From Candidatus Latescibacterota bacterium (GTDB lineage Bacteria > Latescibacterota > UBA2968 > UBA8231): a DNA stretch of 64,000 nt. The notes below the pieces were generated by a model. The model had not been told where the DNA came from and did not search any database. It was given only the letters and a program-made list of their open reading frames with translations. Made by a program: the position numbers and the translations under genes. The stretch is taken from contig OZ242005.1 of NCBI GenBank assembly GCA_965204725.1, forward strand, positions 3,104,001 to 3,168,000, written 5' to 3'. Within the stretch, counting starts at the first letter, position 1. Every line of letters begins with the position of its first letter. Shown here one piece after another: positions 1 to 64,000 of this stretch.

Positions 1-1989
1 TTGCGCTATTTGCTGGATTACGAAGACGCATTCGACGATGCCAATGAGCTTTTTGAGGAAGCCGAAGCGGAGGGCGTTGTGCGGGCGATTGCGGAAATCA
101 AGGTGCTAGACCCGGCGGTTGGTTCCGGTGCATTTCCAATGGGCGTACTACACAAGCTGACCTTGGCGTTGCAGCGGATTGACCCCGGCAACCTGCGCTG
201 GCAAGCCTTGCAAAAGGAACGCACCAGCGCAAAGGCGGACGCGGCGTTTGAGACCAAGGACCAACGGGAACGCGATGCCGAATTGCTGGAAATTAGCGAA
301 ACCTTTGAGCGGTATTCGGGCGATTTTGGACGCAAGCTGTATCTCATTCAGAACAGCATCTTCGGCGTGGATATTCAGCCCATCGCCTGTCAGATCGCCA
401 AGCTGCGCTTTTTCGTTTCGCTGGCGATAGAGCAGAAGGCCGACGAGACCGCCGACAACTTTGGCATCAAGCCGCTGCCGAATTTGGAGACACGCTTTGT
501 CGCGGCGAACGCGCTGTTGAATCTTGACAAGCCAACCCAAATGCCCCTCGGGCAAACGGAAGCGGTGAATCGGCTGGAACGGGAACTGAACGAAAACCGC
601 GAGCGGCACTTTCATGCGACCACGCGCCAAGACAAGTTGGAGTATCGCCGACAGGACGCTCGGCTACGTAAAGAACTGGCCGCCGAGTTGCAGAGCAGCC
701 TGAGTGCTGCCGCCGCGAACCAAGTCGCGTCATGGGATCCCTACGACCAGAATGCGGATGCGGATTGGTTCGACGCGGAGTATATGTTTGGCATTGCCGA
801 CGGGTTTGACGTGGTGATTGGGAATCCGCCGTATATTGAGTCGAGAAATAGCCTGCTATCGGACGCATTGAAGGATTCTTACGGCAACCAAGTCCAAACC
901 GATTGGGGAGAGACCCTACCTCGTGGGAGCGATCTACTCATTTACTTTTACTCCCGTTCTGTGAAACTCCTAAATGACTTGGGTTGTGGCTGCCTGATTA
1001 CACAAAATGCTTGGCTCAGCACCGACTACGGGCAAGAATTTCAAAGGTTTTCACTCGGAAAACTCTCATTCCAGAAAATCATCGACACTACGGCCAAGTT
1101 CTTTTCTGATGTTAAGAGTCAGAACATCAATGCCGTCATCACAGTTTTTACCAAGAACCATTTGCAAGATATAGAATACGGAGTTGTAAACAGCGACATG
1201 GAGGTCGTTGAGAGAAGAACCATTGAAGCGAGACAAACAATGAAATGGGGGCATCTTTTTTCTATGCCGCAATTCTATGCAGATGTATTAGCAAAAGTAT
1301 CTGCCACTTCGGGTACGGGAAATACAATCACCTTTGGGCAAGGAATAAATTTTCCCAAGAGGAAACTAAACGAGGGTGATGCCAAGGTACCCGTCATCGT
1401 CAAGGACGCGCAATTTGTTGCCTTTTCTGCTGACGGAAGAGTACGAGGACGCGAGATTAGCAGCCGTAGAAAAAACAAAATACCAGCACTTATTATGCCG
1501 CGTGGGATAGGAGATCGCCACTATTGTACCTTTAATTTGTGCAAGGCGTTTTCATACAGCCATGTGGAGTTGTACCTGCCCAGTGACCTTTGGGAATCAG
1601 AAATGCACTATTGCCTATGGGCTTACATGAATTCTTCTTTTGTCTGGTTATTCAGAGAAATTACCGGCCGGAAGAATCTCGGCGGCGGTATGTTGAAAGC
1701 CGAAGCGACTGACATGAAGACATTGCCTGTCAACGTTAGCTTCAATTTTGCCAAGGATGCAAAGGAAGTGTTTGAGAGCATCAAAGATAGGGAGCCGATG
1801 TCTGTTTCGGAAGAGATTTACACAGATGAGCATGTACTCATAGACGACATGGTGGCCGACGCTCTCGGCTTTAAGGATCTGTTGGAAAGTATTAAGGAAA
1901 CCCTAGTTCGGCAGGTAGATTCCCGCTTGTCCAAAGCGCAATCTGTTAGGAGACCAAAACATGGCTATATCGGTTCAACTTCCTCGTGA
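1..1989 (+). CDS. Type IIG (Eco57I-like) restriction-modification enzyme, N6-adenine MTase + TRD part; 5'-truncated by window edge
   Basis: Motif I VLDPAVGSGAF, FGVDIQPIACQIAKLR, motif IV FDVVIGNPPY, followed by a TRD-like C-terminal region. Confidence 0.85.
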   Translation: MRYLLDYEDAFDDANELFEEAEAEGVVRAIAEIKVLDPAVGSGAFPMGVLHKLTLALQRIDPGNLRWQALQKERTSAKADAAFETKDQRERDAELLEISETFERYSGDFGRKLYLIQNSIFGVDIQPIACQIAKLRFFVSLAIEQKADETADNFGIKPLPNLETRFVAANALLNLDKPTQMPLGQTEAVNRLERELNENRERHFHATTRQDKLEYRRQDARLRKELAAELQSSLSAAAANQVASWDPYDQNADADWFDAEYMFGIADGFDVVIGNPPYIESRNSLLSDALKDSYGNQVQTDWGETLPRGSDLLIYFYSRSVKLLNDLGCGCLITQNAWLSTDYGQEFQRFSLGKLSFQKIIDTTAKFFSDVKSQNINAVITVFTKNHLQDIEYGVVNSDMEVVERRTIEARQTMKWGHLFSMPQFYADVLAKVSATSGTGNTITFGQGINFPKRKLNEGDAKVPVIVKDAQFVAFSADGRVRGREISSRRKNKIPALIMPRGIGDRHYCTFNLCKAFSYSHVELYLPSDLWESEMHYCLWAYMNSSFVWLFREITGRKNLGGGMLKAEATDMKTLPVNVSFNFAKDAKEVFESIKDREPMSVSEEIYTDEHVLIDDMVADALGFKDLLESIKETLVRQVDSRLSKAQSVRRPKHGYIGSTSS

Positions 1990-2188
1990 TGCGGAACAAC
2001 GGCTTGATTTTCTGGCGGCGCAAACGGGGCGCACCAAGGACGTCTGCCTACGCGAAGTTATAGAACGGGGCCTTGAGGATATGGAGGACTACTACCTCAC
2101 GGCCGAAGTCCTGAAGCGCGTCCGAAACGGTGAGGAGCAGGTGTACTCTGCTGCTGAGGTAAAAAAAGCCCTTGGCTTGGACGATTGA
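1961..2188 (+). CDS. RelB/CopG-like ribbon-helix-helix antitoxin
   Basis: MAISVQLP..EQRLDFLAAQTGRTK..LREVIERGLEDMEDYY pattern with acidic C-terminus; overlaps a RelE-like start; GGAG-type RBS upstream. Confidence 0.8.
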   Translation: MAISVQLPRDAEQRLDFLAAQTGRTKDVCLREVIERGLEDMEDYYLTAEVLKRVRNGEEQVYSAAEVKKALGLDD

Positions 2189-2345
2189 GTACACCGAGAC
2201 CGCTGTCGATCGACTTCGCAAACTGGACAAACAGATGGCTCGTCGTATTGTCGTGAAGTGTATTTCAGGAGGAAAATCTGATGAGTACGCATTGGCTGGA
2301 TATACAGAGTTTCCAACAAAGTCAGGAACTTCTGTCGGCGATTAA
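2172..2345 (+). pseudogene. Truncated RelE/ParE-family toxin (only about 27 N-terminal residues are RelE-like)
   Basis: TTG at 2172 reads MAWTIEYTETAVDRLRKLDKQMARRIV, then unrelated sequence to TAA 2343-2345; the C-terminal WRYRVGDYR-type motif is absent. Confidence 0.7.
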
Positions 2346-2733
2346 TACCCTGTCTATTCACCGTAAATTGACTGACAAGGGGCATCCTGATACGGATAGA
2401 AAAGAAGCCGCGGAACAGGCTCTGGAAACCCTTGTTGCTTTTTTTGAGAAACTGGATAAGATCGTTCAGGACATCGAAGATGGGCATCGGAAGCCTATCC
2501 TAGGTGTGGATGCACGGTTGCGTCATTTGGCGGAAAATTACGTTTATGCAAAACGTTATCAAGGACAATCTCGTTCCCCATTCTCCGAACACCCTCTTTC
2601 TCAAGTTAGACCGTTATTCTATTCTAAATGTCCTGAAGATCGCCGCGAAGCCTTAAAAATACTGGAGGCTTTTCGTGAACTACTTGAGGAGCATGTTAGT
2701 GTTGATGCGAAGCGATTGCTAGGAGATATCTAA
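2281..2733 (+). CDS. Hypothetical alpha-helical protein (150 aa)
   Basis: ORF with strong AGGAGG RBS at ~2267; lower GC than the core genes; abuts the next gene. Confidence 0.75.
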   Translation: MSTHWLDIQSFQQSQELLSAINTLSIHRKLTDKGHPDTDRKEAAEQALETLVAFFEKLDKIVQDIEDGHRKPILGVDARLRHLAENYVYAKRYQGQSRSPFSEHPLSQVRPLFYSKCPEDRREALKILEAFRELLEEHVSVDAKRLLGDI

Positions 2734-3849
2734 TTGTTTCATATCCTCCGACAAAACAACGCTGATTTACTTCGGGAGATTGTCAGGCTCAAAGAAATTC
2801 TTTACAACAGCCGGGAGACTTTTCCAGAAGAACTCACGCCGTACTATACTTGGGTCGTTGAGAAATGTGTTGACCTACATCGGAACGTGAGGCAAAATCT
2901 CCAAGATATCGATCTTCAGCAGCAAGATATAGTCCCCGATATTCTGAGTAGGACACAGGTCGTTGAACAGGAATTTCGTCTGTTCAATCAGCGATGGGTT
3001 AGCCCTGTTTTGCGTACACTGTCTTCGGATCGCCTCTGCCTGAAGATACTGCGCTGGCTCCACGCATCCAATCCCAGCACTGAGCATATTCCCGTTGCAT
3101 TCAGCGATGACGAATTCAGTATCTTGCCTATGGAGCCATCGATTTATTTTATGCCGCCTTCATCTCAACACGGGCTTCTTTATCTTCCACTCTTTTTTCA
3201 CGAATACGGTCATCTTCTATATAGCTGTCACAAGCTAGAAATGGACGATCTAACAAGTAGTTTTCAGACAGCCCTTGAAGACCTTCTTCGGCCTAATGTA
3301 CAGCGCAATGACCTCCACGCTCAAGAGGAGGGAACAAAGCGAGTCACCATCATTGAGACTTGGTATGGGTGGATGCAGGAGGTATTTTGCGACGCTATTG
3401 GATTCTGCATCGGTGGCTCTGCTTTTCTCAGGGCCTTTTCTATGTATCTTAGAATGAACGGACGAAGTGAGTTTAAGGTCCCTGTTGACGAATTGGTGCA
3501 TAGATCTCACCCGGTTACTTTTCTAAGAGTTCGGCTGCTTTCTGACCTAGTCAGGAGGATGGGATACAACGCTGAAGCCGATAAATTGGAAGAAGAATGG
3601 GAGAAAATTGCTCAGGCTATAGGGATTGTCGAAGATTATTTTGGATACTATGAGGAACCTTTTCTGCCTGAGCTACGGCAGACCATTGATGATATGCTGG
3701 TTGAAGCTGCCCCCCAAATGTTTAGCGGTGAAAAAGAAGGGTCTCCCGTGGGCCTTTTGAATCAGGCTTGGCGAAAATTCGATGCTGACTTCGACGCTTA
3801 CTCGGACTGGGAAACACAGGTTATTGAAAATTTTCTCAAAGATGAATAG
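2734..3849 (+). CDS. Hypothetical protein with zincin-type HExxH motif (putative metallopeptidase)
   Basis: FHEYGH, downstream EVFCD (candidate third ligand E) and SHP...R, an M48-like motif order; starts right after the previous stop. Confidence 0.65.
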   Translation: MFHILRQNNADLLREIVRLKEILYNSRETFPEELTPYYTWVVEKCVDLHRNVRQNLQDIDLQQQDIVPDILSRTQVVEQEFRLFNQRWVSPVLRTLSSDRLCLKILRWLHASNPSTEHIPVAFSDDEFSILPMEPSIYFMPPSSQHGLLYLPLFFHEYGHLLYSCHKLEMDDLTSSFQTALEDLLRPNVQRNDLHAQEEGTKRVTIIETWYGWMQEVFCDAIGFCIGGSAFLRAFSMYLRMNGRSEFKVPVDELVHRSHPVTFLRVRLLSDLVRRMGYNAEADKLEEEWEKIAQAIGIVEDYFGYYEEPFLPELRQTIDDMLVEAAPQMFSGEKEGSPVGLLNQAWRKFDADFDAYSDWETQVIENFLKDE

Positions 3850-3893
3850 ACACCGATATTTACCTAATCCCCCTCACGCTTGGAGATCATCCA

Positions 3894-4847
3894 ATGAACG
3901 CCATACCCTATTCTCGCCGCACCTTTCTCAAGCTGTCGGCTGCCACGGCCGCCGGCCTTTCCATAAGTGCTGCTCCGTCCCACCGCGACATGCCCCATCG
4001 GGTCTTGGGTCGCACGGGCGAAGCCGTCTCCCTGCTCGGGTTGGGGGGCGCGCATATAGCTGACCACGGCAACATGGAGGAGAAAGAGGCCATCGCCTTG
4101 ATGCACGCGGCCATCGACGAGGGGATCAACTTCTTCGACAACGCTTGGGGGTACTCCAACGGCGAGAGCGAAGAGCGCATGGGCAAGGCACTGCGCGGCG
4201 GCTACCGCGACCGCGTATTTCTAATGACCAAGGACGCGAGCCGCCACCCCAAGCGAGCGATTGCCCACCTCGAAGAGAGCTTGCGCCGGCTGCAAACCGA
4301 CGCGATTGACCTGTGGCAGTTTCACAATATCAGACGGCCCGACGACCCAAAGCGGATATACGAGCAGGGCCTGTTGGAGGCCGCGCTCAAAGCCAAAGAG
4401 GAGGGCAAAATTCGCTACATCGGCTTCACCGGCCATACCTTGCCCGCCCTGCATGTGGAGATGATCGAGCGCGGCTTTGCTTGGGACGCCACGCAGATGC
4501 CGGTCAACGTGTTCGACCCGCACTACCTCAGCTTTGTCGAGGATGTGCTGCCGGTCGCCGTGGAAAGGAACATCGGGGTCATTGCCATGAAGACCTTGGC
4601 GGGTTCGCCCGGAGCGATTCTCGCAACGGGCGCGGCCACGGCGGCCGAGTGCCTGCGCTACGCCATGAGCTTGCCGGTAGCGACCGTATGTTCTGGAATG
4701 GATTCGCTGGAAAAATTGCGGCAGAATGCGGCCATCGCCCGGCAGTTCGCGCCCTTAGCCGACGACGAGCGGCTCGCGCTTTTGGCACGCACCCAAGAGC
4801 AGGGGATGCAGGGCGAACACGAGTCGTACAAGGCTCGCCAGCCTTGA
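3894..4847 (+). CDS. Aldo/keto reductase with Tat signal peptide
   Basis: SRRTFLK twin-arginine motif; GINFFDNAWGY, VFLMTK, SLRRLQTDAIDLWQFH, KIRYIGFTGH. Confidence 0.9.
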   Translation: MNAIPYSRRTFLKLSAATAAGLSISAAPSHRDMPHRVLGRTGEAVSLLGLGGAHIADHGNMEEKEAIALMHAAIDEGINFFDNAWGYSNGESEERMGKALRGGYRDRVFLMTKDASRHPKRAIAHLEESLRRLQTDAIDLWQFHNIRRPDDPKRIYEQGLLEAALKAKEEGKIRYIGFTGHTLPALHVEMIERGFAWDATQMPVNVFDPHYLSFVEDVLPVAVERNIGVIAMKTLAGSPGAILATGAATAAECLRYAMSLPVATVCSGMDSLEKLRQNAAIARQFAPLADDERLALLARTQEQGMQGEHESYKARQP

Positions 4848-7804
4848 GCGTCGCGCCCTTCCTATTTCTCCTTTTTGCCGCGCCCTTGTGGGGGCAAGAC
4901 CTCGGCGTCGCGCCGGCCAAACCCGTCGGCCCTCCCAAGATGGAAAGTGCGCTGTGGGAACGGCTCTCGGCGGCCAAGCCGACCCGCGCAGCAGACGGCC
5001 CACGTGCGGTCGTGGTCTTGGTGCCCGCGGCGGGCGAGGCCGCGACCATTGACACCACAGCGTTAGCCGCCCTCGGCGTCGAGATTCTAGCCCAGTCCAA
5101 GAGCCTGATGCGCGCGTCGGTGCCGACCGCATCGTTGCGGGCGGTGTCTGAGTTACCGAGTGTGGCCTTTGTCCGTCGGCCGTACCGGCCGCACGCGCAA
5201 CAAACCCTTAGCGAAGGCCTAGCGCACATTCGCGCCTTTGAAAACCACGCGGCCGGTGCCCAAGGCCAAGGGGTCAAGGTGGCGGTTATCGACGGGGGAT
5301 TTAAGGGGGCCGATAAACTGAGCGAAGACCTGCCGGTGCGTCGGTGGTATCGCGATTATACGGGCGAGGGGATATACGCCAGCACGAGCGCCCACGGCAC
5401 GGCGTGTGCCGAGGTCATCTACGACGTGGCCCCAGCAGCCGAACTCTATCTGTATAAGGTGGCGGATGAAGTGGATTTGGAGAACGCCAAAGACCGCTGC
5501 ATCCAAAACGGAGTCGCTGTCGTAAACTACTCGGCGACTTGGGTGAACACGGGCTTTGGGGACGGGCGCGGGCTCATCTGCGACATCGTAAACGACGCGG
5601 CCGACCATGGCATCCTCTGGGTCAACGCGGTCGGCAACTACGCCCAAAGGCATTACGCGGGTTTTTGGCACGACAGCGACGCCGACAATCGGCACAATTT
5701 TGCCGCGGGCGATGACGCGGTGAATTTTTTCGCGGAAGTCGGCGACGCCATCCGGGTGACCCTGACTTGGGACGATTGGCCCTCCACCACCGCGGATTAC
5801 GACCTATATCTCTACTATCAAGACGCGCTCGGCAACATCAGAGAGGTCGGCAAAAGCACGGATGTGCAGGGAAACGGCGGCGAGCCGGTGGAGTTTCTCG
5901 AATACTTTGCCGGGATAACGGGCACGTATGGCATTTCCGTGGTACGCGTTGGCGAGGCCGCGCCCAAAAGGCTGCGCGTGTGGTCTTGGCACCACGACAT
6001 TGAATATCCGGTCTCGGCGAGCAGCTTGGGGATTCCGTCGGACGCGCGCGGCGCGCTGAGCGTGGGGGCGATTCACCACGACCAATGGGACTTGGGCACG
6101 CTGGCAAGCTATAGCTCGCGCGGCCCCACCGCCGATGGCCGCATCAAGCCCGACCTCGTCGCGCCAGCGGGCGTGGCAACGGCTTCTTACGGTGCGGATG
6201 GGTTTTCGGGGACCTCGGCGGCCGCTCCCCACGTGGCTGGAGCAGCCGCCCTGCTCAAATCGGCCAATCCTTCGCTCACACGCGACGAGCTGTGGAATGC
6301 CCTCGTCGCGGCCACGGTCAATTTGGGCGCACCGGGCAAGGACGACAGCACGGGCTACGGCAAACTCGTGCTGGCGGTTTCCGTGCCGCAAATTGCCGAG
6401 GTCTCGCCGCGCCTCGTTCAGTACGGCCAAACCCTTACCATCGTCGGTGAGGGGTTCGGCGCAGACAAAGGGACGAGCCAAGTGGTCTTTTTCGGGGGCA
6501 AGCAGCCGAGCGATTCCGACTATCTCGCGTGGAGCGACGCGCAGATTCGAGTGCGCGTACCGACCGGCGCTCGCACCGGCGAGGTGCAGGTGATAACCAG
6601 AAGCGGCCGCGACCGTGCGCAGGTGGTAGTCACGTCGCCTTACATTGAGGCGGTAGCGAATCACACGCGCAGGGACGCGCCAGCCAAGACCGACGATCTC
6701 ATGGAAATTGCCGGCGATAATTTCGGCCTCGTGCGGGGCAATCGTTCCGTGCGGATTGATTCGGTCGCGGTGTCTTGGTTTGAGTCTTGGTCGAATGGGG
6801 CGATACGGTTCCGCGTTCCTCTCAACGCGCCCTCGGGCGACCTGACTGTTGAGACGCCGGAAGGCGTTAGCAATGGCGTCCGCATGGAGATCGCCAGCCC
6901 GTATCTCGCGCAACTTTCGCCGCCGCAAGTGCAGGCTGGCGAGTACCTGACCCTGACCGGCGGCAACTTTGGCTCTGAGCGCGGCGCGGGATACGTTTTG
7001 TTTTACCCCAATGTGCAAGCGGCCGCAGACGATTATGCGGTCTGGTCTAATGGCATCGTCGTCGTCCGGGTTCCGTCCCAAGCCCGCAGCGGTGCGGTGC
7101 GGGTTTTTACCGCCGATGGGGCTACGGGGGTCGCGCAAGTTGAGATTGGCAGCGAGCGGGTAGAGCCGCTGCCGAGCAGCGGAGTTTTCGGCTACAGCCC
7201 GCCCGCCGTTAGCAAAAATCCCAAGAGCGTCCGGTTCGGCTTTGAGGGGATTGAGCGCACGGTCTTGTGCCAGTTTTCGGCCAAGGAAGTAAGCGACGAC
7301 GAGGTCGTCGTTTTCCTCAACGAACAGGAGTACGCCGCGGTGCCAGCGAGCGCGGATTGGACGAAGCGGTATCTCGTCCTTGACGCAACGCAACTGCGCT
7401 CCGGGCAAAACATCATTGAGTTCCGCAACATGCTCAACCAAGGCCGGGCCGCATCCTTTGCCCGCTGGCAGTTGAAAGACGTGGCGTTGTGGAAGCCGTT
7501 TCGCGCTAAGCTGGCGGCCGGGCCGGTGCCGGAAGGCTTGGGCCATCCCTTTCCCACGCCGTTCAACTCGGAAGTGACCATTCCCTTTGCGCTGGCCGAG
7601 GCCGGTCTGGTGAGGATTTCCGTCTATAACTTGATGGGTCAGCCGGTTCGCGTGTTGGCCGATGGCTGGGTGGCGGCTGGCGCACACCGCGTGCGTTGGG
7701 ATGGTCGCACGGCGGCGGGCGCGGAGGCTGCGTCTGGGGTCTATTGGGCCGTGTTGCAAGCAGGGGAGGCCGTTCAAACTGCTAGGTTGGCGTTGATTCG
7801 CTGA
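4844..7804 (+). CDS. Secreted S8 subtilase #1 with 3 IPT/TIG domains and FlgD-Ig/T9SS-like C-terminal domain
   Basis: Triad VAVIDGG / HGTACAE / GTSAAAPH. TTG start at 4844 overlaps the AKR stop (TTGA) and begins a signal peptide ending PLWG-QD; the ORF-track start 4313 is an over-extension. Confidence 0.9.
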   Translation: MSVAPFLFLLFAAPLWGQDLGVAPAKPVGPPKMESALWERLSAAKPTRAADGPRAVVVLVPAAGEAATIDTTALAALGVEILAQSKSLMRASVPTASLRAVSELPSVAFVRRPYRPHAQQTLSEGLAHIRAFENHAAGAQGQGVKVAVIDGGFKGADKLSEDLPVRRWYRDYTGEGIYASTSAHGTACAEVIYDVAPAAELYLYKVADEVDLENAKDRCIQNGVAVVNYSATWVNTGFGDGRGLICDIVNDAADHGILWVNAVGNYAQRHYAGFWHDSDADNRHNFAAGDDAVNFFAEVGDAIRVTLTWDDWPSTTADYDLYLYYQDALGNIREVGKSTDVQGNGGEPVEFLEYFAGITGTYGISVVRVGEAAPKRLRVWSWHHDIEYPVSASSLGIPSDARGALSVGAIHHDQWDLGTLASYSSRGPTADGRIKPDLVAPAGVATASYGADGFSGTSAAAPHVAGAAALLKSANPSLTRDELWNALVAATVNLGAPGKDDSTGYGKLVLAVSVPQIAEVSPRLVQYGQTLTIVGEGFGADKGTSQVVFFGGKQPSDSDYLAWSDAQIRVRVPTGARTGEVQVITRSGRDRAQVVVTSPYIEAVANHTRRDAPAKTDDLMEIAGDNFGLVRGNRSVRIDSVAVSWFESWSNGAIRFRVPLNAPSGDLTVETPEGVSNGVRMEIASPYLAQLSPPQVQAGEYLTLTGGNFGSERGAGYVLFYPNVQAAADDYAVWSNGIVVVRVPSQARSGAVRVFTADGATGVAQVEIGSERVEPLPSSGVFGYSPPAVSKNPKSVRFGFEGIERTVLCQFSAKEVSDDEVVVFLNEQEYAAVPASADWTKRYLVLDATQLRSGQNIIEFRNMLNQGRAASFARWQLKDVALWKPFRAKLAAGPVPEGLGHPFPTPFNSEVTIPFALAEAGLVRISVYNLMGQPVRVLADGWVAAGAHRVRWDGRTAAGAEAASGVYWAVLQAGEAVQTARLALIR

Positions 7805-8045
7805 GCGTTGGTTGAAATTATCGGCGGTATCCCTATTTTTAAGCCGTCCACTTTCTCGCACAGAAACCCGCATGTCGGGTCTTCTGTTGAATACAAGAGC
7901 TGATATAAAGCGGTGGGGGTTGCTCCTCGCCGTCGGTGAATAGACAGAGCGTTCCCGCATGACTCTGTGCGCGAAGGTGGACAAGGCCCGGCTCCCCAAT
8001 GCCGTGGGAGCCGCTTTCCCCTTCCCCTAACGCGGAGAGTATCTC

Positions 8046-10313
8046 ATGCGGTCCCCAATCAATCGTTATCACGTTATTACCCTTACCCTTACCGGCCTTT
8101 TCTTGGGCGTACCCCTTTGGGGGCTGGACCTAAACTTCGCCCCGGCTAAACCTGACGGCCCTGCTAAGATACAGAGTGCGTTGTGGGAGTTGGCAACGCC
8201 GCGGGCGGGCAAGCCGATCCACGATTTACAGGATACGGTCGTCGTCATCTTGGTTCCCCATCGCGGCCAAGCGTCGGCTTCGATTGATACGTCGTCTATG
8301 GCGGCGTTGGGCGTTGAGGTGAAGGCCCGGTCGAAAAGCCTGATGCGGGTTTCGGTTCCGGCGTCGTCGTTGTTGGCGGTCTCGGAACTGCCGGGGGTGA
8401 GCTTTGTCCGCCGACCGTTCCGGCCGCAGGCGCAACAGACCTTTATCCTTAGTGAGGGCGGAAGGGACATCAACGCATATAATAATTACTTCGCGGGCGT
8501 GAGAGGCCAAGGGGTCAAGGTGGCCGTTATTGACGGAGGATTTAAGGGGGCGGACGATCTGCCTGGAAATATGCCGGGGTTTTCGTGGCGCAACTATACG
8601 GACGAGGGAATATATGAGGGCGAAAGCGTCCACGGTACAGCCTGTGCCGAGATTATCTACGACGTGGCACCGGAAGCCGAACTCTATCTGTATAAGGTGG
8701 ATGATTTAGTTGATCTTGAAAACGCTAAAGACCGCAGCATACGAGACGGTATCGACATAATCAATCATTCCATGGGCTGGTTTGGAACCGGCATTGGCGA
8801 CGGGCGAGGAATAGCCTGCGACATTGTAAATGACGCTGCGGATAAGGGCATCCTCTGGGTAAATTCAGCGGGCAATGACGCAAAGAGCCATTACTACGGA
8901 TTCTGGTCTGATAACGATTCTGACGGTTGGCACAACTTTAAGGGCGAAGACGAGACGCTAGCGTTTGAAGCGGAGAAAGGGGATGAGATAAGGGTTTTCT
9001 TGACTTGGAACGATTGGCCCAGTTCCCGTGAGAACTACGATCTGTATCTCTTTAGCTCCTCCGACGGTCTCGAACGCGTCGCCAAAAGCACTGATCGTCA
9101 AAATGGCTACGGTGATCTCCCTGTAGAACGAATCGAATACAAGGTAGAGAGATCGGGAGAGTATGGAATTACTGTTCGCAGCGAGGACGCCCGGGCTAGA
9201 AGGCTAAAGATATGGTCGCTTAATCACGATTTTGAAGAGTATTCGGTGGCGGAGAACAGTATCGGGAGTCCGGCCGATGCCCGAGGGGCCATGAGCGTCG
9301 GGGCGGTCCATTACGACTTCTATGACTTGGGCAGAATTGCAGACTACAGCTCGCGTGGTCCCACCACTGATGGTCGCTTCAAACCCGAACTCGTCGCGCC
9401 GAGTGGAGTTTCGACGGTTTCTTATGGAGGATCGGAGTTTTTTTATGGCTATACCGGGACCTCGGCGGCTGCACCCCACGTCGCTGGCGCGGCGGCCCTA
9501 ATCAAGTCGGCCAATCCATCGTACACACGTGACGATTTGTGGGACGCGCTTATCGAGGCAACGGTTGACATAGGCCCTCGGGGAAGGGACAATACTTTTG
9601 GCAACGGCAAACTCGTGCTGCCGATTATTCCACAGGAACTTCCGAGCACAGAGCTCTTAGGGTACAGTCCGCCCGCAGTTACCAGAAATATCATAAACGC
9701 CAAGTTCGGCTTTGAGGGGAGCAATCGTACGCTCTATTGCTATTTTTCAGTTAAGGAAATAAGCGCGGGCGAAGTGGATATTCTTCTCAACGAACAGTGG
9801 TTCAACGCGGTCCCAGCGAGCGCGGACGGGAATTGGAAGCGTTGGTATCTCCCTTTGAACAGATCAGACCTACGCTCCGGTCGTAATACCATCGAGTTCC
9901 GCAATACCTTCAACCAAGACTACCCTGAGTCCTATGCCCACTGGCAGTTGAAGGATGTGTCTGTGACGTCGCGGCGACCGGCCAACGCCAAGCCCGTCCC
10001 CGGGACGCAACTTCTGTCCGAGCTACCGGATGAACTGGTGTCCGGCTTAGGCGCTCCCTTCCCCACGCCGTTCAACGCCTCGGTGACCGTACCCTTCACT
10101 GTCGCGGCCGCTGGTCTGGTGCGGATTTCCGTCTATAACCTGATGGGGCAATCCATTCGCGTGTTGGCCGATGGCTGGACTGAGGCTGGGTTGCACCAAG
10201 TGCGCTGGGATGGCCGCACGGCGGCGGGTGCAGAGGCCGCGTCGGGGGTCTATTGGGCCGTGCTGCAAGCAGGGGAGGCCGTTCAAACGGTCAAGTTGGC
10301 GTTGATTCGCTGA
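8046..10313 (+). CDS. Secreted S8 subtilase #2 (no IPT repeats) with FlgD-Ig/T9SS-like tail
   Basis: Signal peptide, intact D/H/S triad, PFPTPFN...WDG...ASGVYW tail. Confidence 0.92.
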   Translation: MRSPINRYHVITLTLTGLFLGVPLWGLDLNFAPAKPDGPAKIQSALWELATPRAGKPIHDLQDTVVVILVPHRGQASASIDTSSMAALGVEVKARSKSLMRVSVPASSLLAVSELPGVSFVRRPFRPQAQQTFILSEGGRDINAYNNYFAGVRGQGVKVAVIDGGFKGADDLPGNMPGFSWRNYTDEGIYEGESVHGTACAEIIYDVAPEAELYLYKVDDLVDLENAKDRSIRDGIDIINHSMGWFGTGIGDGRGIACDIVNDAADKGILWVNSAGNDAKSHYYGFWSDNDSDGWHNFKGEDETLAFEAEKGDEIRVFLTWNDWPSSRENYDLYLFSSSDGLERVAKSTDRQNGYGDLPVERIEYKVERSGEYGITVRSEDARARRLKIWSLNHDFEEYSVAENSIGSPADARGAMSVGAVHYDFYDLGRIADYSSRGPTTDGRFKPELVAPSGVSTVSYGGSEFFYGYTGTSAAAPHVAGAAALIKSANPSYTRDDLWDALIEATVDIGPRGRDNTFGNGKLVLPIIPQELPSTELLGYSPPAVTRNIINAKFGFEGSNRTLYCYFSVKEISAGEVDILLNEQWFNAVPASADGNWKRWYLPLNRSDLRSGRNTIEFRNTFNQDYPESYAHWQLKDVSVTSRRPANAKPVPGTQLLSELPDELVSGLGAPFPTPFNASVTVPFTVAAAGLVRISVYNLMGQSIRVLADGWTEAGLHQVRWDGRTAAGAEAASGVYWAVLQAGEAVQTVKLALIR

Positions 10314-10333
10314 GTGCTTTTTGCATGTAAGGT

Positions 10334-10631
10334 GTCATTCCCGCGCAAGCGGGAATCCACTAAAGCATCATGATCAAACAACCGTCGTGTACATCATGGC
10401 GAGCAAGCGCAACGAAACACTGTACACAGGCGCATCCGGCGACTTGCCCGCTGGCGTGTGGCACCATACAAACAAGGCCCCAGCGGGATGTTCCCATAGA
10501 GCGGTAGCATCCGACTTAGCTGGATTCCCGCGTTCGCGGGAATGACGAAAAAAATAGAGTGGCAGCATCCGACTTGGCTGGATTCCCGCCCCGTGTCGGG
10601 GCACGGGGTGACGTCCTTTTGCGAGAATGTC
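10334..10631. repeat. Cluster of ATTCCC-N8-GGGAAT palindromic (dRS3/REP-like) repeats
   Basis: GTCATTCCCGCGCAAGCGGGAATCCA at 10334; inverted TGGATTCCCGCGTTCGCGGGAATGAC at 10521; variant with inserted CCCCGTGTCGGGGCACGGGG hairpin at 10579; 35-bp imperfect direct repeat at 10497/10555. Confidence 0.85.
10370..10496 (+). pseudogene. GIY-YIG nuclease remnant (frameshifted, truncated)
   Basis: ATG 10370 MIKQP, then a frameshift into VYIMASKRNETLYTGASGDL..VWHH, the N-terminal signature of small stand-alone GIY-YIG proteins; C-terminal half missing. Confidence 0.7.
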
Positions 10632-12897
10632 AAAAGCCCCAACGTCAGTGAAGGCCGTCAATATGAGTACTCATAAAGTTATTACCGGCCTTTTCTTGGG
10701 CGTCCTTGGCTATATACCCCTTTGGGGACAGAACCTAAACTTTGTTCCGGTCAAGCCCGATGGTCCGGCTAAGATACAGAGTGCGTTGTGGGAGCTAGCA
10801 GTGCCGTCGGCGGGCAAGTTGGCTCGTGCGGAAGGCGTTGAGGATACGGTCGTCGTCATCTTGGTTCCCCAGCGCGGGCAAGCGTCGGCGGCGATTGATA
10901 CGTCGTCCATGGCTGCGTTGGGCGTTGAGGTGTTGGCGCAGTCCAAGAGTTTGATGCGGGTTTTGGTTCCGGCGTCGTCGTTGTTGGCGGTGTCGGAATT
11001 GCCGGGGGTGAGCTTTGTCCGCCGGCCGTTCCGGCCGCAGGCGCAACAGACTCGGAGCGAAGGTCGGCTACTCATCAACGCGCACGATAATTACTTCGCG
11101 GGCGTGAGAGGCCAAGGGGTCAAGGTGGCCGTTATTGATTTAGGATTTAAGGGAGCGGACGAACTGTCTAGAGATATGCCGGCGCGTTGGTGGTACTACG
11201 ATTATACGGACGAGGGGATATACGCTGGCGAGAACGTCCACGGCACGGCCTGTGCCGAGATTATCTACGATGTGGCACCGGAAGCCGAACTCTATCTGTA
11301 TAAGGTGGGGGATTTAGTTGACCTTGAAAACGCTAAAGACCGCTGCATCCGAGAGGGGATTGACGTAATCAATCATTCCCTCGGCTGGCATGGAACCGGC
11401 ATTGGCGACGGAAAAGGAATAGCCTGCGACATTGTAAATGACGCTGCGGATAAGGGCATTCTCTGGGTAAATGCAGCGGGCAATAGTGCAAACAGCCATT
11501 ACTCTGGGGTCTGGTCTGATTCCGATGCTGACGGTTGGCAGAATTTTAGCGGTGCCTACGAGGTGATAGCGTTTGACGCGAAGAAAGGGGAAGATATAAG
11601 GGTTTTCTTGACGTGGGACGATTGGCCCATGTCCCATGCGGACTACGACTTGTACCTCGAATTTGTGAACTCCGCTGGCGGGCTCGAAAGCGTCGCTGAA
11701 AGTATCGATTCTCAAAGCGGTCCCAGTGGCCACAGCCCTGTAGAATCGATTGAAATCAAGGCCGAGCGATCGGGAAAGTACGGGATTTCTGTTTGGAGCG
11801 TGGAGGCCCGGCCTACAAAGCTAAAAATATGGTCGCTCAATCACGAATTTGAAGGGGATTCGGTGGCGGAGAACAGTATCGAGAGTCCGGCCGATGCCCG
11901 AGGGGCCATGAGCGTCGGGGCGGTCTATTATGGAGATTGGGATGCTGGTCGGATTGAAGACTATAGCTCGCGTGGTCCCACTACCGACGGTCGCTTCAAG
12001 CCTGAACTCGTCGCACCGAGTGGAGTATCGACGACTTCTAATGTACTGGCGGGGTTTATGGGGACCTCGGCGGCTGCGCCCCACGTCGCTGGCGCGGCGG
12101 CTCTAATCAAGTCGGCTAATCCATCGTATTCGCGTGACGATTTGTGGGACGCGCTGGTCGAGGCAACGGTTGACATAGGCCCTCGGGGAAGGGACAACGA
12201 CAGCGGATACGGCAAACTCGTGCTGCCGATTATTCCACAGCAACTTCCTAGCACAGAGCTATTAGGGTACAGTCCGCCCGCAGTTACCAGAAATATCACA
12301 AGCGCCAAGTTCGGCTTTGAGGGAAGCAACCGCGATCTCTATTGCTATTTTACGATAAAGGAAATAGTCACTGGCGAAGTTGACATTTTTCTCAACGAAC
12401 AGCGACTTATCGCGGTCCCAGCGGGCAGGGATTGGAAGCGTTGGTATCTCCCCTTGTACAGATCAAATCTACGCTCCGGTCGTAACACCATCGAGTTCCG
12501 CAATACCTTCAACCAAGAACGCTCCGAATTTTTTGCCCACTGGCAGTTGAAAGATGTGTCTGTGACGTCGCGGCGGCCGGCCAACGCCAAGCCCGTCCTT
12601 GGGACGCAACTTCCGTCCGAGCTACCCGGCCTAGGTGCTCCCTTTCCCACGCCGTTCAACGCCTCGGTGACCGTACCCTTCACCGTCGCGGCCGCTGGTC
12701 CGGTGCGGATTTCCGTCTATAACTTGATGGGGCAATCCATTCGCGTGTTGGCCGATGGGTGGGTCGAGGCTGGGTTGCACCAAGTGCGCTGGGATGGCTG
12801 CACGGCGGCGGGTGTAGAGGTCGCGTCGGGGGTCTATTGGGCTGTGCTGCAAGCCGGGGAGGCCGTTCAAACGGCCAAGTTGGTGTTGATTCGTTGA
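10627..12897 (+). CDS. Secreted S8 subtilase #3 (no IPT repeats) with FlgD-Ig/T9SS-like tail; alternative start 10663
   Basis: Intact triad VIDLG/HGTACAE/GTSAAAPH; close paralog of #2. Confidence 0.92.
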   Translation: MSKAPTSVKAVNMSTHKVITGLFLGVLGYIPLWGQNLNFVPVKPDGPAKIQSALWELAVPSAGKLARAEGVEDTVVVILVPQRGQASAAIDTSSMAALGVEVLAQSKSLMRVLVPASSLLAVSELPGVSFVRRPFRPQAQQTRSEGRLLINAHDNYFAGVRGQGVKVAVIDLGFKGADELSRDMPARWWYYDYTDEGIYAGENVHGTACAEIIYDVAPEAELYLYKVGDLVDLENAKDRCIREGIDVINHSLGWHGTGIGDGKGIACDIVNDAADKGILWVNAAGNSANSHYSGVWSDSDADGWQNFSGAYEVIAFDAKKGEDIRVFLTWDDWPMSHADYDLYLEFVNSAGGLESVAESIDSQSGPSGHSPVESIEIKAERSGKYGISVWSVEARPTKLKIWSLNHEFEGDSVAENSIESPADARGAMSVGAVYYGDWDAGRIEDYSSRGPTTDGRFKPELVAPSGVSTTSNVLAGFMGTSAAAPHVAGAAALIKSANPSYSRDDLWDALVEATVDIGPRGRDNDSGYGKLVLPIIPQQLPSTELLGYSPPAVTRNITSAKFGFEGSNRDLYCYFTIKEIVTGEVDIFLNEQRLIAVPAGRDWKRWYLPLYRSNLRSGRNTIEFRNTFNQERSEFFAHWQLKDVSVTSRRPANAKPVLGTQLPSELPGLGAPFPTPFNASVTVPFTVAAAGPVRISVYNLMGQSIRVLADGWVEAGLHQVRWDGCTAAGVEVASGVYWAVLQAGEAVQTAKLVLIR

Positions 12898-12915
12898 GTG
12901 CTAAGCAATGAATCG

Positions 12916-13123
12916 AAAGCATGGAATGTTTATCGGCCCGGTCTTTTTTGCCTACGAGTCGTCATTCCCGCGAAAGCGGGAATCCAGTCTTGAATGATGC
13001 GATCCGTGTCGGGGCACGGGGTGACGTTCTTGCGCGGGAATGACGTACCCCCGTCGAGGGCGGGACGCCCTCGATCCCGGATTCAGCGGGAGCACCAGAA
13101 GGTGTCGTGTGTCGTGTACTTAG
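12916..13123. repeat. Composite palindromic repeat cluster (ATTCCC-N8-GGGAAT unit + GAGGGCGGGACGCCCTC unit)
   Basis: GTCATTCCCGCGAAAGCGGGAATCCAG at 12961, CCGTGTCGGGGCACGG at ~13004, GTCGAGGGCGGGACGCCCTCGA at 13053, GTGTCGTGTACTTAG end; parts recur at 20727-20824 and 30065-30134. Confidence 0.8.
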
Positions 13124-13176
13124 GTGTTCTTAATTTGGCGTCGCCATAGAACGCGCCGCTTGGAGGACGAATTGGA

Positions 13177-16100
13177 ATGTCAAACCTCTTAACTTCAGCA
13201 AAGGCCATCAATATGAGTACTCATAAAGTCGTTTTCCGCAGTAAAGTTATGACCGCCCTTTTCTTGGGCGTCCTCGGCTATGTACCCCTTTGGGGACAGG
13301 ACCTAGACTTCGCCCCGGCCAAGCCCGACGGCCCGGCCAAGATACAGAGTGCGTTGTGGGAGCTAGCAGTGCCGTCGGCGGGCAAGTTGGCTCGTGCGGA
13401 AGGCGTCGAGGATACGGTCGTCGTCATTTTGGTTCCCCATCGCGGGCAAGCGTCGGCGTCGATTGATACGTCGTCTATGGTGGCGTTGGGCGTCGAGGTG
13501 AAGGCTCGGTCGAAAAGTCTGATGCGGGTTTCGGTTCCGGCGTCGTCGCTGTTGGCGGTGTCGGAACTGCCGGGGGTGAGCTTTGTCCGCCGACCGTTCC
13601 GGCCGCATGCACAACAGGTTCGGAGCGAAGGTCGGCGACTCATCAACGCTATAAATAATTACAATGCAGGCGTCAGAGGCCAAGGGGTCAAGGTGGCCGT
13701 TATTGACGGCGGATTTAAGGGAGCGAACCAATTGGGGTCAGACATGCCGGCGACTTGGCGGGTTCTTGACTATACGGGCGAGGGGATATACGCTGGCGAA
13801 AGCGTCCACGGCACGGCCTGCGCCGAGATTATCTACGACGTGGCACCGGAAGCCGAACTCACGCTTCTGAGGGTGGACGATCTAGTTGACTTGGAGAATG
13901 CCAAGGATCTTTGCATACGAGAGGGAATTGACATAATCAATCATTCCACAGGCTGGTTTGGAACCGGCATTGGCGACGGGCGAGGACTAGCCTGCGACAT
14001 TGTAAATGACGCCGCGGATAAGGGGATTCTCTGGGTAAATGCAGCGGGCAATGGTGCAAACAGCCATTACTCTGGGTCTTGGTCTGATCGAGATTCTGAT
14101 GGTTGGCATAATTTTAGGGGAGACGACGAGACGATAGGTTTTGAAGCGGAGGAAGGGGATTCGATAAGCGTTTTATTGACGTGGGATGATTGGACTAACC
14201 CGCGTGAGGACTACGACCTGTTCCTCTATTTTACAGACTCCTCCGGCGCTCTCGAAAGAGTCGCCGCGAGTGAAAATCGTCAAAAAATTGGCGGTGGCGA
14301 TCCTGTGGAATCGATAGAAATCAAAGTAGAGAGATCGGGAGAATACGGGGTTGCTGTTTGGAGCGCGGGTGCCCGGCCTAAAAGGCTGAAAATATGGTCG
14401 CTCGATCACGACTTTGAAGAGTATTCGGTGGCGGAGAACAGTATCGAGAGTCCGGCGGATGCCCGAGGGGCCATGAGTGTCGGGGCGGTCTATTATGGAG
14501 ATTGGAATGCTGGTCGGATTGAAGACTATAGCTCGCGTGGTCCCACTACCGATGGTCGCATCAAGCCCGAACTCGTCGCGCCTACTGGAGTATCGACAGT
14601 TTCTTATGCACCGGAGGGGTATTTCGGGACCTCGGCGGCTGCACCCCACGTCGCTGGCGCGGCAGCCCTAATCAAATCGGCCAATCCATCGTACTCGCGC
14701 ACTCAACTGTGGAATGCACTGGTCGCGGCAACGGTTGACGTAGGAAGCCGGGGAAGGGACAATACTTTTGGACACGGCAAACTCGTGTTGCCGGTTATGC
14801 AGGGTTCTCGAATTACTTCGCCTCAAATTACTTCCATATCGCCCAGTCGAGTGCGGTACAACCAAGTCGTAACCATCCGTGGGACGGCCTTTGGCACGAA
14901 TCGGGGCACGAGCCGGGTGGTTTTCCACAGCGGTAAGAGCCCTAGCTCTTCCCAATATGTTAGCTGGAGCAATACCCAGATCCAAGTGCGAGTGCCGTCG
15001 GGAGCGCGCACCGGCAATGTGCAAGTTGTAACGACGAACGGGAGCGACACGGCGCGGCTGACGGTTACCTCGCCTTGGATCAGCGGCGTCTCCCCGGGGA
15101 CCGCAAGGAGCAATACCGTTGTTACCGTAAGCGGGGAGAATTTTGGTTCCTCGCGGGGGAGCAGTTCCGTGCGGATTGGTTCGGTCGCGATCACTGCGTT
15201 CACCTCTTGGTCGAGTCGATCGATCCGATTTCGCGTTCCCCGCAATACGCCGCCCGGCAACCTGACGGTTAGAACGGCAGAAGGCACCAGTAATTCCATT
15301 CGCTTGAACGTAACAAGCCCGTATCTGACGAGCATCTCGCCGACGCGCATAAAAACAGGAAATCGCCTGACGCTCGCGGGCGGCAATTTCGGCTCCCGCC
15401 GCGGCACGGGATACGTTGTGTTTGGTTCTGTACGGGCCTCTACTTCGGACTACGTGAGTTGGTCCGACCGCCGCATTGTCGTCAAGGTTCCAAACAGGGC
15501 GCAGACCGGCAATGTGCAGGTTACGACCTCGAATGGGACATCTGGGACGAAGCGTCTTACAATCGAAAGCAGGGGTCCGCAAATTACTTCCATATCGCCT
15601 AGCCGGGTGCGGTACAGTCAAGTTGTAACCATCCGTGGGACGGCCTTTGGCGCGAATAGGGGCACGAGCCGGGTGGTTTTCTTTGGGAGTGGGATTGCTA
15701 GTGCTTCCCAATATGTTAGCTGGAGCGATACCCAGATCCGCGTGCGAGTGCCATCGGGAACGCGTACCGGCGATCTACAGGTTGTAACCTCGGGCGGAAG
15801 CGACACGGCTCGGCTGACGATTACCTCGCCTTGGATCAGCGGCGTCTCCCCGCAGAACGCAAGGACCAACAATGTTGTTACCGTAAACGGGGAGAATTTC
15901 GGTTCCTCGCGAGGAAGCAGTTCCGTGCGGATTGGTTCGACCGCGATCACTGAGTTCACCTCTTGGTCGAGTAGAGCGATCCGATTTCGCGTTCCCATCA
16001 ATACGCCGCCCGGCAACCTGACGGTTAGAACGACAAACGGCACCAGTAATTCCATCCGTTTGAACATAACCAGCCCGTATCTGACGAGCATCTCGCCGAC

Positions 16101-17514
16101 GCGCGCACAACCGGGAGATCGTCTCACGCTCAGGGGCGGCAATTTCGGCTCCAGCCGCGGCACGGGATACGTTTTGTTTACTGCGTTACTGCCCTCTGCT
16201 GGGGACTATGTGAGTTGGTCGGACCGCCGAATTGTCGTCCGGGTTCCAGAGCAGGCTCCGAGCGGCGATGTGCGGGTTACGACCTCAAATGGGACATCGG
16301 AGGCGAAGCGCGTTACAATCGGAGGTGCCTCGCCTTGGATCAGCAGCATCTCTCCGCAGACCGCAAGGACCAATACCGTTGTTACTGTAAGCGGGGGTAA
16401 CTTCGGTTCCTCTCGGGGGAGCAGTTCCGTGCGGATTGGTTCGACCGCGATCACTTCGTTCACCTCTTGGACGAATGGAACGATCCGATTTCGCATACCC
16501 CGCAATACGCCGCCCGGCAACCTGACGGTTAGAACGGCAGAAGGCACCAGTAATTTCATCCGCTTGAACATAACCAGCCCGTATCTGACGAACATCTCGC
16601 CGACGAGTGTAGAAACAGGAGATCGTCTCACGCTCACGGGTGGTAATTTCGGCTCCAGCCGCGGCACGGGATACGTTTTGTTTTTCTCTAGTGTACGGCC
16701 TTCTGGTGCGGACTATGTGAGTTGGTCGGACCGCCGAATTGTCGTCGAGGTTCCAGATGAGGCGCGGAGCGGCAATGTGCAGGTTGCGACCTCGAATGGG
16801 ACATCCGGGACGAAGCGTCTCACAGTCGAAAGCGAGCAGTTTGAGCCCCTTCCGAGCCGAGGGCTTTTCGGCTACAGTCCACCAGCGGTTAGCAAAAATC
16901 CCAAAAGCGTCAAGTTCGGCTTTGAGAAAAAAACCAATTACAATGTCGCGTGTTATTTTTCAGCAAAGGAAGTAAGCGATGGGGAAGTTGACATCTTTCT
17001 CAACGGATGGTCTTACTCCTGGATCCCAGAGAGCGAGGACTGGACGGCTTGGTATCTCGTCTTGGAGAGTGCAGACCTGCACTCTGGCACAAACATTATC
17101 GAGTTCCGCAATGTCCTCAACCAAGACCGCACCTCAGGTTTTACTCTCTGGCAGTTGAAGGATGTGTGGGTGGGGGAACCACCCAGTGCCAAGCCCGTCG
17201 CAGGGGTGCATCGCTTGTCCGAGTTGCCGGAAGAGTTGGTATCCGGTTTGGGCGATCCCTTCCCCGCGCCGTTCAACGCCGAAGTGACCATTCCCTTTGC
17301 CGTCGCTACCGCCAGTCCCGTGCGGCTTGCCGTCTATAACCTGATGGGCCAGCCCATTCGCGTGTTGGCCGATGGCTGGGCGGAAGCCGGATGGCACCAA
17401 GTGCGCTGGGATGGCCGCACGGCGGCAGGCGCAGAGGCCGCATCTGGGGTCTATTGGGCCGTGCTGCAAGCCGGCGATGCCGTCCAAACGGCCAAGTTGG
17501 CGTTGATTCGCTGA
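13177..17514 (+). CDS. Secreted S8 subtilase #4 with 8 IPT/TIG domains and FlgD-Ig/T9SS-like tail
   Basis: GGAGG RBS; intact triad; repeats starting PQITSISP / PWIS(G/S)(V/I)SP / PYLT(S/N)ISP in order ABCABCBC. Confidence 0.92.
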   Translation: MSNLLTSAKAINMSTHKVVFRSKVMTALFLGVLGYVPLWGQDLDFAPAKPDGPAKIQSALWELAVPSAGKLARAEGVEDTVVVILVPHRGQASASIDTSSMVALGVEVKARSKSLMRVSVPASSLLAVSELPGVSFVRRPFRPHAQQVRSEGRRLINAINNYNAGVRGQGVKVAVIDGGFKGANQLGSDMPATWRVLDYTGEGIYAGESVHGTACAEIIYDVAPEAELTLLRVDDLVDLENAKDLCIREGIDIINHSTGWFGTGIGDGRGLACDIVNDAADKGILWVNAAGNGANSHYSGSWSDRDSDGWHNFRGDDETIGFEAEEGDSISVLLTWDDWTNPREDYDLFLYFTDSSGALERVAASENRQKIGGGDPVESIEIKVERSGEYGVAVWSAGARPKRLKIWSLDHDFEEYSVAENSIESPADARGAMSVGAVYYGDWNAGRIEDYSSRGPTTDGRIKPELVAPTGVSTVSYAPEGYFGTSAAAPHVAGAAALIKSANPSYSRTQLWNALVAATVDVGSRGRDNTFGHGKLVLPVMQGSRITSPQITSISPSRVRYNQVVTIRGTAFGTNRGTSRVVFHSGKSPSSSQYVSWSNTQIQVRVPSGARTGNVQVVTTNGSDTARLTVTSPWISGVSPGTARSNTVVTVSGENFGSSRGSSSVRIGSVAITAFTSWSSRSIRFRVPRNTPPGNLTVRTAEGTSNSIRLNVTSPYLTSISPTRIKTGNRLTLAGGNFGSRRGTGYVVFGSVRASTSDYVSWSDRRIVVKVPNRAQTGNVQVTTSNGTSGTKRLTIESRGPQITSISPSRVRYSQVVTIRGTAFGANRGTSRVVFFGSGIASASQYVSWSDTQIRVRVPSGTRTGDLQVVTSGGSDTARLTITSPWISGVSPQNARTNNVVTVNGENFGSSRGSSSVRIGSTAITEFTSWSSRAIRFRVPINTPPGNLTVRTTNGTSNSIRLNITSPYLTSISPTRAQPGDRLTLRGGNFGSSRGTGYVLFTALLPSAGDYVSWSDRRIVVRVPEQAPSGDVRVTTSNGTSEAKRVTIGGASPWISSISPQTARTNTVVTVSGGNFGSSRGSSSVRIGSTAITSFTSWTNGTIRFRIPRNTPPGNLTVRTAEGTSNFIRLNITSPYLTNISPTSVETGDRLTLTGGNFGSSRGTGYVLFFSSVRPSGADYVSWSDRRIVVEVPDEARSGNVQVATSNGTSGTKRLTVESEQFEPLPSRGLFGYSPPAVSKNPKSVKFGFEKKTNYNVACYFSAKEVSDGEVDIFLNGWSYSWIPESEDWTAWYLVLESADLHSGTNIIEFRNVLNQDRTSGFTLWQLKDVWVGEPPSAKPVAGVHRLSELPEELVSGLGDPFPAPFNAEVTIPFAVATASPVRLAVYNLMGQPIRVLADGWAEAGWHQVRWDGRTAAGAEAASGVYWAVLQAGDAVQTAKLALIR
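14821..16830 (+). repeat. Intragenic tandem repeat of IPT/TIG modules (756-bp ABC unit x2 plus a BC unit)
   Basis: Near-identical DNA at 14821/15577 (A), 15073/15829/16333 (B) and 15319/16075/16579 (C). Confidence 0.85.
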
Positions 17515-17546
17515 CAGGGCTTGTTCAAGCGGGAATCTTGACTTAC

Positions 17547-17575
17547 TTGACTTAACGGTTTGATCATGGTACGCT
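17547..17575 (+). promoter_or_regulatory. Putative sigma70 promoter for the DUF5678/aspartyl protease pair
   Basis: TTGACT-17 bp-TACGCT with a TG extension. Confidence 0.5.
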
Positions 17576-17604
17576 GCAAGTACCACTTGAGAAAGAGGCA
17601 TACT

Positions 17605-17841
17605 ATGCTTGGGCTAAAAAAGGAAATCGCCGCGTATGAACGCATACGTGACGACCTTGAATTGGAGCATTTCGGCAAATGGATCGTCGTGCATGACGAG
17701 GAACTCGCCGGGATCTATGACTCGTTTGAAGCGGCAGCCGACAACGCCGTACAGCGTTTCGGGCGCGGGCCGTACCTAATCAAACGAGTCGGAGAACCAC
17801 CGATGACCCTACCGGCTTCCGTGCTGTTCCGTACTGTATAG
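17605..17841 (+). CDS. DUF5678-like small protein
   Basis: EIAAYE...HFGKWIVVHDEELAGIYDSFEAA...FGRGPYLIKRVG; ATG 17605 with GAGG RBS. Confidence 0.7.
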   Translation: MLGLKKEIAAYERIRDDLELEHFGKWIVVHDEELAGIYDSFEAAADNAVQRFGRGPYLIKRVGEPPMTLPASVLFRTV

Positions 17842-17846
17842 TCCCT

Positions 17847-18302
17847 ATGCCGACAACTAAGTGCGGATTCGGCGACCAAACAGGGCAGTCCGGTCGGGAC
17901 GCATTAGCACTCTACGGACCGACGCTGTTTGTCCAGATCGGCTTCGATCCGGCTTTCCGAGCCGATGGCTCTAGCCTTAATCTACCGCCCGATATGCGTC
18001 CTGCTCTGGTGGATACGGGCGCGATGGAAAGCTGCATTGACTCCGATCTCGCTCTTGTACTAAACCTACCTATTGTCGATAGGAAGAAAGTGGCCGGGGT
18101 CCACGGGGCCGATACAGTCAACGTTCATCTCGCTCAAATTCATGTCGCGCCCTTGGATTTTACGGTATATGGTCGGTTTGCCGGGGTTCATCTACGCGCT
18201 GGAGGCCAGCCCCATTTCGCGCTTCTCGGCAGAACCTTCTTGCGGAACTTTACGATGACGTACGAGGGTAGAACAGGGAACGTCATCCTCAGCAACGACT
18301 AG
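17847..18302 (+). CDS. Clan AA retropepsin-like aspartyl protease
   Basis: ALVDTGA catalytic motif and ALLGRTFL motif; no signal peptide. Confidence 0.85.
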   Translation: MPTTKCGFGDQTGQSGRDALALYGPTLFVQIGFDPAFRADGSSLNLPPDMRPALVDTGAMESCIDSDLALVLNLPIVDRKKVAGVHGADTVNVHLAQIHVAPLDFTVYGRFAGVHLRAGGQPHFALLGRTFLRNFTMTYEGRTGNVILSND

Positions 18303-18337
18303 GTTTCAGAGGAACCCACTGCCATCCGCGGAACGAT

Positions 18338-18366
18338 TTGACAGCGCAATGCCCCCCTTTTACCTT
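18338..18366 (+). promoter_or_regulatory. Sigma70 promoter of the trp/aro operon
   Basis: TTGACA-17 bp-TACCTT immediately upstream of the leader peptide. Confidence 0.65.
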
Positions 18367-18375
18367 TTGCTCGTT

Positions 18376-18456
18376 ATGAATTTTTCGCCTCATATTCGTC
18401 GCTGGTGGTGCGGTTGGCATTTCCCGAGCCGGGAGAGAGGTGCGTCCATCCGCTAG
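18376..18456 (+). CDS. trpL: Trp operon leader peptide (26 aa, MNFSPHIRRWWCGWHFPSRERGASIR)
   Basis: Tandem TGG TGG plus a third Trp codon, between the promoter and the attenuator hairpin upstream of trpE. Confidence 0.85.
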   Translation: MNFSPHIRRWWCGWHFPSRERGASIR

Positions 18457-18480
18457 ACTGCGACGATATTTTTTAATTCC

Positions 18481-18513
18481 AACGCGGACGCCCTCGGGTG
18501 TCCGCGTTTTTTT
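18481..18513 (+). terminator. Attenuator terminator of the trp leader
   Basis: AACGCGGACGCCC-TC-GGGTGTCCGCGTT hairpin ending in a T run; GCGTCC at 18442 can pair with GGACGC at 18486 (antiterminator). Confidence 0.85.
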
Positions 18514-18530
18514 GTACTATGGAGAACGCC

Positions 18531-20708
18531 ATGACCATGCACACGGAAACCTTTCGCACGGCCGGCGGCGTCGAAGTCAGGCGCACAACCCGGCCGTTGC
18601 CCCTAGCGCAGCCGCTCGAGTCCCTGCTGGAGCGGCTCAATACGCACCGCGGCGCGGTCTTTGCCAGCGGCTACGAATATCCGGGGCGATACAGCCGTTG
18701 GGACATTGGCTTTGTCGATCCGCCGCTGGAGCTGGTGGCGCGTCAGCGCGACTTCGCCTTCCGGGCGCTCAACGCCCGCGGCCAAGTGCTGCTGGAGATC
18801 GTGCGCCGAGGGCTTGCTGGGCACGAGCACTTGGCCGCGCTGGAGCTCGCCGAGGGCCAGCTCAAAGGCGCGGTGGTGCCGATGCCCGAATACTTTTTGG
18901 AGGAGGAACGCTCCAAGCAGCCGACGATCTTCAGCGTCCTGCGCGCCCTCGAGGCGCAGATGCGAGGCGCGGACGACGGGCACTTGGGATGGTACGGAGC
19001 GCTGGGCTACGACTTGGTGTTCCAGTTTGAGCCTATTGAGCTGCGCCACCCGCGCCGGGCGGACCAAGCCGATCTGCATCTGTTTTTGCCGGACGAGCTC
19101 GTCGTCGTCGATCACCGCAAAGAGCAAGCGCGGCGCTACAGCTATGAGTTTGCCGCGGCTGGGTTGTCAACCGCGGGCATGCAGCGGCACACCGACGCCG
19201 TGCCATACGAGCCGGGCGCGGCGACCGCACTCCAATGCGACCACGCCCCGGGCGAATACGCGGACAAGGTGCGCGAGGTCATTGCCGGCACCGAGCGCGG
19301 AGACTTCTTCGAGGTGGTGCCGAGCCAAGTGCTCAGCGCGGGGTATGCCGGCAGCCCGCATGCCCTCTTTGAGAATATCCGCCGCACCAACCCCAGCCCC
19401 TACGAGTTCTTCATCCACCTCGGCGACGAGTATTTGATCGGCGCTTCGCCCGAGATGTTCGTGCGGGTCAACGGGTCCTTCGTCGAGACGTCTCCGATTG
19501 CCGGGACCATCGGCCGGGGCAAAACCGTGATGGAGGACGCCGATCAGATCCGCGACCTGCTCAACTCGAAAAAAGACGAGGCCGAGCTAAACATGTGTAC
19601 GGACGTCGATCGCAACGACAAGGCGCGGATTTGCAAGGAAGGATCGGTGCGGGTGGTCGGGCGGCGAATGATCGAAAAGTACTCCAAAGTCTTTCACACC
19701 GTGGACCAAGTCGTAGGCGAGCTGAAGGACAGCTGCGATGGCTTCGACGCCTTGCTCTCGCATCTCTGGGCGGTAACGCTCACCGGCGCGCCCAAACCAG
19801 CGGCCATGCAGAAGATCGAGGAGTTGGAAAACTCGGCGCGGCGTTGGTACGGCGGCTGCATCGGGATGCTGCTCTTTAGCGGCGAGATCAACACCGGGAT
19901 CACCATCCGCACGGTACACTTAGAGGGCGGCATGGCCCGCGTCCGGGTCGGCGCGACCTTGCTGTGCGACTCAGACCCGGACGACGAGGAACGCGAAACC
20001 CGGACCAAAGCCGAGACCTTTATCAACGCGGTGATCGGGGCCGAAAGCGCGGTCACACCGGATAAGGCGAGCGCGGGCACGGGCCGCGGCAAGCGGGTGC
20101 TCTTTGTGGATAACCGCGACTCTTTCGTCCACACGCTCGGCGACTATGTGCGACAAACCGGGGCCGAAGTGGTCACGGTGCGCGCCGAGCGGTCGCCCGA
20201 TGGCAGCGGAGCGCGGGGCCTGCGCCAGCCGGAGCGCGTCTTCGCCGAGGTGGACCCGGACTTGGTCTTTATCTCGCCCGGCCCGGGGACGCCCGAGGAG
20301 TTCGGTGTGCCAACGCTGGTGCGGGAATGCGTCCGGCGCGCGCTGCCGGTCTTTGGCGTGTGCCTCGGGCTACAGGGCATCGTCCAAGCCTTTGGCGGCG
20401 AGTTGGGCGTCTTGTCCTACCCCATGCACGGCAAGGAATCGACGATCCGCTGCACCCCCGAAGGGATCTTCAACGGGTTTCCCGAAGAATTCGTCGCTGG
20501 TCGCTATCACTCGCTCTACGCGCGGCCGGAGAAATTGCCGGCGTGCCTGCGGGTGTTGGCCCAGACCGACGACGGGGTCATCATGGCCGTGGAGCACTGC
20601 GATTTGCCCATAGCGGCCGTGCAGTTCCACCCGGAGTCGATCTTGACGCTCAAGGACGATCTCGGCTTGCGGCTGATCGCCGAGGTCGTGGGGAAGCTGG
20701 CGCGATGA
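18531..20708 (+). CDS. trpE: Fused anthranilate synthase TrpE(G)
   Basis: SGYEYPGRYSRWD, NPSPY, GASPEMF, DVDRND; C-terminal GATase DSFVHTL, SPGPG, GVCLG, QFHPES. Confidence 0.93.
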   Translation: MTMHTETFRTAGGVEVRRTTRPLPLAQPLESLLERLNTHRGAVFASGYEYPGRYSRWDIGFVDPPLELVARQRDFAFRALNARGQVLLEIVRRGLAGHEHLAALELAEGQLKGAVVPMPEYFLEEERSKQPTIFSVLRALEAQMRGADDGHLGWYGALGYDLVFQFEPIELRHPRRADQADLHLFLPDELVVVDHRKEQARRYSYEFAAAGLSTAGMQRHTDAVPYEPGAATALQCDHAPGEYADKVREVIAGTERGDFFEVVPSQVLSAGYAGSPHALFENIRRTNPSPYEFFIHLGDEYLIGASPEMFVRVNGSFVETSPIAGTIGRGKTVMEDADQIRDLLNSKKDEAELNMCTDVDRNDKARICKEGSVRVVGRRMIEKYSKVFHTVDQVVGELKDSCDGFDALLSHLWAVTLTGAPKPAAMQKIEELENSARRWYGGCIGMLLFSGEINTGITIRTVHLEGGMARVRVGATLLCDSDPDDEERETRTKAETFINAVIGAESAVTPDKASAGTGRGKRVLFVDNRDSFVHTLGDYVRQTGAEVVTVRAERSPDGSGARGLRQPERVFAEVDPDLVFISPGPGTPEEFGVPTLVRECVRRALPVFGVCLGLQGIVQAFGGELGVLSYPMHGKESTIRCTPEGIFNGFPEEFVAGRYHSLYARPEKLPACLRVLAQTDDGVIMAVEHCDLPIAAVQFHPESILTLKDDLGLRLIAEVVGKLAR

Positions 20709-20726
20709 TACGCATCTCCAAGGATC

Positions 20727-20824
20727 GAGGGCATCTTGCCCTCGTCGAGGGCGGGACGCCCTCGACCCCGGACGCAGCGGCAACACCAAAAAATGCGAAC
20801 TCAAAGTCGGTGTCGCGTACTTAG
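20727..20824. repeat. REP-like paired palindromes
   Basis: GAGGGCATCTTGCCCTC and GTCGAGGGCGGGACGCCCTCGAC, ending GTGTCGCGTACTTAG as at 13109. Confidence 0.75.
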
Positions 20825-20855
20825 CGTGTAAGGTCTCGTTTTACATGGTCCAACC

Positions 20856-21419
20856 ATGCTGCTGATACTTGATAACTACGACTCCTTTACCTACAATTTG
20901 GTGCATTATCTAGAGGAATTAGGGGCTGCAACCGAGGTCGTGCGCAACGACGAGTTGACGGTCGCCGAAGTGGTCGCGCTCGCACCCGAGCGCGTGGTGA
21001 TCTCGCCCGGTCCTAGTGGCCCGGATCAAGCTGGAATTTCGGGTGCGCTCGTCGAGCGGTTGGCTGGGGTGATTCCCATTTTAGGGGTGTGCTTGGGGCA
21101 CCAAGTCATCGCCCAAGTTTGCGGCGGGCGCGTCGTGCGGGCCAGCGCAATCGTCCACGGCCGGGCGACGCCCGTGCAACACGACGGTCGCACGCTCTTT
21201 GCCGGATTGTCCAACCCGCTCGTGGCCACGCGCTATCACTCGCTGGCGGTCGAGCGCGCGAGTTTGCCCCAGTGCCTCGAAATATCGGCCACGAGCGACG
21301 ATGGGACGATCATGGGGATTCGGCATCGGCGCTGGCCCCTCGAAGGGGTGCAGTTCCACCCGGAATCGATCCTGACGATAGAAGGCAAACAACTGCTGGC
21401 CAACTTCCTTCGCCTATGA
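20856..21419 (+). CDS. trpG: Glutamine amidotransferase, anthranilate/aminodeoxychorismate synthase component II (TrpG/PabA)
   Basis: DNYDSFTYN, SPGP, GVCLGHQ, RYHSL, QFHPES. Confidence 0.9.
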   Translation: MLLILDNYDSFTYNLVHYLEELGAATEVVRNDELTVAEVVALAPERVVISPGPSGPDQAGISGALVERLAGVIPILGVCLGHQVIAQVCGGRVVRASAIVHGRATPVQHDGRTLFAGLSNPLVATRYHSLAVERASLPQCLEISATSDDGTIMGIRHRRWPLEGVQFHPESILTIEGKQLLANFLRL

Positions 21420-21429
21420 GGAACTTTTG

Positions 21430-22440
21430 ATGATACAAGAAGCCATAAAAGACCTAATCGCCGGAGCGGACTTGGGCCGCGCTAGGACGCGGGCGGCCAT
21501 GGACCAGATCATGAGCGGCCAAGCCACAGACGCCCAGATTGGCGCGTTTCTCGTCGCCCTGCGGATCAAAGGCGAGACTGTGGACGAGATCGCCGGTTGC
21601 GCCGAAGTCATGCGCGAGAAAGCCACGCCCATAGCGACAGCGCGCCCCGATCTGATCGACACCTGCGGCACCGGGGGCGATGACTCGGGGACCTTCAACA
21701 TCTCTACGGCGGTGGCCTTTGTCGCCTGCGGCGCTGGCCTAGCGGTGGCCAAGCACGGCAACCGCTCCATATCGAGCCACTGCGGCTCGGCGGACGTGCT
21801 GGCCGCGCTCGGGGTCAACGTCGAAGCCTCGCCGGAAAAAGTTGGCGAGTGCCTCGACGAAGTCGGCATCGGCTTCCTCTTCGCGGTGGCCTTGCACGGG
21901 GCGATGAAACACGCCATCGGCCCGCGCCGGGAGCTGGCCACCCGCACGGTTTTTAACGTCTTGGGGCCGCTGACCAATCCGGCTGGGGCCAAAAGGCAAT
22001 TGATCGGAGTGTACGACAGTGCGCTGACCGAGGCACTCGCCGGGGTGCTCGGCCAGTTGGGATCGGAGCGGGCCTTGGTGGTACACGGCTCGGACGGGCT
22101 AGACGAGATTACCCTGACCGGGCCGACACAGGTCAGCGAGCTGAGAGATGGGTCGGTGAGTACTCGTCAGATCGACCCCAGAGATTTCGGCTTGCAGCTT
22201 GCCCCAGCCGAGGCACTCCAAGGCGGCGATGCGGCTTACAACGCACGCATCCTGCGCGAGGTACTCGATGGCCGGGAAGGGCCGCGGCGCGACGTGGTGC
22301 TCATCAACGCGGCGACCGCAATAGCCGTTGGCGGGCGGGCTGAGGATACGACCGCCGGTCTTGAATTGGCCCGGGCCTCTATCGACTCGGGCCGAGCACG
22401 CCAAGCCTTGGATCGGCTGGTCGAGGTGAGCAACGCCTAG
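21430..22440 (+). CDS. trpD: Anthranilate phosphoribosyltransferase
   Basis: DTCGTGGD, FNIST, KHGNRS, GSAD, DGLDE. Confidence 0.96.
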   Translation: MIQEAIKDLIAGADLGRARTRAAMDQIMSGQATDAQIGAFLVALRIKGETVDEIAGCAEVMREKATPIATARPDLIDTCGTGGDDSGTFNISTAVAFVACGAGLAVAKHGNRSISSHCGSADVLAALGVNVEASPEKVGECLDEVGIGFLFAVALHGAMKHAIGPRRELATRTVFNVLGPLTNPAGAKRQLIGVYDSALTEALAGVLGQLGSERALVVHGSDGLDEITLTGPTQVSELRDGSVSTRQIDPRDFGLQLAPAEALQGGDAAYNARILREVLDGREGPRRDVVLINAATAIAVGGRAEDTTAGLELARASIDSGRARQALDRLVEVSNA

Positions 22441-22461
22441 CACATCACCCCACGAATCCTA

Positions 22462-23241
22462 ATGACCGATATTCTCAAGGAAATAGCCGCGTACAAGCGC
22501 GAGTTCGTGGCCGACCGCCAGCGTCAGCGCAGTTTGGCCGAGGTGCGCGCCCACGCCCGCGACACGCCCGCGCCGGCCGATTTTCGCGGTGCGTTGGCGG
22601 CCGATGGGATCGCCCTGATCGCCGAGATGAAAAAAGCCTCGCCGTCCAAGGGCATCATCCGCGCCGACTTCGACCCGGAGCAGATCGCCGATGCCTATGC
22701 GGCCAACGGCGCGCGCTGCCTTTCGGTTTTGACGGACGAGGCGTACTTTCAGGGGTGCGATGCTTATGTGCAGATGGCGAAAGAGGTTGCGGGCTTGCCG
22801 GTGTTGCGCAAGGACTTTACCATCGGCGAATACCAGCTCTACGAAGCCCGCGTCATCGGGGCCGATGCCGTTTTGCTGATCGTGGCCCTGATGGACTCCA
22901 GCCAGCTCGACGACTGCCTCGGCTTGGCCGGCGAGTTGGAATTGGCCGCGCTAGTCGAAGTTCACGATGAGGCGGAATTAGCGCGGGCCAAAGCGGCTGG
23001 GGCCGGGCTCGTCGGCGTCAACAACCGCGATCTGCGGACCTTTGAGACCACCTTGGAGACGACCTTCGCGCTTTTGGACCAGATGCCGGAGGGGGCGGTC
23101 GTCGTCAGCGAGAGCGGCATTGAAGGCCGCGGTCATGTCGAGCGGCTCGCCGCGGCCGGGGTCGATGCGATTTTGGTCGGCGAATCCCTGATGCGCGAAG
23201 CCGATATCGGGGCCAAAGTGAGGGAGCTATTGGGCGCGTGA
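22462..23241 (+). CDS. trpC: Indole-3-glycerol phosphate synthase
   Basis: IAEMKKASPSKG, LRKDF, GVNNRDL, SESGI. Confidence 0.96.
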   Translation: MTDILKEIAAYKREFVADRQRQRSLAEVRAHARDTPAPADFRGALAADGIALIAEMKKASPSKGIIRADFDPEQIADAYAANGARCLSVLTDEAYFQGCDAYVQMAKEVAGLPVLRKDFTIGEYQLYEARVIGADAVLLIVALMDSSQLDDCLGLAGELELAALVEVHDEAELARAKAAGAGLVGVNNRDLRTFETTLETTFALLDQMPEGAVVVSESGIEGRGHVERLAAAGVDAILVGESLMREADIGAKVRELLGA

Positions 23242-24221
23242 AAAAACGAGTGTTTTCGGGCATTCAGCCCTCGGGTCACATCCACATCGGCAACTACATC
23301 GGAGCTGTCCGCAACTGGCTGGTCAACCTACCAGACCGCGACAACATCTTCTGCGTGGTCGATCAGCACGCCATCACCTTGCCCTACGACCCGGAGGCTT
23401 TGCGCCGCGGTACGCGCGAGGCCGTGGCCCTGTACATCGCCTGCGGACTCGATCCGCAACAGTGCCGCCTTTTCGTGCAGTCGCACATCCGCGAGCACAC
23501 GGAGTTGGCTTGGCTTTTGACCTGCATCACGCCCATGGGCTGGCTGGAGCGGATGACCCAGTTCAAGGATCGGGTGGGGGCGCGGAGCGAGCGCGTCGGC
23601 ACCGGGCTGTTTGTCTATCCGACGTTGATGGCCGCCGATATTTTGCTCTACCAAGCGCACGAGGTGCCCGTTGGCGACGACCAAAAACAGCACGTGGAAC
23701 TGACGCGCGACTTGGCCGAGCGCTTCAATCGCCAGTTCGGCGAGGTCTTCACCGTGCCCGAGCCGGTCATTCCCGCGGTTGGGGCGCGGATTATGGGGCT
23801 CGACGATCCGACCGCGAAAATGTCTAAGTCGGCCGAGGGTCGGTTCCACAGCATCGGCTTGCTCGACAGCCCGGACGCGGTCCGCAAGGCCATCATGCGG
23901 GCGGTGACGGATTCGCAACGGGACATTGTCTTCGACCCGCAGCGCCCTGGGCTGCACAACCTCCTGACCATCTACCAAGCGTTGACCGGCCTAGAAAACG
24001 CCGCGATTGAGGCGCGTTTTGCTGGCAAGGGATACGGCGACTTAAAGAAGGAATTGGCCGAAGTGATCATCGCCGAGATCGAGCCGATTCAGGCTCGCTA
24101 TCGGGCGTTGCGGGCGGATCCCGCCTATATCGACGGGGTGCTCGCCGAGAGCGTCGAGAAGCTGCGCCCAATCGTGGACGCAACCATGGACGCCGTCCGC
24201 CGGGCGATGGGGCACCGGTGA
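23238..24221 (+). CDS. trpS: Tryptophanyl-tRNA synthetase
   Basis: SGIQPSG, HIGN, YPTLMAADILLY, VPVGDDQKQH, KMSKS. Confidence 0.96.
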   Translation: MKKRVFSGIQPSGHIHIGNYIGAVRNWLVNLPDRDNIFCVVDQHAITLPYDPEALRRGTREAVALYIACGLDPQQCRLFVQSHIREHTELAWLLTCITPMGWLERMTQFKDRVGARSERVGTGLFVYPTLMAADILLYQAHEVPVGDDQKQHVELTRDLAERFNRQFGEVFTVPEPVIPAVGARIMGLDDPTAKMSKSAEGRFHSIGLLDSPDAVRKAIMRAVTDSQRDIVFDPQRPGLHNLLTIYQALTGLENAAIEARFAGKGYGDLKKELAEVIIAEIEPIQARYRALRADPAYIDGVLAESVEKLRPIVDATMDAVRRAMGHR

Positions 24222-24231
24222 GAGAATAGCT

Positions 24232-24513
24232 ATGGACCTGAGTGACTGGCGCGACCGCATAGACAACATCGACCGGCAACTGATCGATCTGCTCAACGAG
24301 CGCATGCGCTGTGCGCAAGCGATCGGGCGGCTCAAAAAGGCCGCGGGCAAACCAATACGCGATCCCGAGCGCGAGCTCGTCGTGATCGCCAAGGTCAAAG
24401 CCTACAACCAAGGGCTGATCAAGGACGAAGCCCTAGAGGAGCTCTACTGGCTGCTCATCAAACGGACCACCGACTTCGAGCGCGAGGAGCCTTCGTCTTC
24501 TTCCGGCGAGTAG
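24232..24513 (+). CDS. Chorismate mutase (AroQ class)
   Basis: R.RIDNIDRQLIDLLNERM...IG..K...IRDPERE. Confidence 0.9.
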   Translation: MDLSDWRDRIDNIDRQLIDLLNERMRCAQAIGRLKKAAGKPIRDPERELVVIAKVKAYNQGLIKDEALEELYWLLIKRTTDFEREEPSSSSGE

Positions 24514-25592
24514 TCATCGTCGGCGTGGGCTTGATTGGTGGCTCCATGGGCTTGGCGCTCCGGCGCACCGGCTTTGGCGGGCAGCTCGTGGGCGTCAGCC
24601 GCCCGCCAACCATCGCCCGCGCCCTCGAACTGGGCGCGATCGACGAAGGATGGGGCTACGACGAGTTGGAACGCGCCCTCAAGGGAGCCGATCTGGTCTT
24701 TATCTGCACCCCGATTAAGCGGATTCTCGCGCTGATTGCGGAAGTGGGTCGGCTCGCCGAGCCGAAGACCCTCGTCACCGACGTAGGGAGCACCAAACGG
24801 CGCATCGTCGCAGCGGCCCAAGCCCAGTTTAGCGACTCGGTGTACTTTGTCGGCGGCCACCCCATGGCCGGCTCAGAAAAGGCGGGCGTGGCCGCGGCCG
24901 ATCCGTTCCTCTTCCAGAATGCGATCTACATTTTGGTCCCCAACCAGCAGGTGCCCGCCGACCGCTACCAAGCATTGACCGCTCTCTTGCGCCAAGTCGG
25001 AGCGCGGGTGATGGAACTAGACGCCGAAGCGCACGACCGGGCGGTCGCCGCTATCAGCCACCTGCCGCAGATGATGGCGACCTCGCTGGTGAGCATGGTC
25101 GGCCGGCTCAACGCCGAGCGCGATCACTTCCTGCCGCTGGCCGCTGGGGGCTTCCGCGACCTGACGCGGATTGCCGCCAGTCCGTTCGCGCCGGTATGGG
25201 AGGATATTTGCGCGACCAATGCCGACCAGATTCGGGCGATGATCGACCGCTACATGGCCGCGCTGGCCGAGGTGCGGGAGCGGCTGGAGGGAGCGGAGCT
25301 AAAGGCGGATTTCGATTTTGCCAACGAGGTGCGGGGCGCGATCCCGAGGGATTCAAAGGGGTTTATCCACGCGCTGTACGAGATTTTGGTGCTCGCCGAA
25401 GACCGGCCGGGCGTCATCGCCGAGATCGGGCAGGCGCTGGGGGACCAAGGGATCAACATCAACGATATTGAGGTGATGAAGGTGCGCGAGGGCGAGGGGG
25501 GGACGCTGCGGCTGGGGTTTGATAGTGCGGAGAGCGCGGAAAACGCCCTGGGAATTTTGGCGCGGCTCGGGTATGTGGCGCGAAGGCCCTAA
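24495..25592 (+). CDS. tyrA: Prephenate/arogenate dehydrogenase with C-terminal ACT domain; start uncertain (first canonical start is GTG 24525)
   Basis: FRRVVIVGVGLIGGS Rossmann motif, DVGSTK, GGHPMAGSE, HD..VA.ISHLP, DLTRIA, ACT-like EDRPGVIAEI. Confidence 0.9.
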   Translation, partial: VFFRRVVIVGVGLIGGSMGLALRRTGFGGQLVGVSRPPTIARALELGAIDEGWGYDELERALKGADLVFICTPIKRILALIAEVGRLAEPKTLVTDVGSTKRRIVAAAQAQFSDSVYFVGGHPMAGSEKAGVAAADPFLFQNAIYILVPNQQVPADRYQALTALLRQVGARVMELDAEAHDRAVAAISHLPQMMATSLVSMVGRLNAERDHFLPLAAGGFRDLTRIAASPFAPVWEDICATNADQIRAMIDRYMAALAEVRERLEGAELKADFDFANEVRGAIPRDSKGFIHALYEILVLAEDRPGVIAEIGQALGDQGININDIEVMKVREGEGGTLRLGFDSAESAENALGILARLGYVARRP

Positions 25593-25595
25593 GCT

Positions 25596-26819
25596 ATGGA
25601 AGAAATCGTACATCCAGTCAAGAAAATTGCCGGGCAGGTCTCAGTGCCCGGAGAGCGGGTGCTGGCCGAGCGGGCGCTCGTGTTGGCCGCGCTGAGCGAA
25701 GGAGACAGCGTCGTCAGCAACGCGCCCGTTGCCGTTGGCCGGGTGGTCGCTTTGTTGCGCACCCTCGGCGTTGACATTGCCGAGCGCGCCGGTGACTATG
25801 CGGTGCGCGGGGTTGGGTTGCGGGGGTTTCAGCGTACCGCGGCCCCACTCGACCTAGGGGGGTTGGGCGACACCGTGCTGTTGTTGCTGCCCTTGCTCGC
25901 CGGACAAACGTTTCGCTCGCGGGTGAAGTTAGGAGCGGAAGCCGAGCGGTGTCAGCCCTTGCTCGCTGTCCTAACCCAGCTCGGGTTCGCCGTAGAACAG
26001 GAGGGCGCGGACACCATAGTAACCGGGGGGCAGCCGGCCAAAGGGTGCGTTCTTGCCGAGGCACCACCGACCGACGCCTTGGCGCTGGGCGCGATGGTCG
26101 GTGCGCTCTTGGCCGAGGGGACGACCGCCCTGAAAGCCGGTCGCCGCGTGGAGCGCTGGTTGCACGAGCGCGGGGTGGTGGTCGACCGACGCAACCGGCT
26201 GTCGGTAGCAGGGGGGCAGGCGTTGCAGGGCGTTGACGTGGCGGTCCCGGGACAACTCGCGTTGGCTTATCCGCTCATCGGGGCCGCGCTGTGCCGCAAG
26301 GGGTCGCAGCTAACCATCCAGCGCGTGGCTATTCGCCCTAAGCAGCGGGCGTTCTTGGATTTGCTGCGGCAGGTTGGGGCGCAGGTCGCCGCGCAAGAGC
26401 GCGAGGAGGGTGCGTGGGACTTGCACGTGAGTGCCAGCCCCTTAAAGGGTACGCGCGTGGCCGGGCGGCGGGCGGCCAAGGTCGCCGACCAGATCGCGCT
26501 GTTAGCGGTCTTGACGACCCAAGCGACCGGAACGACGGTCATCCGCGACATCGAAGACGTGCCGCACGTAGAGCATGTGTGCGCCGCGCTGCGCTCGCTC
26601 GATGCGCGGGTCGGCCAGTTTCCAGAAGGGCTCGTCATCAAAGGAGGCTTCCCGCTCCAAGGCGGCCAGCTCGATGGTCGGGGCGACCCTAGCTTAGTCA
26701 TGGCTTTTGCCGTGGCTGGGCTGTTGGCCGAAGGGGCGCTAACCATCCACGGCAGCGAGTGCCTAGCGCCTATCTGGCCCGATTTTTTTGAGACCGTACA
26801 CCTTATTCAAGGAGATTGA
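25596..26819 (+). CDS. AroA (EPSP synthase)-like protein with degenerate active site
   Basis: Full-length AroA-like layout (GQVSVPG..RALVLAAL.EG; MAFAVAGL; WPDFF) in the tyrA-aroE position, but the conserved catalytic motifs are replaced. Confidence 0.75.
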   Translation: MEEIVHPVKKIAGQVSVPGERVLAERALVLAALSEGDSVVSNAPVAVGRVVALLRTLGVDIAERAGDYAVRGVGLRGFQRTAAPLDLGGLGDTVLLLLPLLAGQTFRSRVKLGAEAERCQPLLAVLTQLGFAVEQEGADTIVTGGQPAKGCVLAEAPPTDALALGAMVGALLAEGTTALKAGRRVERWLHERGVVVDRRNRLSVAGGQALQGVDVAVPGQLALAYPLIGAALCRKGSQLTIQRVAIRPKQRAFLDLLRQVGAQVAAQEREEGAWDLHVSASPLKGTRVAGRRAAKVADQIALLAVLTTQATGTTVIRDIEDVPHVEHVCAALRSLDARVGQFPEGLVIKGGFPLQGGQLDGRGDPSLVMAFAVAGLLAEGALTIHGSECLAPIWPDFFETVHLIQGD

Positions 26820-26821
26820 AG

Positions 26822-26962
26822 ATGCGAGGACTTTTTCGGCTTTTTGTGTGCGCGGCCATGCTGTTGGGCGGCGGCCTACTCGTCATCCGCCTGCTCTACG
26901 GCGTGTCGTGGCGCGAATCCTTAGAGATTGCCAACTGCTTCGTCGAGGAATTGCTCGGGTGA
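26822..26962 (+). CDS. Small single-TM membrane protein (46 aa), below the ORF-track cutoff
   Basis: AAGGAGA RBS, ATG 26822, MRGLFRLFVCAAMLLGGGLLVIRLLYGVSWRESLEIANCFVEELLG; its TGA overlaps the aroE GTG (GTGA). Confidence 0.65.
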   Translation: MRGLFRLFVCAAMLLGGGLLVIRLLYGVSWRESLEIANCFVEELLG

Positions 26963-27804
26963 TTTCCGCGACGACGCGGGTGCTCGGCGTCATGGGCGAC
27001 CCGGTCGCGCATTCGGCGTCGCCGGCCATGCACAACGCCGCGCTTGGGGCGCTGAATCTCGACTATGTGTACGCGGCGTTCCGGGTTGCGGCCGCCGCCT
27101 TGCCCCAAGCCCTCGCCGGCATGCGCGCCCTCGGCATGGTTGGGCTGAACGTAACCGTGCCGCACAAGCAGGCCGTCATGGCGCATCTCGACGAGGTTGC
27201 GGCCGAGGCCCAGAGCATTGGTGCGGTCAATACCATTGCCAACCGCGATGGCCGGCTCGTGGGGTACAACACCGACGCCTTTGGGATTGTGCAAAGCCTC
27301 AAGGCCGTGGGCGGCTTGGACCGGCTGCCGCCCACGGTCGCGCTGCTCGGTGCGGGCGGCGCGGCTCGGGCCGTGCTCTACGCGCTGCTGGCGCGGGAGG
27401 AGGTGGAGGAGGTGCTGCTGCTCAACCGCACCGTAGAAAAGGCCGCCGCCCTCGCTGGCGACCTCGACCGCGCCGGCAAGGTCCGGGTCGGGTCGCTTGC
27501 TGAGACTGGGCCAATCGCGGACGCAGGTTTGCTCATCAACGCCACGGCCTTGGGGATGCACCCCCGCACGGCCGCTTCGCCGCTGGCGGATCCATCGTGC
27601 CTACATGCGCAAATGCTGGTCGCCGACATTGTGTACAACCCCTTGGAAACCGCGCTCATGCGGCAGGCCGCGGCCGCGGGTGCGTCGGCCATCAACGGCT
27701 TAGGGATGCTCGCTTGGCAGGGGGTGCGCTCGTTTGAGATCTGGACCGGGGTCGAGCCGCCGGTCGAGGCGATGATGGCCGCTTTAGAGGAGTTTAGCGC
27801 GTAG
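26959..27804 (+). CDS. aroE: Shikimate dehydrogenase
   Basis: GDPVAHSASP.MHN, NVTVPHK, GAVNT, NTD, GAGGAARA, NRT. Confidence 0.95.
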   Translation: MISATTRVLGVMGDPVAHSASPAMHNAALGALNLDYVYAAFRVAAAALPQALAGMRALGMVGLNVTVPHKQAVMAHLDEVAAEAQSIGAVNTIANRDGRLVGYNTDAFGIVQSLKAVGGLDRLPPTVALLGAGGAARAVLYALLAREEVEEVLLLNRTVEKAAALAGDLDRAGKVRVGSLAETGPIADAGLLINATALGMHPRTAASPLADPSCLHAQMLVADIVYNPLETALMRQAAAAGASAINGLGMLAWQGVRSFEIWTGVEPPVEAMMAALEEFSA

Positions 27805-27806
27805 CC

Positions 27807-29525
27807 ATGACCATAACCGAAACATTAGAAGCGCGTATCAGCGCGGCACTAGCCCGAGCGGGCGCACCGGCCGGTTCCCCGGCCCTCGTCGGCCCGGCCA
27901 CCCGCCCGGAATTTGGCGACTACCAAGCCAACGGCGTGATGGCCGCGGCCCAGAAGCTAAAGACCAATCCCCGCACGCTCGCCGCTCGGGTCGTGGCGGA
28001 ACTGGAGCTAGCGGATATGGCTGCGACCGTAGAGGTCGCCGGCCCGGGCTTTATCAATGTCCAACTCAAGGGCGAATGGCTGGCCGAGCAGCTCGGGACC
28101 GCGCTGGCCGACCCGCGGCTGGGCGTACCCAAGGCCGCGCCGCAAAAGGTCGTAATCGATTACTCGCATCCCAACTTGGCCAAGGAGATGCACATCGGCC
28201 ACCTGCGGAGCACGGTCATCGGCGACGCCATCGCCCGCGTCCTCAAATTCTCCGGTCACGAAGTGGTGCGCCACAATCACGTGGGCGACTGGGGGACGCA
28301 GTTTGGAATGCTCATCGCCCACTTGGACCAACTCGCGGACCCGGCCACGGAATTGGCCGATCTAGAAGTATTTTACCAGTCGGCGCGTCAGCGCTTTGAC
28401 CGGGACACGGCCTTTGCCGACCGGTCGCGGGAATGCGTGGTCAAGCTGCAACGCGGCGACCCGCACGTGCTGCGGATGTGGCAGCAGTTCATCGACGAGT
28501 CGCTCGCCCACGGCCAGCGCATATACGCCGCGCTCGGGGTCCAGCTCAAGCCCGAAGACGTGCGCGGCGAGAGCGCGTACAACGACGAATTGCCCCGCGT
28601 GGTCGAGGATTTGCGGGCCAAGGGCTTGCTGGTCGAGTCCAAGGGGGCGCAGTGCGTCTTCTTGGAGGAATTCAAAAACAAGGACGGCCAGATCACGCCG
28701 GTGATCGTGCAGAAGTCGGATGGTGGCTACCTCTATGCGACGAGCGACCTCGCGGCCGTGCGCTATCGGGCCGGTGCGCTCGCGGCCGACCGCATTCTCT
28801 ACATCGTGGATGCGCGCCAGTCGTTTCACTTGCAGCAGGTCTTTGCGGTGGCGCGGGCGGCCGGGTACGCGCCCGAGACGACCGCCTTGGAGCACCACGA
28901 GTTTGGTTCGATTTTAGGCGTGGATAACCGGCCGTTTAAGACGCGGGCTGGCGGCACGGTCAAACTGATGGACGTGTTGGAGGAGAGCGTGGAGCGGGCC
29001 TTTGCCCAAGTGAGCGCGAAAAACCCGGCACTGGACGAAAACGAGCGGCGGCAAATTGCCCGCGTGATTGGCATTGGCAGCGTCAAGTACATGGAGCTGT
29101 CGTTCAACCGCACCTCAGACTACGTGTTCGACTGGGACAAAATGCTGGCCCTCGACGGCAACACCGCGCCCTACCTGCTCTACTCCTACGCCCGCATCAA
29201 GAGCCTGTTTCGCCGCGCTGCGGTGGATGAAGACGCGCTCTCCGGCGCGATTGCCCTTGGCGAACGGGCTGAAAACGCGCTCGCGATCAAGCTGTTGCAG
29301 TTTCCCGAGGTGGTCGCGGCCGTGGCCCGCCAGTGCTATCCGCACGTGTTCTGCACCTATCTCTACGAGCTGTCCGACGCCTTTATGAAGTTCTACGAGC
29401 AGTGCCCGGTCCTGCGGGCGGGCGAGCCTACGCGCACGAGTCGGCTGCTGCTGGCGCTGCTGACCGCGCGCACCCTGCGCCAAGGGCTCGACCTACTCGG
29501 CATCGAGACCCTCGAGCGCATGTGA
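27807..29525 (+). CDS. argS: Arginyl-tRNA synthetase
   Basis: FGDYQ, PNLAKEMHIGHLRST, GDWGTQFG, FKTR, GNTAPY, FYEQCPVL. Confidence 0.96.
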   Translation: MTITETLEARISAALARAGAPAGSPALVGPATRPEFGDYQANGVMAAAQKLKTNPRTLAARVVAELELADMAATVEVAGPGFINVQLKGEWLAEQLGTALADPRLGVPKAAPQKVVIDYSHPNLAKEMHIGHLRSTVIGDAIARVLKFSGHEVVRHNHVGDWGTQFGMLIAHLDQLADPATELADLEVFYQSARQRFDRDTAFADRSRECVVKLQRGDPHVLRMWQQFIDESLAHGQRIYAALGVQLKPEDVRGESAYNDELPRVVEDLRAKGLLVESKGAQCVFLEEFKNKDGQITPVIVQKSDGGYLYATSDLAAVRYRAGALAADRILYIVDARQSFHLQQVFAVARAAGYAPETTALEHHEFGSILGVDNRPFKTRAGGTVKLMDVLEESVERAFAQVSAKNPALDENERRQIARVIGIGSVKYMELSFNRTSDYVFDWDKMLALDGNTAPYLLYSYARIKSLFRRAAVDEDALSGAIALGERAENALAIKLLQFPEVVAAVARQCYPHVFCTYLYELSDAFMKFYEQCPVLRAGEPTRTSRLLLALLTARTLRQGLDLLGIETLERM

Positions 29526-30061
29526 TGATAAAAGGGCCGGTGTTTCTGACGGGTTTTATGGGCGTGGGCAAGACCCGGGTCGGGCGCATTCTGGCGCGGC
29601 AGCTCGGGCGTTGCTTCTTGGACACCGACCTCATGGTCGAACAGTGCGCTGGCAAGTCCATCGCGGAGATTTTCGCCGCCGAAGGCGAGGCGCGTTTCCG
29701 CCAGCTAGAACACGCCTGCGTCCTCAAAACCTGCCAACGCCCGGATGCCGTAGTGGCCTTGGGCGGTGGGGCAATCACCCGCGCCGACAACATCGCGGCC
29801 GTGCGTTGCGCCGGCGTCTTGGTCTGTATCAAGGCCGATGTGGATACGATTTTTGCCCGCGTCCGGCGTCGCTCCAACCGACCCCTGCTCGCCGGATTAG
29901 CGCCGCCAGCGCAACGCGCCAAGATAAAGTCCCTGCTCCGCGCCCGCGCTCCCTACTACGACCAAGCCCACATTGCGCTGTACACCACGCAAGCGCAGAC
30001 GCCTGAGGACACGGCCGGACAAATCCGCGCCTTGCTGGAGAGCTACAGCCGTCCAAAATAA
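29525..30061 (+). CDS. aroK: Shikimate kinase
   Basis: GFMGVGKT P-loop, DTD, GEARFRQLE, GGG, RPLL; ATG overlaps the argS stop. Confidence 0.95.
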   Translation: MIKGPVFLTGFMGVGKTRVGRILARQLGRCFLDTDLMVEQCAGKSIAEIFAAEGEARFRQLEHACVLKTCQRPDAVVALGGGAITRADNIAAVRCAGVLVCIKADVDTIFARVRRRSNRPLLAGLAPPAQRAKIKSLLRARAPYYDQAHIALYTTQAQTPEDTAGQIRALLESYSRPK

Positions 30062-30064
30062 CTT

Positions 30065-30134
30065 GAAAGCATGGAATGTTCATCGACGCGCCGATTCGTC
30101 ATTCCCGCGAACGCGGGAATCCAGTCTTGATGAT
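30065..30134. repeat. ATTCCC-N8-GGGAAT palindromic repeat with flanks shared with 12916-12999
   Basis: GAAAGCATGGAATGTT...GTCATTCCCGCGAACGCGGGAATCCAGTCTTGA. Confidence 0.8.
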
Positions 30135-30147
30135 GTAGGATTGCTAT

Positions 30148-31251
30148 ATGCAAAGAATTGACTTGGACCTCCCAGGGGCTACATACCCCATTTTCGTCGG
30201 CCACGACATCCTCGGGACACTGGGGACGCGCTGCCGCGACTTGGCCTTGGGTCGGCACGTCGCGCTGGTGACCGACGAGGTCGTGGCGGCGCGCTACCTG
30301 CAACCTGTGGCCGCCAGCTTGCGCGCCGCTGAGTTCGAGGTGTTGGAGATTGTCTATGCCGGGGGCGAGGAGGCCAAGAACTTGCGCGGGGCCGAGGGCA
30401 TTTTCGCGCAGATGATCGAGGCCGAGTTGGACCGCGGCACTTGGGTTGTGGCCCTCGGCGGGGGCGTAGTCGGCGACATGGCGGGCTTTGTGGCCTCCAC
30501 CTATTTGCGCGGCGTACCCTACGTGCAGGTGCCGACGACCATCGTCGCGCAGGTGGATTCGAGCATTGGCGGCAAGACCGGGGTCAACCACGCGCTGGGC
30601 AAAAACCTGATCGGCACCTTTCACCAGCCGCGCTTGGTCTTGGCCGACACCAACGCGCTGCGCTCGCTGCCGCGGCGGGAGCGGGTCGCCGGCATGGCCG
30701 AGGTGGTCAAACACGGGCTGATCCGCGACGCCGCGCTCTTTGCCTTTTTGGAGGAGCACTTAGAAGAAGTAGTGGATATGGCCCTCGCGCCGGAGACCTT
30801 GGACTGGCTCATCGGCCGCAACGTCGAGATCAAGGCCGAAGTAGTCGCCATCGACGAGAAGGAGCAGGGCTTGCGGGCCATCCTCAATTACGGGCACACC
30901 CTTGGGCACGCGATTGAGGCCGCCACCGACTACGGCCGCTACCGGCACGGGGAGGCGGTGATTTTGGGCTTGATCGCGGCCGGCGAAATCGCCTGCCGCG
31001 CGGGGTTTTGGCCCGAAGCGGAAAGGCAGCGGCAGGACGCGCTGCTGGCGCGGTTGGGGGTGCCTAGGGGATTGGCCGAGGTGGAGACCGAGCGGATTTT
31101 GGCTTGTGCCAAGGCCGACAAAAAGCGAGTCGATGAGCGGCTACGGTTCGTGCTGGGACGACGGATTGGAAAGGTGGAGATCGCCGAGGGAGTAACCGAT
31201 GCGACTGTGTGCGCGGCTATTGAATATGTGCAGCGCTTTTGCGGGGCATGA
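30148..31251 (+). CDS. aroB: 3-dehydroquinate synthase
   Basis: GGGVVGD, PTT..AQVDSSIGGKTGVN, KNLIG, LNYGHTLGHAIE, HGEAV. Confidence 0.96.
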   Translation: MQRIDLDLPGATYPIFVGHDILGTLGTRCRDLALGRHVALVTDEVVAARYLQPVAASLRAAEFEVLEIVYAGGEEAKNLRGAEGIFAQMIEAELDRGTWVVALGGGVVGDMAGFVASTYLRGVPYVQVPTTIVAQVDSSIGGKTGVNHALGKNLIGTFHQPRLVLADTNALRSLPRRERVAGMAEVVKHGLIRDAALFAFLEEHLEEVVDMALAPETLDWLIGRNVEIKAEVVAIDEKEQGLRAILNYGHTLGHAIEAATDYGRYRHGEAVILGLIAAGEIACRAGFWPEAERQRQDALLARLGVPRGLAEVETERILACAKADKKRVDERLRFVLGRRIGKVEIAEGVTDATVCAAIEYVQRFCGA

Positions 31252-31252
31252 G

Positions 31253-32572
31253 ATGAACAAAAACCAGCCCCACAAAGTTCACCTCGTCAGCCTAGGCTGC
31301 CCCAAAAACGCGGTCGATTCCGAGCGCATGCTCGGCCTCCTTCAAGGCCACGCCTATCAGCTAACCGACGCGCCCGAAGAGGCCGAAGTAGTGGTAGTCA
31401 ATACCTGCGGCTTCATTGAGCCGGCCAAAGAGGAGTCCCTCGCCGCGATTATGGACGCGCATCGGCTCAAAGAAACCGGCCAATGCAAAGGCGTCATTGT
31501 CACCGGCTGCTTGGCGACGCGCTACCGCGAAGAGCTATCACAGGAGTTGTGGGAGGCCGACAAGCTGTTGACGATCGCCGACGAGGCCGACATCGTCCGC
31601 CACGTGGACGACGCGCTGGGCACGGCTCGGTCTGGCTACCAAACCGACCTGCCGCGGGCTTTGCTCTCGCCTCAGCACTGGGCGTACTTGCGCATATCCG
31701 ATGGCTGCGATCACCAATGCGCCTTTTGCGCCATCCCCGCCATTCGCGGGCGGCACGTGAGCGAGCCAATCGAAGCACTCGTGGCCGAGGCCGAGCGGCT
31801 GGCCGCGGCTGGGGTGCGGGAGTTGGTTTTGGTCTCGCAAGATTCAGTGCGCTACGGGGCCGACCTCTACGGCCGGCCGCAACTCGTGCGGCTCTTAACA
31901 GCCCTCGCCGAGGTGGAGGGCATTGAGTGGATGCGCTTGATGTACACCTATCCGGCGTTCTGGACCGAAGAACTGATCGACTTCTACGCCACGTGCGACA
32001 AGATGTGCCGGTACATCGACATGCCGTTGCAGCACATTGCCGACCCCGTGCTCAAGCGCATGAAGCGGGCCACGACCCGCCAAAAGACGCTCGATTTACT
32101 GGAGCGCCTACGGGCGCGGCTGCCGGGGGCCGGGCTGCGCTCGACATTCATCGTCGGCTTCCCCGGAGAGACCGAAGCGGATTTTGCCGCCTTGCTGGAG
32201 TTCGTGGCCGAGACGCGCTTTGACTACGCGACCGGCTTTCTCTACTCGCCGGAAGAGGGCACGACCGCGCATGCGCTGGGCGATCCGGTCGCCGAGGAGG
32301 TCAAGCAGGAGCGTTACAGCCGCCTGACGCAACTACAGGAGCGCGTGGGCACGGAGAAAAACGACGAGTTCGTCGGCACGCGGCAGGTGGTCTTGGTCGA
32401 TGCGCACGAGGGGGCGGTGTGCTATGGGCGAATGGAGCGCGACGCCCCGGAAATCGACGGCCAAGTCGTCATCGCCGAGGGGACGCCGCCGGTGGGTTCT
32501 TTCGTGGAGGTGGAAATTACCGCGGCCGCGCCCTACGAGCTGAGCGCTAAGGTGATGGGGGTGCCGCGTTGA
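31253..32572 (+). CDS. rimO: Ribosomal protein S12 methylthiotransferase
   Basis: SLGCPKN.VDSE, NTCGFI, CDHQCAFC radical SAM motif, DAPEIDG. Confidence 0.95.
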   Translation: MNKNQPHKVHLVSLGCPKNAVDSERMLGLLQGHAYQLTDAPEEAEVVVVNTCGFIEPAKEESLAAIMDAHRLKETGQCKGVIVTGCLATRYREELSQELWEADKLLTIADEADIVRHVDDALGTARSGYQTDLPRALLSPQHWAYLRISDGCDHQCAFCAIPAIRGRHVSEPIEALVAEAERLAAAGVRELVLVSQDSVRYGADLYGRPQLVRLLTALAEVEGIEWMRLMYTYPAFWTEELIDFYATCDKMCRYIDMPLQHIADPVLKRMKRATTRQKTLDLLERLRARLPGAGLRSTFIVGFPGETEADFAALLEFVAETRFDYATGFLYSPEEGTTAHALGDPVAEEVKQERYSRLTQLQERVGTEKNDEFVGTRQVVLVDAHEGAVCYGRMERDAPEIDGQVVIAEGTPPVGSFVEVEITAAAPYELSAKVMGVPR

Positions 32573-32889
32573 ACAAGGCAAGACCGCGCGACATCGCCGT
32601 GGATGGCCGGGCCGGCGAGTTGGTCATCGCATGGAACGATGGTCGCGAGAGCCGCTACGACTTGGCGGGGTTGCGGCGCGTATGTCCCTGCGCCCACTGC
32701 CGGGAATTGCGCGACGCAGATGAGGGCGGGTTGACGCTCTTGCAGCCCGAAGCCGCGTCGGCTACGGCCGAGGTGCGGGGCGTTGGCTACGTCGGACGCT
32801 ACGGCATTCGCATCGAATGGGCCGACGGGCACGACCACGGCATTTATACGTTTGAGTTTTTTCGCGGGCTAGACGCGGGTGGAAATTGA
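32569..32889 (+). CDS. DUF971 / GBBH-N-like protein
   Basis: LRRVCPCAHC, VGRYGIRIEWADGHDHGIY. Confidence 0.85.
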   Translation: MNKARPRDIAVDGRAGELVIAWNDGRESRYDLAGLRRVCPCAHCRELRDADEGGLTLLQPEAASATAEVRGVGYVGRYGIRIEWADGHDHGIYTFEFFRGLDAGGN

Positions 32890-33100
32890 TCAAGAACTCG
32901 AATTTCTCCGTCTTCCAGTGTAGGTCTATACTGCCTCCACTCGCTGGTAAAATTCGCACCTTCTTCGCTTCTTTATAGTATCTAACCTATAGAGAAATGC
33001 GGCGGCATCGTCTAATGTTTTTTTTTCGTATGCCGGCCATCCTTCGTCGTCCCAATCTTCTTCTAAATGCAATATGCGCTTCTTGGCCTCGGGCAAAGAT
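32880..33100 (-). pseudogene. Frameshifted AT-rich gene remnant of an uncharacterised family
   Basis: One frame reads ILHLEEDWDDEGWPAYEKKTLDDAAAFL; after a shift it reads VRILPASGGSIDLHWKTEKFEFLINF. Confidence 0.4.
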
Positions 33101-33104
33101 GCGT

Positions 33105-33410
33105 TCAGCCGCCTTTCAAGAGGATGGTCACAAGCAAGCCGATAATGCCAAACTGAATGCCGATCAGCCAGCGAAATTGTTTGTCCATGCGGCTGTTGGT
33201 GGCCTCAATGCGGCTGTTAGTGGCTTCATTGGCCGCAGCGATAGCTTGCCGCAGTTCGGCAAATCCGGCCTCCATCCGCCTTTCAAGCCCGTCCATCCGC
33301 CTTTCCAGTGCGTCCAAGCGGTGGGCGATCTGCTCGACGAGCCCTTCCAAACGTCCCACGGAACTGGCAAGATCAAGGTCGCGATCTGGATCTGTCGTCG
33401 GTGTGCTCAT
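33105..33410 (-). CDS. Small coiled-coil protein with C-terminal TM helix (DUF1640/CCDC90-like)
   Basis: AAGGAG RBS before ATG 33410; heptads LDALERR MDGLERR; WLIGIQFGIIGLLVTILL. Confidence 0.8.
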   Translation of the reverse strand: MSTPTTDPDRDLDLASSVGRLEGLVEQIAHRLDALERRMDGLERRMEAGFAELRQAIAAANEATNSRIEATNSRMDKQFRWLIGIQFGIIGLLVTILLKGG

Positions 33411-33567
33411 AGTCCAAACTCCTTTTGCAGCGTTGAAAGCGACCCTAAAAAGTGAAAAAAGCCCATTCGCACAAAGACGACCTAAAACGCGCTCTAAGCC
33501 GCGTTGAGCAAGCCGTTCATAAGCCTGTTGATGCGCCCGGCGGAGTCGATCCAATCGGCGCGACTGG

Positions 33568-33759
33568 CTACTCTGCCACCAGCTTTAACAATAGCCCCAC
33601 TTGAACGCCGCTCAATCCCAATATCAGGCCAATAAGCCACCGTTGGCCGCGCTCCAAGTTGCCCAAGCGGTCATTGATCTGCTCAATAATACCTTCCAGT
33701 CGCCCAATGCGTCCTTCATGCTCGCGATCTACGGATATAAGGTGCTCGGTCACGGTCAA
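33568..33759 (-). CDS. Short coiled-coil + TM paralog (63 aa)
   Basis: Same AAGGAGTTT RBS context; RIGRLEGIIEQI..RL..LER, RWLIGLILG. Confidence 0.7.
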   Translation of the reverse strand: MTVTEHLISVDREHEGRIGRLEGIIEQINDRLGNLERGQRWLIGLILGLSGVQVGLLLKLVAE

Positions 33760-33908
33760 AACTCCTTTTTAGTTGAGGGATATGCGGCTCGCGTCACAAA
33801 TAGACCGGGAGCAAAAACATCGCACCCCAAGCGCAATTCGCATACCAAACTCCCCCGTGATTGTGTGAATGCTCCCGCGTTTGGGCAAGTACCGCAGCAA
33901 AAATGAAT

Positions 33909-34241
33909 TCAGCCGCCTTTCAAGAGGATGGTCACAAGCAGGCCGATGATGCCAAACTGAATGCCGATGAGCCAGCGAAATTGTTTGTCCATGCGGCTGT
34001 TGGTAGCCTCGATGCGGTTGTTAGTGGACTCAATGCGGTTGTTAGTGGCTTCATTGGCCGCGGCGATGGCTTGCCGCAGTTCGGCAAATCCGGCCTCCAT
34101 CCGCCTTTCAAGCCCGTCCATCCGCCTTTCCAATGCGTCCAAGCGGAGGGCGATCTGCTCGACGAGTCCTTCCAAACGTCCCACGCGACTAGCAAGATCA
34201 AGGTCGTGGTCGCGGTCATGGTCTATCGTTGGTGTGCTCAT
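33909..34241 (-). CDS. Small coiled-coil + TM protein, near-duplicate of 33105-33410
   Basis: Near-identical sequence with one extra heptad; AAGGAG RBS. Confidence 0.8.
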   Translation of the reverse strand: MSTPTIDHDRDHDLDLASRVGRLEGLVEQIALRLDALERRMDGLERRMEAGFAELRQAIAAANEATNNRIESTNNRIEATNSRMDKQFRWLIGIQFGIIGLLVTILLKGG

Positions 34242-34378
34242 AGTTCAAACTCCTTTTGTTTTGAAGTGTTGAAAGCGACGCCTAAAAAGCGCAAAAAGTG
34301 CGATTCGCACAATCAGACGACCTAAAACGCCGCTCCGCACTAGGGGTTAAGTCTATGGTACTGATAAGACGGAGCTCG

Positions 34379-36448
34379 TCAAGCCGCCTGACGTGCCGGC
34401 GCGTCGCGGGGCGCGCGGGCGATCCACTGTTCGGCGAGGAGGAGGCCGAGGGCCAAAAGCAGGCATTCGCGCCACAACTCGCGGCCGTGGCGGTTGCCCA
34501 AGACCGCGAGGCGCAGGTCGTCGCTTGGGCCGAGGAAGTGGACTTCTGCGCCCGGGAAAACGCGCCGGACGCGCTCGGGCGCTACGGGGGCGAGCGCGGA
34601 TTCGCGAGCGTCGAGATTGACGGCGAACGCATCGACCGTTGCGCCCGCAGCGCGTAGGCGCCAGATCCCGGCCTCGCCGACGCGGGGAATTTTCCACAAG
34701 TATTGGCCGCCGACGCGCTCCGGCCCCAAGCGCAGGCGCTCGCCCGACGGCGTCTCGGCCTCTACGACCGCTTCCATAGGCACATCGGCCAAGCGGCGAT
34801 AGACCGTTTCTCCGACCAAATAGGTGGCGTGGCGGTCGGGCGGCAGGCTCAACTCGCGCACCAAGCGGTGTAGCAGGGGCGCGAACAGGCCGCGTCGGTG
34901 CAGGTCGTTCCACTGCGGGTCAATGGGGAACGCCGCGAGCGCGACGCGCCCCTGCTCCTGCCACGCTAGGGCCATGGCGAGCTGACCGTCGTCAAAGCGG
35001 GCCAAGGGCAGCAGGTCGGGCGCAGGGACTAGGGAAAAATAAGCGTAAAAGCGCGGTTGATCGCCGTCGCTGGTTAGGAGGTCGTTAAAAAGCGGGTGGT
35101 GCGGCCCGTCCTCGTCTAGGACTTGATAAGCGGCTGTGTTGCCGGGGGTGCCGACCCGGTCTTTGAAGCGTCCCGGAGTCAGGCCGGTCAAGAGGTCGCG
35201 GTTGTAGTAGCCGAGGTCGCTGTGCGGCGCGGGAAAGAGCACTACGCCCCCGCCGCCGGCGACGAACTCATCCAAGGCCGCCTTTTGCGCTGCGCCCAGC
35301 CGGGCGAGGTTGCAGAGCACGAGCACATCTACGTCGGCGAGGGCACTCGCGTCGAGATCGGCAAACAAACCGGTGCGAATTTCCACGACCGGATCGGAGA
35401 GCGCGGCGGCCCCGAGTGCCCGGCGCGCGTAGTACGCGTCCTCGGGCTGCTCGCCCAACAGCAGCGCGGTGATGGCGGTGGGCAGGTCGAGGGTGAAGTA
35501 GCGGCGATTGTCGAGCGCGAGCGCGTCGTCGGCGAGCGCGACGTGTCCGCTCAGCCGCCCGGGCTGGCGCGGCGAAAAGCTGAGTGCCACTTGGGTCGTG
35601 CCCGGTGCGCCGGGATCCACGCTATGGCGGCGCGTACGCTGGCCATCGACAAACAGGTCGAGGGCCGTGCCCGCGCCGCTGTGCGCGATGTCGGCTTGCA
35701 AGGTGACCTTGGCGTCGGCCGCGAGCATCCAGCTTGGGGCCGAGACCCGCTTGACATAAGCATTCGGCCGGGGCTGGGCGTGCGGGCCAGCGATATAGAC
35801 GCGGGTGTCAGCAAAGGACGGGAGCGCGTCGTTGAGTTGGTCCCAGTTGTATTCGGCCAAATCGGTAAAAATAAAAAGCTCGTGCGCGGCGAGGGCGGCT
35901 TCTTGGTTTAGGTGCTGGGCCGCCGCGTACAAGGCCGCGCGTAAGTCGGTCGCCGCTTGCGTCGGCGCGAGTTCGGCCATGCGCTCGGCCAAGTAGGTGC
36001 GGTCGCCGGCAAAAGGAGGGTGGGGCCGTTGGGCAAAAGGCTGGACGGTTACTAGATCGCGCGGGGGTAAAACGGCCAGCAGGTCGCCGAGCTGGTGCTG
36101 GAGTTGGTCGAAGAGGGAACCCGCCGGCCGTTGGTAGCGGGTGCTGTACGACAAGTCCAAGAGCGCGTGAACGGCCACCGGGCGATCGCCGCCGCCCCAG
36201 CCGCGGCCGGCCTGATACGTCGGGCGGGCAAAGGCGCAGACGATGAGCGCGATGATAAGGGTGCGGAGTAAGAGGACCAGCCACTGGCGCAGTTGGAGCC
36301 GCCGCATGCGGTTTTGCTGAAGCTGGCGCAGAAAGGCGAAATCGCTGAACGGATGGGGCTGGGTGCGCCCCCGATGCAGCAGGTGGATGGCTAGGGGTAA
36401 GGCGGCCGCGACGAGTCCGAGCAGGACCGCGGGATTGAGAAACTGCAA
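34379..36448 (-). CDS. BatA N-terminal / VWA domain membrane protein
   Basis: FLNP..LLGL....PLAIHLL, LLLRTL...AFARP, LDLSYS MIDAS-like, FTD, C-terminal TM ending EQW. Confidence 0.85.
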   Translation of the reverse strand: MQFLNPAVLLGLVAAALPLAIHLLHRGRTQPHPFSDFAFLRQLQQNRMRRLQLRQWLVLLLRTLIIALIVCAFARPTYQAGRGWGGGDRPVAVHALLDLSYSTRYQRPAGSLFDQLQHQLGDLLAVLPPRDLVTVQPFAQRPHPPFAGDRTYLAERMAELAPTQAATDLRAALYAAAQHLNQEAALAAHELFIFTDLAEYNWDQLNDALPSFADTRVYIAGPHAQPRPNAYVKRVSAPSWMLAADAKVTLQADIAHSGAGTALDLFVDGQRTRRHSVDPGAPGTTQVALSFSPRQPGRLSGHVALADDALALDNRRYFTLDLPTAITALLLGEQPEDAYYARRALGAAALSDPVVEIRTGLFADLDASALADVDVLVLCNLARLGAAQKAALDEFVAGGGGVVLFPAPHSDLGYYNRDLLTGLTPGRFKDRVGTPGNTAAYQVLDEDGPHHPLFNDLLTSDGDQPRFYAYFSLVPAPDLLPLARFDDGQLAMALAWQEQGRVALAAFPIDPQWNDLHRRGLFAPLLHRLVRELSLPPDRHATYLVGETVYRRLADVPMEAVVEAETPSGERLRLGPERVGGQYLWKIPRVGEAGIWRLRAAGATVDAFAVNLDARESALAPVAPERVRRVFPGAEVHFLGPSDDLRLAVLGNRHGRELWRECLLLALGLLLAEQWIARAPRDAPARQAA

Positions 36449-36466
36449 GGCGGGGAAGGGGCGGCG

Positions 36467-36940
36467 CTAGTTCGCAGCCGGAATGTCGCGCTCTGCCGCT
36501 TCGATGGTGGCGATGATTTCCTCGGCGGAATTCGCTTGGATGAGCTTCTTTTTGAACGCGTCGTTTTTGAGCAAACGCGAAATCCGCGCTAGGGCCTTGA
36601 TGTGGGGGCCAGAGACATTGGCCGGGGATACCAACAGGAAGAACACAAAGGCCGGCTCGCCGTCGAGGGCGTCAAAATCGACCCCGCGCCGCTGAGTGCC
36701 CATAGCGGCAACTAGCTCGGTCGCCGCGGCCGACTTGCCGTGGGGGATGGCGATGCCGTCGCCGATGCCCGTGCTCATGATCTTTTCGCGGTCGAGTACG
36801 GCTTGTAGTACTTGGTCGCGGTCGGTGATAGCGGCGCCGACTGCGAGTGAGTTGACCAACTCGGCGATGATGTCCTCTTTGGATTCTCCTTTGAGGTCAA
36901 CTATGGTGGATTCGGGCGACAGAATGTCCAACAGGTTCAT
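36467..36940 (-). CDS. PTS EIIA (Ntr/fructose-type) component
   Basis: RE..MSTGIGDGIAIPHGK, FDALDGEP, HIKALARISR. Confidence 0.92.
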   Translation of the reverse strand: MNLLDILSPESTIVDLKGESKEDIIAELVNSLAVGAAITDRDQVLQAVLDREKIMSTGIGDGIAIPHGKSAAATELVAAMGTQRRGVDFDALDGEPAFVFFLLVSPANVSGPHIKALARISRLLKNDAFKKKLIQANSAEEIIATIEAAERDIPAAN

Positions 36941-37005
36941 GCGCGTTATCTCCGGTAAGTTGCTGAAAAATAAGCCATCCCCGCGACATTCGTCAATGTT
37001 AGGGA

Positions 37006-37521
37006 CTAATCGCTAACCACGGCTTTTACGAGCCGCGGCACCACGAAGTAGAGCAAGTGCCCGCGCCCGATTGCGGCCGAGGCGACTTCTGCCCAAGCGG
37101 AGATGCCCAATTCGACCGCGGCTAGGCCCGCAGTCGGCAGGCAGACGTGCGCCCCTGTTAGCTGGCCGATCCACGCCTCCAGCCCGGGATTGTGGGCAAT
37201 GACGAGGCCGACTTGAGTGCTGTCTGGCAAGCCGGCCGCCGCTTGGGTCAAGGTGCTGGGGGACGCCAAGTAAAGCGCGTCGTCCAAGTGCAGAGCACTC
37301 GCCGGCAGACCGAGGGATTCGACGAGGCCGGAGGCCGTCTGACGCGCCCGGTGCGCGGCCGAGGCCAGCACGACCTCCGGGCGCGGACCGTACGCGGCGA
37401 GTAGGTGGGCAATGCGCGGCAAATCTGCGCGGCCGCGCTTGTTGAGCGGACGGTCGAAATCGTCGCTTATCCCGGGGGGATAAGCCGACTTGGCGTGGCG
37501 CATGATCAGCAAGGTTTTCAT
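37006..37521 (-). CDS. sixA: SixA-like histidine phosphatase
   Basis: MRHAKS, DFDRPLNKRG, RARQT, AHNPG. Confidence 0.85.
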   Translation of the reverse strand: MKTLLIMRHAKSAYPPGISDDFDRPLNKRGRADLPRIAHLLAAYGPRPEVVLASAAHRARQTASGLVESLGLPASALHLDDALYLASPSTLTQAAAGLPDSTQVGLVIAHNPGLEAWIGQLTGAHVCLPTAGLAAVELGISAWAEVASAAIGRGHLLYFVVPRLVKAVVSD

Positions 37522-37620
37522 AGGGAAATGGGTTGCGTGGGCCTGTGCTACAGGGTATTTTTATCAACAAGATAGTGTAGGTCGGCACTCGATACAAACG
37601 CGACTCAGGATTTATACCCA

Positions 37621-38691
37621 ATGGCTCCGCAACCCGTAGAGCTCAATCTAACGATCCGCCCTCAGCGGCGCTTTGCAATCATTGACATCGCCGAGCTAAT
37701 CCGCCAGCAAGTCGGCGACCAACTGCGCCCCTTTCGCAAAGCCGCGTACTGTTCGCTGCACACCACGGCCGGTTATATGGAGCAAGGCACGAGCCGGCGC
37801 TTGGGCCACAGCCGCAAGCAGATCGCCCCCTTCATCCGCGCCATCAAAAAGATATTTCCCCACAACGCCGGCTATTTTCACGACCGCATGCAGTTGCGCG
37901 CTGAGCTCAGCGAGGGCGAAAAGGAAAAAGAGCCGGTCAACGCCGACTCGCACCTAACCTTTATTGCCGCGGGGCTCAAAAACTGCGTGACCTACATCCA
38001 CCGTCCAGAGGAGCCGGTGTACTTCATCGAGCTAGACGGCATCTACAAAGACTACGTGCGCCGCCGCTGCACCGCAGTCATGGCCTACAACCACGCCGAG
38101 ATCGTGCATCGCGGGCGGGTGGAGATTCCAGTGGTCGGCAGCCATGCGATCGACGCTTTCAATCTCAAGGACCCGCGCTACGGCCTGTTTGCAACGCTCG
38201 CCGATTGGCTGCGGCAATGTGGCATAGACAAAGGCTGCATTGACATTCGCCTCGCCCCCGAGGAAAAGCACGTCGGCATGACCGTCAACGAGTACGAGAC
38301 CCTGCTGATGCGCAACGACTTGCCCGAGGCCCTCAGCGACCCGCTGCGCTACGTGCTCCAACGCGGCAAGCGGCTCCTGCAGCACCCCGCCTCCATTCCC
38401 GGCAAGATGCACGCCTACGCGGCCTACGATTCCCTCCGCTTCTACAACGAATTGCTCGACCAAGTTCCAGTGGGGCGGTCGGTCATCGACCGCATCTTTT
38501 CGGTCCTATCGACGCCCGCCCAGCGCATCTTGCGCCTAAAGCGCCACATTCGGCTGCTGGTCTCAGACCGCGCAGAAGCCGGGGCCGATCGCATCCTACA
38601 GGGCACCTATCAAAGCCCGATTTTGGTGCAGCACCAACCGGCGGCGGCCGGCGTACGGACCCTCGACGTCACCCTGCGCCGCTTCGTCTGA
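37621..38691 (+). CDS. Hypothetical protein with two YjbQ (UPF0047)-like halves
   Basis: HTTAG, YFHD, NADSHL, FIELDG in the first half; H.GMTVNE...DL and GTYQS in the second. Confidence 0.6.
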   Translation: MAPQPVELNLTIRPQRRFAIIDIAELIRQQVGDQLRPFRKAAYCSLHTTAGYMEQGTSRRLGHSRKQIAPFIRAIKKIFPHNAGYFHDRMQLRAELSEGEKEKEPVNADSHLTFIAAGLKNCVTYIHRPEEPVYFIELDGIYKDYVRRRCTAVMAYNHAEIVHRGRVEIPVVGSHAIDAFNLKDPRYGLFATLADWLRQCGIDKGCIDIRLAPEEKHVGMTVNEYETLLMRNDLPEALSDPLRYVLQRGKRLLQHPASIPGKMHAYAAYDSLRFYNELLDQVPVGRSVIDRIFSVLSTPAQRILRLKRHIRLLVSDRAEAGADRILQGTYQSPILVQHQPAAAGVRTLDVTLRRFV

Positions 38692-38693
38692 GC

Positions 38694-40034
38694 ATGCAGG
38701 TCGATCCTTCCATTTTCAAAGCGTACGACATCCGCGGCATCTATCCCGACCCCCTGAGCGAAGAGGTAGCGTATGCCATTGGCCGCGCCTTTGTGGCCCT
38801 GCTCAAGTGCGCGGAGGTCGTCGTGGGGTGCGACATGCGCCTTTCAAGCCCGGCCATAAAAGAGCACCTCGTGCGCGGCTTGGTCGATCAAGGCGCGCAC
38901 GTCATAGACATCGGCATGGTCGGCACTGATCAGTACTACTATGCCTGCGCGACGTTGGACCGGGCGGGCGTCATGGTGACCGCTTCGCACAACCCGCCCG
39001 AATACTGCGGCTTCAAGATGGTTCGCCAAATGCCCTACCTGCTCAGCGGCGAATCCGGGATCCAAGACCTGCGCCGCCTCGTGGCCGCAGAAAGCTGGGG
39101 CGTCGCTCAAAGACGGGGCGCACGTCGGACGGAAAACGTGACGCCGGGCTTTATCGACAAGGTGTTGAGCCTCGTGGACCCGGCCCGCATCAAGCGGCTC
39201 AAGGTGGTGGCCGACACGGGCAACGGCATGGTGGGGCCGGTCTTGCAAGACGTGTACGAGCGGCTGCCCATTGAGTTTGTCGGCCTATACCTTGAGCCGG
39301 ATGGCCGCCTGCCCAACCACGGCCTCGACCCCATGCAGCCGGAAAACCGCGCCGACTTGGAGCGGTGCGTCCTAGCCGAGGGCGCGGACGTCGGCTTTGC
39401 CTTTGACGGCGACGGCGACCGCTTTTTCATCATCGATGACCGGGGCCGCTTCGTGCCCGGCGACTTTGCGACCGCGCTGATGGCCTGCTACATGCTAGAG
39501 CGCCATCCCAGCGCCAAGATCGTGTACGACGTGCGCTGCTCGTGGGCCGTGCCCGATCTCGTGCGAGCGGCCGGTGGTACGCCCCTGATCGAGCGCGTCG
39601 GCCACTCGTTCCTCAAGCCGCGGATGTTTGAGGAAGGAGCCGTTTTCGCCGGCGAGCTGAGCGGTCATTACTACTTCCGCGACTTCTTTGGCGCGGATTC
39701 CGGCATCGTGCCGTCGCTGGTGATGCTGGAGTTGCTATCGCAGCGGGGGGTTGCGCTCTCCGAGCTGCTCGCTCCGCTAGAGCGCCAGTACTTTACGTCC
39801 TCTGAGATCAATTCCAAGGTCGCGGACCCCGCCGCCAAAATCGCGGCCCTAGCCGACCGCTACAAAGACGGCCACATCCTGCGCCTCGACGGGATTTCGG
39901 TCCGCTACGACGACTGGCACTTCAACGTGCGGCCTTCCAACACCGAGCCGCTGGTGCGGCTCAACCTAGAGGCGCGCTCGGCCGAGCGCATGGCCGAGAA
40001 GCGGGACGAGGTGCTGGCCTTTATTCGCTCGTGA
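38694..40034 (+). CDS. Phosphomannomutase/phosphoglucomutase
   Basis: FKAYDIRG, TASHNP, FDGDGDR, GELSGH, RPSNTEP. Confidence 0.95.
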   Translation: MQVDPSIFKAYDIRGIYPDPLSEEVAYAIGRAFVALLKCAEVVVGCDMRLSSPAIKEHLVRGLVDQGAHVIDIGMVGTDQYYYACATLDRAGVMVTASHNPPEYCGFKMVRQMPYLLSGESGIQDLRRLVAAESWGVAQRRGARRTENVTPGFIDKVLSLVDPARIKRLKVVADTGNGMVGPVLQDVYERLPIEFVGLYLEPDGRLPNHGLDPMQPENRADLERCVLAEGADVGFAFDGDGDRFFIIDDRGRFVPGDFATALMACYMLERHPSAKIVYDVRCSWAVPDLVRAAGGTPLIERVGHSFLKPRMFEEGAVFAGELSGHYYFRDFFGADSGIVPSLVMLELLSQRGVALSELLAPLERQYFTSSEINSKVADPAAKIAALADRYKDGHILRLDGISVRYDDWHFNVRPSNTEPLVRLNLEARSAERMAEKRDEVLAFIRS

Positions 40035-40038
40035 CGCA

Positions 40039-41463
40039 ATGAATTCATTGTATTTGCCCCCAATAAGGCGCAAAGGGTTTGCTGTTTTCCTAGCGGCCCA
40101 AGCCGCGATCTTGGCCGGTGTTCTCTTTTTGCCCCGCGAAGAGGTGTTATGGGGCTTGGGGGGCGCGGTGCTCGTGCTCGTCCTCCTCCTCCTGATCGTA
40201 TATCCTTGGCTCGTGCTCCCGGTAATCATTGCGACTACGGCCTTGGATTCGGCCGGGCGCGTCATCCAAACAACGGCCCTCGGGTTACCAGTAACCGGCT
40301 TTCACCTGTCGTTTGTCCTGCTGTGCGTCGCCTTAGCCAGCCACATTTTCCTGCAAAAGCGCCGTACTTTCCCGCCGCTCGAAATACAAGCACCCCTCAT
40401 GCTGTTTCTCGGTTGTATGGCCGTCTCCCTGACCTATTCGCCCAATCAACCCGAAGCCACGATTAGTTTTTTTCGCATCGCCTTTCTCGCCTTGTTTCTC
40501 TATATAACCCAAATTCTCATTGACTCGCGTCGCGTTCTCAACCTGACGATCGCGTCGCTGGGCGTCGTCTTGACGGGGGCCTCCATTCTGGCCGTGTTCC
40601 AGATTATCTCGGAGCGGTTCTACCTGCCGGCGAGCGTGGTTTCTAGCGTGGGCGCCAACATGCCGCGCGCTTCTGGTACCTATCACAATCCCAACATCTT
40701 CGGCACCTTTCTCGTCGTGGGCATCCTCTTTATGGCCGGGATTTTCCTCGTGCCCAAGCTGCGCTGGTGGAAGCGGCTCTTGTTGCTGCTGGCCATTGGG
40801 CTGGGGGCCACGGCACTGGTCATCACCTTCAGCCGCGGCAATTGGGTCGCGCTGTTCGTCGGCGTAGTCGTGCTGCTGTTTTTGGCCGGTAAGCTGCGCT
40901 ATCTCTTTTACGTCGCGGTCTCGTTTTGCGCCGCCATCTTGATCGTCAAGAACTACGTCCCTTTTGCCGCGTACATTTTCGAGCGGTTCTATTCCATCTT
41001 CTCGCTGTTTGCGGAGTTTGGGGCCGACAGCCGGGCTTCGAGTACCGCGCGAGTCTATTTCGCCATCGCCGGGTTTAAGATGTTCTTGGCGCATCCCTTG
41101 CTCGGGGTCGGCTGGCGCGCTTTTCCGGTCGTCTTTGAAGACTACAAGCCAGAAGGTTTCCCCCACTGGCTGCCGACGCGCGAGTCGCATACCCTGTTTG
41201 CGACGATCATCGCCGAGCTCGGGCTCGTGGGGCTGCTCGCCGCGGCTTGGGTCGCTTGGCGCATCTTGGCTTTTTCCCTGTACCACATAAGGCATATACA
41301 GGACGAGTACTTGCGCGGTGTGATGATCGCGCTCGTCTCGACCTTCGTCGCCTTTCAGGTCAGCCTCACCTTCACCGGCGAGTTTGCCAACAATTTCTTG
41401 TGGATGTTCACGGGCATCGCGTTTGCCGTGCCCGCCCTAGAAAAACGCGAGGCGCCTACGTGA
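40039..41463 (+). CDS. O-antigen ligase/Wzy-like membrane protein
   Basis: Multiple TM helices; RASGTYHNPN, TFSRG, HPLLGVG, H..F..IIAELGLVG. Confidence 0.85.
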   Translation: MNSLYLPPIRRKGFAVFLAAQAAILAGVLFLPREEVLWGLGGAVLVLVLLLLIVYPWLVLPVIIATTALDSAGRVIQTTALGLPVTGFHLSFVLLCVALASHIFLQKRRTFPPLEIQAPLMLFLGCMAVSLTYSPNQPEATISFFRIAFLALFLYITQILIDSRRVLNLTIASLGVVLTGASILAVFQIISERFYLPASVVSSVGANMPRASGTYHNPNIFGTFLVVGILFMAGIFLVPKLRWWKRLLLLLAIGLGATALVITFSRGNWVALFVGVVVLLFLAGKLRYLFYVAVSFCAAILIVKNYVPFAAYIFERFYSIFSLFAEFGADSRASSTARVYFAIAGFKMFLAHPLLGVGWRAFPVVFEDYKPEGFPHWLPTRESHTLFATIIAELGLVGLLAAAWVAWRILAFSLYHIRHIQDEYLRGVMIALVSTFVAFQVSLTFTGEFANNFLWMFTGIAFAVPALEKREAPT

Positions 41464-42632
41464 AGGTCTTAGTACTGTCGCATTTGTATCCCAATCCCAT
41501 TGCCAAAATGTCCGGCCGTTTCGTCCACAACCAGTTGCGCCTCCTCAAGGATCATTGTCAGGTGGAGGTCGTCTCCCCGGTGCCTTGGTTTCCCTTGCCG
41601 GGGTTTGGTTTGTGGAGTGCCTACCGCCGCATCCCCCACGTCGATGTGCTAGACGGAATTCGGGTGCGGTATCCTCGCCGCTTCGCCCTGCCGCGCCGGG
41701 TTCTCTTTACTAAGTTGTGGCGTTTTCAGCTCAGGGCTTTGCTCAACTCGGTTGCGCGGGTGCCAGACCTCATACACGCGCACTGCGCCTATCCCGATGG
41801 CCGGGCCGCTATTGAGTACGGCGCGCAAACCGGGCGGCCAGTCGTCATCACGGTCCACGGTTCCGACATTAAGGTCTTGCCCAAGCTCAAGTCCGAGTTG
41901 CGGCAACGGATCGTTGAGGCCCTGACGCAAGCTGCGGCCGTTGTCGCCGTTAGCCAAGAGCTGCGCCGGGCGGTCGTGCAGTTGGGCGTCCCGGCCGACC
42001 GGGTGTTCTGCATTCCCAATGGCGTTGACTGCCGGCTCTTTTCGGCGACCGGGGCGCGCCAGCCCGGTAAGGATGGGTGGCGCCTGCTTTATGTGGGTCG
42101 ATTTGTCGAGGCCAAGGGATTGCGCGTCTTGCTGGCGGCGCTGGCTAAAGTGCGGAGTCAAGGCCGCGACGTCTCCCTGACCTTGGTCGGTGGCCACCCG
42201 GCGACTGGGACGGCCCATCCTTTCCTAGCTCAAGTCGAAGCCTTGAATCTGTCCGCGCATGTGTCGTTTGCGGACGCGGTTCCTTGGGAGGACCTGCCTC
42301 AGTACATGGCCGCGGCCGATTTGTTCGTCCTGCCCAGTTTTAGCGAGGGCCTGACCACGTCGCTCGTCGAGGCCATGGCCTGTGGCCTGCCGGTAGTCGC
42401 CACGCGCTGCGGCGGGCCGGAAGAGGTTGTCAATGCGGAGGTCGGACGGCTGGTGGCGGTTGGCGACGCGGAGGACTTGGCAGCGGGCATTCTTGCGGTC
42501 CTAGACGAATACGATGGCTACGACCGCGAGGCGATCAGCCGGCAGGCCGAGGCGCGCTACGACTATCGTCGGTTGGCGGCGCGGATCTACGCGCTGTACG
42601 AGGATGTGCTAGCGGCCGATGAGCGTCGGTGA
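41460..42632 (+). CDS. Glycosyltransferase family 4
   Basis: GTG 41460 overlaps the upstream stop; TVHGSD, IPNGVD, VGR....KG, PSFSEG....VEAMACGLPVV. Confidence 0.92.
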   Translation: MKVLVLSHLYPNPIAKMSGRFVHNQLRLLKDHCQVEVVSPVPWFPLPGFGLWSAYRRIPHVDVLDGIRVRYPRRFALPRRVLFTKLWRFQLRALLNSVARVPDLIHAHCAYPDGRAAIEYGAQTGRPVVITVHGSDIKVLPKLKSELRQRIVEALTQAAAVVAVSQELRRAVVQLGVPADRVFCIPNGVDCRLFSATGARQPGKDGWRLLYVGRFVEAKGLRVLLAALAKVRSQGRDVSLTLVGGHPATGTAHPFLAQVEALNLSAHVSFADAVPWEDLPQYMAAADLFVLPSFSEGLTTSLVEAMACGLPVVATRCGGPEEVVNAEVGRLVAVGDAEDLAAGILAVLDEYDGYDREAISRQAEARYDYRRLAARIYALYEDVLAADERR

Positions 42633-42654
42633 ACGCCGATGGGAGCGCGGGCGT

Positions 42655-44847
42655 CTAAGGCAGCTTGGTCGTCTTTTTCGCTTCTACCTGTCCGTCGATT
42701 TCGACCTGATAGAGATACACGCCGGCGGCCACGTCTTTGCCCGCCTCGTCGCGGCCATCCCACACCAACCGATGGCTGCCCGCTCCCAGTGGCCCCTGCC
42801 ACACCTGACGCACGCGACGACCTAGCACATCGTACACCGTCAGCGATACGCTCCCCGCGTCCGTTGCCAAATCAAGGGGCAGCACGACCGTCGGATTGAA
42901 CGGATTGGGATAGCTGTCGCCCAGCCGATGCTGTGCCGGTCGTGTTGCCGCCGCTGTCTGCACGGCGGTCATCTGCCCGCTTAGCGGATTCTTGAGCACA
43001 TGGACGCCCTCTAAAGCCCGATCCAACACCACCAAATCCACATCGCCGTCACCATCAACGTCTCCGGGCAGCACTGCCACGCCATTCCCTTCCAAGCCCG
43101 ACGGCACATCCCCGGCTTCCAAGCGCTCCACACCTGCGCCACTCAAGAGATGCCACTCCACCGCTTGGCTCGGATGCAAGCCGCCGCCCCAGACGATGAA
43201 CACGCCGAAACCCAACGCATAATCTCCACCGATAAACACCCAATCGTCCAACCCGTCGGCATTCAGGTCGCGCACCACCACCGGCGAAAGCAGGAACAGA
43301 TTCTCATCATAAATCACCTCTTGCTTTAATCCATCGGGGCGGCTACTCCACACGGCCAAGCCCTTACGCTGCTCTTGGAAGTCCTCGCGGAAGCCGGCTA
43401 GTAAGTCCACCTGTCCATCGCCATCGAAATCGCCGGCTTGACCGGCGAGGAGAGAAAACGGCATGACCTTCTCAAATAGTGCCCCCTGTGTCGGATCGGC
43501 CCCTAAGACAGCGGCGCGAAACGAGATGGGTTGTTCAAACAGTTCCGGCCACGACAAATCGGCCGGTCCCCATAGCACTTCCAGCGTCCCATCGCCGGTA
43601 AAATCGCCGATCTGATGCGCCCACGACAGCCCGGAAGCCGGGGCGGGCACCGGCCACTCGGAGAACGTCCACGCGCCCTTTTCCCAGTCCCATACCTCCC
43701 AAAACGGTTCGTCCTCGTCCACGGATTGGGCAAACACTTCCGCCTGCCCATCGCCATCCCAATCGACTACATCCACCAATCGACGATTGGACTTCTGCAT
43801 GAGGGGTTCGATCTGGAACTCCGCTGGGACAGCCCACACGCCGAGGTCCCACCGTTCCCACCTTTCAAAACCCAGTACGATTTCGTCTTGACCATCGCCG
43901 GTCACATCGCCGACGTGTACTCTTCGATCATACATTAGCTCTTCTAACGTCTCGATGCGTATGGTCTCAAACGCGCCCTGTCCGTTGTTGCGTGCCATGA
44001 CCCAGCCGCCCTCGATCCCCCCCCAGAAAGAGAACAGATCGAGGTCGCCATCCCCATCTAAGTCGGTCAAAACCTCTTCTTGGGCATCGCCTAAGAGCCG
44101 AAAGGGTCCTAAGTCCCGCACAATCGGATAGAATACCGGCGGGGCAAACACCTTCGGCCCTTCAACGCCTAGGTCGAATACCGGCGGCCGAGGCAATTCG
44201 CCCTGTAACACCTCTTCGACGCCGGTCAACTCAATCCAATCCACTTCCAAAGCCGACACCTTCGTCGAAGCAGGCCGGTCCGGCGGCGACTCCGTCATAA
44301 ACTCCACGACAAAACTCAGGCGAATATCATCTAACAACCCCTCCCATAAGGGATAGTACCCAAACAAATTCTCCTCCAAGTCGGCCAACGAAAACTCGAA
44401 CTCCTGCCATTCGGTCGTATATAACAACTCGCCGTAGGTCCCGTTTGCGGGAAGAGAAAACCGACCTCTTTTCGGCAGAGGGTCACCCCCCGGAAACATG
44501 AGGTTGTGTTCATTGGTCCATCGGAGGAGTAAGGCTCCTATCGTCGGACTAGGATGGACCGTGCGGAAGCGCACCCGCACTCGGTCGAAAAGGTACGAGT
44601 CATGGCCGATCGTCGGCGAAATCAAGGTGACCCCGGAGCCGCTGTCGCCGTCGGTACGAAAGGCACTAATCCGCCACACGCCTGCTTCGACCGCCCCAGA
44701 TAACGAAAAAAATAGATGATTCCCCCCGGCACTACCGGGTTTTTTGGCTCCCCATCCCTGCGTCGTCCCGTCGTCAAAATCCCACCGGATCGCCGTCGCC
44801 GGGCTACTCAACAGCACCGTCCCTGCACATAAGAAAATGAGCAACAC
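42655..44847 (-). CDS. Secreted FG-GAP/VCBS repeat protein with FlgD-Ig/T9SS-like tail
   Basis: Signal peptide; repeated DLDGDGDLDL / DVTGDG / DWDGDG / DFDGDG / DLNADG; YPNPFNP..WDGRD..AAGVY; AGGAGG RBS. Confidence 0.88.
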   Translation of the reverse strand: MLLIFLCAGTVLLSSPATAIRWDFDDGTTQGWGAKKPGSAGGNHLFFSLSGAVEAGVWRISAFRTDGDSGSGVTLISPTIGHDSYLFDRVRVRFRTVHPSPTIGALLLRWTNEHNLMFPGGDPLPKRGRFSLPANGTYGELLYTTEWQEFEFSLADLEENLFGYYPLWEGLLDDIRLSFVVEFMTESPPDRPASTKVSALEVDWIELTGVEEVLQGELPRPPVFDLGVEGPKVFAPPVFYPIVRDLGPFRLLGDAQEEVLTDLDGDGDLDLFSFWGGIEGGWVMARNNGQGAFETIRIETLEELMYDRRVHVGDVTGDGQDEIVLGFERWERWDLGVWAVPAEFQIEPLMQKSNRRLVDVVDWDGDGQAEVFAQSVDEDEPFWEVWDWEKGAWTFSEWPVPAPASGLSWAHQIGDFTGDGTLEVLWGPADLSWPELFEQPISFRAAVLGADPTQGALFEKVMPFSLLAGQAGDFDGDGQVDLLAGFREDFQEQRKGLAVWSSRPDGLKQEVIYDENLFLLSPVVVRDLNADGLDDWVFIGGDYALGFGVFIVWGGGLHPSQAVEWHLLSGAGVERLEAGDVPSGLEGNGVAVLPGDVDGDGDVDLVVLDRALEGVHVLKNPLSGQMTAVQTAAATRPAQHRLGDSYPNPFNPTVVLPLDLATDAGSVSLTVYDVLGRRVRQVWQGPLGAGSHRLVWDGRDEAGKDVAAGVYLYQVEIDGQVEAKKTTKLP

Positions 44848-44926
44848 GACAGCACCTCCTGTCTATAACTTGAACTTGAGTTGGTGGTGAAACTGGAATA
44901 AGGCGCGATGAGTACCCTCTGCAGCG

Positions 44927-45072
44927 TTAGAAGCCGTCTTAAAACCCGCGCCGGCCGGTCTCAAGGAGTGTCGAGAAGCCCAAAAGCAAGTGTTGCCCGA
45001 AGGCGAGACGCCCTCGGTTCCAAGCTCTTTTCTCGCTCAAAGGACGGCATGAGGAATTAAAACGGCTTCTAA
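44927..45072. mobile_element. Putative MITE (146 bp) with 16-bp terminal inverted repeats
   Basis: TTAGAAGCCGTCTTAA ... TTAAAACGGCTTCTAA (1 mismatch); internal GGCGAGACGCC REP-like palindrome; no ORF. Confidence 0.6.
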
Positions 45073-45097
45073 CTATCTACCAAGAGGTATCAGATGA

Positions 45098-45343
45098 TTA
45101 TGTCGTGCACCACCCGTGCCCGGATTTGTCATAGCAATATATCGGCCTAGTCGAATCACGGCATTTTTCAGGGTCGGGGTAGCAGGCAACAATGCGGTTC
45201 CGAGGACCTTCTGCTTCGGCCTCCTTGCCTCCGAGCAGGACTGCGATCCACGTGAGGGCACTGATGACCCAACCGAGGGCCAGCCCCTGCCGAGCCGGTG
45301 CCAAGCCGCTCGACGACATGAAGAATTCCCTCAAGCTCTGCAT
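45098..45343 (-). CDS. Small secreted Cys-rich peptide (81 aa precursor)
   Basis: Hydrophobic stretch then AEA cleavage-like site; mature part has 4 Cys; AG-rich RBS just after the upstream stop. Confidence 0.5.
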   Translation of the reverse strand: MQSLREFFMSSSGLAPARQGLALGWVISALTWIAVLLGGKEAEAEGPRNRIVACYPDPEKCRDSTRPIYCYDKSGHGWCTT

Positions 45344-45355
45344 GATTCTCTTCTC

Positions 45356-47220
45356 TTAATCTACCTGTCCGTTGATTTCGACCCGATAGATGTACACGCC
45401 GGCGGCCACGTCTTTGCCCGCCTCGTCGCGACCATCCCATACCAACCGATGGCTGCCCGCCCCCAGCGGCCCCTGCCACACCTGACGCACTTGACGACCT
45501 AGCACATCGTACACGGTCAGCGACACGCGCTCCGCGTCCGTTGCCAAATTAAGAGGCAGCACCACCGCCGGATTGAACGGATTGGGATAGCTGTCGCCCA
45601 GCCGATGTTGCGCCGGCAGGACTGCCGCTGGCGTCAGCACGGCGGTCATCTGCCCACTTAGCGGATTCTTGAGGACATGCACACCTCCTAAGGCATGATC
45701 CAACACCACTAAATCCACATCGCCGTCCCCATCGACATCGCCGGGCAACACCGAGACGCCATTCCCTTCCAAGCCCGACGGCACATCCCCGGCTTCCAAG
45801 CGCTCCACGCCCGCGCCACTCAAGCGATGCCATTCCACCGCTCCATTAGGATGCAGGCCACCACCCCAGACGACGAACACGCCAAAACCCAACGCATAGT
45901 CCCCGCCGACGAACACCCAATCGTCCAACCCGTCGGCATTCAGGTCGCACACCACCACCGACGAGCGCAGAAACAGATACTCATCATAGAGCACCGTTTT
46001 TCTTATTCCATCGGGGCGGGAACCGGCCACTCGGAGAACGTCCACACGCCGTTTACGAGGTCCCACCCTTCCAAAAAAGAGTCGTCCTCGTCCACAGGTT
46101 GAGCAAACACTTCCATCTGCCCATCACCATCCCAATCGGCTAAACCTACCAATCGACGATTGGGCTTCTGCACGAGTTGCTGAAACCGGAACTCTTCTCC
46201 GACAGACCAAACTCCGAGGTCCGACCTTTCGAGGCTCATCACCATTTCGGCGCGACCATCGCCGGTCACATCGCCGACAGATAGACTCGGATAATACGAT
46301 AGGTCCGCCAGCGGCTCGGCGCGGACGGTTTCAAACGCGCCCTCTCCGTTGTTGCGCGCCATGACCCAGCCGCCGAGTTGCTCCTCTAGCAGCCAGAAGA
46401 AGGCGCACAGATCGAGGTCGCCATCGCCATCTAAATCGGTCAAGACCCCTTGTTGGGCGTCGCCTAAGAGACGAAATAAGCCTAAGCCTCGCGCAATCGG
46501 ATAGAACACCGGCGGCGCAAAAACCGTAGGGCCTTCAACGCCCAGGTCGAATACCGGCGGCCGAGGCAATTCGCCCTGTAGCACCTCTTCCACCCCGGTC
46601 AACTCAATCCAATCCACTTCCAAGGCTGACACCTTCGTCGAAGCAGGCCGATCCGGCGGCGACTCCGTCATAAACTCCACGACAAAACTCAGTCGAATAT
46701 CATCCAACAACCCTTCCCATAAGGGATAGTACCCGAAGAAATTCTCCTTCATATCGGTCAACGAAAACTCGAACTCCTGCCATTCGGTCGTGTATAACAA
46801 CTCGCCGTAGGTCCCGTTTGCGCTAAGAGAAAACCGACCCCTTTTCGGCAGAGGGTCACCCCCCGGAAACATGAGGTTGTGTTCATTGGTCCATCGGAGG
46901 AGTAAGGCTCCTATCGTTGGACTAAGATGGACCGTGCGGAACCGCACCCGCACCCGGTCGAAAAGGTACGAGTCATGGCCGATCGTCGGAGAAATCAAGG
47001 TGACCCCGGAGCCGCTGTCGCCGTCGGTGCGAAAGGCATCAATCCGCCACACCCCCACTTCGACCGCGCCAGACAATGGGTGAAATTGATGATCCCCCCC
47101 GGCACTACCGGGTTTTTTGGCTCCCCATCCCTGCGTCGTCCCGTCGTCGAAATCCCACCGGATCGCCGTGGCCGGGCTACTCAACAGCACCATCCCTGCA
47201 CATAAGAAAATGAGCAACAC
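45356..47220 (-). pseudogene. FG-GAP repeat protein paralog split by an internal frameshifting deletion
   Basis: ORFs 46003-47220 and 45356-46066 match the N- and C-terminal parts of 42655-44847; about 100 codons missing at 46012-46019. Confidence 0.85.
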
Positions 47221-47232
47221 GACAGCACCTCC

Positions 47233-48372
47233 TATAGCGATCCGAAATGACTTGAAAGATTTAGGTCTGCTTTTTATTTTGTCGTCTGGTTTTCTATCGT
47301 CCTCTTTTTTCGGCGTGTTTTGGTATGGATTCGGATTCGTCCTTAGCCGCGTTTATCGCTAGCAACCCCGATGCCCGTGAACTCAAACGTGCGTTAGCGG
47401 TTCAGATGACCTTGTTGGGCTTCAAACAACGTAGGATTCAAGCGGTTCTCGGCGTTCAGTCGGGCTTCATCAGTACGTGGAAAAAGCGCTATTTATCCGA
47501 GGGGGTCGCCTGCTTTCGTTTGGGCTATAAAGGCTCGCAACCCTATTTGTCGGCCGATCCGCGCGCCTAACTCACCCCGTGGTTGGCAAGCCAATCGCAG
47601 CCTTCGGTGGCGTCGTCAGCCTCCTATATCCAAAGGCCGTTTGGCGTGGTCTTTCGCTCCTCGCAGAGTTATTACGATCTGCTTTCGCAGGCGGGCTATC
47701 GTTGGAAAAAGACCCAAGCTCGTTCGCCCCAAGCCGACCCCCAAGCGGGGATCGCACGGCGCGCCGAGATAAAAAAACTAGCCGCGCATAAGGAGGACCT
47801 CCAAGCGGGTCGTCTCCGTGCCTTTTTTGTCGACGAGTCGCACCTACACTGGGGCGATGCCTGTGGGTATGCTTGGGGACGGTCGGGTCAACGGCGTACG
47901 GTGTGCATTGAAAATGAACGGCAACGGCAAACCTATTATGGGGCCTTGGATGGGGTTAAGGGCACCTTCCTCATGCAAAGCTACCCGAAGGCGAATTCAC
48001 AGCATACGGTGGACTTTATACGCTATATACAACAGCGTCGTCCCGGTCAGCAGGTGTTGATCTTTTGGGATGGGGCGTCCTACCATTATCAACAGGCCAT
48101 GCGGGCTTTTCTCAAAACAATCCAAGCACACCGACCGACCGATGAATGGAAGGTACGCTGTATGCGATGTAGCCCCTTATACACCACAAGAAAATCCCAT
48201 CGAAGATATTTGGTTAAAAGGGAAAACCTTTGTGCGTACTCATGCGTTGTGGACCACAAGCTTTGAACAGATCAAAGACCTATTTGTCGAGGGCATTCGA
48301 CAGAAAAAATACTTCCATTTTCCTAAGTTACAGCAATATATAACATCTCTTAAATGATGTAGAATTGCTATA
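47233..48372 (+). mobile_element. IS630-family insertion sequence (degenerate)
   Basis: Imperfect TIRs TATAGCGATCCGAAATGACTTGAAAGAT vs reverse complement of the right end TATAGCAATTCTACATCATTTAAGAGAT (20/28), TA at both ends; contains the transposase remnant. Confidence 0.8.
47325..48357 (+). pseudogene. IS630 transposase pseudogene
   Basis: HTH N-terminus; DDE motifs VDESH / WDGASYH / ENPIE; in-frame TAA at 47568 and a frameshift near 48170. Confidence 0.85.
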
Positions 48373-48719
48373 GCTTCGTAGAAACCACCAGAAACGCTAC
48401 GATCAAGGAGATCCGTTTTGCTGGCATCCCCAGAAGAGTTTGTTACAATTTGGTCGGCATCGGTTACTTCCCAAACACCATCATTAAGCAACCGCCAAAA
48501 TGGATACTGGGTTCCTTGCTTTAGTCGTCTAGGGCTAAACTCCTATAGTAGTTTCCCAAGTCCCTCATCTACTTCGGAGTATGGAATGAGCCGGCTTTCG
48601 CCACGCAGCAACTTTCCAATTGCATATAGAACCAGCAGGGGTTTGTGCGGTGCCCTTTTTCCCGCACTTCTCCACACACCCAAACTCTCAAACTTCTGAA
48701 TGATTAACTTTCGGTCCAT
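48373..48719 (-). pseudogene. Phosphorothioated-DNA-binding (SBD) HNH restriction nuclease, N-terminal remnant
   Basis: MDRKLIIQKF..KRAPHKPLLVLYAIG...YPFWRLLNDGVWEV; internal TAG at 48543-48545; cut off by the IS630 right end. Confidence 0.75.
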
Positions 48720-48855
48720 TTTTTTAGTTACTAATCAAGGGTGCTAGTGGATTGATCGTGGTCTAGGTAAGTTCCCATGCTGAGAGTTTAAGCTTCACAG
48801 TGTTACGCCCGAATCAAGCCATTCGCCCAAGGAGCGTCAACCCAAAGGCCGCGAC

Positions 48856-50946
48856 TCAATCTCCAATCCACCCCCCAACTCCCAAGTGCCAAGTGCGCCC
48901 CGGAGCGGGTTCAAAGAAGCGGCCTCCAAAGGCGTTGGGAACCACCGAGCCGTTGTACCGAGCACCCGACAAGTTCTCGACCGCGACAAAGGCCCGCACG
49001 GCGCGATAGTCAATCCCCAAGCGCAGATCCATCCGCATATAAGCGCGGTTGAAAAAATCGTCGGGAGAGGCGTCGCTTTGGGGCGGAGGGCCGTTGAAAT
49101 CGTTGGCCCAGTAGCGGCCTACTCGCTCTAATTCGACCTCGGCAAACAGGCCCTGCGGACTCTCGTAGCTCAGGCCGGCAAAGAGCCGGTGGCGCGGCAC
49201 GCCCGGCACCTCGTTGCCAGCAAGCTGAACGAGCACGGAGTCGGCTTCAACTTCGTAGTCCTCGAAAACATAATCGCCAAAGGTGTACGCGAGATCGGCC
49301 CGCAGCCCGGGGCGCGGCACCGCCGACAGCGAGAGTTCCAATCCGCGATTGCGCGCTTGGCCGGCGTTGCGGAAATAAATTTCCTCGCTGTCTGCACGCT
49401 CAACCTGAAAGGGAATGAGCGCGTCGGCGATTTGGAGCTGGTACAGGGCCACCTCCAGATCCAAGCGCGCCCGGCGCACGCGCCAGCCCGTTTCCAACCC
49501 GAGGACGCGCTCAGGGTTTAGATCGGGGTTAAAGCCGCCCTCGCCGCTGGGCCGATTGCCCAACTCAGAGGTCGTGGGCGTCTGAAAGGCCGTGGCAACA
49601 TGGGCATACCAACGGGAGAAGGAGCCGAGGCGATACACCACGCCCGCCATCGGACTGAACTGGCCCATGGTGCGCACATGATCGGCAACGGCAAATCGGT
49701 AGCGGTCGTAGCGGCCGCCCACGGTCGCGGTCAGCGCGGTGCCCAAATTTTGCTCCAAGGCGACAAAGGGGCCTACGCTCCGCACCTGTTCCTCTTGATC
49801 CACTTGGCGGTCGCCGTATTGCACGAGCGAGAAAACGCGCTCGTCTTCTACGCGCACACCTTCGGGCAAGCCCTCGTTGGCGAACTCGCGGCGGTCGTCG
49901 CGCTGGAAGTCCATGTCGAGGCCGGTCACAAGGCGCGTCCCAGCCCAAGCGAATTGGTGTTCGGTGCGTAGGCCGCCCGCCCGGCGGTCGAGCTCGATAA
50001 TCCGCCCCGGGATGGGGTTTTTGAGCGCCCGGCTAACGCCGTACAGCACGAGGCTCGACGCGCGGTGGTGCGGCGCGTGTGGCGGGCGATATTCAAGACG
50101 GATGCCGCCTTGGCCTTGGCGAACCTGCTTGGAGGCCCCCTGCCCCACCACGAACCCGCGGACGCTGCGCGGGCGGGCGCGGGCCGCGTCCGCAGCGAGC
50201 GAACTCGGATTGAACAAATAGGGCGCGTCGTACCAATGCAGCAGGAGCGTCAACTCAGTATGGGGGGTGAGGGTGCGGCCCACGTGCGCGTTGAGGCCGC
50301 GGGCGCGAGCGTGGGCGTGGTCGCGGTAACCTTCGCTGCGCAGGTCATGCACGCTGGCGAACGCATGGGTTTTAGCGGCGCGGCCCGCAAGGCTCGTCTG
50401 CACGCGGAACAGGCCGTTGCTACCGGCGATTAAGCGCGGCGTCACGCGCCAAGCCGCCTCGGCCGGTACTTGGGTGTGGGCCGCGAGCACGCCGCCGCCG
50501 GCATTGCCATACAGCGAAGAGCTGGGGCCGCGCACGATCTCAATGCGGCCCGTTGACCCCAAGTCGAGGTTGTTGAGTTGGCTCTGGCCATCGGGCATGG
50601 TCAGGGGGATGCCGTCGAGCAAGACCTTGATCCCGCGGACGCCAAAGGCCGCCCGCGCTCCTAGGCCGCGTACGCTGAGCCGATCGCCTTGAGAAAGGTT
50701 GTGGCGGTTAGCGACGAACAGCCCGGGTACCGGACGCAGCGACTCGGCGAGCGAGAGGCCGGGCCGGGCGCGCCCGACATCTGCGACCACGGCCGTGGCA
50801 AGCGGCAGGTCAAAACCCTCGCGGGGCGAGCGCGTCGCCGTGATTTCGGTGGGGGGCATTTGGTAGCGGGGCGCGGGATCGTCGGCGCGGACAGCCGCGG
50901 CGATCAAAATTGGTACTAGGCACTGGATTAACTGGTTTTTTTTCAT
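48856..50946 (-). CDS. TonB-dependent receptor
   Basis: ATG 50946 signal peptide; ITATR, SVRGLGAR..FGVRG..LLDGIP, RIEIVRGPSSSLYG, FEPAPGR. Confidence 0.92.
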   Translation of the reverse strand: MKKNQLIQCLVPILIAAAVRADDPAPRYQMPPTEITATRSPREGFDLPLATAVVADVGRARPGLSLAESLRPVPGLFVANRHNLSQGDRLSVRGLGARAAFGVRGIKVLLDGIPLTMPDGQSQLNNLDLGSTGRIEIVRGPSSSLYGNAGGGVLAAHTQVPAEAAWRVTPRLIAGSNGLFRVQTSLAGRAAKTHAFASVHDLRSEGYRDHAHARARGLNAHVGRTLTPHTELTLLLHWYDAPYLFNPSSLAADAARARPRSVRGFVVGQGASKQVRQGQGGIRLEYRPPHAPHHRASSLVLYGVSRALKNPIPGRIIELDRRAGGLRTEHQFAWAGTRLVTGLDMDFQRDDRREFANEGLPEGVRVEDERVFSLVQYGDRQVDQEEQVRSVGPFVALEQNLGTALTATVGGRYDRYRFAVADHVRTMGQFSPMAGVVYRLGSFSRWYAHVATAFQTPTTSELGNRPSGEGGFNPDLNPERVLGLETGWRVRRARLDLEVALYQLQIADALIPFQVERADSEEIYFRNAGQARNRGLELSLSAVPRPGLRADLAYTFGDYVFEDYEVEADSVLVQLAGNEVPGVPRHRLFAGLSYESPQGLFAEVELERVGRYWANDFNGPPPQSDASPDDFFNRAYMRMDLRLGIDYRAVRAFVAVENLSGARYNGSVVPNAFGGRFFEPAPGRTWHLGVGGWIGD

Positions 50947-51011
50947 AGCATTAAAGAACACCACGAAGAAATACCAACGCAACAGACGCAAACCTACATT
51001 GGGGCCAAACC

Positions 51012-51464
51012 ATGAGCGTGGGGATCGCACTGGTGCTGGTGCTGGGCGGGTGCTTTGCCGCAGAGGACGGGCCGCCGAGCGGCGCGGAGGACGGGCTGCA
51101 CAGCGAAGTAGAATTTGTCGAGGACTCAGGACTAGAGGGCAGCGTGTTGATCGACAGCCTGACTTGGTGGCCGCTTTTGCCGCGACTCGCACTAGGGGAG
51201 ACAGCCGAATTCGAGGGGGTCTTTACAGCCGTGTTTCGCAATGTCGGGGCCGCAACCGTGTGGGTGCGCTACGACTTGCGGTTTTTCGACCGGGAGGAAT
51301 TTCTAATCGACGCGTTTATACCGCTTGGGCAGCCGGTCGTCCTCAGTGCCGGGGAAGCGCACCGCGTGGAGGGAGATTTTCTAATTCGCACCGATGATCC
51401 GCGGGATTTTGAGCGGCTCGCCCTGATGCGGCTCGTAGCACGCATTCGGCGACCCGAGGAATAG
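51012..51464 (+). CDS. Hypothetical lipoprotein
   Basis: LVLGGC lipobox-like signal; beta-rich domain; fills the gap between flanking genes. Confidence 0.65.
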   Translation: MSVGIALVLVLGGCFAAEDGPPSGAEDGLHSEVEFVEDSGLEGSVLIDSLTWWPLLPRLALGETAEFEGVFTAVFRNVGAATVWVRYDLRFFDREEFLIDAFIPLGQPVVLSAGEAHRVEGDFLIRTDDPRDFERLALMRLVARIRRPEE

Positions 51465-51467
51465 GAG

Positions 51468-52421
51468 TCAAGTGCCGTCTCGCAGGCCCCCTAGAATAGC
51501 CATGGCGAGCTCCATCGTAGCAAGGGCCTCGTCCAAGTCCGCTGCCGGCGGGCCGATGGGGCGGTCGGCCTTAATGCAGTCGAAGAAGTGGGCCGCTTGT
51601 GCCAGTGTGCTGTCCGTGCCGTCCTTTTGCAAGCACTCGCGCTTCCCGTCGCAGACCAGCTCGCACGTGGAAATTCCCTCTAAATAGGCCGAGATGTCGC
51701 GGCCGTGGATTTCGTAGCGCTCTAAGCGGGCGTCCGTGGTGTAGTTGGCGCAGATCTGGGCGACGCAGTCGTTTTCAAAGACGACCAAAGCGGCGTGGAC
51801 GTCCTTGTACGCGGATGTGCGCCGGACGAAACTGTGAACTTCGGCGACCGGGGCACCACCTAAGTGGCGCACCAAATCAATCGCGTGGATCGGGCTTTCG
51901 AGGAGCATGTTGTCCATGACGATTTCGGGGAAGCGGCCCGCGGCGACAAAACGGCTCATGCTCTTGTGGAACTCGCCGACGAGCTGGTAGATCGGGCCAC
52001 GGGCCGCGATCTCGGCGCGCACTCGCAAAACTAGCGGATCGAAGCGGCGGTTCCAGCCGACCATGCCGCGGGCCCCGCTGGCCTCGGCGGCCTCTTTGAG
52101 CGCACGGGTTTGGTCTAGGCTCAGTCCCGGGGGTTTTTCGAGCAGGGTGTCAATGCCTCGCTCCAAGCACGGCCGGGCCGCCTCGGCGTTGAGATGGGCC
52201 GGGGTAGCCACGATCGCCGCGGCCAATTCCTCGGCGTCGAGCATGGCCTCTATGGTCGCGTAGCGACGCTCAATGCCCCACTCATCGCCCACCTGTTCGC
52301 GGTTTGCCGCAACGGGATCGCAGATGGCGACCAACTCGACATCCGCCAGCGCGTGCAGAGCGCGGACATGACCCCGACCGCGCCCTCCGCAGCCAACTAA
52401 TCCGACCTGTATATTCGCCAT
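51468..52421 (-). CDS. Gfo/Idh/MocA family oxidoreductase
   Basis: VGLVGCG, EKP, VGWNRRF, IHAID. Confidence 0.9.
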   Translation of the reverse strand: MANIQVGLVGCGGRGRGHVRALHALADVELVAICDPVAANREQVGDEWGIERRYATIEAMLDAEELAAAIVATPAHLNAEAARPCLERGIDTLLEKPPGLSLDQTRALKEAAEASGARGMVGWNRRFDPLVLRVRAEIAARGPIYQLVGEFHKSMSRFVAAGRFPEIVMDNMLLESPIHAIDLVRHLGGAPVAEVHSFVRRTSAYKDVHAALVVFENDCVAQICANYTTDARLERYEIHGRDISAYLEGISTCELVCDGKRECLQKDGTDSTLAQAAHFFDCIKADRPIGPPAADLDEALATMELAMAILGGLRDGT

Positions 52422-52448
52422 GTCCGTTCCCCTTTCCCAGCAAAGCGA

Positions 52449-52485
52449 AACGGGCTACGTCTTTTGACGTAACCCGTTGTTTTTT
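52449..52485. terminator. Hairpin downstream of tRNA-Arg(ACG), likely intrinsic terminator
   Basis: AACGGGCTACGTC-TTTT-GACGTAACCCGTT with adjacent T run. Confidence 0.55.
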
Positions 52486-52486
52486 A

Positions 52487-52563
52487 TGGCGCACCCACAG
52501 GGACTCGAACCCCGAACCTTCTGATCCGTAGTCAGGTGCTCTATCCAATTGAGCTATGGGTGC
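52487..52563 (-). tRNA. tRNA-Arg(ACG)
   Basis: GCACCCATAGCTCAATTGGATAGAGCACCTGACTACGGATCAG...GGTTCGAGTCC...GCCA cloverleaf. Confidence 0.95.
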
Positions 52564-52608
52564 ATAGCAAAATGCAGGGTTATAAAATAGACCCAGCCCC
52601 CACGCTCG

Positions 52609-53784
52609 TCAAGGCGCGAGCCGCTCGGACAGAGCCTCCAAGTACTTGTAGCCCGACCCCGTATTGAAGAGCACTACGCGCTCGTCCGCTTCCACCAGTC
52701 CCTGCTCCGCGAGCTTGGTTAGGGCCGCTAGCGTGGCCCCGCCTTCGGGCGCGGGAAAAATGCCGGTGTGCGCCGCCATGTGGTGCGAATGCGCGAGCAA
52801 TTCCTCGTCGCTGACGGCAATTGCGCTGCCACCGCTTTCTCGCAACACCTGCAACATCAGAAAGTCGCCGACCGCGCTGGGGACCCGCAGACCCGAGGCC
52901 ACCGTGTGGGCGGCTTCCCACGGCTGGGCGGATTCATGGCCGAGGGCAAAGGCCCGGACAATCGGCGCACAGCCCTCGGCCTGCACCGAGATCATCCGCG
53001 GCCGGTGCCGACCAATCCAGCCGAGTTGCTCCAGCTCGGCGAATGCCTTCCACATCCCGATCAGCCCCGTGCCCCCGCCGGTGGGATAAATCACCACGTC
53101 GGGCAGCGACCAATCCATCTGCTCAGCCAGCTCGTAGCCCAAGGTCTTCTTGCCCTCAATGCGGTACGGTTCCTTCAGGGTGGACACCTCGAACCACCCC
53201 TCGGCTTCCTTGCGCTCGCCGACGATGCGGCCGCAATCGCTGATTAGCCCGTCAACCAGTTCGACCTCAGCACCGCAAGACCGACACTCGGCGACAAAGG
53301 CCAGCGGTGTGTCGCGGGGCATAAAGACAATCGCCGGCAGGCCACAGGCGGCCGCATAAGCCGCCAAGGCACCACCGGCATTGCCCGCCGTGGGGATGGC
53401 CAGCTTTTTCGCGCCGCGCGTACGGGCACAAGTGACAGCGGCCGAGAGGCCGCGGGCCTTGAAGGAGCCCGTGGGGTTGAGTGATTCGTCTTTGATGTAG
53501 AGCCGGGAAAAGCCCGTCCAGCGCCCCAAACGCTCTGGGCGGTGCAACGGGGTGAAGCCCTCGCCGAGGGAGACGATCTCCTCGGGCGTGCCGATGGGCA
53601 TGACTTCCCGGTAGCGCCACATCGTCGGCGGGCGGGTGCTGAGCGCGGCGCGGGGCAGCGCATGGCCGGCTCGGTCGAGATCGTAGCGGGCGAGGAGGGG
53701 CGCACCGGCCTCCGAGAGGTTGTGCAGCGCGTCGGCGTCGTAGCGTTCGCCCGTGCGGGCACATTCTAGATGCGTCATGAACAT
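52609..53784 (-). CDS. thrC: Threonine synthase
   Basis: SLGEGFTPL, NPTGSFKARG PLP lysine motif, YPTGGGTG, FNTGSG. Confidence 0.85.
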   Translation of the reverse strand: MFMTHLECARTGERYDADALHNLSEAGAPLLARYDLDRAGHALPRAALSTRPPTMWRYREVMPIGTPEEIVSLGEGFTPLHRPERLGRWTGFSRLYIKDESLNPTGSFKARGLSAAVTCARTRGAKKLAIPTAGNAGGALAAYAAACGLPAIVFMPRDTPLAFVAECRSCGAEVELVDGLISDCGRIVGERKEAEGWFEVSTLKEPYRIEGKKTLGYELAEQMDWSLPDVVIYPTGGGTGLIGMWKAFAELEQLGWIGRHRPRMISVQAEGCAPIVRAFALGHESAQPWEAAHTVASGLRVPSAVGDFLMLQVLRESGGSAIAVSDEELLAHSHHMAAHTGIFPAPEGGATLAALTKLAEQGLVEADERVVLFNTGSGYKYLEALSERLAP

Positions 53785-54362
53785 GGGGGGGAGTACAGTC
53801 CTTTCGCCCGGATGTGGGCCTCGACCGCTTCGGGGACCATGTAGCGGATGGGCAGGCCGGCGGCGCGGCGCGTCCTAATCTCGGTCGAGGATAGCTCAAT
53901 GAGCGGAGTGGCTATAAAGCGCAGGCGCACCAGCAGCTTGGGGTCGCCTCCCTCTACCTCGCCCGGGCGCGCACCCGCCACCACCGTACAGTGGGCAAAA
54001 ATGCCTTCGAGGTCGTGCCAAGCGTCGAGCTGGGCGATGTTGTCCGCGCCGATGATGAAAAACAGCGCAGCATGGGGATACCGCTGGTGCAGCAGGCCGA
54101 GGGTTTCGACGGTATAGGACGTGCCCGGGCGGTCTAGCTCCAAGCGCGAGGCCGCAAAGTCGGGGCAGTCGGCCACGGCTAGTTGGACCATGGTCCAGCG
54201 CTCCTCGGCTGGCGCATAGGCACCCTGCTTGAGCGGCGGATCGGCCGCCGGGATGAAGATCACTTCGTCGAGGGGGATTTGCTCTAGGGCGAAGCGGGCC
54301 AAGAGCAGGTGGCCGTGGTGGATGGGGTCAAAGGTGCCGCCGATGACGCCGATGCGCCGCAT
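53775..54362 (-). CDS. nadD: Nicotinate-nucleotide adenylyltransferase
   Basis: GGTFDPIHHGH, SYTVETL, IIGAD, SSTEIR. Confidence 0.95.
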   Translation of the reverse strand: MRRIGVIGGTFDPIHHGHLLLARFALEQIPLDEVIFIPAADPPLKQGAYAPAEERWTMVQLAVADCPDFAASRLELDRPGTSYTVETLGLLHQRYPHAALFFIIGADNIAQLDAWHDLEGIFAHCTVVAGARPGEVEGGDPKLLVRLRFIATPLIELSSTEIRTRRAAGLPIRYMVPEAVEAHIRAKGLYSPPCS

Positions 54363-54364
54363 CT

Positions 54365-55111
54365 TCAGCCCGGCGATTGGCTTAGCTCAGACAAGTGCTT
54401 TTGCACGCCCTCCACCAGCTTTGGGTCGCCGCTGTCTTGTAGCACTTCCTTCCAGTAGCGCACCGCTAGCTCCACATCGCCTTGGGCGTGGGCGATTTCG
54501 CCCATGCGGAGGAGGGTCGTGTAATACCACTCGCCGACATCTGGGTACTCGCGCAGAACTTCCTCATAGGTCATTTTGGCGGCGTCGAGATAGCCCTGTT
54601 TGTGGTATAGGCGGCCGCTCAAGTATTGCTTTTGGGCGAGGCGGTTCCGGCACTCGACAATGCGCTGGCGGGCCTGTTCAGCCAAGGGCGAGTCGAAGTG
54701 GTCCTCAATGAAGTTGCGGAAGGCCGTCAGGGCCTCAAAGGTCTCCTTCTGGTCCAGCTCGGGGCGGCGCAGTTGCTTGAAGTGCGATTCGCCGACCTTG
54801 AACTGCGCCTCGACCGCCCACTCGCTCGACGGATAAATATCGACGATGCGCTGATACTCAAAGGCGGAGTTGACCCAATCGCGGCTGCAAAAGTACGCTT
54901 CGGCGAGGAGAAACTGCGCCTCGGCGACCCGCCGCGAGCCGGGAAAATTGCTGACTAAGCGCTTGAAGTGCTCGGAGGCCTCTAGGCAGCGGTTCTTGGC
55001 CATGGCCTTTTGGCCTTCGGCAAAGTAGTAATCCGCGCCTTGGAGTTTCTCCGACGGCGTGCTGGCACAGGCGGCGACGCCCAGCGCGAGCGAAAAAGCA
55101 AGGTATTTCAT
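54365..55111 (-). CDS. bamD: Outer membrane protein assembly lipoprotein BamD
   Basis: ATG 55111, VAAC lipobox, TPR repeats, ELDQKET..A, RLAQKQY..GRLY. Confidence 0.8.
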   Translation of the reverse strand: MKYLAFSLALGVAACASTPSEKLQGADYYFAEGQKAMAKNRCLEASEHFKRLVSNFPGSRRVAEAQFLLAEAYFCSRDWVNSAFEYQRIVDIYPSSEWAVEAQFKVGESHFKQLRRPELDQKETFEALTAFRNFIEDHFDSPLAEQARQRIVECRNRLAQKQYLSGRLYHKQGYLDAAKMTYEEVLREYPDVGEWYYTTLLRMGEIAHAQGDVELAVRYWKEVLQDSGDPKLVEGVQKHLSELSQSPG

Positions 55112-55113
55112 GG

Positions 55114-55737
55114 CTAGCGGTTGGAAAAGAACAAATAGATGAGCCCACCGAGCACGGTGGATACGATCACAGGTTCGACGAACTTGCTCCACGTTTGTTC
55201 CTCTAACTCGGTCTTGGCGAATTTGAACTGGTCGTGCTGGAGTATGGCTAGCTGCTTTTTGGGGATCCGATCGCGCTGCGTCCGGGTGATTTCGTCCTGC
55301 CAGTGGACCACGTCGTCGCGCTCGTCGCTCAAGCGCAGGGCGAGCGTTACCCGGCCTTGGCGGCGGACCGCGCTGCCGCGCAATCCCGCATGCGCGGAGA
55401 CGCCGAGGTCGAGCACTCGGTAGGACAGGCGCATACTCATCGGTTGGGATGCGGTCGAATCCAAGGTCACGCTAAAGCCGCGCGTTAGCAGCCGGTTGGC
55501 GAGCAGATGCTCAATCATCCAATTGGCGTCGTGCCTGCTCTGCGCCACGACCAACAAGGGGGCGGTCGCGGCGTTGGCCGGCATGTCAATGCGCGTCAAA
55601 CTCGCCTCAACCGCACTCGCCACGGTCTCGACCAACAAGTCCATATTGGTGGGAAAAGGAGCGGCCCTCGACGCAGTGGCACAGACCATCAGCGCGGCCA
55701 AAAGGCGATAACAGACTCGGAGCACGATCGGTCGCAT
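55114..55737 (-). CDS. Hypothetical exported/membrane protein
   Basis: Signal peptide; C-terminal EPVIVSTVLGGLIYLFFSNR TM; coupled to its neighbours. Confidence 0.75.
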   Translation of the reverse strand: MRPIVLRVCYRLLAALMVCATASRAAPFPTNMDLLVETVASAVEASLTRIDMPANAATAPLLVVAQSRHDANWMIEHLLANRLLTRGFSVTLDSTASQPMSMRLSYRVLDLGVSAHAGLRGSAVRRQGRVTLALRLSDERDDVVHWQDEITRTQRDRIPKKQLAILQHDQFKFAKTELEEQTWSKFVEPVIVSTVLGGLIYLFFSNR

Positions 55738-56477
55738 CAACCGCCGAGTTGCTTGATTTTGTCGCGGGCAGTGGGCACGTATTCGCTGTCGGGATATTCG
55801 TCGATCAGCTTGCGCAAGGCCGCAAGGGCTCGGTCGCGATCTTCTCGCCGGAGGTGACAGCGGGCGATCTTTAGCTGGGCGTCGTCGGCCTTATCCGTGT
55901 TGCTAAAGGCGAACACCTTGGTGAATTCGATGAGCGCCTGCTGGTATTTGCCCAGCCCGTAATAGCACTCGCCCTTCCAGTACTGGGCGTTGTCGGACCA
56001 TTCGCTCATGGGGGCTTCCAGTAGCAAGCGGTCGAACTCGACTAAGGCGCGGTTGTATTGTTCGTGGCGGTAGTAGTAGAGCGCGCCTTGGTACATGTTG
56101 AACGCATCGCTGGTGTCGATGACCGCCGTCGTATCGGCCGGGGTATCGCGGCCGCTGGGGCTAGCGGCGACGGGCGGCGGCGGCATGGCCCGGCTGGGCA
56201 AGGAATCCAGTCGGGCACTTAGAACCCGGCTCTGGCCCTTGAGGGCGTTGAGGGCTTGGCGCAACTGGGCATTGGATTCCTCTAGCTGGCGCACGCGCTC
56301 GGCCATGGTCTGCTCGCGCTCATAGGCGGCCGCAACAGCTCGTTGGAGGGCTTGGAGGGCTTCGCTTCCCTCTTGCTCGGGCTCTTCCCACTGGCCGAGG
56401 GGTTGCTCAACTTGGGGAGGCGCGGCGCACGCCCCGAGGCCCAAGACCAACGCCAACGCGCTTTTCGCGCTCTTCAT
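55737..56477 (-). CDS. Tol-Pal YbgF/CpoB-like TPR lipoprotein
   Basis: LGAC lipobox, coiled coil, DNAQYWKGECYY, KADDAQLKIA, YPDS. Confidence 0.8.
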   Translation of the reverse strand: MKSAKSALALVLGLGACAAPPQVEQPLGQWEEPEQEGSEALQALQRAVAAAYEREQTMAERVRQLEESNAQLRQALNALKGQSRVLSARLDSLPSRAMPPPPVAASPSGRDTPADTTAVIDTSDAFNMYQGALYYYRHEQYNRALVEFDRLLLEAPMSEWSDNAQYWKGECYYGLGKYQQALIEFTKVFAFSNTDKADDAQLKIARCHLRREDRDRALAALRKLIDEYPDSEYVPTARDKIKQLGG

Positions 56478-56563
56478 CGCATTTTTTATTGGGAAACACA
56501 AATGGACCATCTTCGCTGAATATAGCACAATCCCCCTTCCAAACCAAATGCCTGCAAGGAGCG

Positions 56564-57079
56564 TCACGCACTCGGCAGCGCCCGGATGCGCTCAACTAAT
56601 TGAGTGGTGGAAATGCCCGGCCACAGCGGCAAGGCGCGCACTTGGCCGCCGTATGCTTTGACGTGCGCATGGCCGACGATGGCGGCCGGGGCGTAATCGC
56701 CTCCCTTGACCAAAACATCGGGCGAGAGCGCGGCCACGAGGCTCTCGACGCTCTCGCCCGAGAAGATGCAGACATGCGAAACGCATTCTAAGGCCGCGAG
56801 TACGGCCGCGCGGTCGCCTTGCGGGCACAGGGGACGGCCTCGTCCCTTGAGGGCGCGGACCCCATCGTCGTCGTTTAATCCCACTGCGAGGCAATCGCCC
56901 AAGGCGCGGGCCGCCCGCAAGTACTCGACGTGGCCGCGGTGCAACAGGTCAAAGCATCCATTGGTAAAGACGAAGGTCTGCCGTGCTTTTCTTAATTGAC
57001 TGCGGACGGCGAGCAATTGGTCGCAAGTAATGATTTTGGCGGGACCGGCCCAGGCCGGCGGGGCGTCGGGCGACTGCAT
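56564..57079 (-). CDS. rfaE2: D-glycero-beta-D-manno-heptose 1-phosphate adenylyltransferase
   Basis: FTNGCFDLLHRGH, GLNDD, LKG.GRP, VKGGDY, STT. Confidence 0.88.
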   Translation of the reverse strand: MQSPDAPPAWAGPAKIITCDQLLAVRSQLRKARQTFVFTNGCFDLLHRGHVEYLRAARALGDCLAVGLNDDDGVRALKGRGRPLCPQGDRAAVLAALECVSHVCIFSGESVESLVAALSPDVLVKGGDYAPAAIVGHAHVKAYGGQVRALPLWPGISTTQLVERIRALPSA

Positions 57080-57100
57080 GGGCAAGGACGAGGGGCGAAA

Positions 57101-57178
57101 TGGGGTGGATGACGGGAGTTGAACCCGCGCCCTCCAGGGCCACAACCTGGCGCTCTAACCAACTGAGCTACACCCACC
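57101..57178 (-). tRNA. tRNA-His(GTG)
   Basis: G-1, GTGGGTGTAGCTCAGTTGGTTAGAGCGCCAGGTTGTGGCCCTGG...CCCCA. Confidence 0.95.
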
Positions 57179-57195
57179 ACTAGACTTGGGCTGCA

Positions 57196-57272
57196 TGGCG
57201 TGCCCAGTAGGACTCGAACCTACGACCGTCTGCTTAGAAGGCAGATGCTCTATCCAACTGAGCTATGGGCAC
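57196..57272 (-). tRNA. tRNA-Arg(TCT)
   Basis: Anticodon arm TCTGC-CTTCTAA-GCAGA, T arm GGTTCGAGTCC, CCA end. Confidence 0.95.
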
Positions 57273-57303
57273 ATCGCCACGAACCCTTAAAAGGCGTTCA
57301 AAA

Positions 57304-57332
57304 ATATTAGGGGCTATTGCGATCAAAGTCAA
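57304..57332 (-). promoter_or_regulatory. Sigma70 promoter for tRNA-Arg/His
   Basis: TTGACT-17 bp-TAATAT. Confidence 0.6.
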
Positions 57333-57344
57333 CGCACCGCACGG

Positions 57345-58406
57345 CTAGGCCGGGCCGCCGCTTTCGTTATTGACGGCTTGGACCAGCGCCCGCATGTAGG
57401 CGATGGAGTACGCGACGCCGGCGCGACTTCCGCCGATCAGCTCGGGGATGTGGTCGGGGATGATCGCGCCATCGAACTCGACCGCCCGCAGGGCCTGCAT
57501 CACGCGGTGCATGTCCTGATAGCCGTCGTCCATCAGGGTTTCGCTCCACGGGTCGGGCATGGGGTTGGAGACATTGCGGAAGTGAATTTTGAAGAGCTTT
57601 TTGCGCGCCCCAAAGTAGTGTATCGCCTCTTCAACCGACGCCCCCATGCCCTGCTTACCCCCCTCCAGCCAGCAGCCGACGCACAGACAGACGCCGATAT
57701 TGGGGCTGTCGGCGATGTCCATGGCTCGCTTGTACCCAGCGAAGTTGCCGAAGATGCAGCGCGGTATTCCGCCTAGGGCATAGACCGGCGGGTCATCGGG
57801 GTGGATGCCGATATAGACCCCAGCTTCCTCGGCGACCGGGGCCACCTGGCGGATCAGGTACTCGTAGTTTTCCCACAGTTCGTCTTCTGTGTAGGCTCGG
57901 CCGTGGGTCAAGTCGCCTGTAAAGGTCTCGCTACCCCAGCGTCCTTGGGCGTTTTTGATGTCGAGGGTGCGCGCACTCATGCCGCCGCGACGGGTGGTGC
58001 GGCCGGTGCTCCAGATGCCGTTGCCCATGTGGGCATAGGTGTGGTAGCGGATACCTGCGGCGCCGAGGTCGCGGATGAACTGGATTAGTTCTGCGACCTT
58101 CTCGTCGCGGCCGGGCAGGTTGAGCGTGATCGCCGGGACATTGTGGACCGCGTGATTGGCGATGCGGTAGATCTGGAGGCCGTATTGGGCAAAACGCCCG
58201 GCGAACTGCTTGTAGTGTTCGACGCTGTGCAACGCTGGATCGTCAACCCCGAGCATGGCCCACTCAACGCCGAGTTGTTGAAAAAATTGCAAATCCTCGT
58301 CGCTGGCCTTGTGCGAGGTCTGGACAGCGACTTGGATGCCCGGCTCGCTGGCGTACAAGCCGGGGACGGCGCGCAGGGCGTACGGTCTGTTGGCGGTCGC
58401 GGTCAT
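57345..58406 (-). CDS. uxuA: Mannonate dehydratase (UxuA-like)
   Basis: ELWENYEY...APVAEEAGV, HPDDPP, IHFRNV, PDH.P. Confidence 0.8.
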   Translation of the reverse strand: MTATANRPYALRAVPGLYASEPGIQVAVQTSHKASDEDLQFFQQLGVEWAMLGVDDPALHSVEHYKQFAGRFAQYGLQIYRIANHAVHNVPAITLNLPGRDEKVAELIQFIRDLGAAGIRYHTYAHMGNGIWSTGRTTRRGGMSARTLDIKNAQGRWGSETFTGDLTHGRAYTEDELWENYEYLIRQVAPVAEEAGVYIGIHPDDPPVYALGGIPRCIFGNFAGYKRAMDIADSPNIGVCLCVGCWLEGGKQGMGASVEEAIHYFGARKKLFKIHFRNVSNPMPDPWSETLMDDGYQDMHRVMQALRAVEFDGAIIPDHIPELIGGSRAGVAYSIAYMRALVQAVNNESGGPA

Positions 58407-58434
58407 GGGGTCTCTTCCTTATGCAGGATGATTG

Positions 58435-58522
58435 TGGTGCCGAGGGCCGGACTCGAACCGGCACGTCCTGAGCGGACAGTGGATTTTAAGTCCACCGCGT
58501 CTACCAATTCCGCCACCCCGGC
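58435..58522 (-). tRNA. tRNA-Leu(TAA)
   Basis: GCCGGGGTGGCGGAATTGGTAGACGC, GTGGA-CTTAAAA-TCCAC, long variable arm, CCA. Confidence 0.95.
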
Positions 58523-58537
58523 ACACGGGCAAAAAAA

Positions 58538-58611
58538 TGGAGGCGACGCCCGGGATCGAACCGGGGATAAGGGCTTTGCAGGCCCCTGCCTTACCACTTG
58601 GCCACGTCGCC
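58538..58611 (-). tRNA. tRNA-Cys(GCA)
   Basis: GGCGACGTGGCCAAGTGGTAAGGC, GGGC-CTGCAAA-GCCC, TCCA end. Confidence 0.95.
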
Positions 58612-58626
58612 TCAAATAGGGCTTTG

Positions 58627-58655
58627 AAAGTACGCGGCCCATAAAATCCTGTCAA
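58627..58655 (-). promoter_or_regulatory. Sigma70 promoter for tRNA-Cys/Leu
   Basis: TTGACA-17 bp-TACTTT. Confidence 0.6.
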
Positions 58656-58704
58656 CCTGCACCACCCGCTTGTACGACCAAGAATGGGCGCGGCCAAAGG
58701 GCCT

Positions 58705-58732
58705 TTGACATCGCTTGCAAAATCTATACAAT
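58705..58732 (+). promoter_or_regulatory. Divergent sigma70 promoter for the small gene and thyA
   Basis: TTGACA-16 bp-TACAAT. Confidence 0.55.
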
Positions 58733-58775
58733 AAAAAGAGCATCGTTCCAAGTCGTGAAAACCAAGGAGGTGAGA

Positions 58776-58982
58776 ATGACCTCTACCGAAGAGCGTGTGA
58801 GCAGGATCGAAGGTGCGTATGAACACCTTGCCACCAAAGCAGATGTCATCGCCGTCAAAGCCGATGTGCAGGAACTCAGAAGCGAAATCAGGGCCATGGA
58901 GGCGCGCCTTTTGCTGCGCCTAGGCGGGCTGCTGATAGCCAGCGTCGGCGCGACAGCGGCCATACTGCGTTTCCTGTCTTAG
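58776..58982 (+). CDS. Small coiled-coil + TM protein (DUF1640-like)
   Basis: AAGGAGGTGA RBS; [19 protein letters not shown]-terminal TM. Confidence 0.8.
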
Positions 58983-59004
58983 CCATCGGCCACCAGCTTC
59001 CACC

Positions 59005-59796
59005 ATGCGACAATACCTCGACCTAGTAGGCCATTGCCTCGACCACGGCGAGGGCAAAGCCGACCGCACGGGCGTCGGCACCCTCGCTGTGTTCGGCTAT
59101 CAGATGCGCTTTGACCTTGCGGCCGGGTTCCCCTGCCTGACCACCAAGAAGCTGCATTTGCGTTCCATTATCCACGAACTGTTATGGTTCCTCAAGGGCG
59201 ACACCAACACGGCCTATTTGCATCAAGAAAACGTCCGCATCTGGGACGAATGGGCCGACGAAAGCGGCGACCTCGGCCCCATCTACGGCAAGCAGTGGCG
59301 CGGTTGGGCCACCGACGACGGCCCCATCGACCAAATTCAACGAGCCGTTGAGCTGATTAAGACCGATCCCGATTCGCGCCGCATCCTCGTCAGCGCGTGG
59401 AACGTCAGCGAGTTGGACCAAATGGCCCTCATGCCCTGCCACTGCCTATTCCAGTTTTTCGTCGCCCGCGGTCGGCTTTCCTGCCAGCTCTATCAACGCT
59501 CTTGCGATGTAGGGCTTGGCGTGCCGTTCAATATCGCCAGCTATAGCCTGCTGACCATGATGATGGCCCAAGTCTGCGGCTTGCAACCTGGGGAATTCGT
59601 CTGGACTGGCGGCGACATCCACATCTACCGCAACCACATCGCCGCGCTGCGCCAACAACTCGCCCGCACGCCCCGGCCGCTGCCGGTGATGACCATTAAA
59701 AATCGCGGCCAGTCGATTTCCGGCTTCCACTACGACGACTTCAAACTACGCAACTACCATCCCCATCCCGCTATCCGCATGGCAATCGCCATCTGA
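59005..59796 (+). CDS. thyA: Thymidylate synthase
   Basis: DRTGVGT, ELLWF, DSRR, MALMPCH, QRSCD..LGVPFN, HIY.NH. Confidence 0.97.
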
Positions 59797-59798
59797 CA

Positions 59799-60155
59799 TC
59801 AGTCTTGCACCAAGGTCTTCACCTGCGGCTGGGCCGCATCGATGGTCCAAGCCCCTATCTGTCCGTCCCCGTCCAAGTCGGCCTGCACCACCAACCAGAA
59901 CTCCTCGTTGACCGGTCGCAACTCCCAAGCATAGCCCTCTACCCGCCACCAAGCGCGCTGAATCTTCTCGTCATTCGGGTCGAAGTAGCGGCCGTACTCG
60001 GCAAAATGGGCCTTTTCGATCAAGTAGAGTTGCTCTAACCGCGCCTCCAATTGGATCAAGCGCCGCTCGTCTGGGGTCACGCGAGAAAAATGCACAACCC
60101 CCAGCCCTGTGAGCACCAACAGCAAAAGCACCACCTCGATCAGTCTCAGCGGCAT
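59799..60155 (-). CDS. Hypothetical pilin-like protein
   Basis: RLIE followed by a hydrophobic helix; E..HFAEYGRY and ADLDGDG..W.ID resemble minor pilin motifs. Confidence 0.5.
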   Translation of the reverse strand: MPLRLIEVVLLLLVLTGLGVVHFSRVTPDERRLIQLEARLEQLYLIEKAHFAEYGRYFDPNDEKIQRAWWRVEGYAWELRPVNEEFWLVVQADLDGDGQIGAWTIDAAQPQVKTLVQD

Positions 60156-61729
60156 GGGATGACTACCTCTTCGACGGTTTGAGCCGCGCCTAAGTCAATC
60201 GGCTCGCCGTAGCGTCCATAAGGCTCGGAATGGTGAAAAGGATGGAGCGAGCCGCGGTCGCACTCGCCGTCGCCGTCGCGATCGACAAACGCCCACAGCA
60301 AGTAGGTGCCGGCCAGCAGGCCAGTCAGCGCAAACCGCCCCTCTTCGTCGGCCCACTCCGCGTACGTCCGCCCCTCTTCGTCGATGGCTGCGACCCGGAC
60401 GCGCCCTATTTCCCCGGCTTGCACCTGCCCCCGAATCGCCGCAGTCTCCGCGCCAACGGTAAAAGAGAGCGCGAGCAGGCTGTCGGCGAGGCCATTGCCG
60501 GCCCGGTCCACGAACCGAGCGGTCGGTCCGACGAGCCGGTACACACCCGGTGCCAACGGTTCGGCCGGTGCGAAACGGGCGCGGTTGGGGGCCGGCCACA
60601 GCCAATCCCCGGCCAATGCGCGCGTCGAATCGCTTTCCGTCCAAAATCCTTCCAACGCGGCCGGCTGCATGGCCTCGGAAAAAAGCAGGTCCAGCGCATC
60701 GCTTGGCGCCAGTCGATCCCTAGCCAGCGTGACGAACGAGGGCGGCTTGCGGTCGGGCCGCGCACTGCCGCGCACGGGCGAGTCCCACTGCACGGGCACC
60801 CCGGCGAGCGCGAGTTGCACGGCATAGGGGCGGCCCGGCTCTTGCGCTTCGGTCTCGACGTACATTTTCTCCTCGGCATCCGGGGCCGCGTACAGCGACT
60901 CCACCGCCAACCCGGCGATCTCTAGCTCCAACTCTTGCGGATCTACGGCCTCGGCAAACAGCAACATCAGCCGCTGGGCGTGTATGGCTTGGACCCGTTT
61001 GAGCGTGGGCGCGGGCGGCTGCCGGCGCACGAGGGCCAAGTCGCCAGCCCGCACCTCTTCCTCGCCCACTTCCACTGGGGCGGCCGGCAGGGCCAGCCAC
61101 TCGTCGGCGTCTGGCAGGGCGTTGCGATTTGCGTCCCTAAAGGCCAGCACCCGATAGCGGCCCGGAGCGAGGCGGGCAAACTCATAGCTCCCGTCGGCCC
61201 CGCTCTGAGTCTGATAGGACGGTTCGTCCAATCCCACCTCCCCGCTAAAAATTCCCAAATCATAGGCCCAAATGTGGACGCCGGCCGCGGGTTGATGGTC
61301 TTGGTACACTCGGCCTCGCACCAAACCCCGATCGAGCTGTGAACCAGTGGCAAAAGCTAAGGTAAAGGATTCCGTCAAGGCATTGCCCCGCAAATCGCGC
61401 GCCCCAGTGCCCACCGTCAGCACATAGGTCCGCTCCTCGGCCAAGGACATGGCAAGGCGCAGCCGCGGACCGCGCCACGACAGTTTTAGCGGCCCGGCCG
61501 GCGAGGTGAAAATAGCGGCTTCGGTCTGCTCGCGGTTCATGGGTTCGCTAAAGACGATCTCTATTTCGGTGTCCCGCGCCACTTCCAAAGCGTCGCGCTC
61601 CGGGTAGTGCGACAGGATGCGGGGTGGCTTTTTATCCACCGGCCCTCCGGTGGGCGGCCCGACTTTGGCGCAGCCCAACAACAGCGCGACCAAGACGCTA
61701 ATCAGCACCGTGCGGATGGGCCTCGGCAT
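60146..61729 (-). CDS. Ig-like (Big_5) domain lipoprotein
   Basis: ATG 61729, LLGCA..GPPTGGP.D..PP, FSEPM, DLRGN, FATG. Confidence 0.85.
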   Translation of the reverse strand: MPRPIRTVLISVLVALLLGCAKVGPPTGGPVDKKPPRILSHYPERDALEVARDTEIEIVFSEPMNREQTEAAIFTSPAGPLKLSWRGPRLRLAMSLAEERTYVLTVGTGARDLRGNALTESFTLAFATGSQLDRGLVRGRVYQDHQPAAGVHIWAYDLGIFSGEVGLDEPSYQTQSGADGSYEFARLAPGRYRVLAFRDANRNALPDADEWLALPAAPVEVGEEEVRAGDLALVRRQPPAPTLKRVQAIHAQRLMLLFAEAVDPQELELEIAGLAVESLYAAPDAEEKMYVETEAQEPGRPYAVQLALAGVPVQWDSPVRGSARPDRKPPSFVTLARDRLAPSDALDLLFSEAMQPAALEGFWTESDSTRALAGDWLWPAPNRARFAPAEPLAPGVYRLVGPTARFVDRAGNGLADSLLALSFTVGAETAAIRGQVQAGEIGRVRVAAIDEEGRTYAEWADEEGRFALTGLLAGTYLLWAFVDRDGDGECDRGSLHPFHHSEPYGRYGEPIDLGAAQTVEEVVIPCR

Positions 61730-62657
61730 AGACGGCTTGCAGGTGCTCCAAGCTGACTTCGGTATAGCTTTGAGTCGCGGCCAAGGTCGCGTGCCCGAGG
61801 AGCTCCTTGACGGCCACCAAGTCGGCCCCAGCGTCGAGGAGGTGGGCGGCAAAGGAGTGGCGCAGGCGATGCGGGCTGAGCGAATCGTCTTCCGACACGG
61901 TGCGCAGATGGCGCTCGACGATGCGCTGCACAGAGCGACGGCTCAAGCGCTTGCCGCGCCCGTTGAGAAATAGGGCACCGGCTTCTACTTGGGATATATC
62001 GCATTCGAGCAGGATTTCAGCGCGGCGTTGCAGGTACGCTTTGAGGGCCTCTTGTGCCTTCGCACCAATGGGGGCGACGCGCTCCTTGCGGCCCTTGCCT
62101 AGCACCTTGATGATGCCTTCGACCAGATCGAGCGCCGAGAGGTTGAGCCCGACCAACTCGCCGAGGCGAATGCCCCCGCCGTAGAACACTTCTAGAATGG
62201 CCCGATCCCGCACGCCGCTGAACCGCTCGGTTGAAGGAGCTTCCATGGCCTCGGCAACCTGCTTCACGGGCAGGTGCCGCGGCAAGGCGCGCTCGACCAA
62301 GGGCGAGGCCACCGCCCCAGCCGGGTTGGCCACGAGGGCGCCCTCGCGGCACAGATAGCGGAAGAGCGAGCGCAGGGCCGCCAATTTGCGGGCAACGGTG
62401 CTGGCTTTGAGGCCCCTTTCGTCTAGTAGATCGGCGACAAAGGCCCGAACCTGCGCGCGCTGCACCGCCCGCAGCGGCAGTTGCAAATTATCGACTCGCG
62501 GATAGAGGAAGCGGGCGAATTGCTGCAAGTCGCAGCGATATGAACTGAGGGTGTACTCGGCGTAGTTGCGCTCTTTGTGGAGGTATTCCAAGAAGCGGGC
62601 TATGCCCTCTTCAAGACTGGATCCGGCGTGTAAAGTGCTTTGGGGTACATCGGCCAT
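61698..62657 (-). CDS. xerC: Tyrosine recombinase XerC
   Basis: RDRAILE.FYG.GIR, GKGRKER, HRLRHSFA, LLGH, T..YT; directly downstream of topA. Confidence 0.85.
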   Translation of the reverse strand: MADVPQSTLHAGSSLEEGIARFLEYLHKERNYAEYTLSSYRCDLQQFARFLYPRVDNLQLPLRAVQRAQVRAFVADLLDERGLKASTVARKLAALRSLFRYLCREGALVANPAGAVASPLVERALPRHLPVKQVAEAMEAPSTERFSGVRDRAILEVFYGGGIRLGELVGLNLSALDLVEGIIKVLGKGRKERVAPIGAKAQEALKAYLQRRAEILLECDISQVEAGALFLNGRGKRLSRRSVQRIVERHLRTVSEDDSLSPHRLRHSFAAHLLDAGADLVAVKELLGHATLAATQSYTEVSLEHLQAVYAEAHPHGAD

Positions 62658-62686
62658 GGCGTAGCCAGCCCAGGAGGAAAGAATGC

Positions 62687-64000
62687 TCAGGCGGCTTGGG
62701 CGTTTTTGTCTTTTTCGCCCTCTTCGCTTTCGTACTCGGTACCGCAAACCCGGCAGTGCAGTGCCGGAGCACCCGAGCGGCTGCCCTTTTCGTAGAGCAA
62801 GGCGGCCGCGCAATGCGGACACTTGCGGGCTATGGGGCGGTCCCAACTGGCGAACTTGCACTGGGGATAGGTGCTGCAACCAAAGAATACCTTGCCTTTG
62901 CGTGACCGCTTCTCCACGATTTGGCCCTCGCAGTTATCTTCTGGGCACTGGATCCCGAGGACGTAGGGCTTGACGTTTTTGCAAGCAGGATAGCTGCTAC
63001 AAGCCAAAAAGCGGCCATAGCGACCTATCTTGACGACCATTGGGGCGTTGCACTGATCGCAGACTTCGTCGGTGGGGACCTCGCCTGGCTCTTCGAGGGG
63101 CTTGGTGTTTTTGCACTTGGGATAACCCGAGCACGCGAGGAAGCGGCCGTTGCGGCCCCACTTGACGACCATGGCGGAGCCGCATTCCTCGCAGTTTTCG
63201 TCCGACGCCTCTTGCAGGGCGAGCTTTAGCTCTCTGCGGCGGTTGTTGGCCGCGTCTAAGTCGCCCTTCCACGAGTCGTAGAACTGCTGCACGATCTCCA
63301 CCCAGTTGGTGCCGCCATCTTCGACCCGATCGAGCTTGTCCTCCATGTTGGCCGTGAAAGCTACGTTAAAGAGATGCGGGAAGGTATCTACGAGCAGTTT
63401 GTTGACGGTCTGGCCGCGCTCAGTGGCCACGAAGTAGCGGTTATCGACCTTTTCGACGTACTCGCGGTCGAGGATGGTGGTGATAATTTGCGCGTAGGTC
63501 GAGGGGCGGCCAATGCCTTCGGACTCCAGTTGCTTGACCAAAGACGCCTCGGTAAAGCGCGGTGGCGGTTTGGTAAAGTGCTGCTCAGGGGCGATCTTTT
63601 CTAATTTCAGCACCTCACCCGTGGCAATGTCCGTGGGCACGGCTCGCGACTCGGGCTCTTTCCCTTGGGCGATGCCGTTAGCTCCAGCCTCCGGCTTGTC
63701 CTCTTCCTTGCTCTCGCTATAGAGCAGGGTAAAGCCCGGAAACTTGACGATGCTGCCCGTAGCTCGGAGCGAATAGGGGCCGGCCTCGACATTGGCCGTC
63801 GTGATGCTGAGCACTTGCGGCTTCATCTGCGAGGTCACGAATCGCTTCCAGATCAGGGAGTACACCCGCGCCTGATCGGGCTTGAGCAAGTGCTCAATTT
63901 TGTCTGGATGCAGCACCACAGAGGTGGGGCGTATGGCCTCGTGGGCGTCTTGGGCGCTGTTTTTGGTCCGGTAGTGATTGGGCGTTTCGGGCACGTACTC
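62687..64000 (-). CDS. topA: DNA topoisomerase I (C-terminal part; 5'-truncated by window edge)
   Basis: AQDAHEAIRPT, GIGRPSTYA, FTA.ME..LD, C4 zinc ribbons. Confidence 0.96.
   Translation of the reverse strand, partial: EYVPETPNHYRTKNSAQDAHEAIRPTSVVLHPDKIEHLLKPDQARVYSLIWKRFVTSQMKPQVLSITTANVEAGPYSLRATGSIVKFPGFTLLYSESKEEDKPEAGANGIAQGKEPESRAVPTDIATGEVLKLEKIAPEQHFTKPPPRFTEASLVKQLESEGIGRPSTYAQIITTILDREYVEKVDNRYFVATERGQTVNKLLVDTFPHLFNVAFTANMEDKLDRVEDGGTNWVEIVQQFYDSWKGDLDAANNRRRELKLALQEASDENCEECGSAMVVKWGRNGRFLACSGYPKCKNTKPLEEPGEVPTDEVCDQCNAPMVVKIGRYGRFLACSSYPACKNVKPYVLGIQCPEDNCEGQIVEKRSRKGKVFFGCSTYPQCKFASWDRPIARKCPHCAAALLYEKGSRSGAPALHCRVCGTEYESEEGEKDKNAQAA

What the first reader, a model, noticed from the sequence alone, without database searches (positions are those of the whole stretch)
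25596..26819. Full-length AroA homolog with nearly every catalytic motif replaced: candidate pseudoenzyme or neofunctionalised EPSPS fold
The ORF is intact and in the normal operon position, but compared with the AroA consensus the motifs change as follows: PGDKSISHR to PGERVLAER, GNSGT..R to GGLGD..L, SAQVKS to TDALAL, ELRVKESDR to DIEDVPHVEH, DHRIAM to DPSLVM. The Lys, Gln, Glu, His and Arg residues that bind S3P and PEP are mostly lost, while structural residues remain and there are no stops. That suggests selection for a non-canonical role such as regulator, scaffold or different ligand. No other aroA is in the window.
Basis: partly seen in the sequence, partly recalled or inferred. Interest (0 to 1): 0.75.

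Follow-up and report, generated by a model that had tools for sequence, protein, structure and literature searches.

The report
Dead AroA kept in aromatic operon
This gene is a full-length copy of the shikimate-pathway enzyme EPSP synthase that has lost almost all its catalytic residues yet has been kept intact under purifying selection across a whole bacterial class, while a second, normal aroA elsewhere in the genome presumably does the chemistry.

Summary
Window 25596..26819 (+) is an intact 407-aa EPSP-synthase-fold ORF (PF00275 E 1.6e-37). It scores below the aroA equivalog cut-off (150.7 vs 287.25 bits) and keeps only 2-3 of 20 E. coli AroA substrate-binding or catalytic positions.

It is not the genome's aroA. 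A canonical, class-I-like aroA (426.8 bits) lies about 2.9 Mb away. In other classes of the same phylum, the slot next to aroE holds a canonical class-II aroA. So this gene looks like the displaced ancestral operon copy.

It is not decaying:
- ORFs are intact in all 24 same-genus genomes that hold it.
- ML omega is 0.239; omega = 1 is worse by 312 lnL. Neighbouring enzymes give 0.07-0.13.
- AlphaFold pLDDT is 96.8.

In two sister lineages one whole globular domain was excised in frame, apparently twice independently. What remains is a ~220-aa single-domain protein with omega about 0.15-0.17 and pLDDT 96.2.

The replacement residues are not conserved between sub-clades, which argues against a new active site.

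Best reading: a pseudoenzyme whose selected part is the N-strand plus C-terminal domain. Its partner or ligand is unknown. One complex prediction gave no verdict.

The parts
25596..26819 (+). aroA' : full-length, catalytically degenerate class-II-type EPSP synthase homologue (407 aa)
   Evidence: ORF. PF00275 E 1.6e-37. TIGR01356 150.7 bits against a cut-off of 287.25. 2-3 of 20 catalytic positions kept. AF2 pLDDT 96.8. Foldseek top hits are class-II EPSPS.
25596..25655 (+). N-terminal strand segment (residues 1-20). It belongs structurally to the same globular domain as the C-terminal half, and it is retained in the half-length relatives.
   Evidence: Alignment A3. Model strands E2-5 and E11-16.
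25656..26210 (+). Globular domain formed by residues about 21-205. It carries the former S3P-side motifs (GNSGT to GLGDT, SAQVKS to TDALAL). It is less conserved and is dispensable in sister lineages.
   Evidence: Omega 0.275. Mean pairwise identity is 0.335 here against 0.470 for the other domain; in canonical AroAs the figures are 0.461 and 0.434. Deleted in genus g2 and family f3.
26211..26816 (+). C-terminal half (residues about 206-407). It is the better conserved module. The former PEP-side motifs are lost (LRVKESDR to IEDVPHVEH, GDHR to GDPS).
   Evidence: Omega 0.232. R251 and R317 are invariant and R258, D318 and R333 nearly invariant in 59 degenerate sequences. The only part kept in the half-length forms.
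24525..25592 (+). tyrA (prephenate dehydrogenase with C-terminal ACT domain), the upstream neighbour. Its stop lies 3 nt before the aroA' start.
   Evidence: PF02153, PF20463 and PF01842. Sequence read. Same gene order in 34 of 34 and 20 of 20 fetched loci.
26822..26962 (+). Conserved 46-aa ORF with a hydrophobic N-terminal helix and the motif SWxESxxIAxxFxxDLL. An AAGGAG lies upstream, and the ORF starts 2 nt after the aroA' stop.
   Evidence: 63 distinct sequences; M1, I22, Y26, W30 and E32 invariant. Also found next to canonical slot aroA in 2 of 4 loci from other classes. No Pfam family.
26980..27804 (+). aroE (shikimate dehydrogenase), the downstream neighbour
   Evidence: PF08501, PF18317 and PF01488. 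Orthologues align from this start.
21427..31251 (+). The surrounding aromatic operon: trpD, trpC, trpS, chorismate mutase, tyrA, aroA', small ORF, aroE, argS, aroK, aroB
   Evidence: The same order is seen in 20 of 20 loci from other genera of the family. No promoter-like site, and terminator-like sites at chance level (8 found, 8.9 expected).

Best explanation
aroA' is the ancestral operon-encoded class-II EPSP synthase of this lineage. It stopped being an enzyme after a second, class-I-like aroA elsewhere in the chromosome took over EPSP synthesis. It was not lost. It has been kept as a folded, expressed protein, a pseudoenzyme, across at least four GTDB families of one class.

The part under strongest selection is the globular domain built from the N-terminal strand plus the C-terminal half. 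The other domain, and with it the inter-domain cleft that is the EPSPS active site, can be removed without loss of constraint.

Shown:
- loss of the catalytic residues;
- a canonical paralogue in the genome;
- conserved synteny;
- purifying selection;
- clean excision of one domain in sister lineages;
- a confidently predicted fold.

Inferred:
- It has no EPSPS activity.
- Its retained role is non-catalytic. Most likely it binds a protein partner or acts as a structural or regulatory subunit in aromatic amino-acid biosynthesis, with which it is co-transcribed and translationally coupled.

The partner or ligand is not identified.
For: (1) Catalysis lost. TIGR01356 scores 150.7 bits against the 287.25 cut-off. 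Only 2-3 of 20 E. coli substrate or catalytic positions are kept, with K340 and E341 deleted. Among 130 full-length representatives, 104 keep 14 or more of 20, while 22, including this family's cousins, keep 5 or fewer.

(2) Redundancy. A canonical aroA lies at C1:242000-243226 (426.8 bits). It is 45% identical to E. coli AroA and groups with it (SH-aLRT 100). A canonical aroA over the cut-off is found in 39 of 41 close genomes and in 122 of 132 genomes of the class, 33 of 34 among high-quality ones. One of the ten misses, G157, has a class-I-like ORF with canonical motifs.

(3) Orthology to a real enzyme. In four genomes from other classes of the phylum, the gene next to aroE is a canonical class-II aroA (413-417 bits). 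It is the only aroA-level hit in those genomes. A tree that holds the degenerate clade and these slot enzymes together is not rejected (p-AU 0.875).

(4) Selection.
- ORFs are intact in 24 of 24 same-genus genomes that hold the gene.
- NG86 median dN/dS is 0.255 over 136 pairs, against 0.087-0.134 for six real enzymes. dS is about 0.35 and similar to the neighbours.
- ML omega is 0.239. Fixing omega at 1 costs 312 lnL units.

(5) Fold kept. AF2 pLDDT is 96.8. The top Foldseek hits are class-II EPSPS.

(6) Domain module.
- Genus g2 of family f2 and family f3 carry 214-227-aa proteins made of the N-terminal strand joined directly to the C-terminal half.
- The junction sequences differ, and f2 has full-length genera. 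The g2 halves are 61-68% identical to those full-length f2 forms but only 36-37% to the f3 halves. This points to two independent excisions.
- The half form has omega 0.147-0.166, like aroE at 0.154. It folds as one compact domain (pLDDT 96.2) that matches one EPSPS domain (TMq 0.80, rmsd 2.4-2.7 A).
- In full-length degenerate proteins that domain is more conserved than the other (0.470 vs 0.335). Canonical AroAs show no such asymmetry (0.434 vs 0.461).
Against: - No activity was measured. Loss of EPSPS activity is inferred from sequence alone.
- No partner or ligand was found.
- The residues most conserved in the degenerate clade (R251, R258, R317/D318, R333) are often also present in canonical class-II AroAs. 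They may be structural, so there is no positive signature of a new binding site.
- Omega is 2-3 times higher than in the neighbouring enzymes. Part of the constraint could be selection against misfolding of an obligatorily co-translated protein rather than a positive function.
- Ten of 132 class genomes showed no canonical aroA at E <= 1e-70. Most are 58-90% complete, but G088 (95%) and G156 (90%) remain unexplained.
- No RNA or protein expression data were available.
Confidence: 0.6

Rival explanations
1. Neofunctionalised enzyme or ligand-binding protein. The EPSPS cleft has been rebuilt to bind or convert a different, probably anionic, metabolite, for example a pathway intermediate used as a regulatory signal.
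For: Within the genus the replacement motifs are themselves well conserved: PGER, GLGDTALLLL, TDALALGA, PHVEH and GDP. R27 and the D313 equivalent are kept in the window protein. Several arginines are invariant in the C-terminal domain. Omega is well below 1 in both halves.
Against: The replacements are not conserved between 50%-identity clusters of the degenerate clade. K22 becomes R, L, A, V, P, F, T or G, and D313 becomes E, P, G, H, S, R, N or A. The whole second domain, and so the cleft, was deleted in two lineages that stay under equal or stronger constraint. The conserved arginines also occur in canonical AroAs.
Confidence: 0.17
2. A functionless relic in slow reductive decay. It persists only because it sits inside a tightly coupled essential operon, so its translation is needed to deliver ribosomes to the small ORF and aroE, and because misfolding variants are purged.
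For: It evolves 2-3 times faster than its neighbours. Reading frames are tightly coupled: the tyrA stop lies 3 nt before its ATG, and its own stop 2 nt before the next ATG. Loss of half the gene in some lineages looks like stepwise reduction. No function or partner was found.
Against: Omega of 0.24, and 0.15-0.17 in the half form, is far from neutral. The reading frame is uninterrupted at all 34, 20 and 13 degenerate slot-copy loci I read through, from four families whose TyrA proteins are only about 56% identical. In the two wider scans the few in-match stops I checked are early terminal stops, but one 94-aa fragment with a TAG (G020:C283) and several short or contig-split copies (G077, G081, G117, G152) were not examined. 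Both deletions are exact in-frame excisions that preserve a complete structural domain, which random decay would rarely produce twice. dS is not depressed, so there is no hidden nucleotide-level element. Bacterial deletion bias should have removed a useless 1.2-kb gene; this last point is established knowledge, not tested here.
Confidence: 0.15
3. It is still a working EPSP synthase that uses unconventional residues, for example a highly glyphosate-insensitive form.
For: The fold is complete and the operon position is canonical. JGI pipelines name family members 3-phosphoshikimate 1-carboxyvinyltransferase.
Against: 17-18 of 20 binding or catalytic positions are changed or deleted, including every PEP-phosphate or carboxylate ligand except possibly one. 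The score is below the curated equivalog cut-off. A canonical aroA co-occurs in nearly all genomes. Half-length orthologues cannot form the active site. NCBI records call these proteins hypothetical.
Confidence: 0.03

Closest known systems
Class II EPSP synthase (AroA, EC 2.5.1.19), e.g. the solved Bacillus halodurans (3RMT), Streptococcus pneumoniae (1RF4) and other class-II structures
   Same: The same two-domain fold built from six beta-alpha-beta-alpha-beta-beta units. These are the best sequence hits (E 2.5e-46 to 4e-38) and the best structural hits (TMq up to 0.88). The gene occupies the same operon position as the canonical class-II aroA of related classes.
   Different: It scores below the equivalog cut-off. 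It lacks K22, R124, S169-Q171, K340, E341, R344, H385, R386 and K411. It is accompanied by a separate canonical aroA. One domain is dispensable in relatives.
Bifunctional prephenate dehydrogenase / EPSP synthase (TyrA-AroA fusion, NCBIfam NF011381 / PRK14806)
   Same: This is the best NCBIfam hit, through its AroA half (170.6 bits). The tyrA-then-aroA gene order is the same.
   Different: The proteins are not fused here. tyrA and aroA' are separate ORFs. The long open frames seen in some relatives lie in a different frame from tyrA. The score is far below the 902-bit cut-off, and the AroA part here is catalytically degenerate.
Pseudoenzyme paralogues that survive as non-catalytic subunits, e.g. 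Rcl1 (the inactive relative of RNA 3'-phosphate cyclase RtcA, whose large domain shares the EPSPS/MurA repeat fold) and the trypanosomatid 'prozymes'. These are recalled from the literature, not from a call.
   Same: An enzyme homologue that has lost its catalytic residues, keeps its fold and is under purifying selection.
   Different: In those cases a binding partner and role are known. Here none has been identified. Here the dead copy is the original orthologue in its operon, displaced by a distantly related isofunctional enzyme, rather than a recent duplicate of the active enzyme.
MurA (UDP-GlcNAc enolpyruvyl transferase)
   Same: The same superfamily and fold (PF00275).
   Different: TIGR01072 scores 46.4 bits against a cut-off of 392.7. 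The genome has its own murA at C1:2984086-2985297.

Membership tests
EPSP synthase, AroA equivalog (TIGR01356, EC 2.5.1.19) | PF00275 domain and the two-domain EPSPS fold | tested here: met
   PF00275 E 1.6e-37 over 6-400. AF2 pLDDT 96.8. Foldseek top hits are EPSPS, E about 1e-37.
EPSP synthase, AroA equivalog (TIGR01356, EC 2.5.1.19) | Score at or above the curated equivalog cut-off (287.25 bits) | tested here: not met
   150.7 bits; 148.7 bits in the six-frame genome search.
EPSP synthase, AroA equivalog (TIGR01356, EC 2.5.1.19) | S3P and PEP binding and catalytic residues (E. coli K22, R27, R124, S169-Q171, D313, K340, E341, R344, H385, R386, K411 and others; the list is recalled) | tested here: not met
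   2-3 of 20 positions kept (R27, D313, possibly G96); K340 and E341 deleted. Canonical class-II representatives keep 16 of 20.
EPSP synthase, AroA equivalog (TIGR01356, EC 2.5.1.19) | Catalyses S3P + PEP to EPSP; complements an aroA mutant | not testable with these tools
   Needs an enzyme assay or complementation.
Orthologue of the phylum's operon-encoded class-II aroA | Same genomic slot, directly upstream of (small ORF and) aroE in the aromatic operon | tested here: met
   The order tyrA, aroA', aroE is seen in 34 of 34 loci and 20 of 20 loci. In other classes a canonical aroA lies next to aroE in 4 of 4 loci, the small ORF is detected in 2 of 4, and tyrA is adjacent in 1 of 4.
Orthologue of the phylum's operon-encoded class-II aroA | Groups with those enzymes in a tree | tested here: inconclusive
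   The degenerate clade is one group (SH-aLRT 98) on long branches, and its placement is unstable. The constrained topology is not rejected and even scores higher (p-AU 0.875).
Pseudoenzyme (inactive homologue retained by selection) | Loss of catalytic residues together with purifying selection and an intact fold | tested here: met
   (residues). (omega 0.15-0.26, omega = 1 rejected). (fold).
Pseudoenzyme (inactive homologue retained by selection) | A demonstrated non-catalytic function or partner | tested here: inconclusive
Needs pull-downs or genetics.
TyrA-AroA bifunctional protein (NF011381) | Single polypeptide with both domains; score of 902 bits or more | tested here: not met
   170.6 bits, AroA half only. 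Separate ORFs. Apparent long frames in relatives are out of frame with tyrA.
MurA (TIGR01072) | Equivalog cut-off of 392.7 bits | tested here: not met
   46.4 bits.

The most novel reading that the evidence does not exclude
The N-strand plus C-terminal globular domain of EPSP synthase has become a free-standing, non-catalytic module with its own selected role in aromatic amino-acid biosynthesis. It could, for instance, be a regulatory or assembly subunit for an operon enzyme such as TyrA, or a partner of the conserved 46-aa membrane micro-protein encoded 2 nt downstream. That would make it the first pseudoenzyme family described in the enolpyruvyl-transferase superfamily. The family would be caught at three stages in one phylum: active two-domain enzyme, dead two-domain protein, and dead single-domain protein, the last reached by two independent exact domain excisions.
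Probability: 0.35. Interest if true: 0.75.

Novelty: new variant of a known kind. Interest (0 to 1): 0.6.

Why it matters
**A natural series from enzyme to pseudoenzyme.** A core-metabolism enzyme was displaced by a distantly related isofunctional enzyme. The displaced copy was then retained in situ as a non-enzyme, and in some lineages trimmed to a single structural domain. Series like this are rare, and they help in studying how pseudoenzymes arise and which parts of a fold carry non-catalytic functions.

**An annotation trap.** Some pipelines name these proteins 3-phosphoshikimate 1-carboxyvinyltransferase. Pathway reconstructions, and sequence-based predictions of glyphosate sensitivity that key on EPSPS motifs, would miscount or misclassify them. 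Similar degenerate AroA homologues appear in records labelled Zixibacteria and Granulicella, so the issue may be wider.

**A concrete pair of candidates.** The window protein and its roughly 220-aa relatives can be used directly to ask what an EPSPS domain can do besides catalysis.

Tried and rejected
**Complex prediction.** TyrA, the 46-aa ORF product and AroA' were folded together from the window's own proteins with alignments A4-A6. The result was no verdict (ipSAE 0.00 and 0.01; controls were not run). It is not evidence either way.

**TyrA-AroA' fusions.** Open frames of 656-837 aa flagged turned out to be alternative-frame overlap with tyrA, not fusions.

**'Stops inside' for G022, G009 and G004**. 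These are simply stop codons 3-5 codons earlier than in the window protein, not disruptions.

**Expression.** No RNA run holding the locus was listed.

**Literature.** Five full-text searches found no paper on a catalytically dead EPSPS or AroA. I saw only listings and abstracts. For the GapMind 2026 paper (PMC13759103) I read two passages of tables listing diverged AroA entries, which do not bear on this family.

**New active site.** I looked for residues conserved in the degenerate clade but not in canonical AroA. The invariant arginines are common in canonical class-II enzymes too, and the 'TR[VI]AG' motif is already present in canonical slot enzymes of the phylum. No convincing new site emerged. 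The HVEH motif of the window's genus is absent in the next sub-clade.

**Internal regulatory DNA.** There were no promoter-like sites, and terminator-like sites were at chance level.

**Other look-ups.**
- The earlier-findings look-up returned nothing.
- The Protein Atlas look-alikes of the half form were only other short PF00275 clusters, possibly fragments.
- Pfam gave nothing significant for the 46-aa ORF (a holin family at E 0.046, below its cut-off).

Full report
**1. The observation**

Window 25596..26819 (+) is an intact ORF with an ATG start, 407 codons and no internal stop. It matches Pfam PF00275 (EPSP synthase) end to end (residues 6-400, E 1.6e-37). Its best solved relatives are class-II EPSP synthases: 3rmt at E 2.5e-46, then 3roi/3tr1 and 1rf4.

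It fails NCBI's aroA equivalog model, TIGR01356, with 150.7 bits against a cut-off of 287.25.

I aligned it with E. coli K-12 AroA (fetched) and with the genome's own canonical AroA. A second, larger alignment used 130 full-length representatives.

- Of 20 E. coli positions that bind S3P or PEP or act in catalysis, only R27 and D313 are kept, plus G96 in one of the two alignments. The list of positions is recalled from the literature; the E. coli letters were verified.
- K22 is R. S169, S170 and Q171 are T, D and A. K340 and E341 fall in a deletion. R344 is H, H385 is P, R386 is S and K411 is P.
- R124 aligns with Q and with E. In one search many close relatives have R there, so that one position is ambiguous.
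- Among the 130 representatives, 104 keep 14 or more of 20 (typically 16), 22 keep 5 or fewer, and 4 are intermediate.

**2. Context in the window and the genome**

The gene sits in a long co-directional aromatic operon: trpD, trpC, trpS, chorismate mutase, tyrA (with an ACT domain), aroA', a 46-aa ORF, aroE, argS, aroK and aroB.

- The tyrA stop lies 3 nt before the aroA' ATG.
- The aroA' stop lies 2 nt before the ATG of the 46-aa ORF, which has an AAGGAG upstream.
- A simple scan finds no promoter-like site, and terminator-like sites at chance level (8 found, 8.9 expected).

The window has no other aroA, but the genome does. A six-frame search of the 5.43-Mb assembly finds three PF00275 genes:

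| Gene | Location | Score |
|---|---|---|
| Canonical aroA | C1:242000-243226 | 426.8 bits TIGR01356 |
| murA | C1:2984086-2985297 | 289.2 bits PF00275 |
| This gene | the window | 148.7 bits TIGR01356 |

The canonical copy is 45% identical to E. coli AroA. It keeps 17 of 20 positions and groups with E. coli AroA in a tree (SH-aLRT 100). It is therefore a class-I-like enzyme, only about 25% identical to aroA'.

**3. Distribution and origin**

The protein has 207 database relatives at E <= 1e-10, and the best 120 were listed. Most are 403-424 aa and 57-94% identical. Where a source gives a taxon, they are labelled as uncultured Gemmatimonadetes, Latescibacteria or Handelsmanbacteria.

Own genome plus 40 relatives:
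- A canonical aroA over the cut-off is present in 39 of 41. The two misses are 58% and 77% complete.
- A full-length sub-threshold copy is present in 24 of 25 genomes of the genus and in G040.
- All 12 genomes of a second family (f2, genus g2) and 2 of 3 genomes of a third (f3) have only a half-length match to the C-terminal part of the model.

All 132 genomes held for the class:
- 122 have a canonical aroA over the cut-off, including 33 of 34 high-quality genomes.
- One of the ten misses, G157, has a class-I-like ORF with canonical motifs that scores lower because of an insert.
- Most of the others are 58-90% complete. G088 (95%) and G156 (90%) remain unexplained.

Synteny is constant. The order tyrA, aroA', aroE holds in 34 of 34 loci. 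The whole eleven-gene order holds in 20 of 20 loci from other genera of the family.

In four genomes from other classes of the same phylum, the gene directly upstream of aroE is a canonical class-II aroA (413-417 bits). It is the only aroA-level hit in each of those genomes. In these four loci the small ORF was detected in 2, and tyrA was adjacent in 1.

A fifth genome, G055, from yet another family, has a degenerate slot copy plus a class-I-like aroA elsewhere.

The degenerate proteins form one clade on long branches (SH-aLRT 98). Forcing them together with the phylum's canonical slot enzymes is not rejected and even gives a better likelihood (p-AU 0.875).

The simplest history is as follows. 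The ancestral operon aroA was class II and active. A class-I-like aroA was then gained elsewhere in the genome. After that, the operon copy lost its catalytic residues.

**4. It is not decaying**

All 24 same-genus ORFs are intact. The 'internal stops' flagged for three genomes are just terminal stops 3-5 codons earlier.

dN/dS among 17 genomes of the near clade (NG86 medians are over 136 pairs; ML is the GY+F3X4 codon model):

| Gene | NG86 median | ML omega |
|---|---|---|
| aroA' | 0.255 | 0.239 |
| tyrA | 0.087 | 0.073 |
| trpS | 0.099 | not run |
| canonical aroA | 0.113 | 0.127 |
| aroE | 0.120 | 0.086 |
| argS | 0.121 | not run |
| trpC | 0.134 | not run |

- dS is about 0.35, which is unsaturated and similar to the neighbours.
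- Fixing omega at 1 for aroA' lowers lnL from -7877.8 to -8190.0.
- Both halves of the protein are constrained: 0.275 for residues 21-205 and 0.232 for residues 206-407.

The gene therefore evolves 2-3 times faster than real enzymes but is far from neutral.

AlphaFold2, run with a 141-sequence alignment, gives pLDDT 96.8 and pTM 0.92. Foldseek's best hits are class-II EPSPS. The highest TM-score is to an unliganded structure (3roi_B, TMq 0.88), and several apo forms score higher than their liganded counterparts. This concerns a model only.

**5. The half-length relatives**

In genus g2 of family f2 and in family f3, the slot gene encodes 214-227 aa. Pfam sees only positions 230-410 of the 417-position model.

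- Full-length forms exist in other genera of f2 (L090-L096) and in f4 (L097-L100). Alignment with them shows that the short proteins consist of the N-terminal strand of about 14-17 residues joined directly to the C-terminal half. In g2 the join is at the second copy of the repeated 'VPGD' motif (A3 columns 17-245 missing).
- In EPSPS, the N-terminal strand and the C-terminal half together form one of the two globular domains. This is established structural knowledge, recalled. The deletion therefore removes the other domain exactly and leaves a complete one.
- The junction sequences differ between g2 and f3. The g2 proteins are 61-68% identical to the full-length f2 forms but only 36-37% to the f3 halves. 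This points to two independent excisions, assuming the GTDB families are monophyletic.
- The half form is under purifying selection as strong as that on aroE: NG86 median 0.166 and sum ratio 0.147, against aroE 0.154, tyrA 0.098 and argS 0.100 (11 genomes, 55 pairs).
- It is predicted as a compact single domain (pLDDT 96.2, pTM 0.92). It superposes on one EPSPS domain (TMq 0.80, rmsd 2.4-2.7 A over about 198 columns).
- Among 16 non-redundant full-length degenerate proteins, that domain is more conserved than the other (mean pairwise identity 0.470 vs 0.335). In 35 canonical class-II enzymes the two are equal (0.434 vs 0.461).

**6. What it most likely does**

The EPSPS active site lies in the cleft between the two domains and needs residues from both. 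With 17-18 of 20 positions gone, a canonical aroA present, and orthologues that lack one domain altogether, EPSP synthesis by this protein is very unlikely.

A rebuilt active site is also unlikely. The replacement residues are conserved within the genus but not between 50%-identity clusters of the clade. K22 becomes R, L, A, V, P, F, T or G, and D313 is often lost. The most conserved residues of the clade are glycines plus R251, R258, R317/D318 and R333, and these are frequent in canonical enzymes too.

What selection preserves is a folded domain. I therefore read the protein as a pseudoenzyme with a protein-level role: binding, scaffolding or regulation. That role is tied to the aromatic operon, with which the gene is co-transcribed and translationally coupled. 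The role itself is inferred, not shown.

One prediction of a TyrA, 46-aa protein and AroA' complex gave no verdict and counts neither way.

The main rivals are a new ligand-binding or catalytic role (0.17), a relic maintained by operon architecture and selection against misfolding (0.15), and a still-active unconventional EPSPS (0.03).

**7. Comparison with what is known, and novelty**

- By fold and descent this is a class-II EPSPS. By the defining features of the enzyme family (equivalog score, catalytic residues) it is not a member.
- It is not a TyrA-AroA fusion, and it is not MurA.
- It fits the general category of pseudoenzymes. Recalled parallels are Rcl1 versus RtcA, in the same repeat fold, and the trypanosomatid prozymes. 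Here, however, the dead copy is the original orthologue, displaced by a distant isofunctional enzyme, and it has twice been reduced to one domain.
- Five full-text searches (listings and abstracts seen) found nothing on a catalytically dead AroA. Supplements could not be read.
- Public records disagree on the name. NCBI records say 'hypothetical protein', while JGI records say '3-phosphoshikimate 1-carboxyvinyltransferase'.

I rate it a new variant of a known kind, with interest 0.6. The evolutionary picture is clear and somewhat surprising, but the function remains open.

Noticed in passing
window 26822..26962 (+): A conserved 46-aa ORF lies between aroA' and aroE. It has a hydrophobic N-terminal helix followed by SWxESxxIAxxFxxDLL. 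It was found at the same place in 67 fetched loci (63 distinct sequences; M1, I22, Y26, W30 and E32 invariant). It also sits next to canonical slot aroA in two loci of other classes. It has no Pfam family and is probably an unannotated membrane micro-protein.
   Followed up: partly
window 23238..24221 and 27807..29525 (+): Two aminoacyl-tRNA synthetase genes are embedded in the aromatic operon: trpS between trpC and chorismate mutase, and argS between aroE and aroK. The order is conserved in 20 of 20 loci of the family. In some genera the argS at this position is only about 33-36% identical to the window's, against 62-70% in others, which suggests two argS types.
   Followed up: no
P0146, P0177, P0183, P0263, P0220, P0242, P0255: Other class-II-like AroA homologues with partly or mostly lost catalytic positions (4-11 of 20 kept) occur outside this clade. 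Where a source names a taxon, the labels are Zixibacteria (P0146 cluster) and Granulicella sp. (P0220). Dead or dying AroA copies may be more widespread.
   Followed up: no
G010:C1:3035589-3036815, G014:C123:66453-67673, G013:C1:4697808-4698587, G002:C1:496618-497421: Some genomes of the genus hold a further weak EPSP-fold paralogue (47-57 bits to TIGR01356, ORFs of 372-456 aa). Several have a second MurA-like gene, for example G157:C61 with a GNKNAA motif.
   Followed up: no
L013 (G007) 5338..6653: One relative has a roughly 1.46-kb insertion between the small ORF and aroE, where the other near-clade loci have a 154-160-nt spacing measured from the aroA' stop. Its content was not examined.
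   Followed up: no
window 1..4000: G+C falls to 0.48-0.50 here, against about 0.62-0.67 over most of the window. This could be a foreign or RNA-gene segment. It was not examined.
   Followed up: no
G077:C1:3372942-3373310; G081:C510:125-781; G117 and G152 split copies: There are a few further short or split slot copies (185-280-aa open frames). Some are at contig ends. They may be additional truncations or assembly breaks.
   Followed up: no
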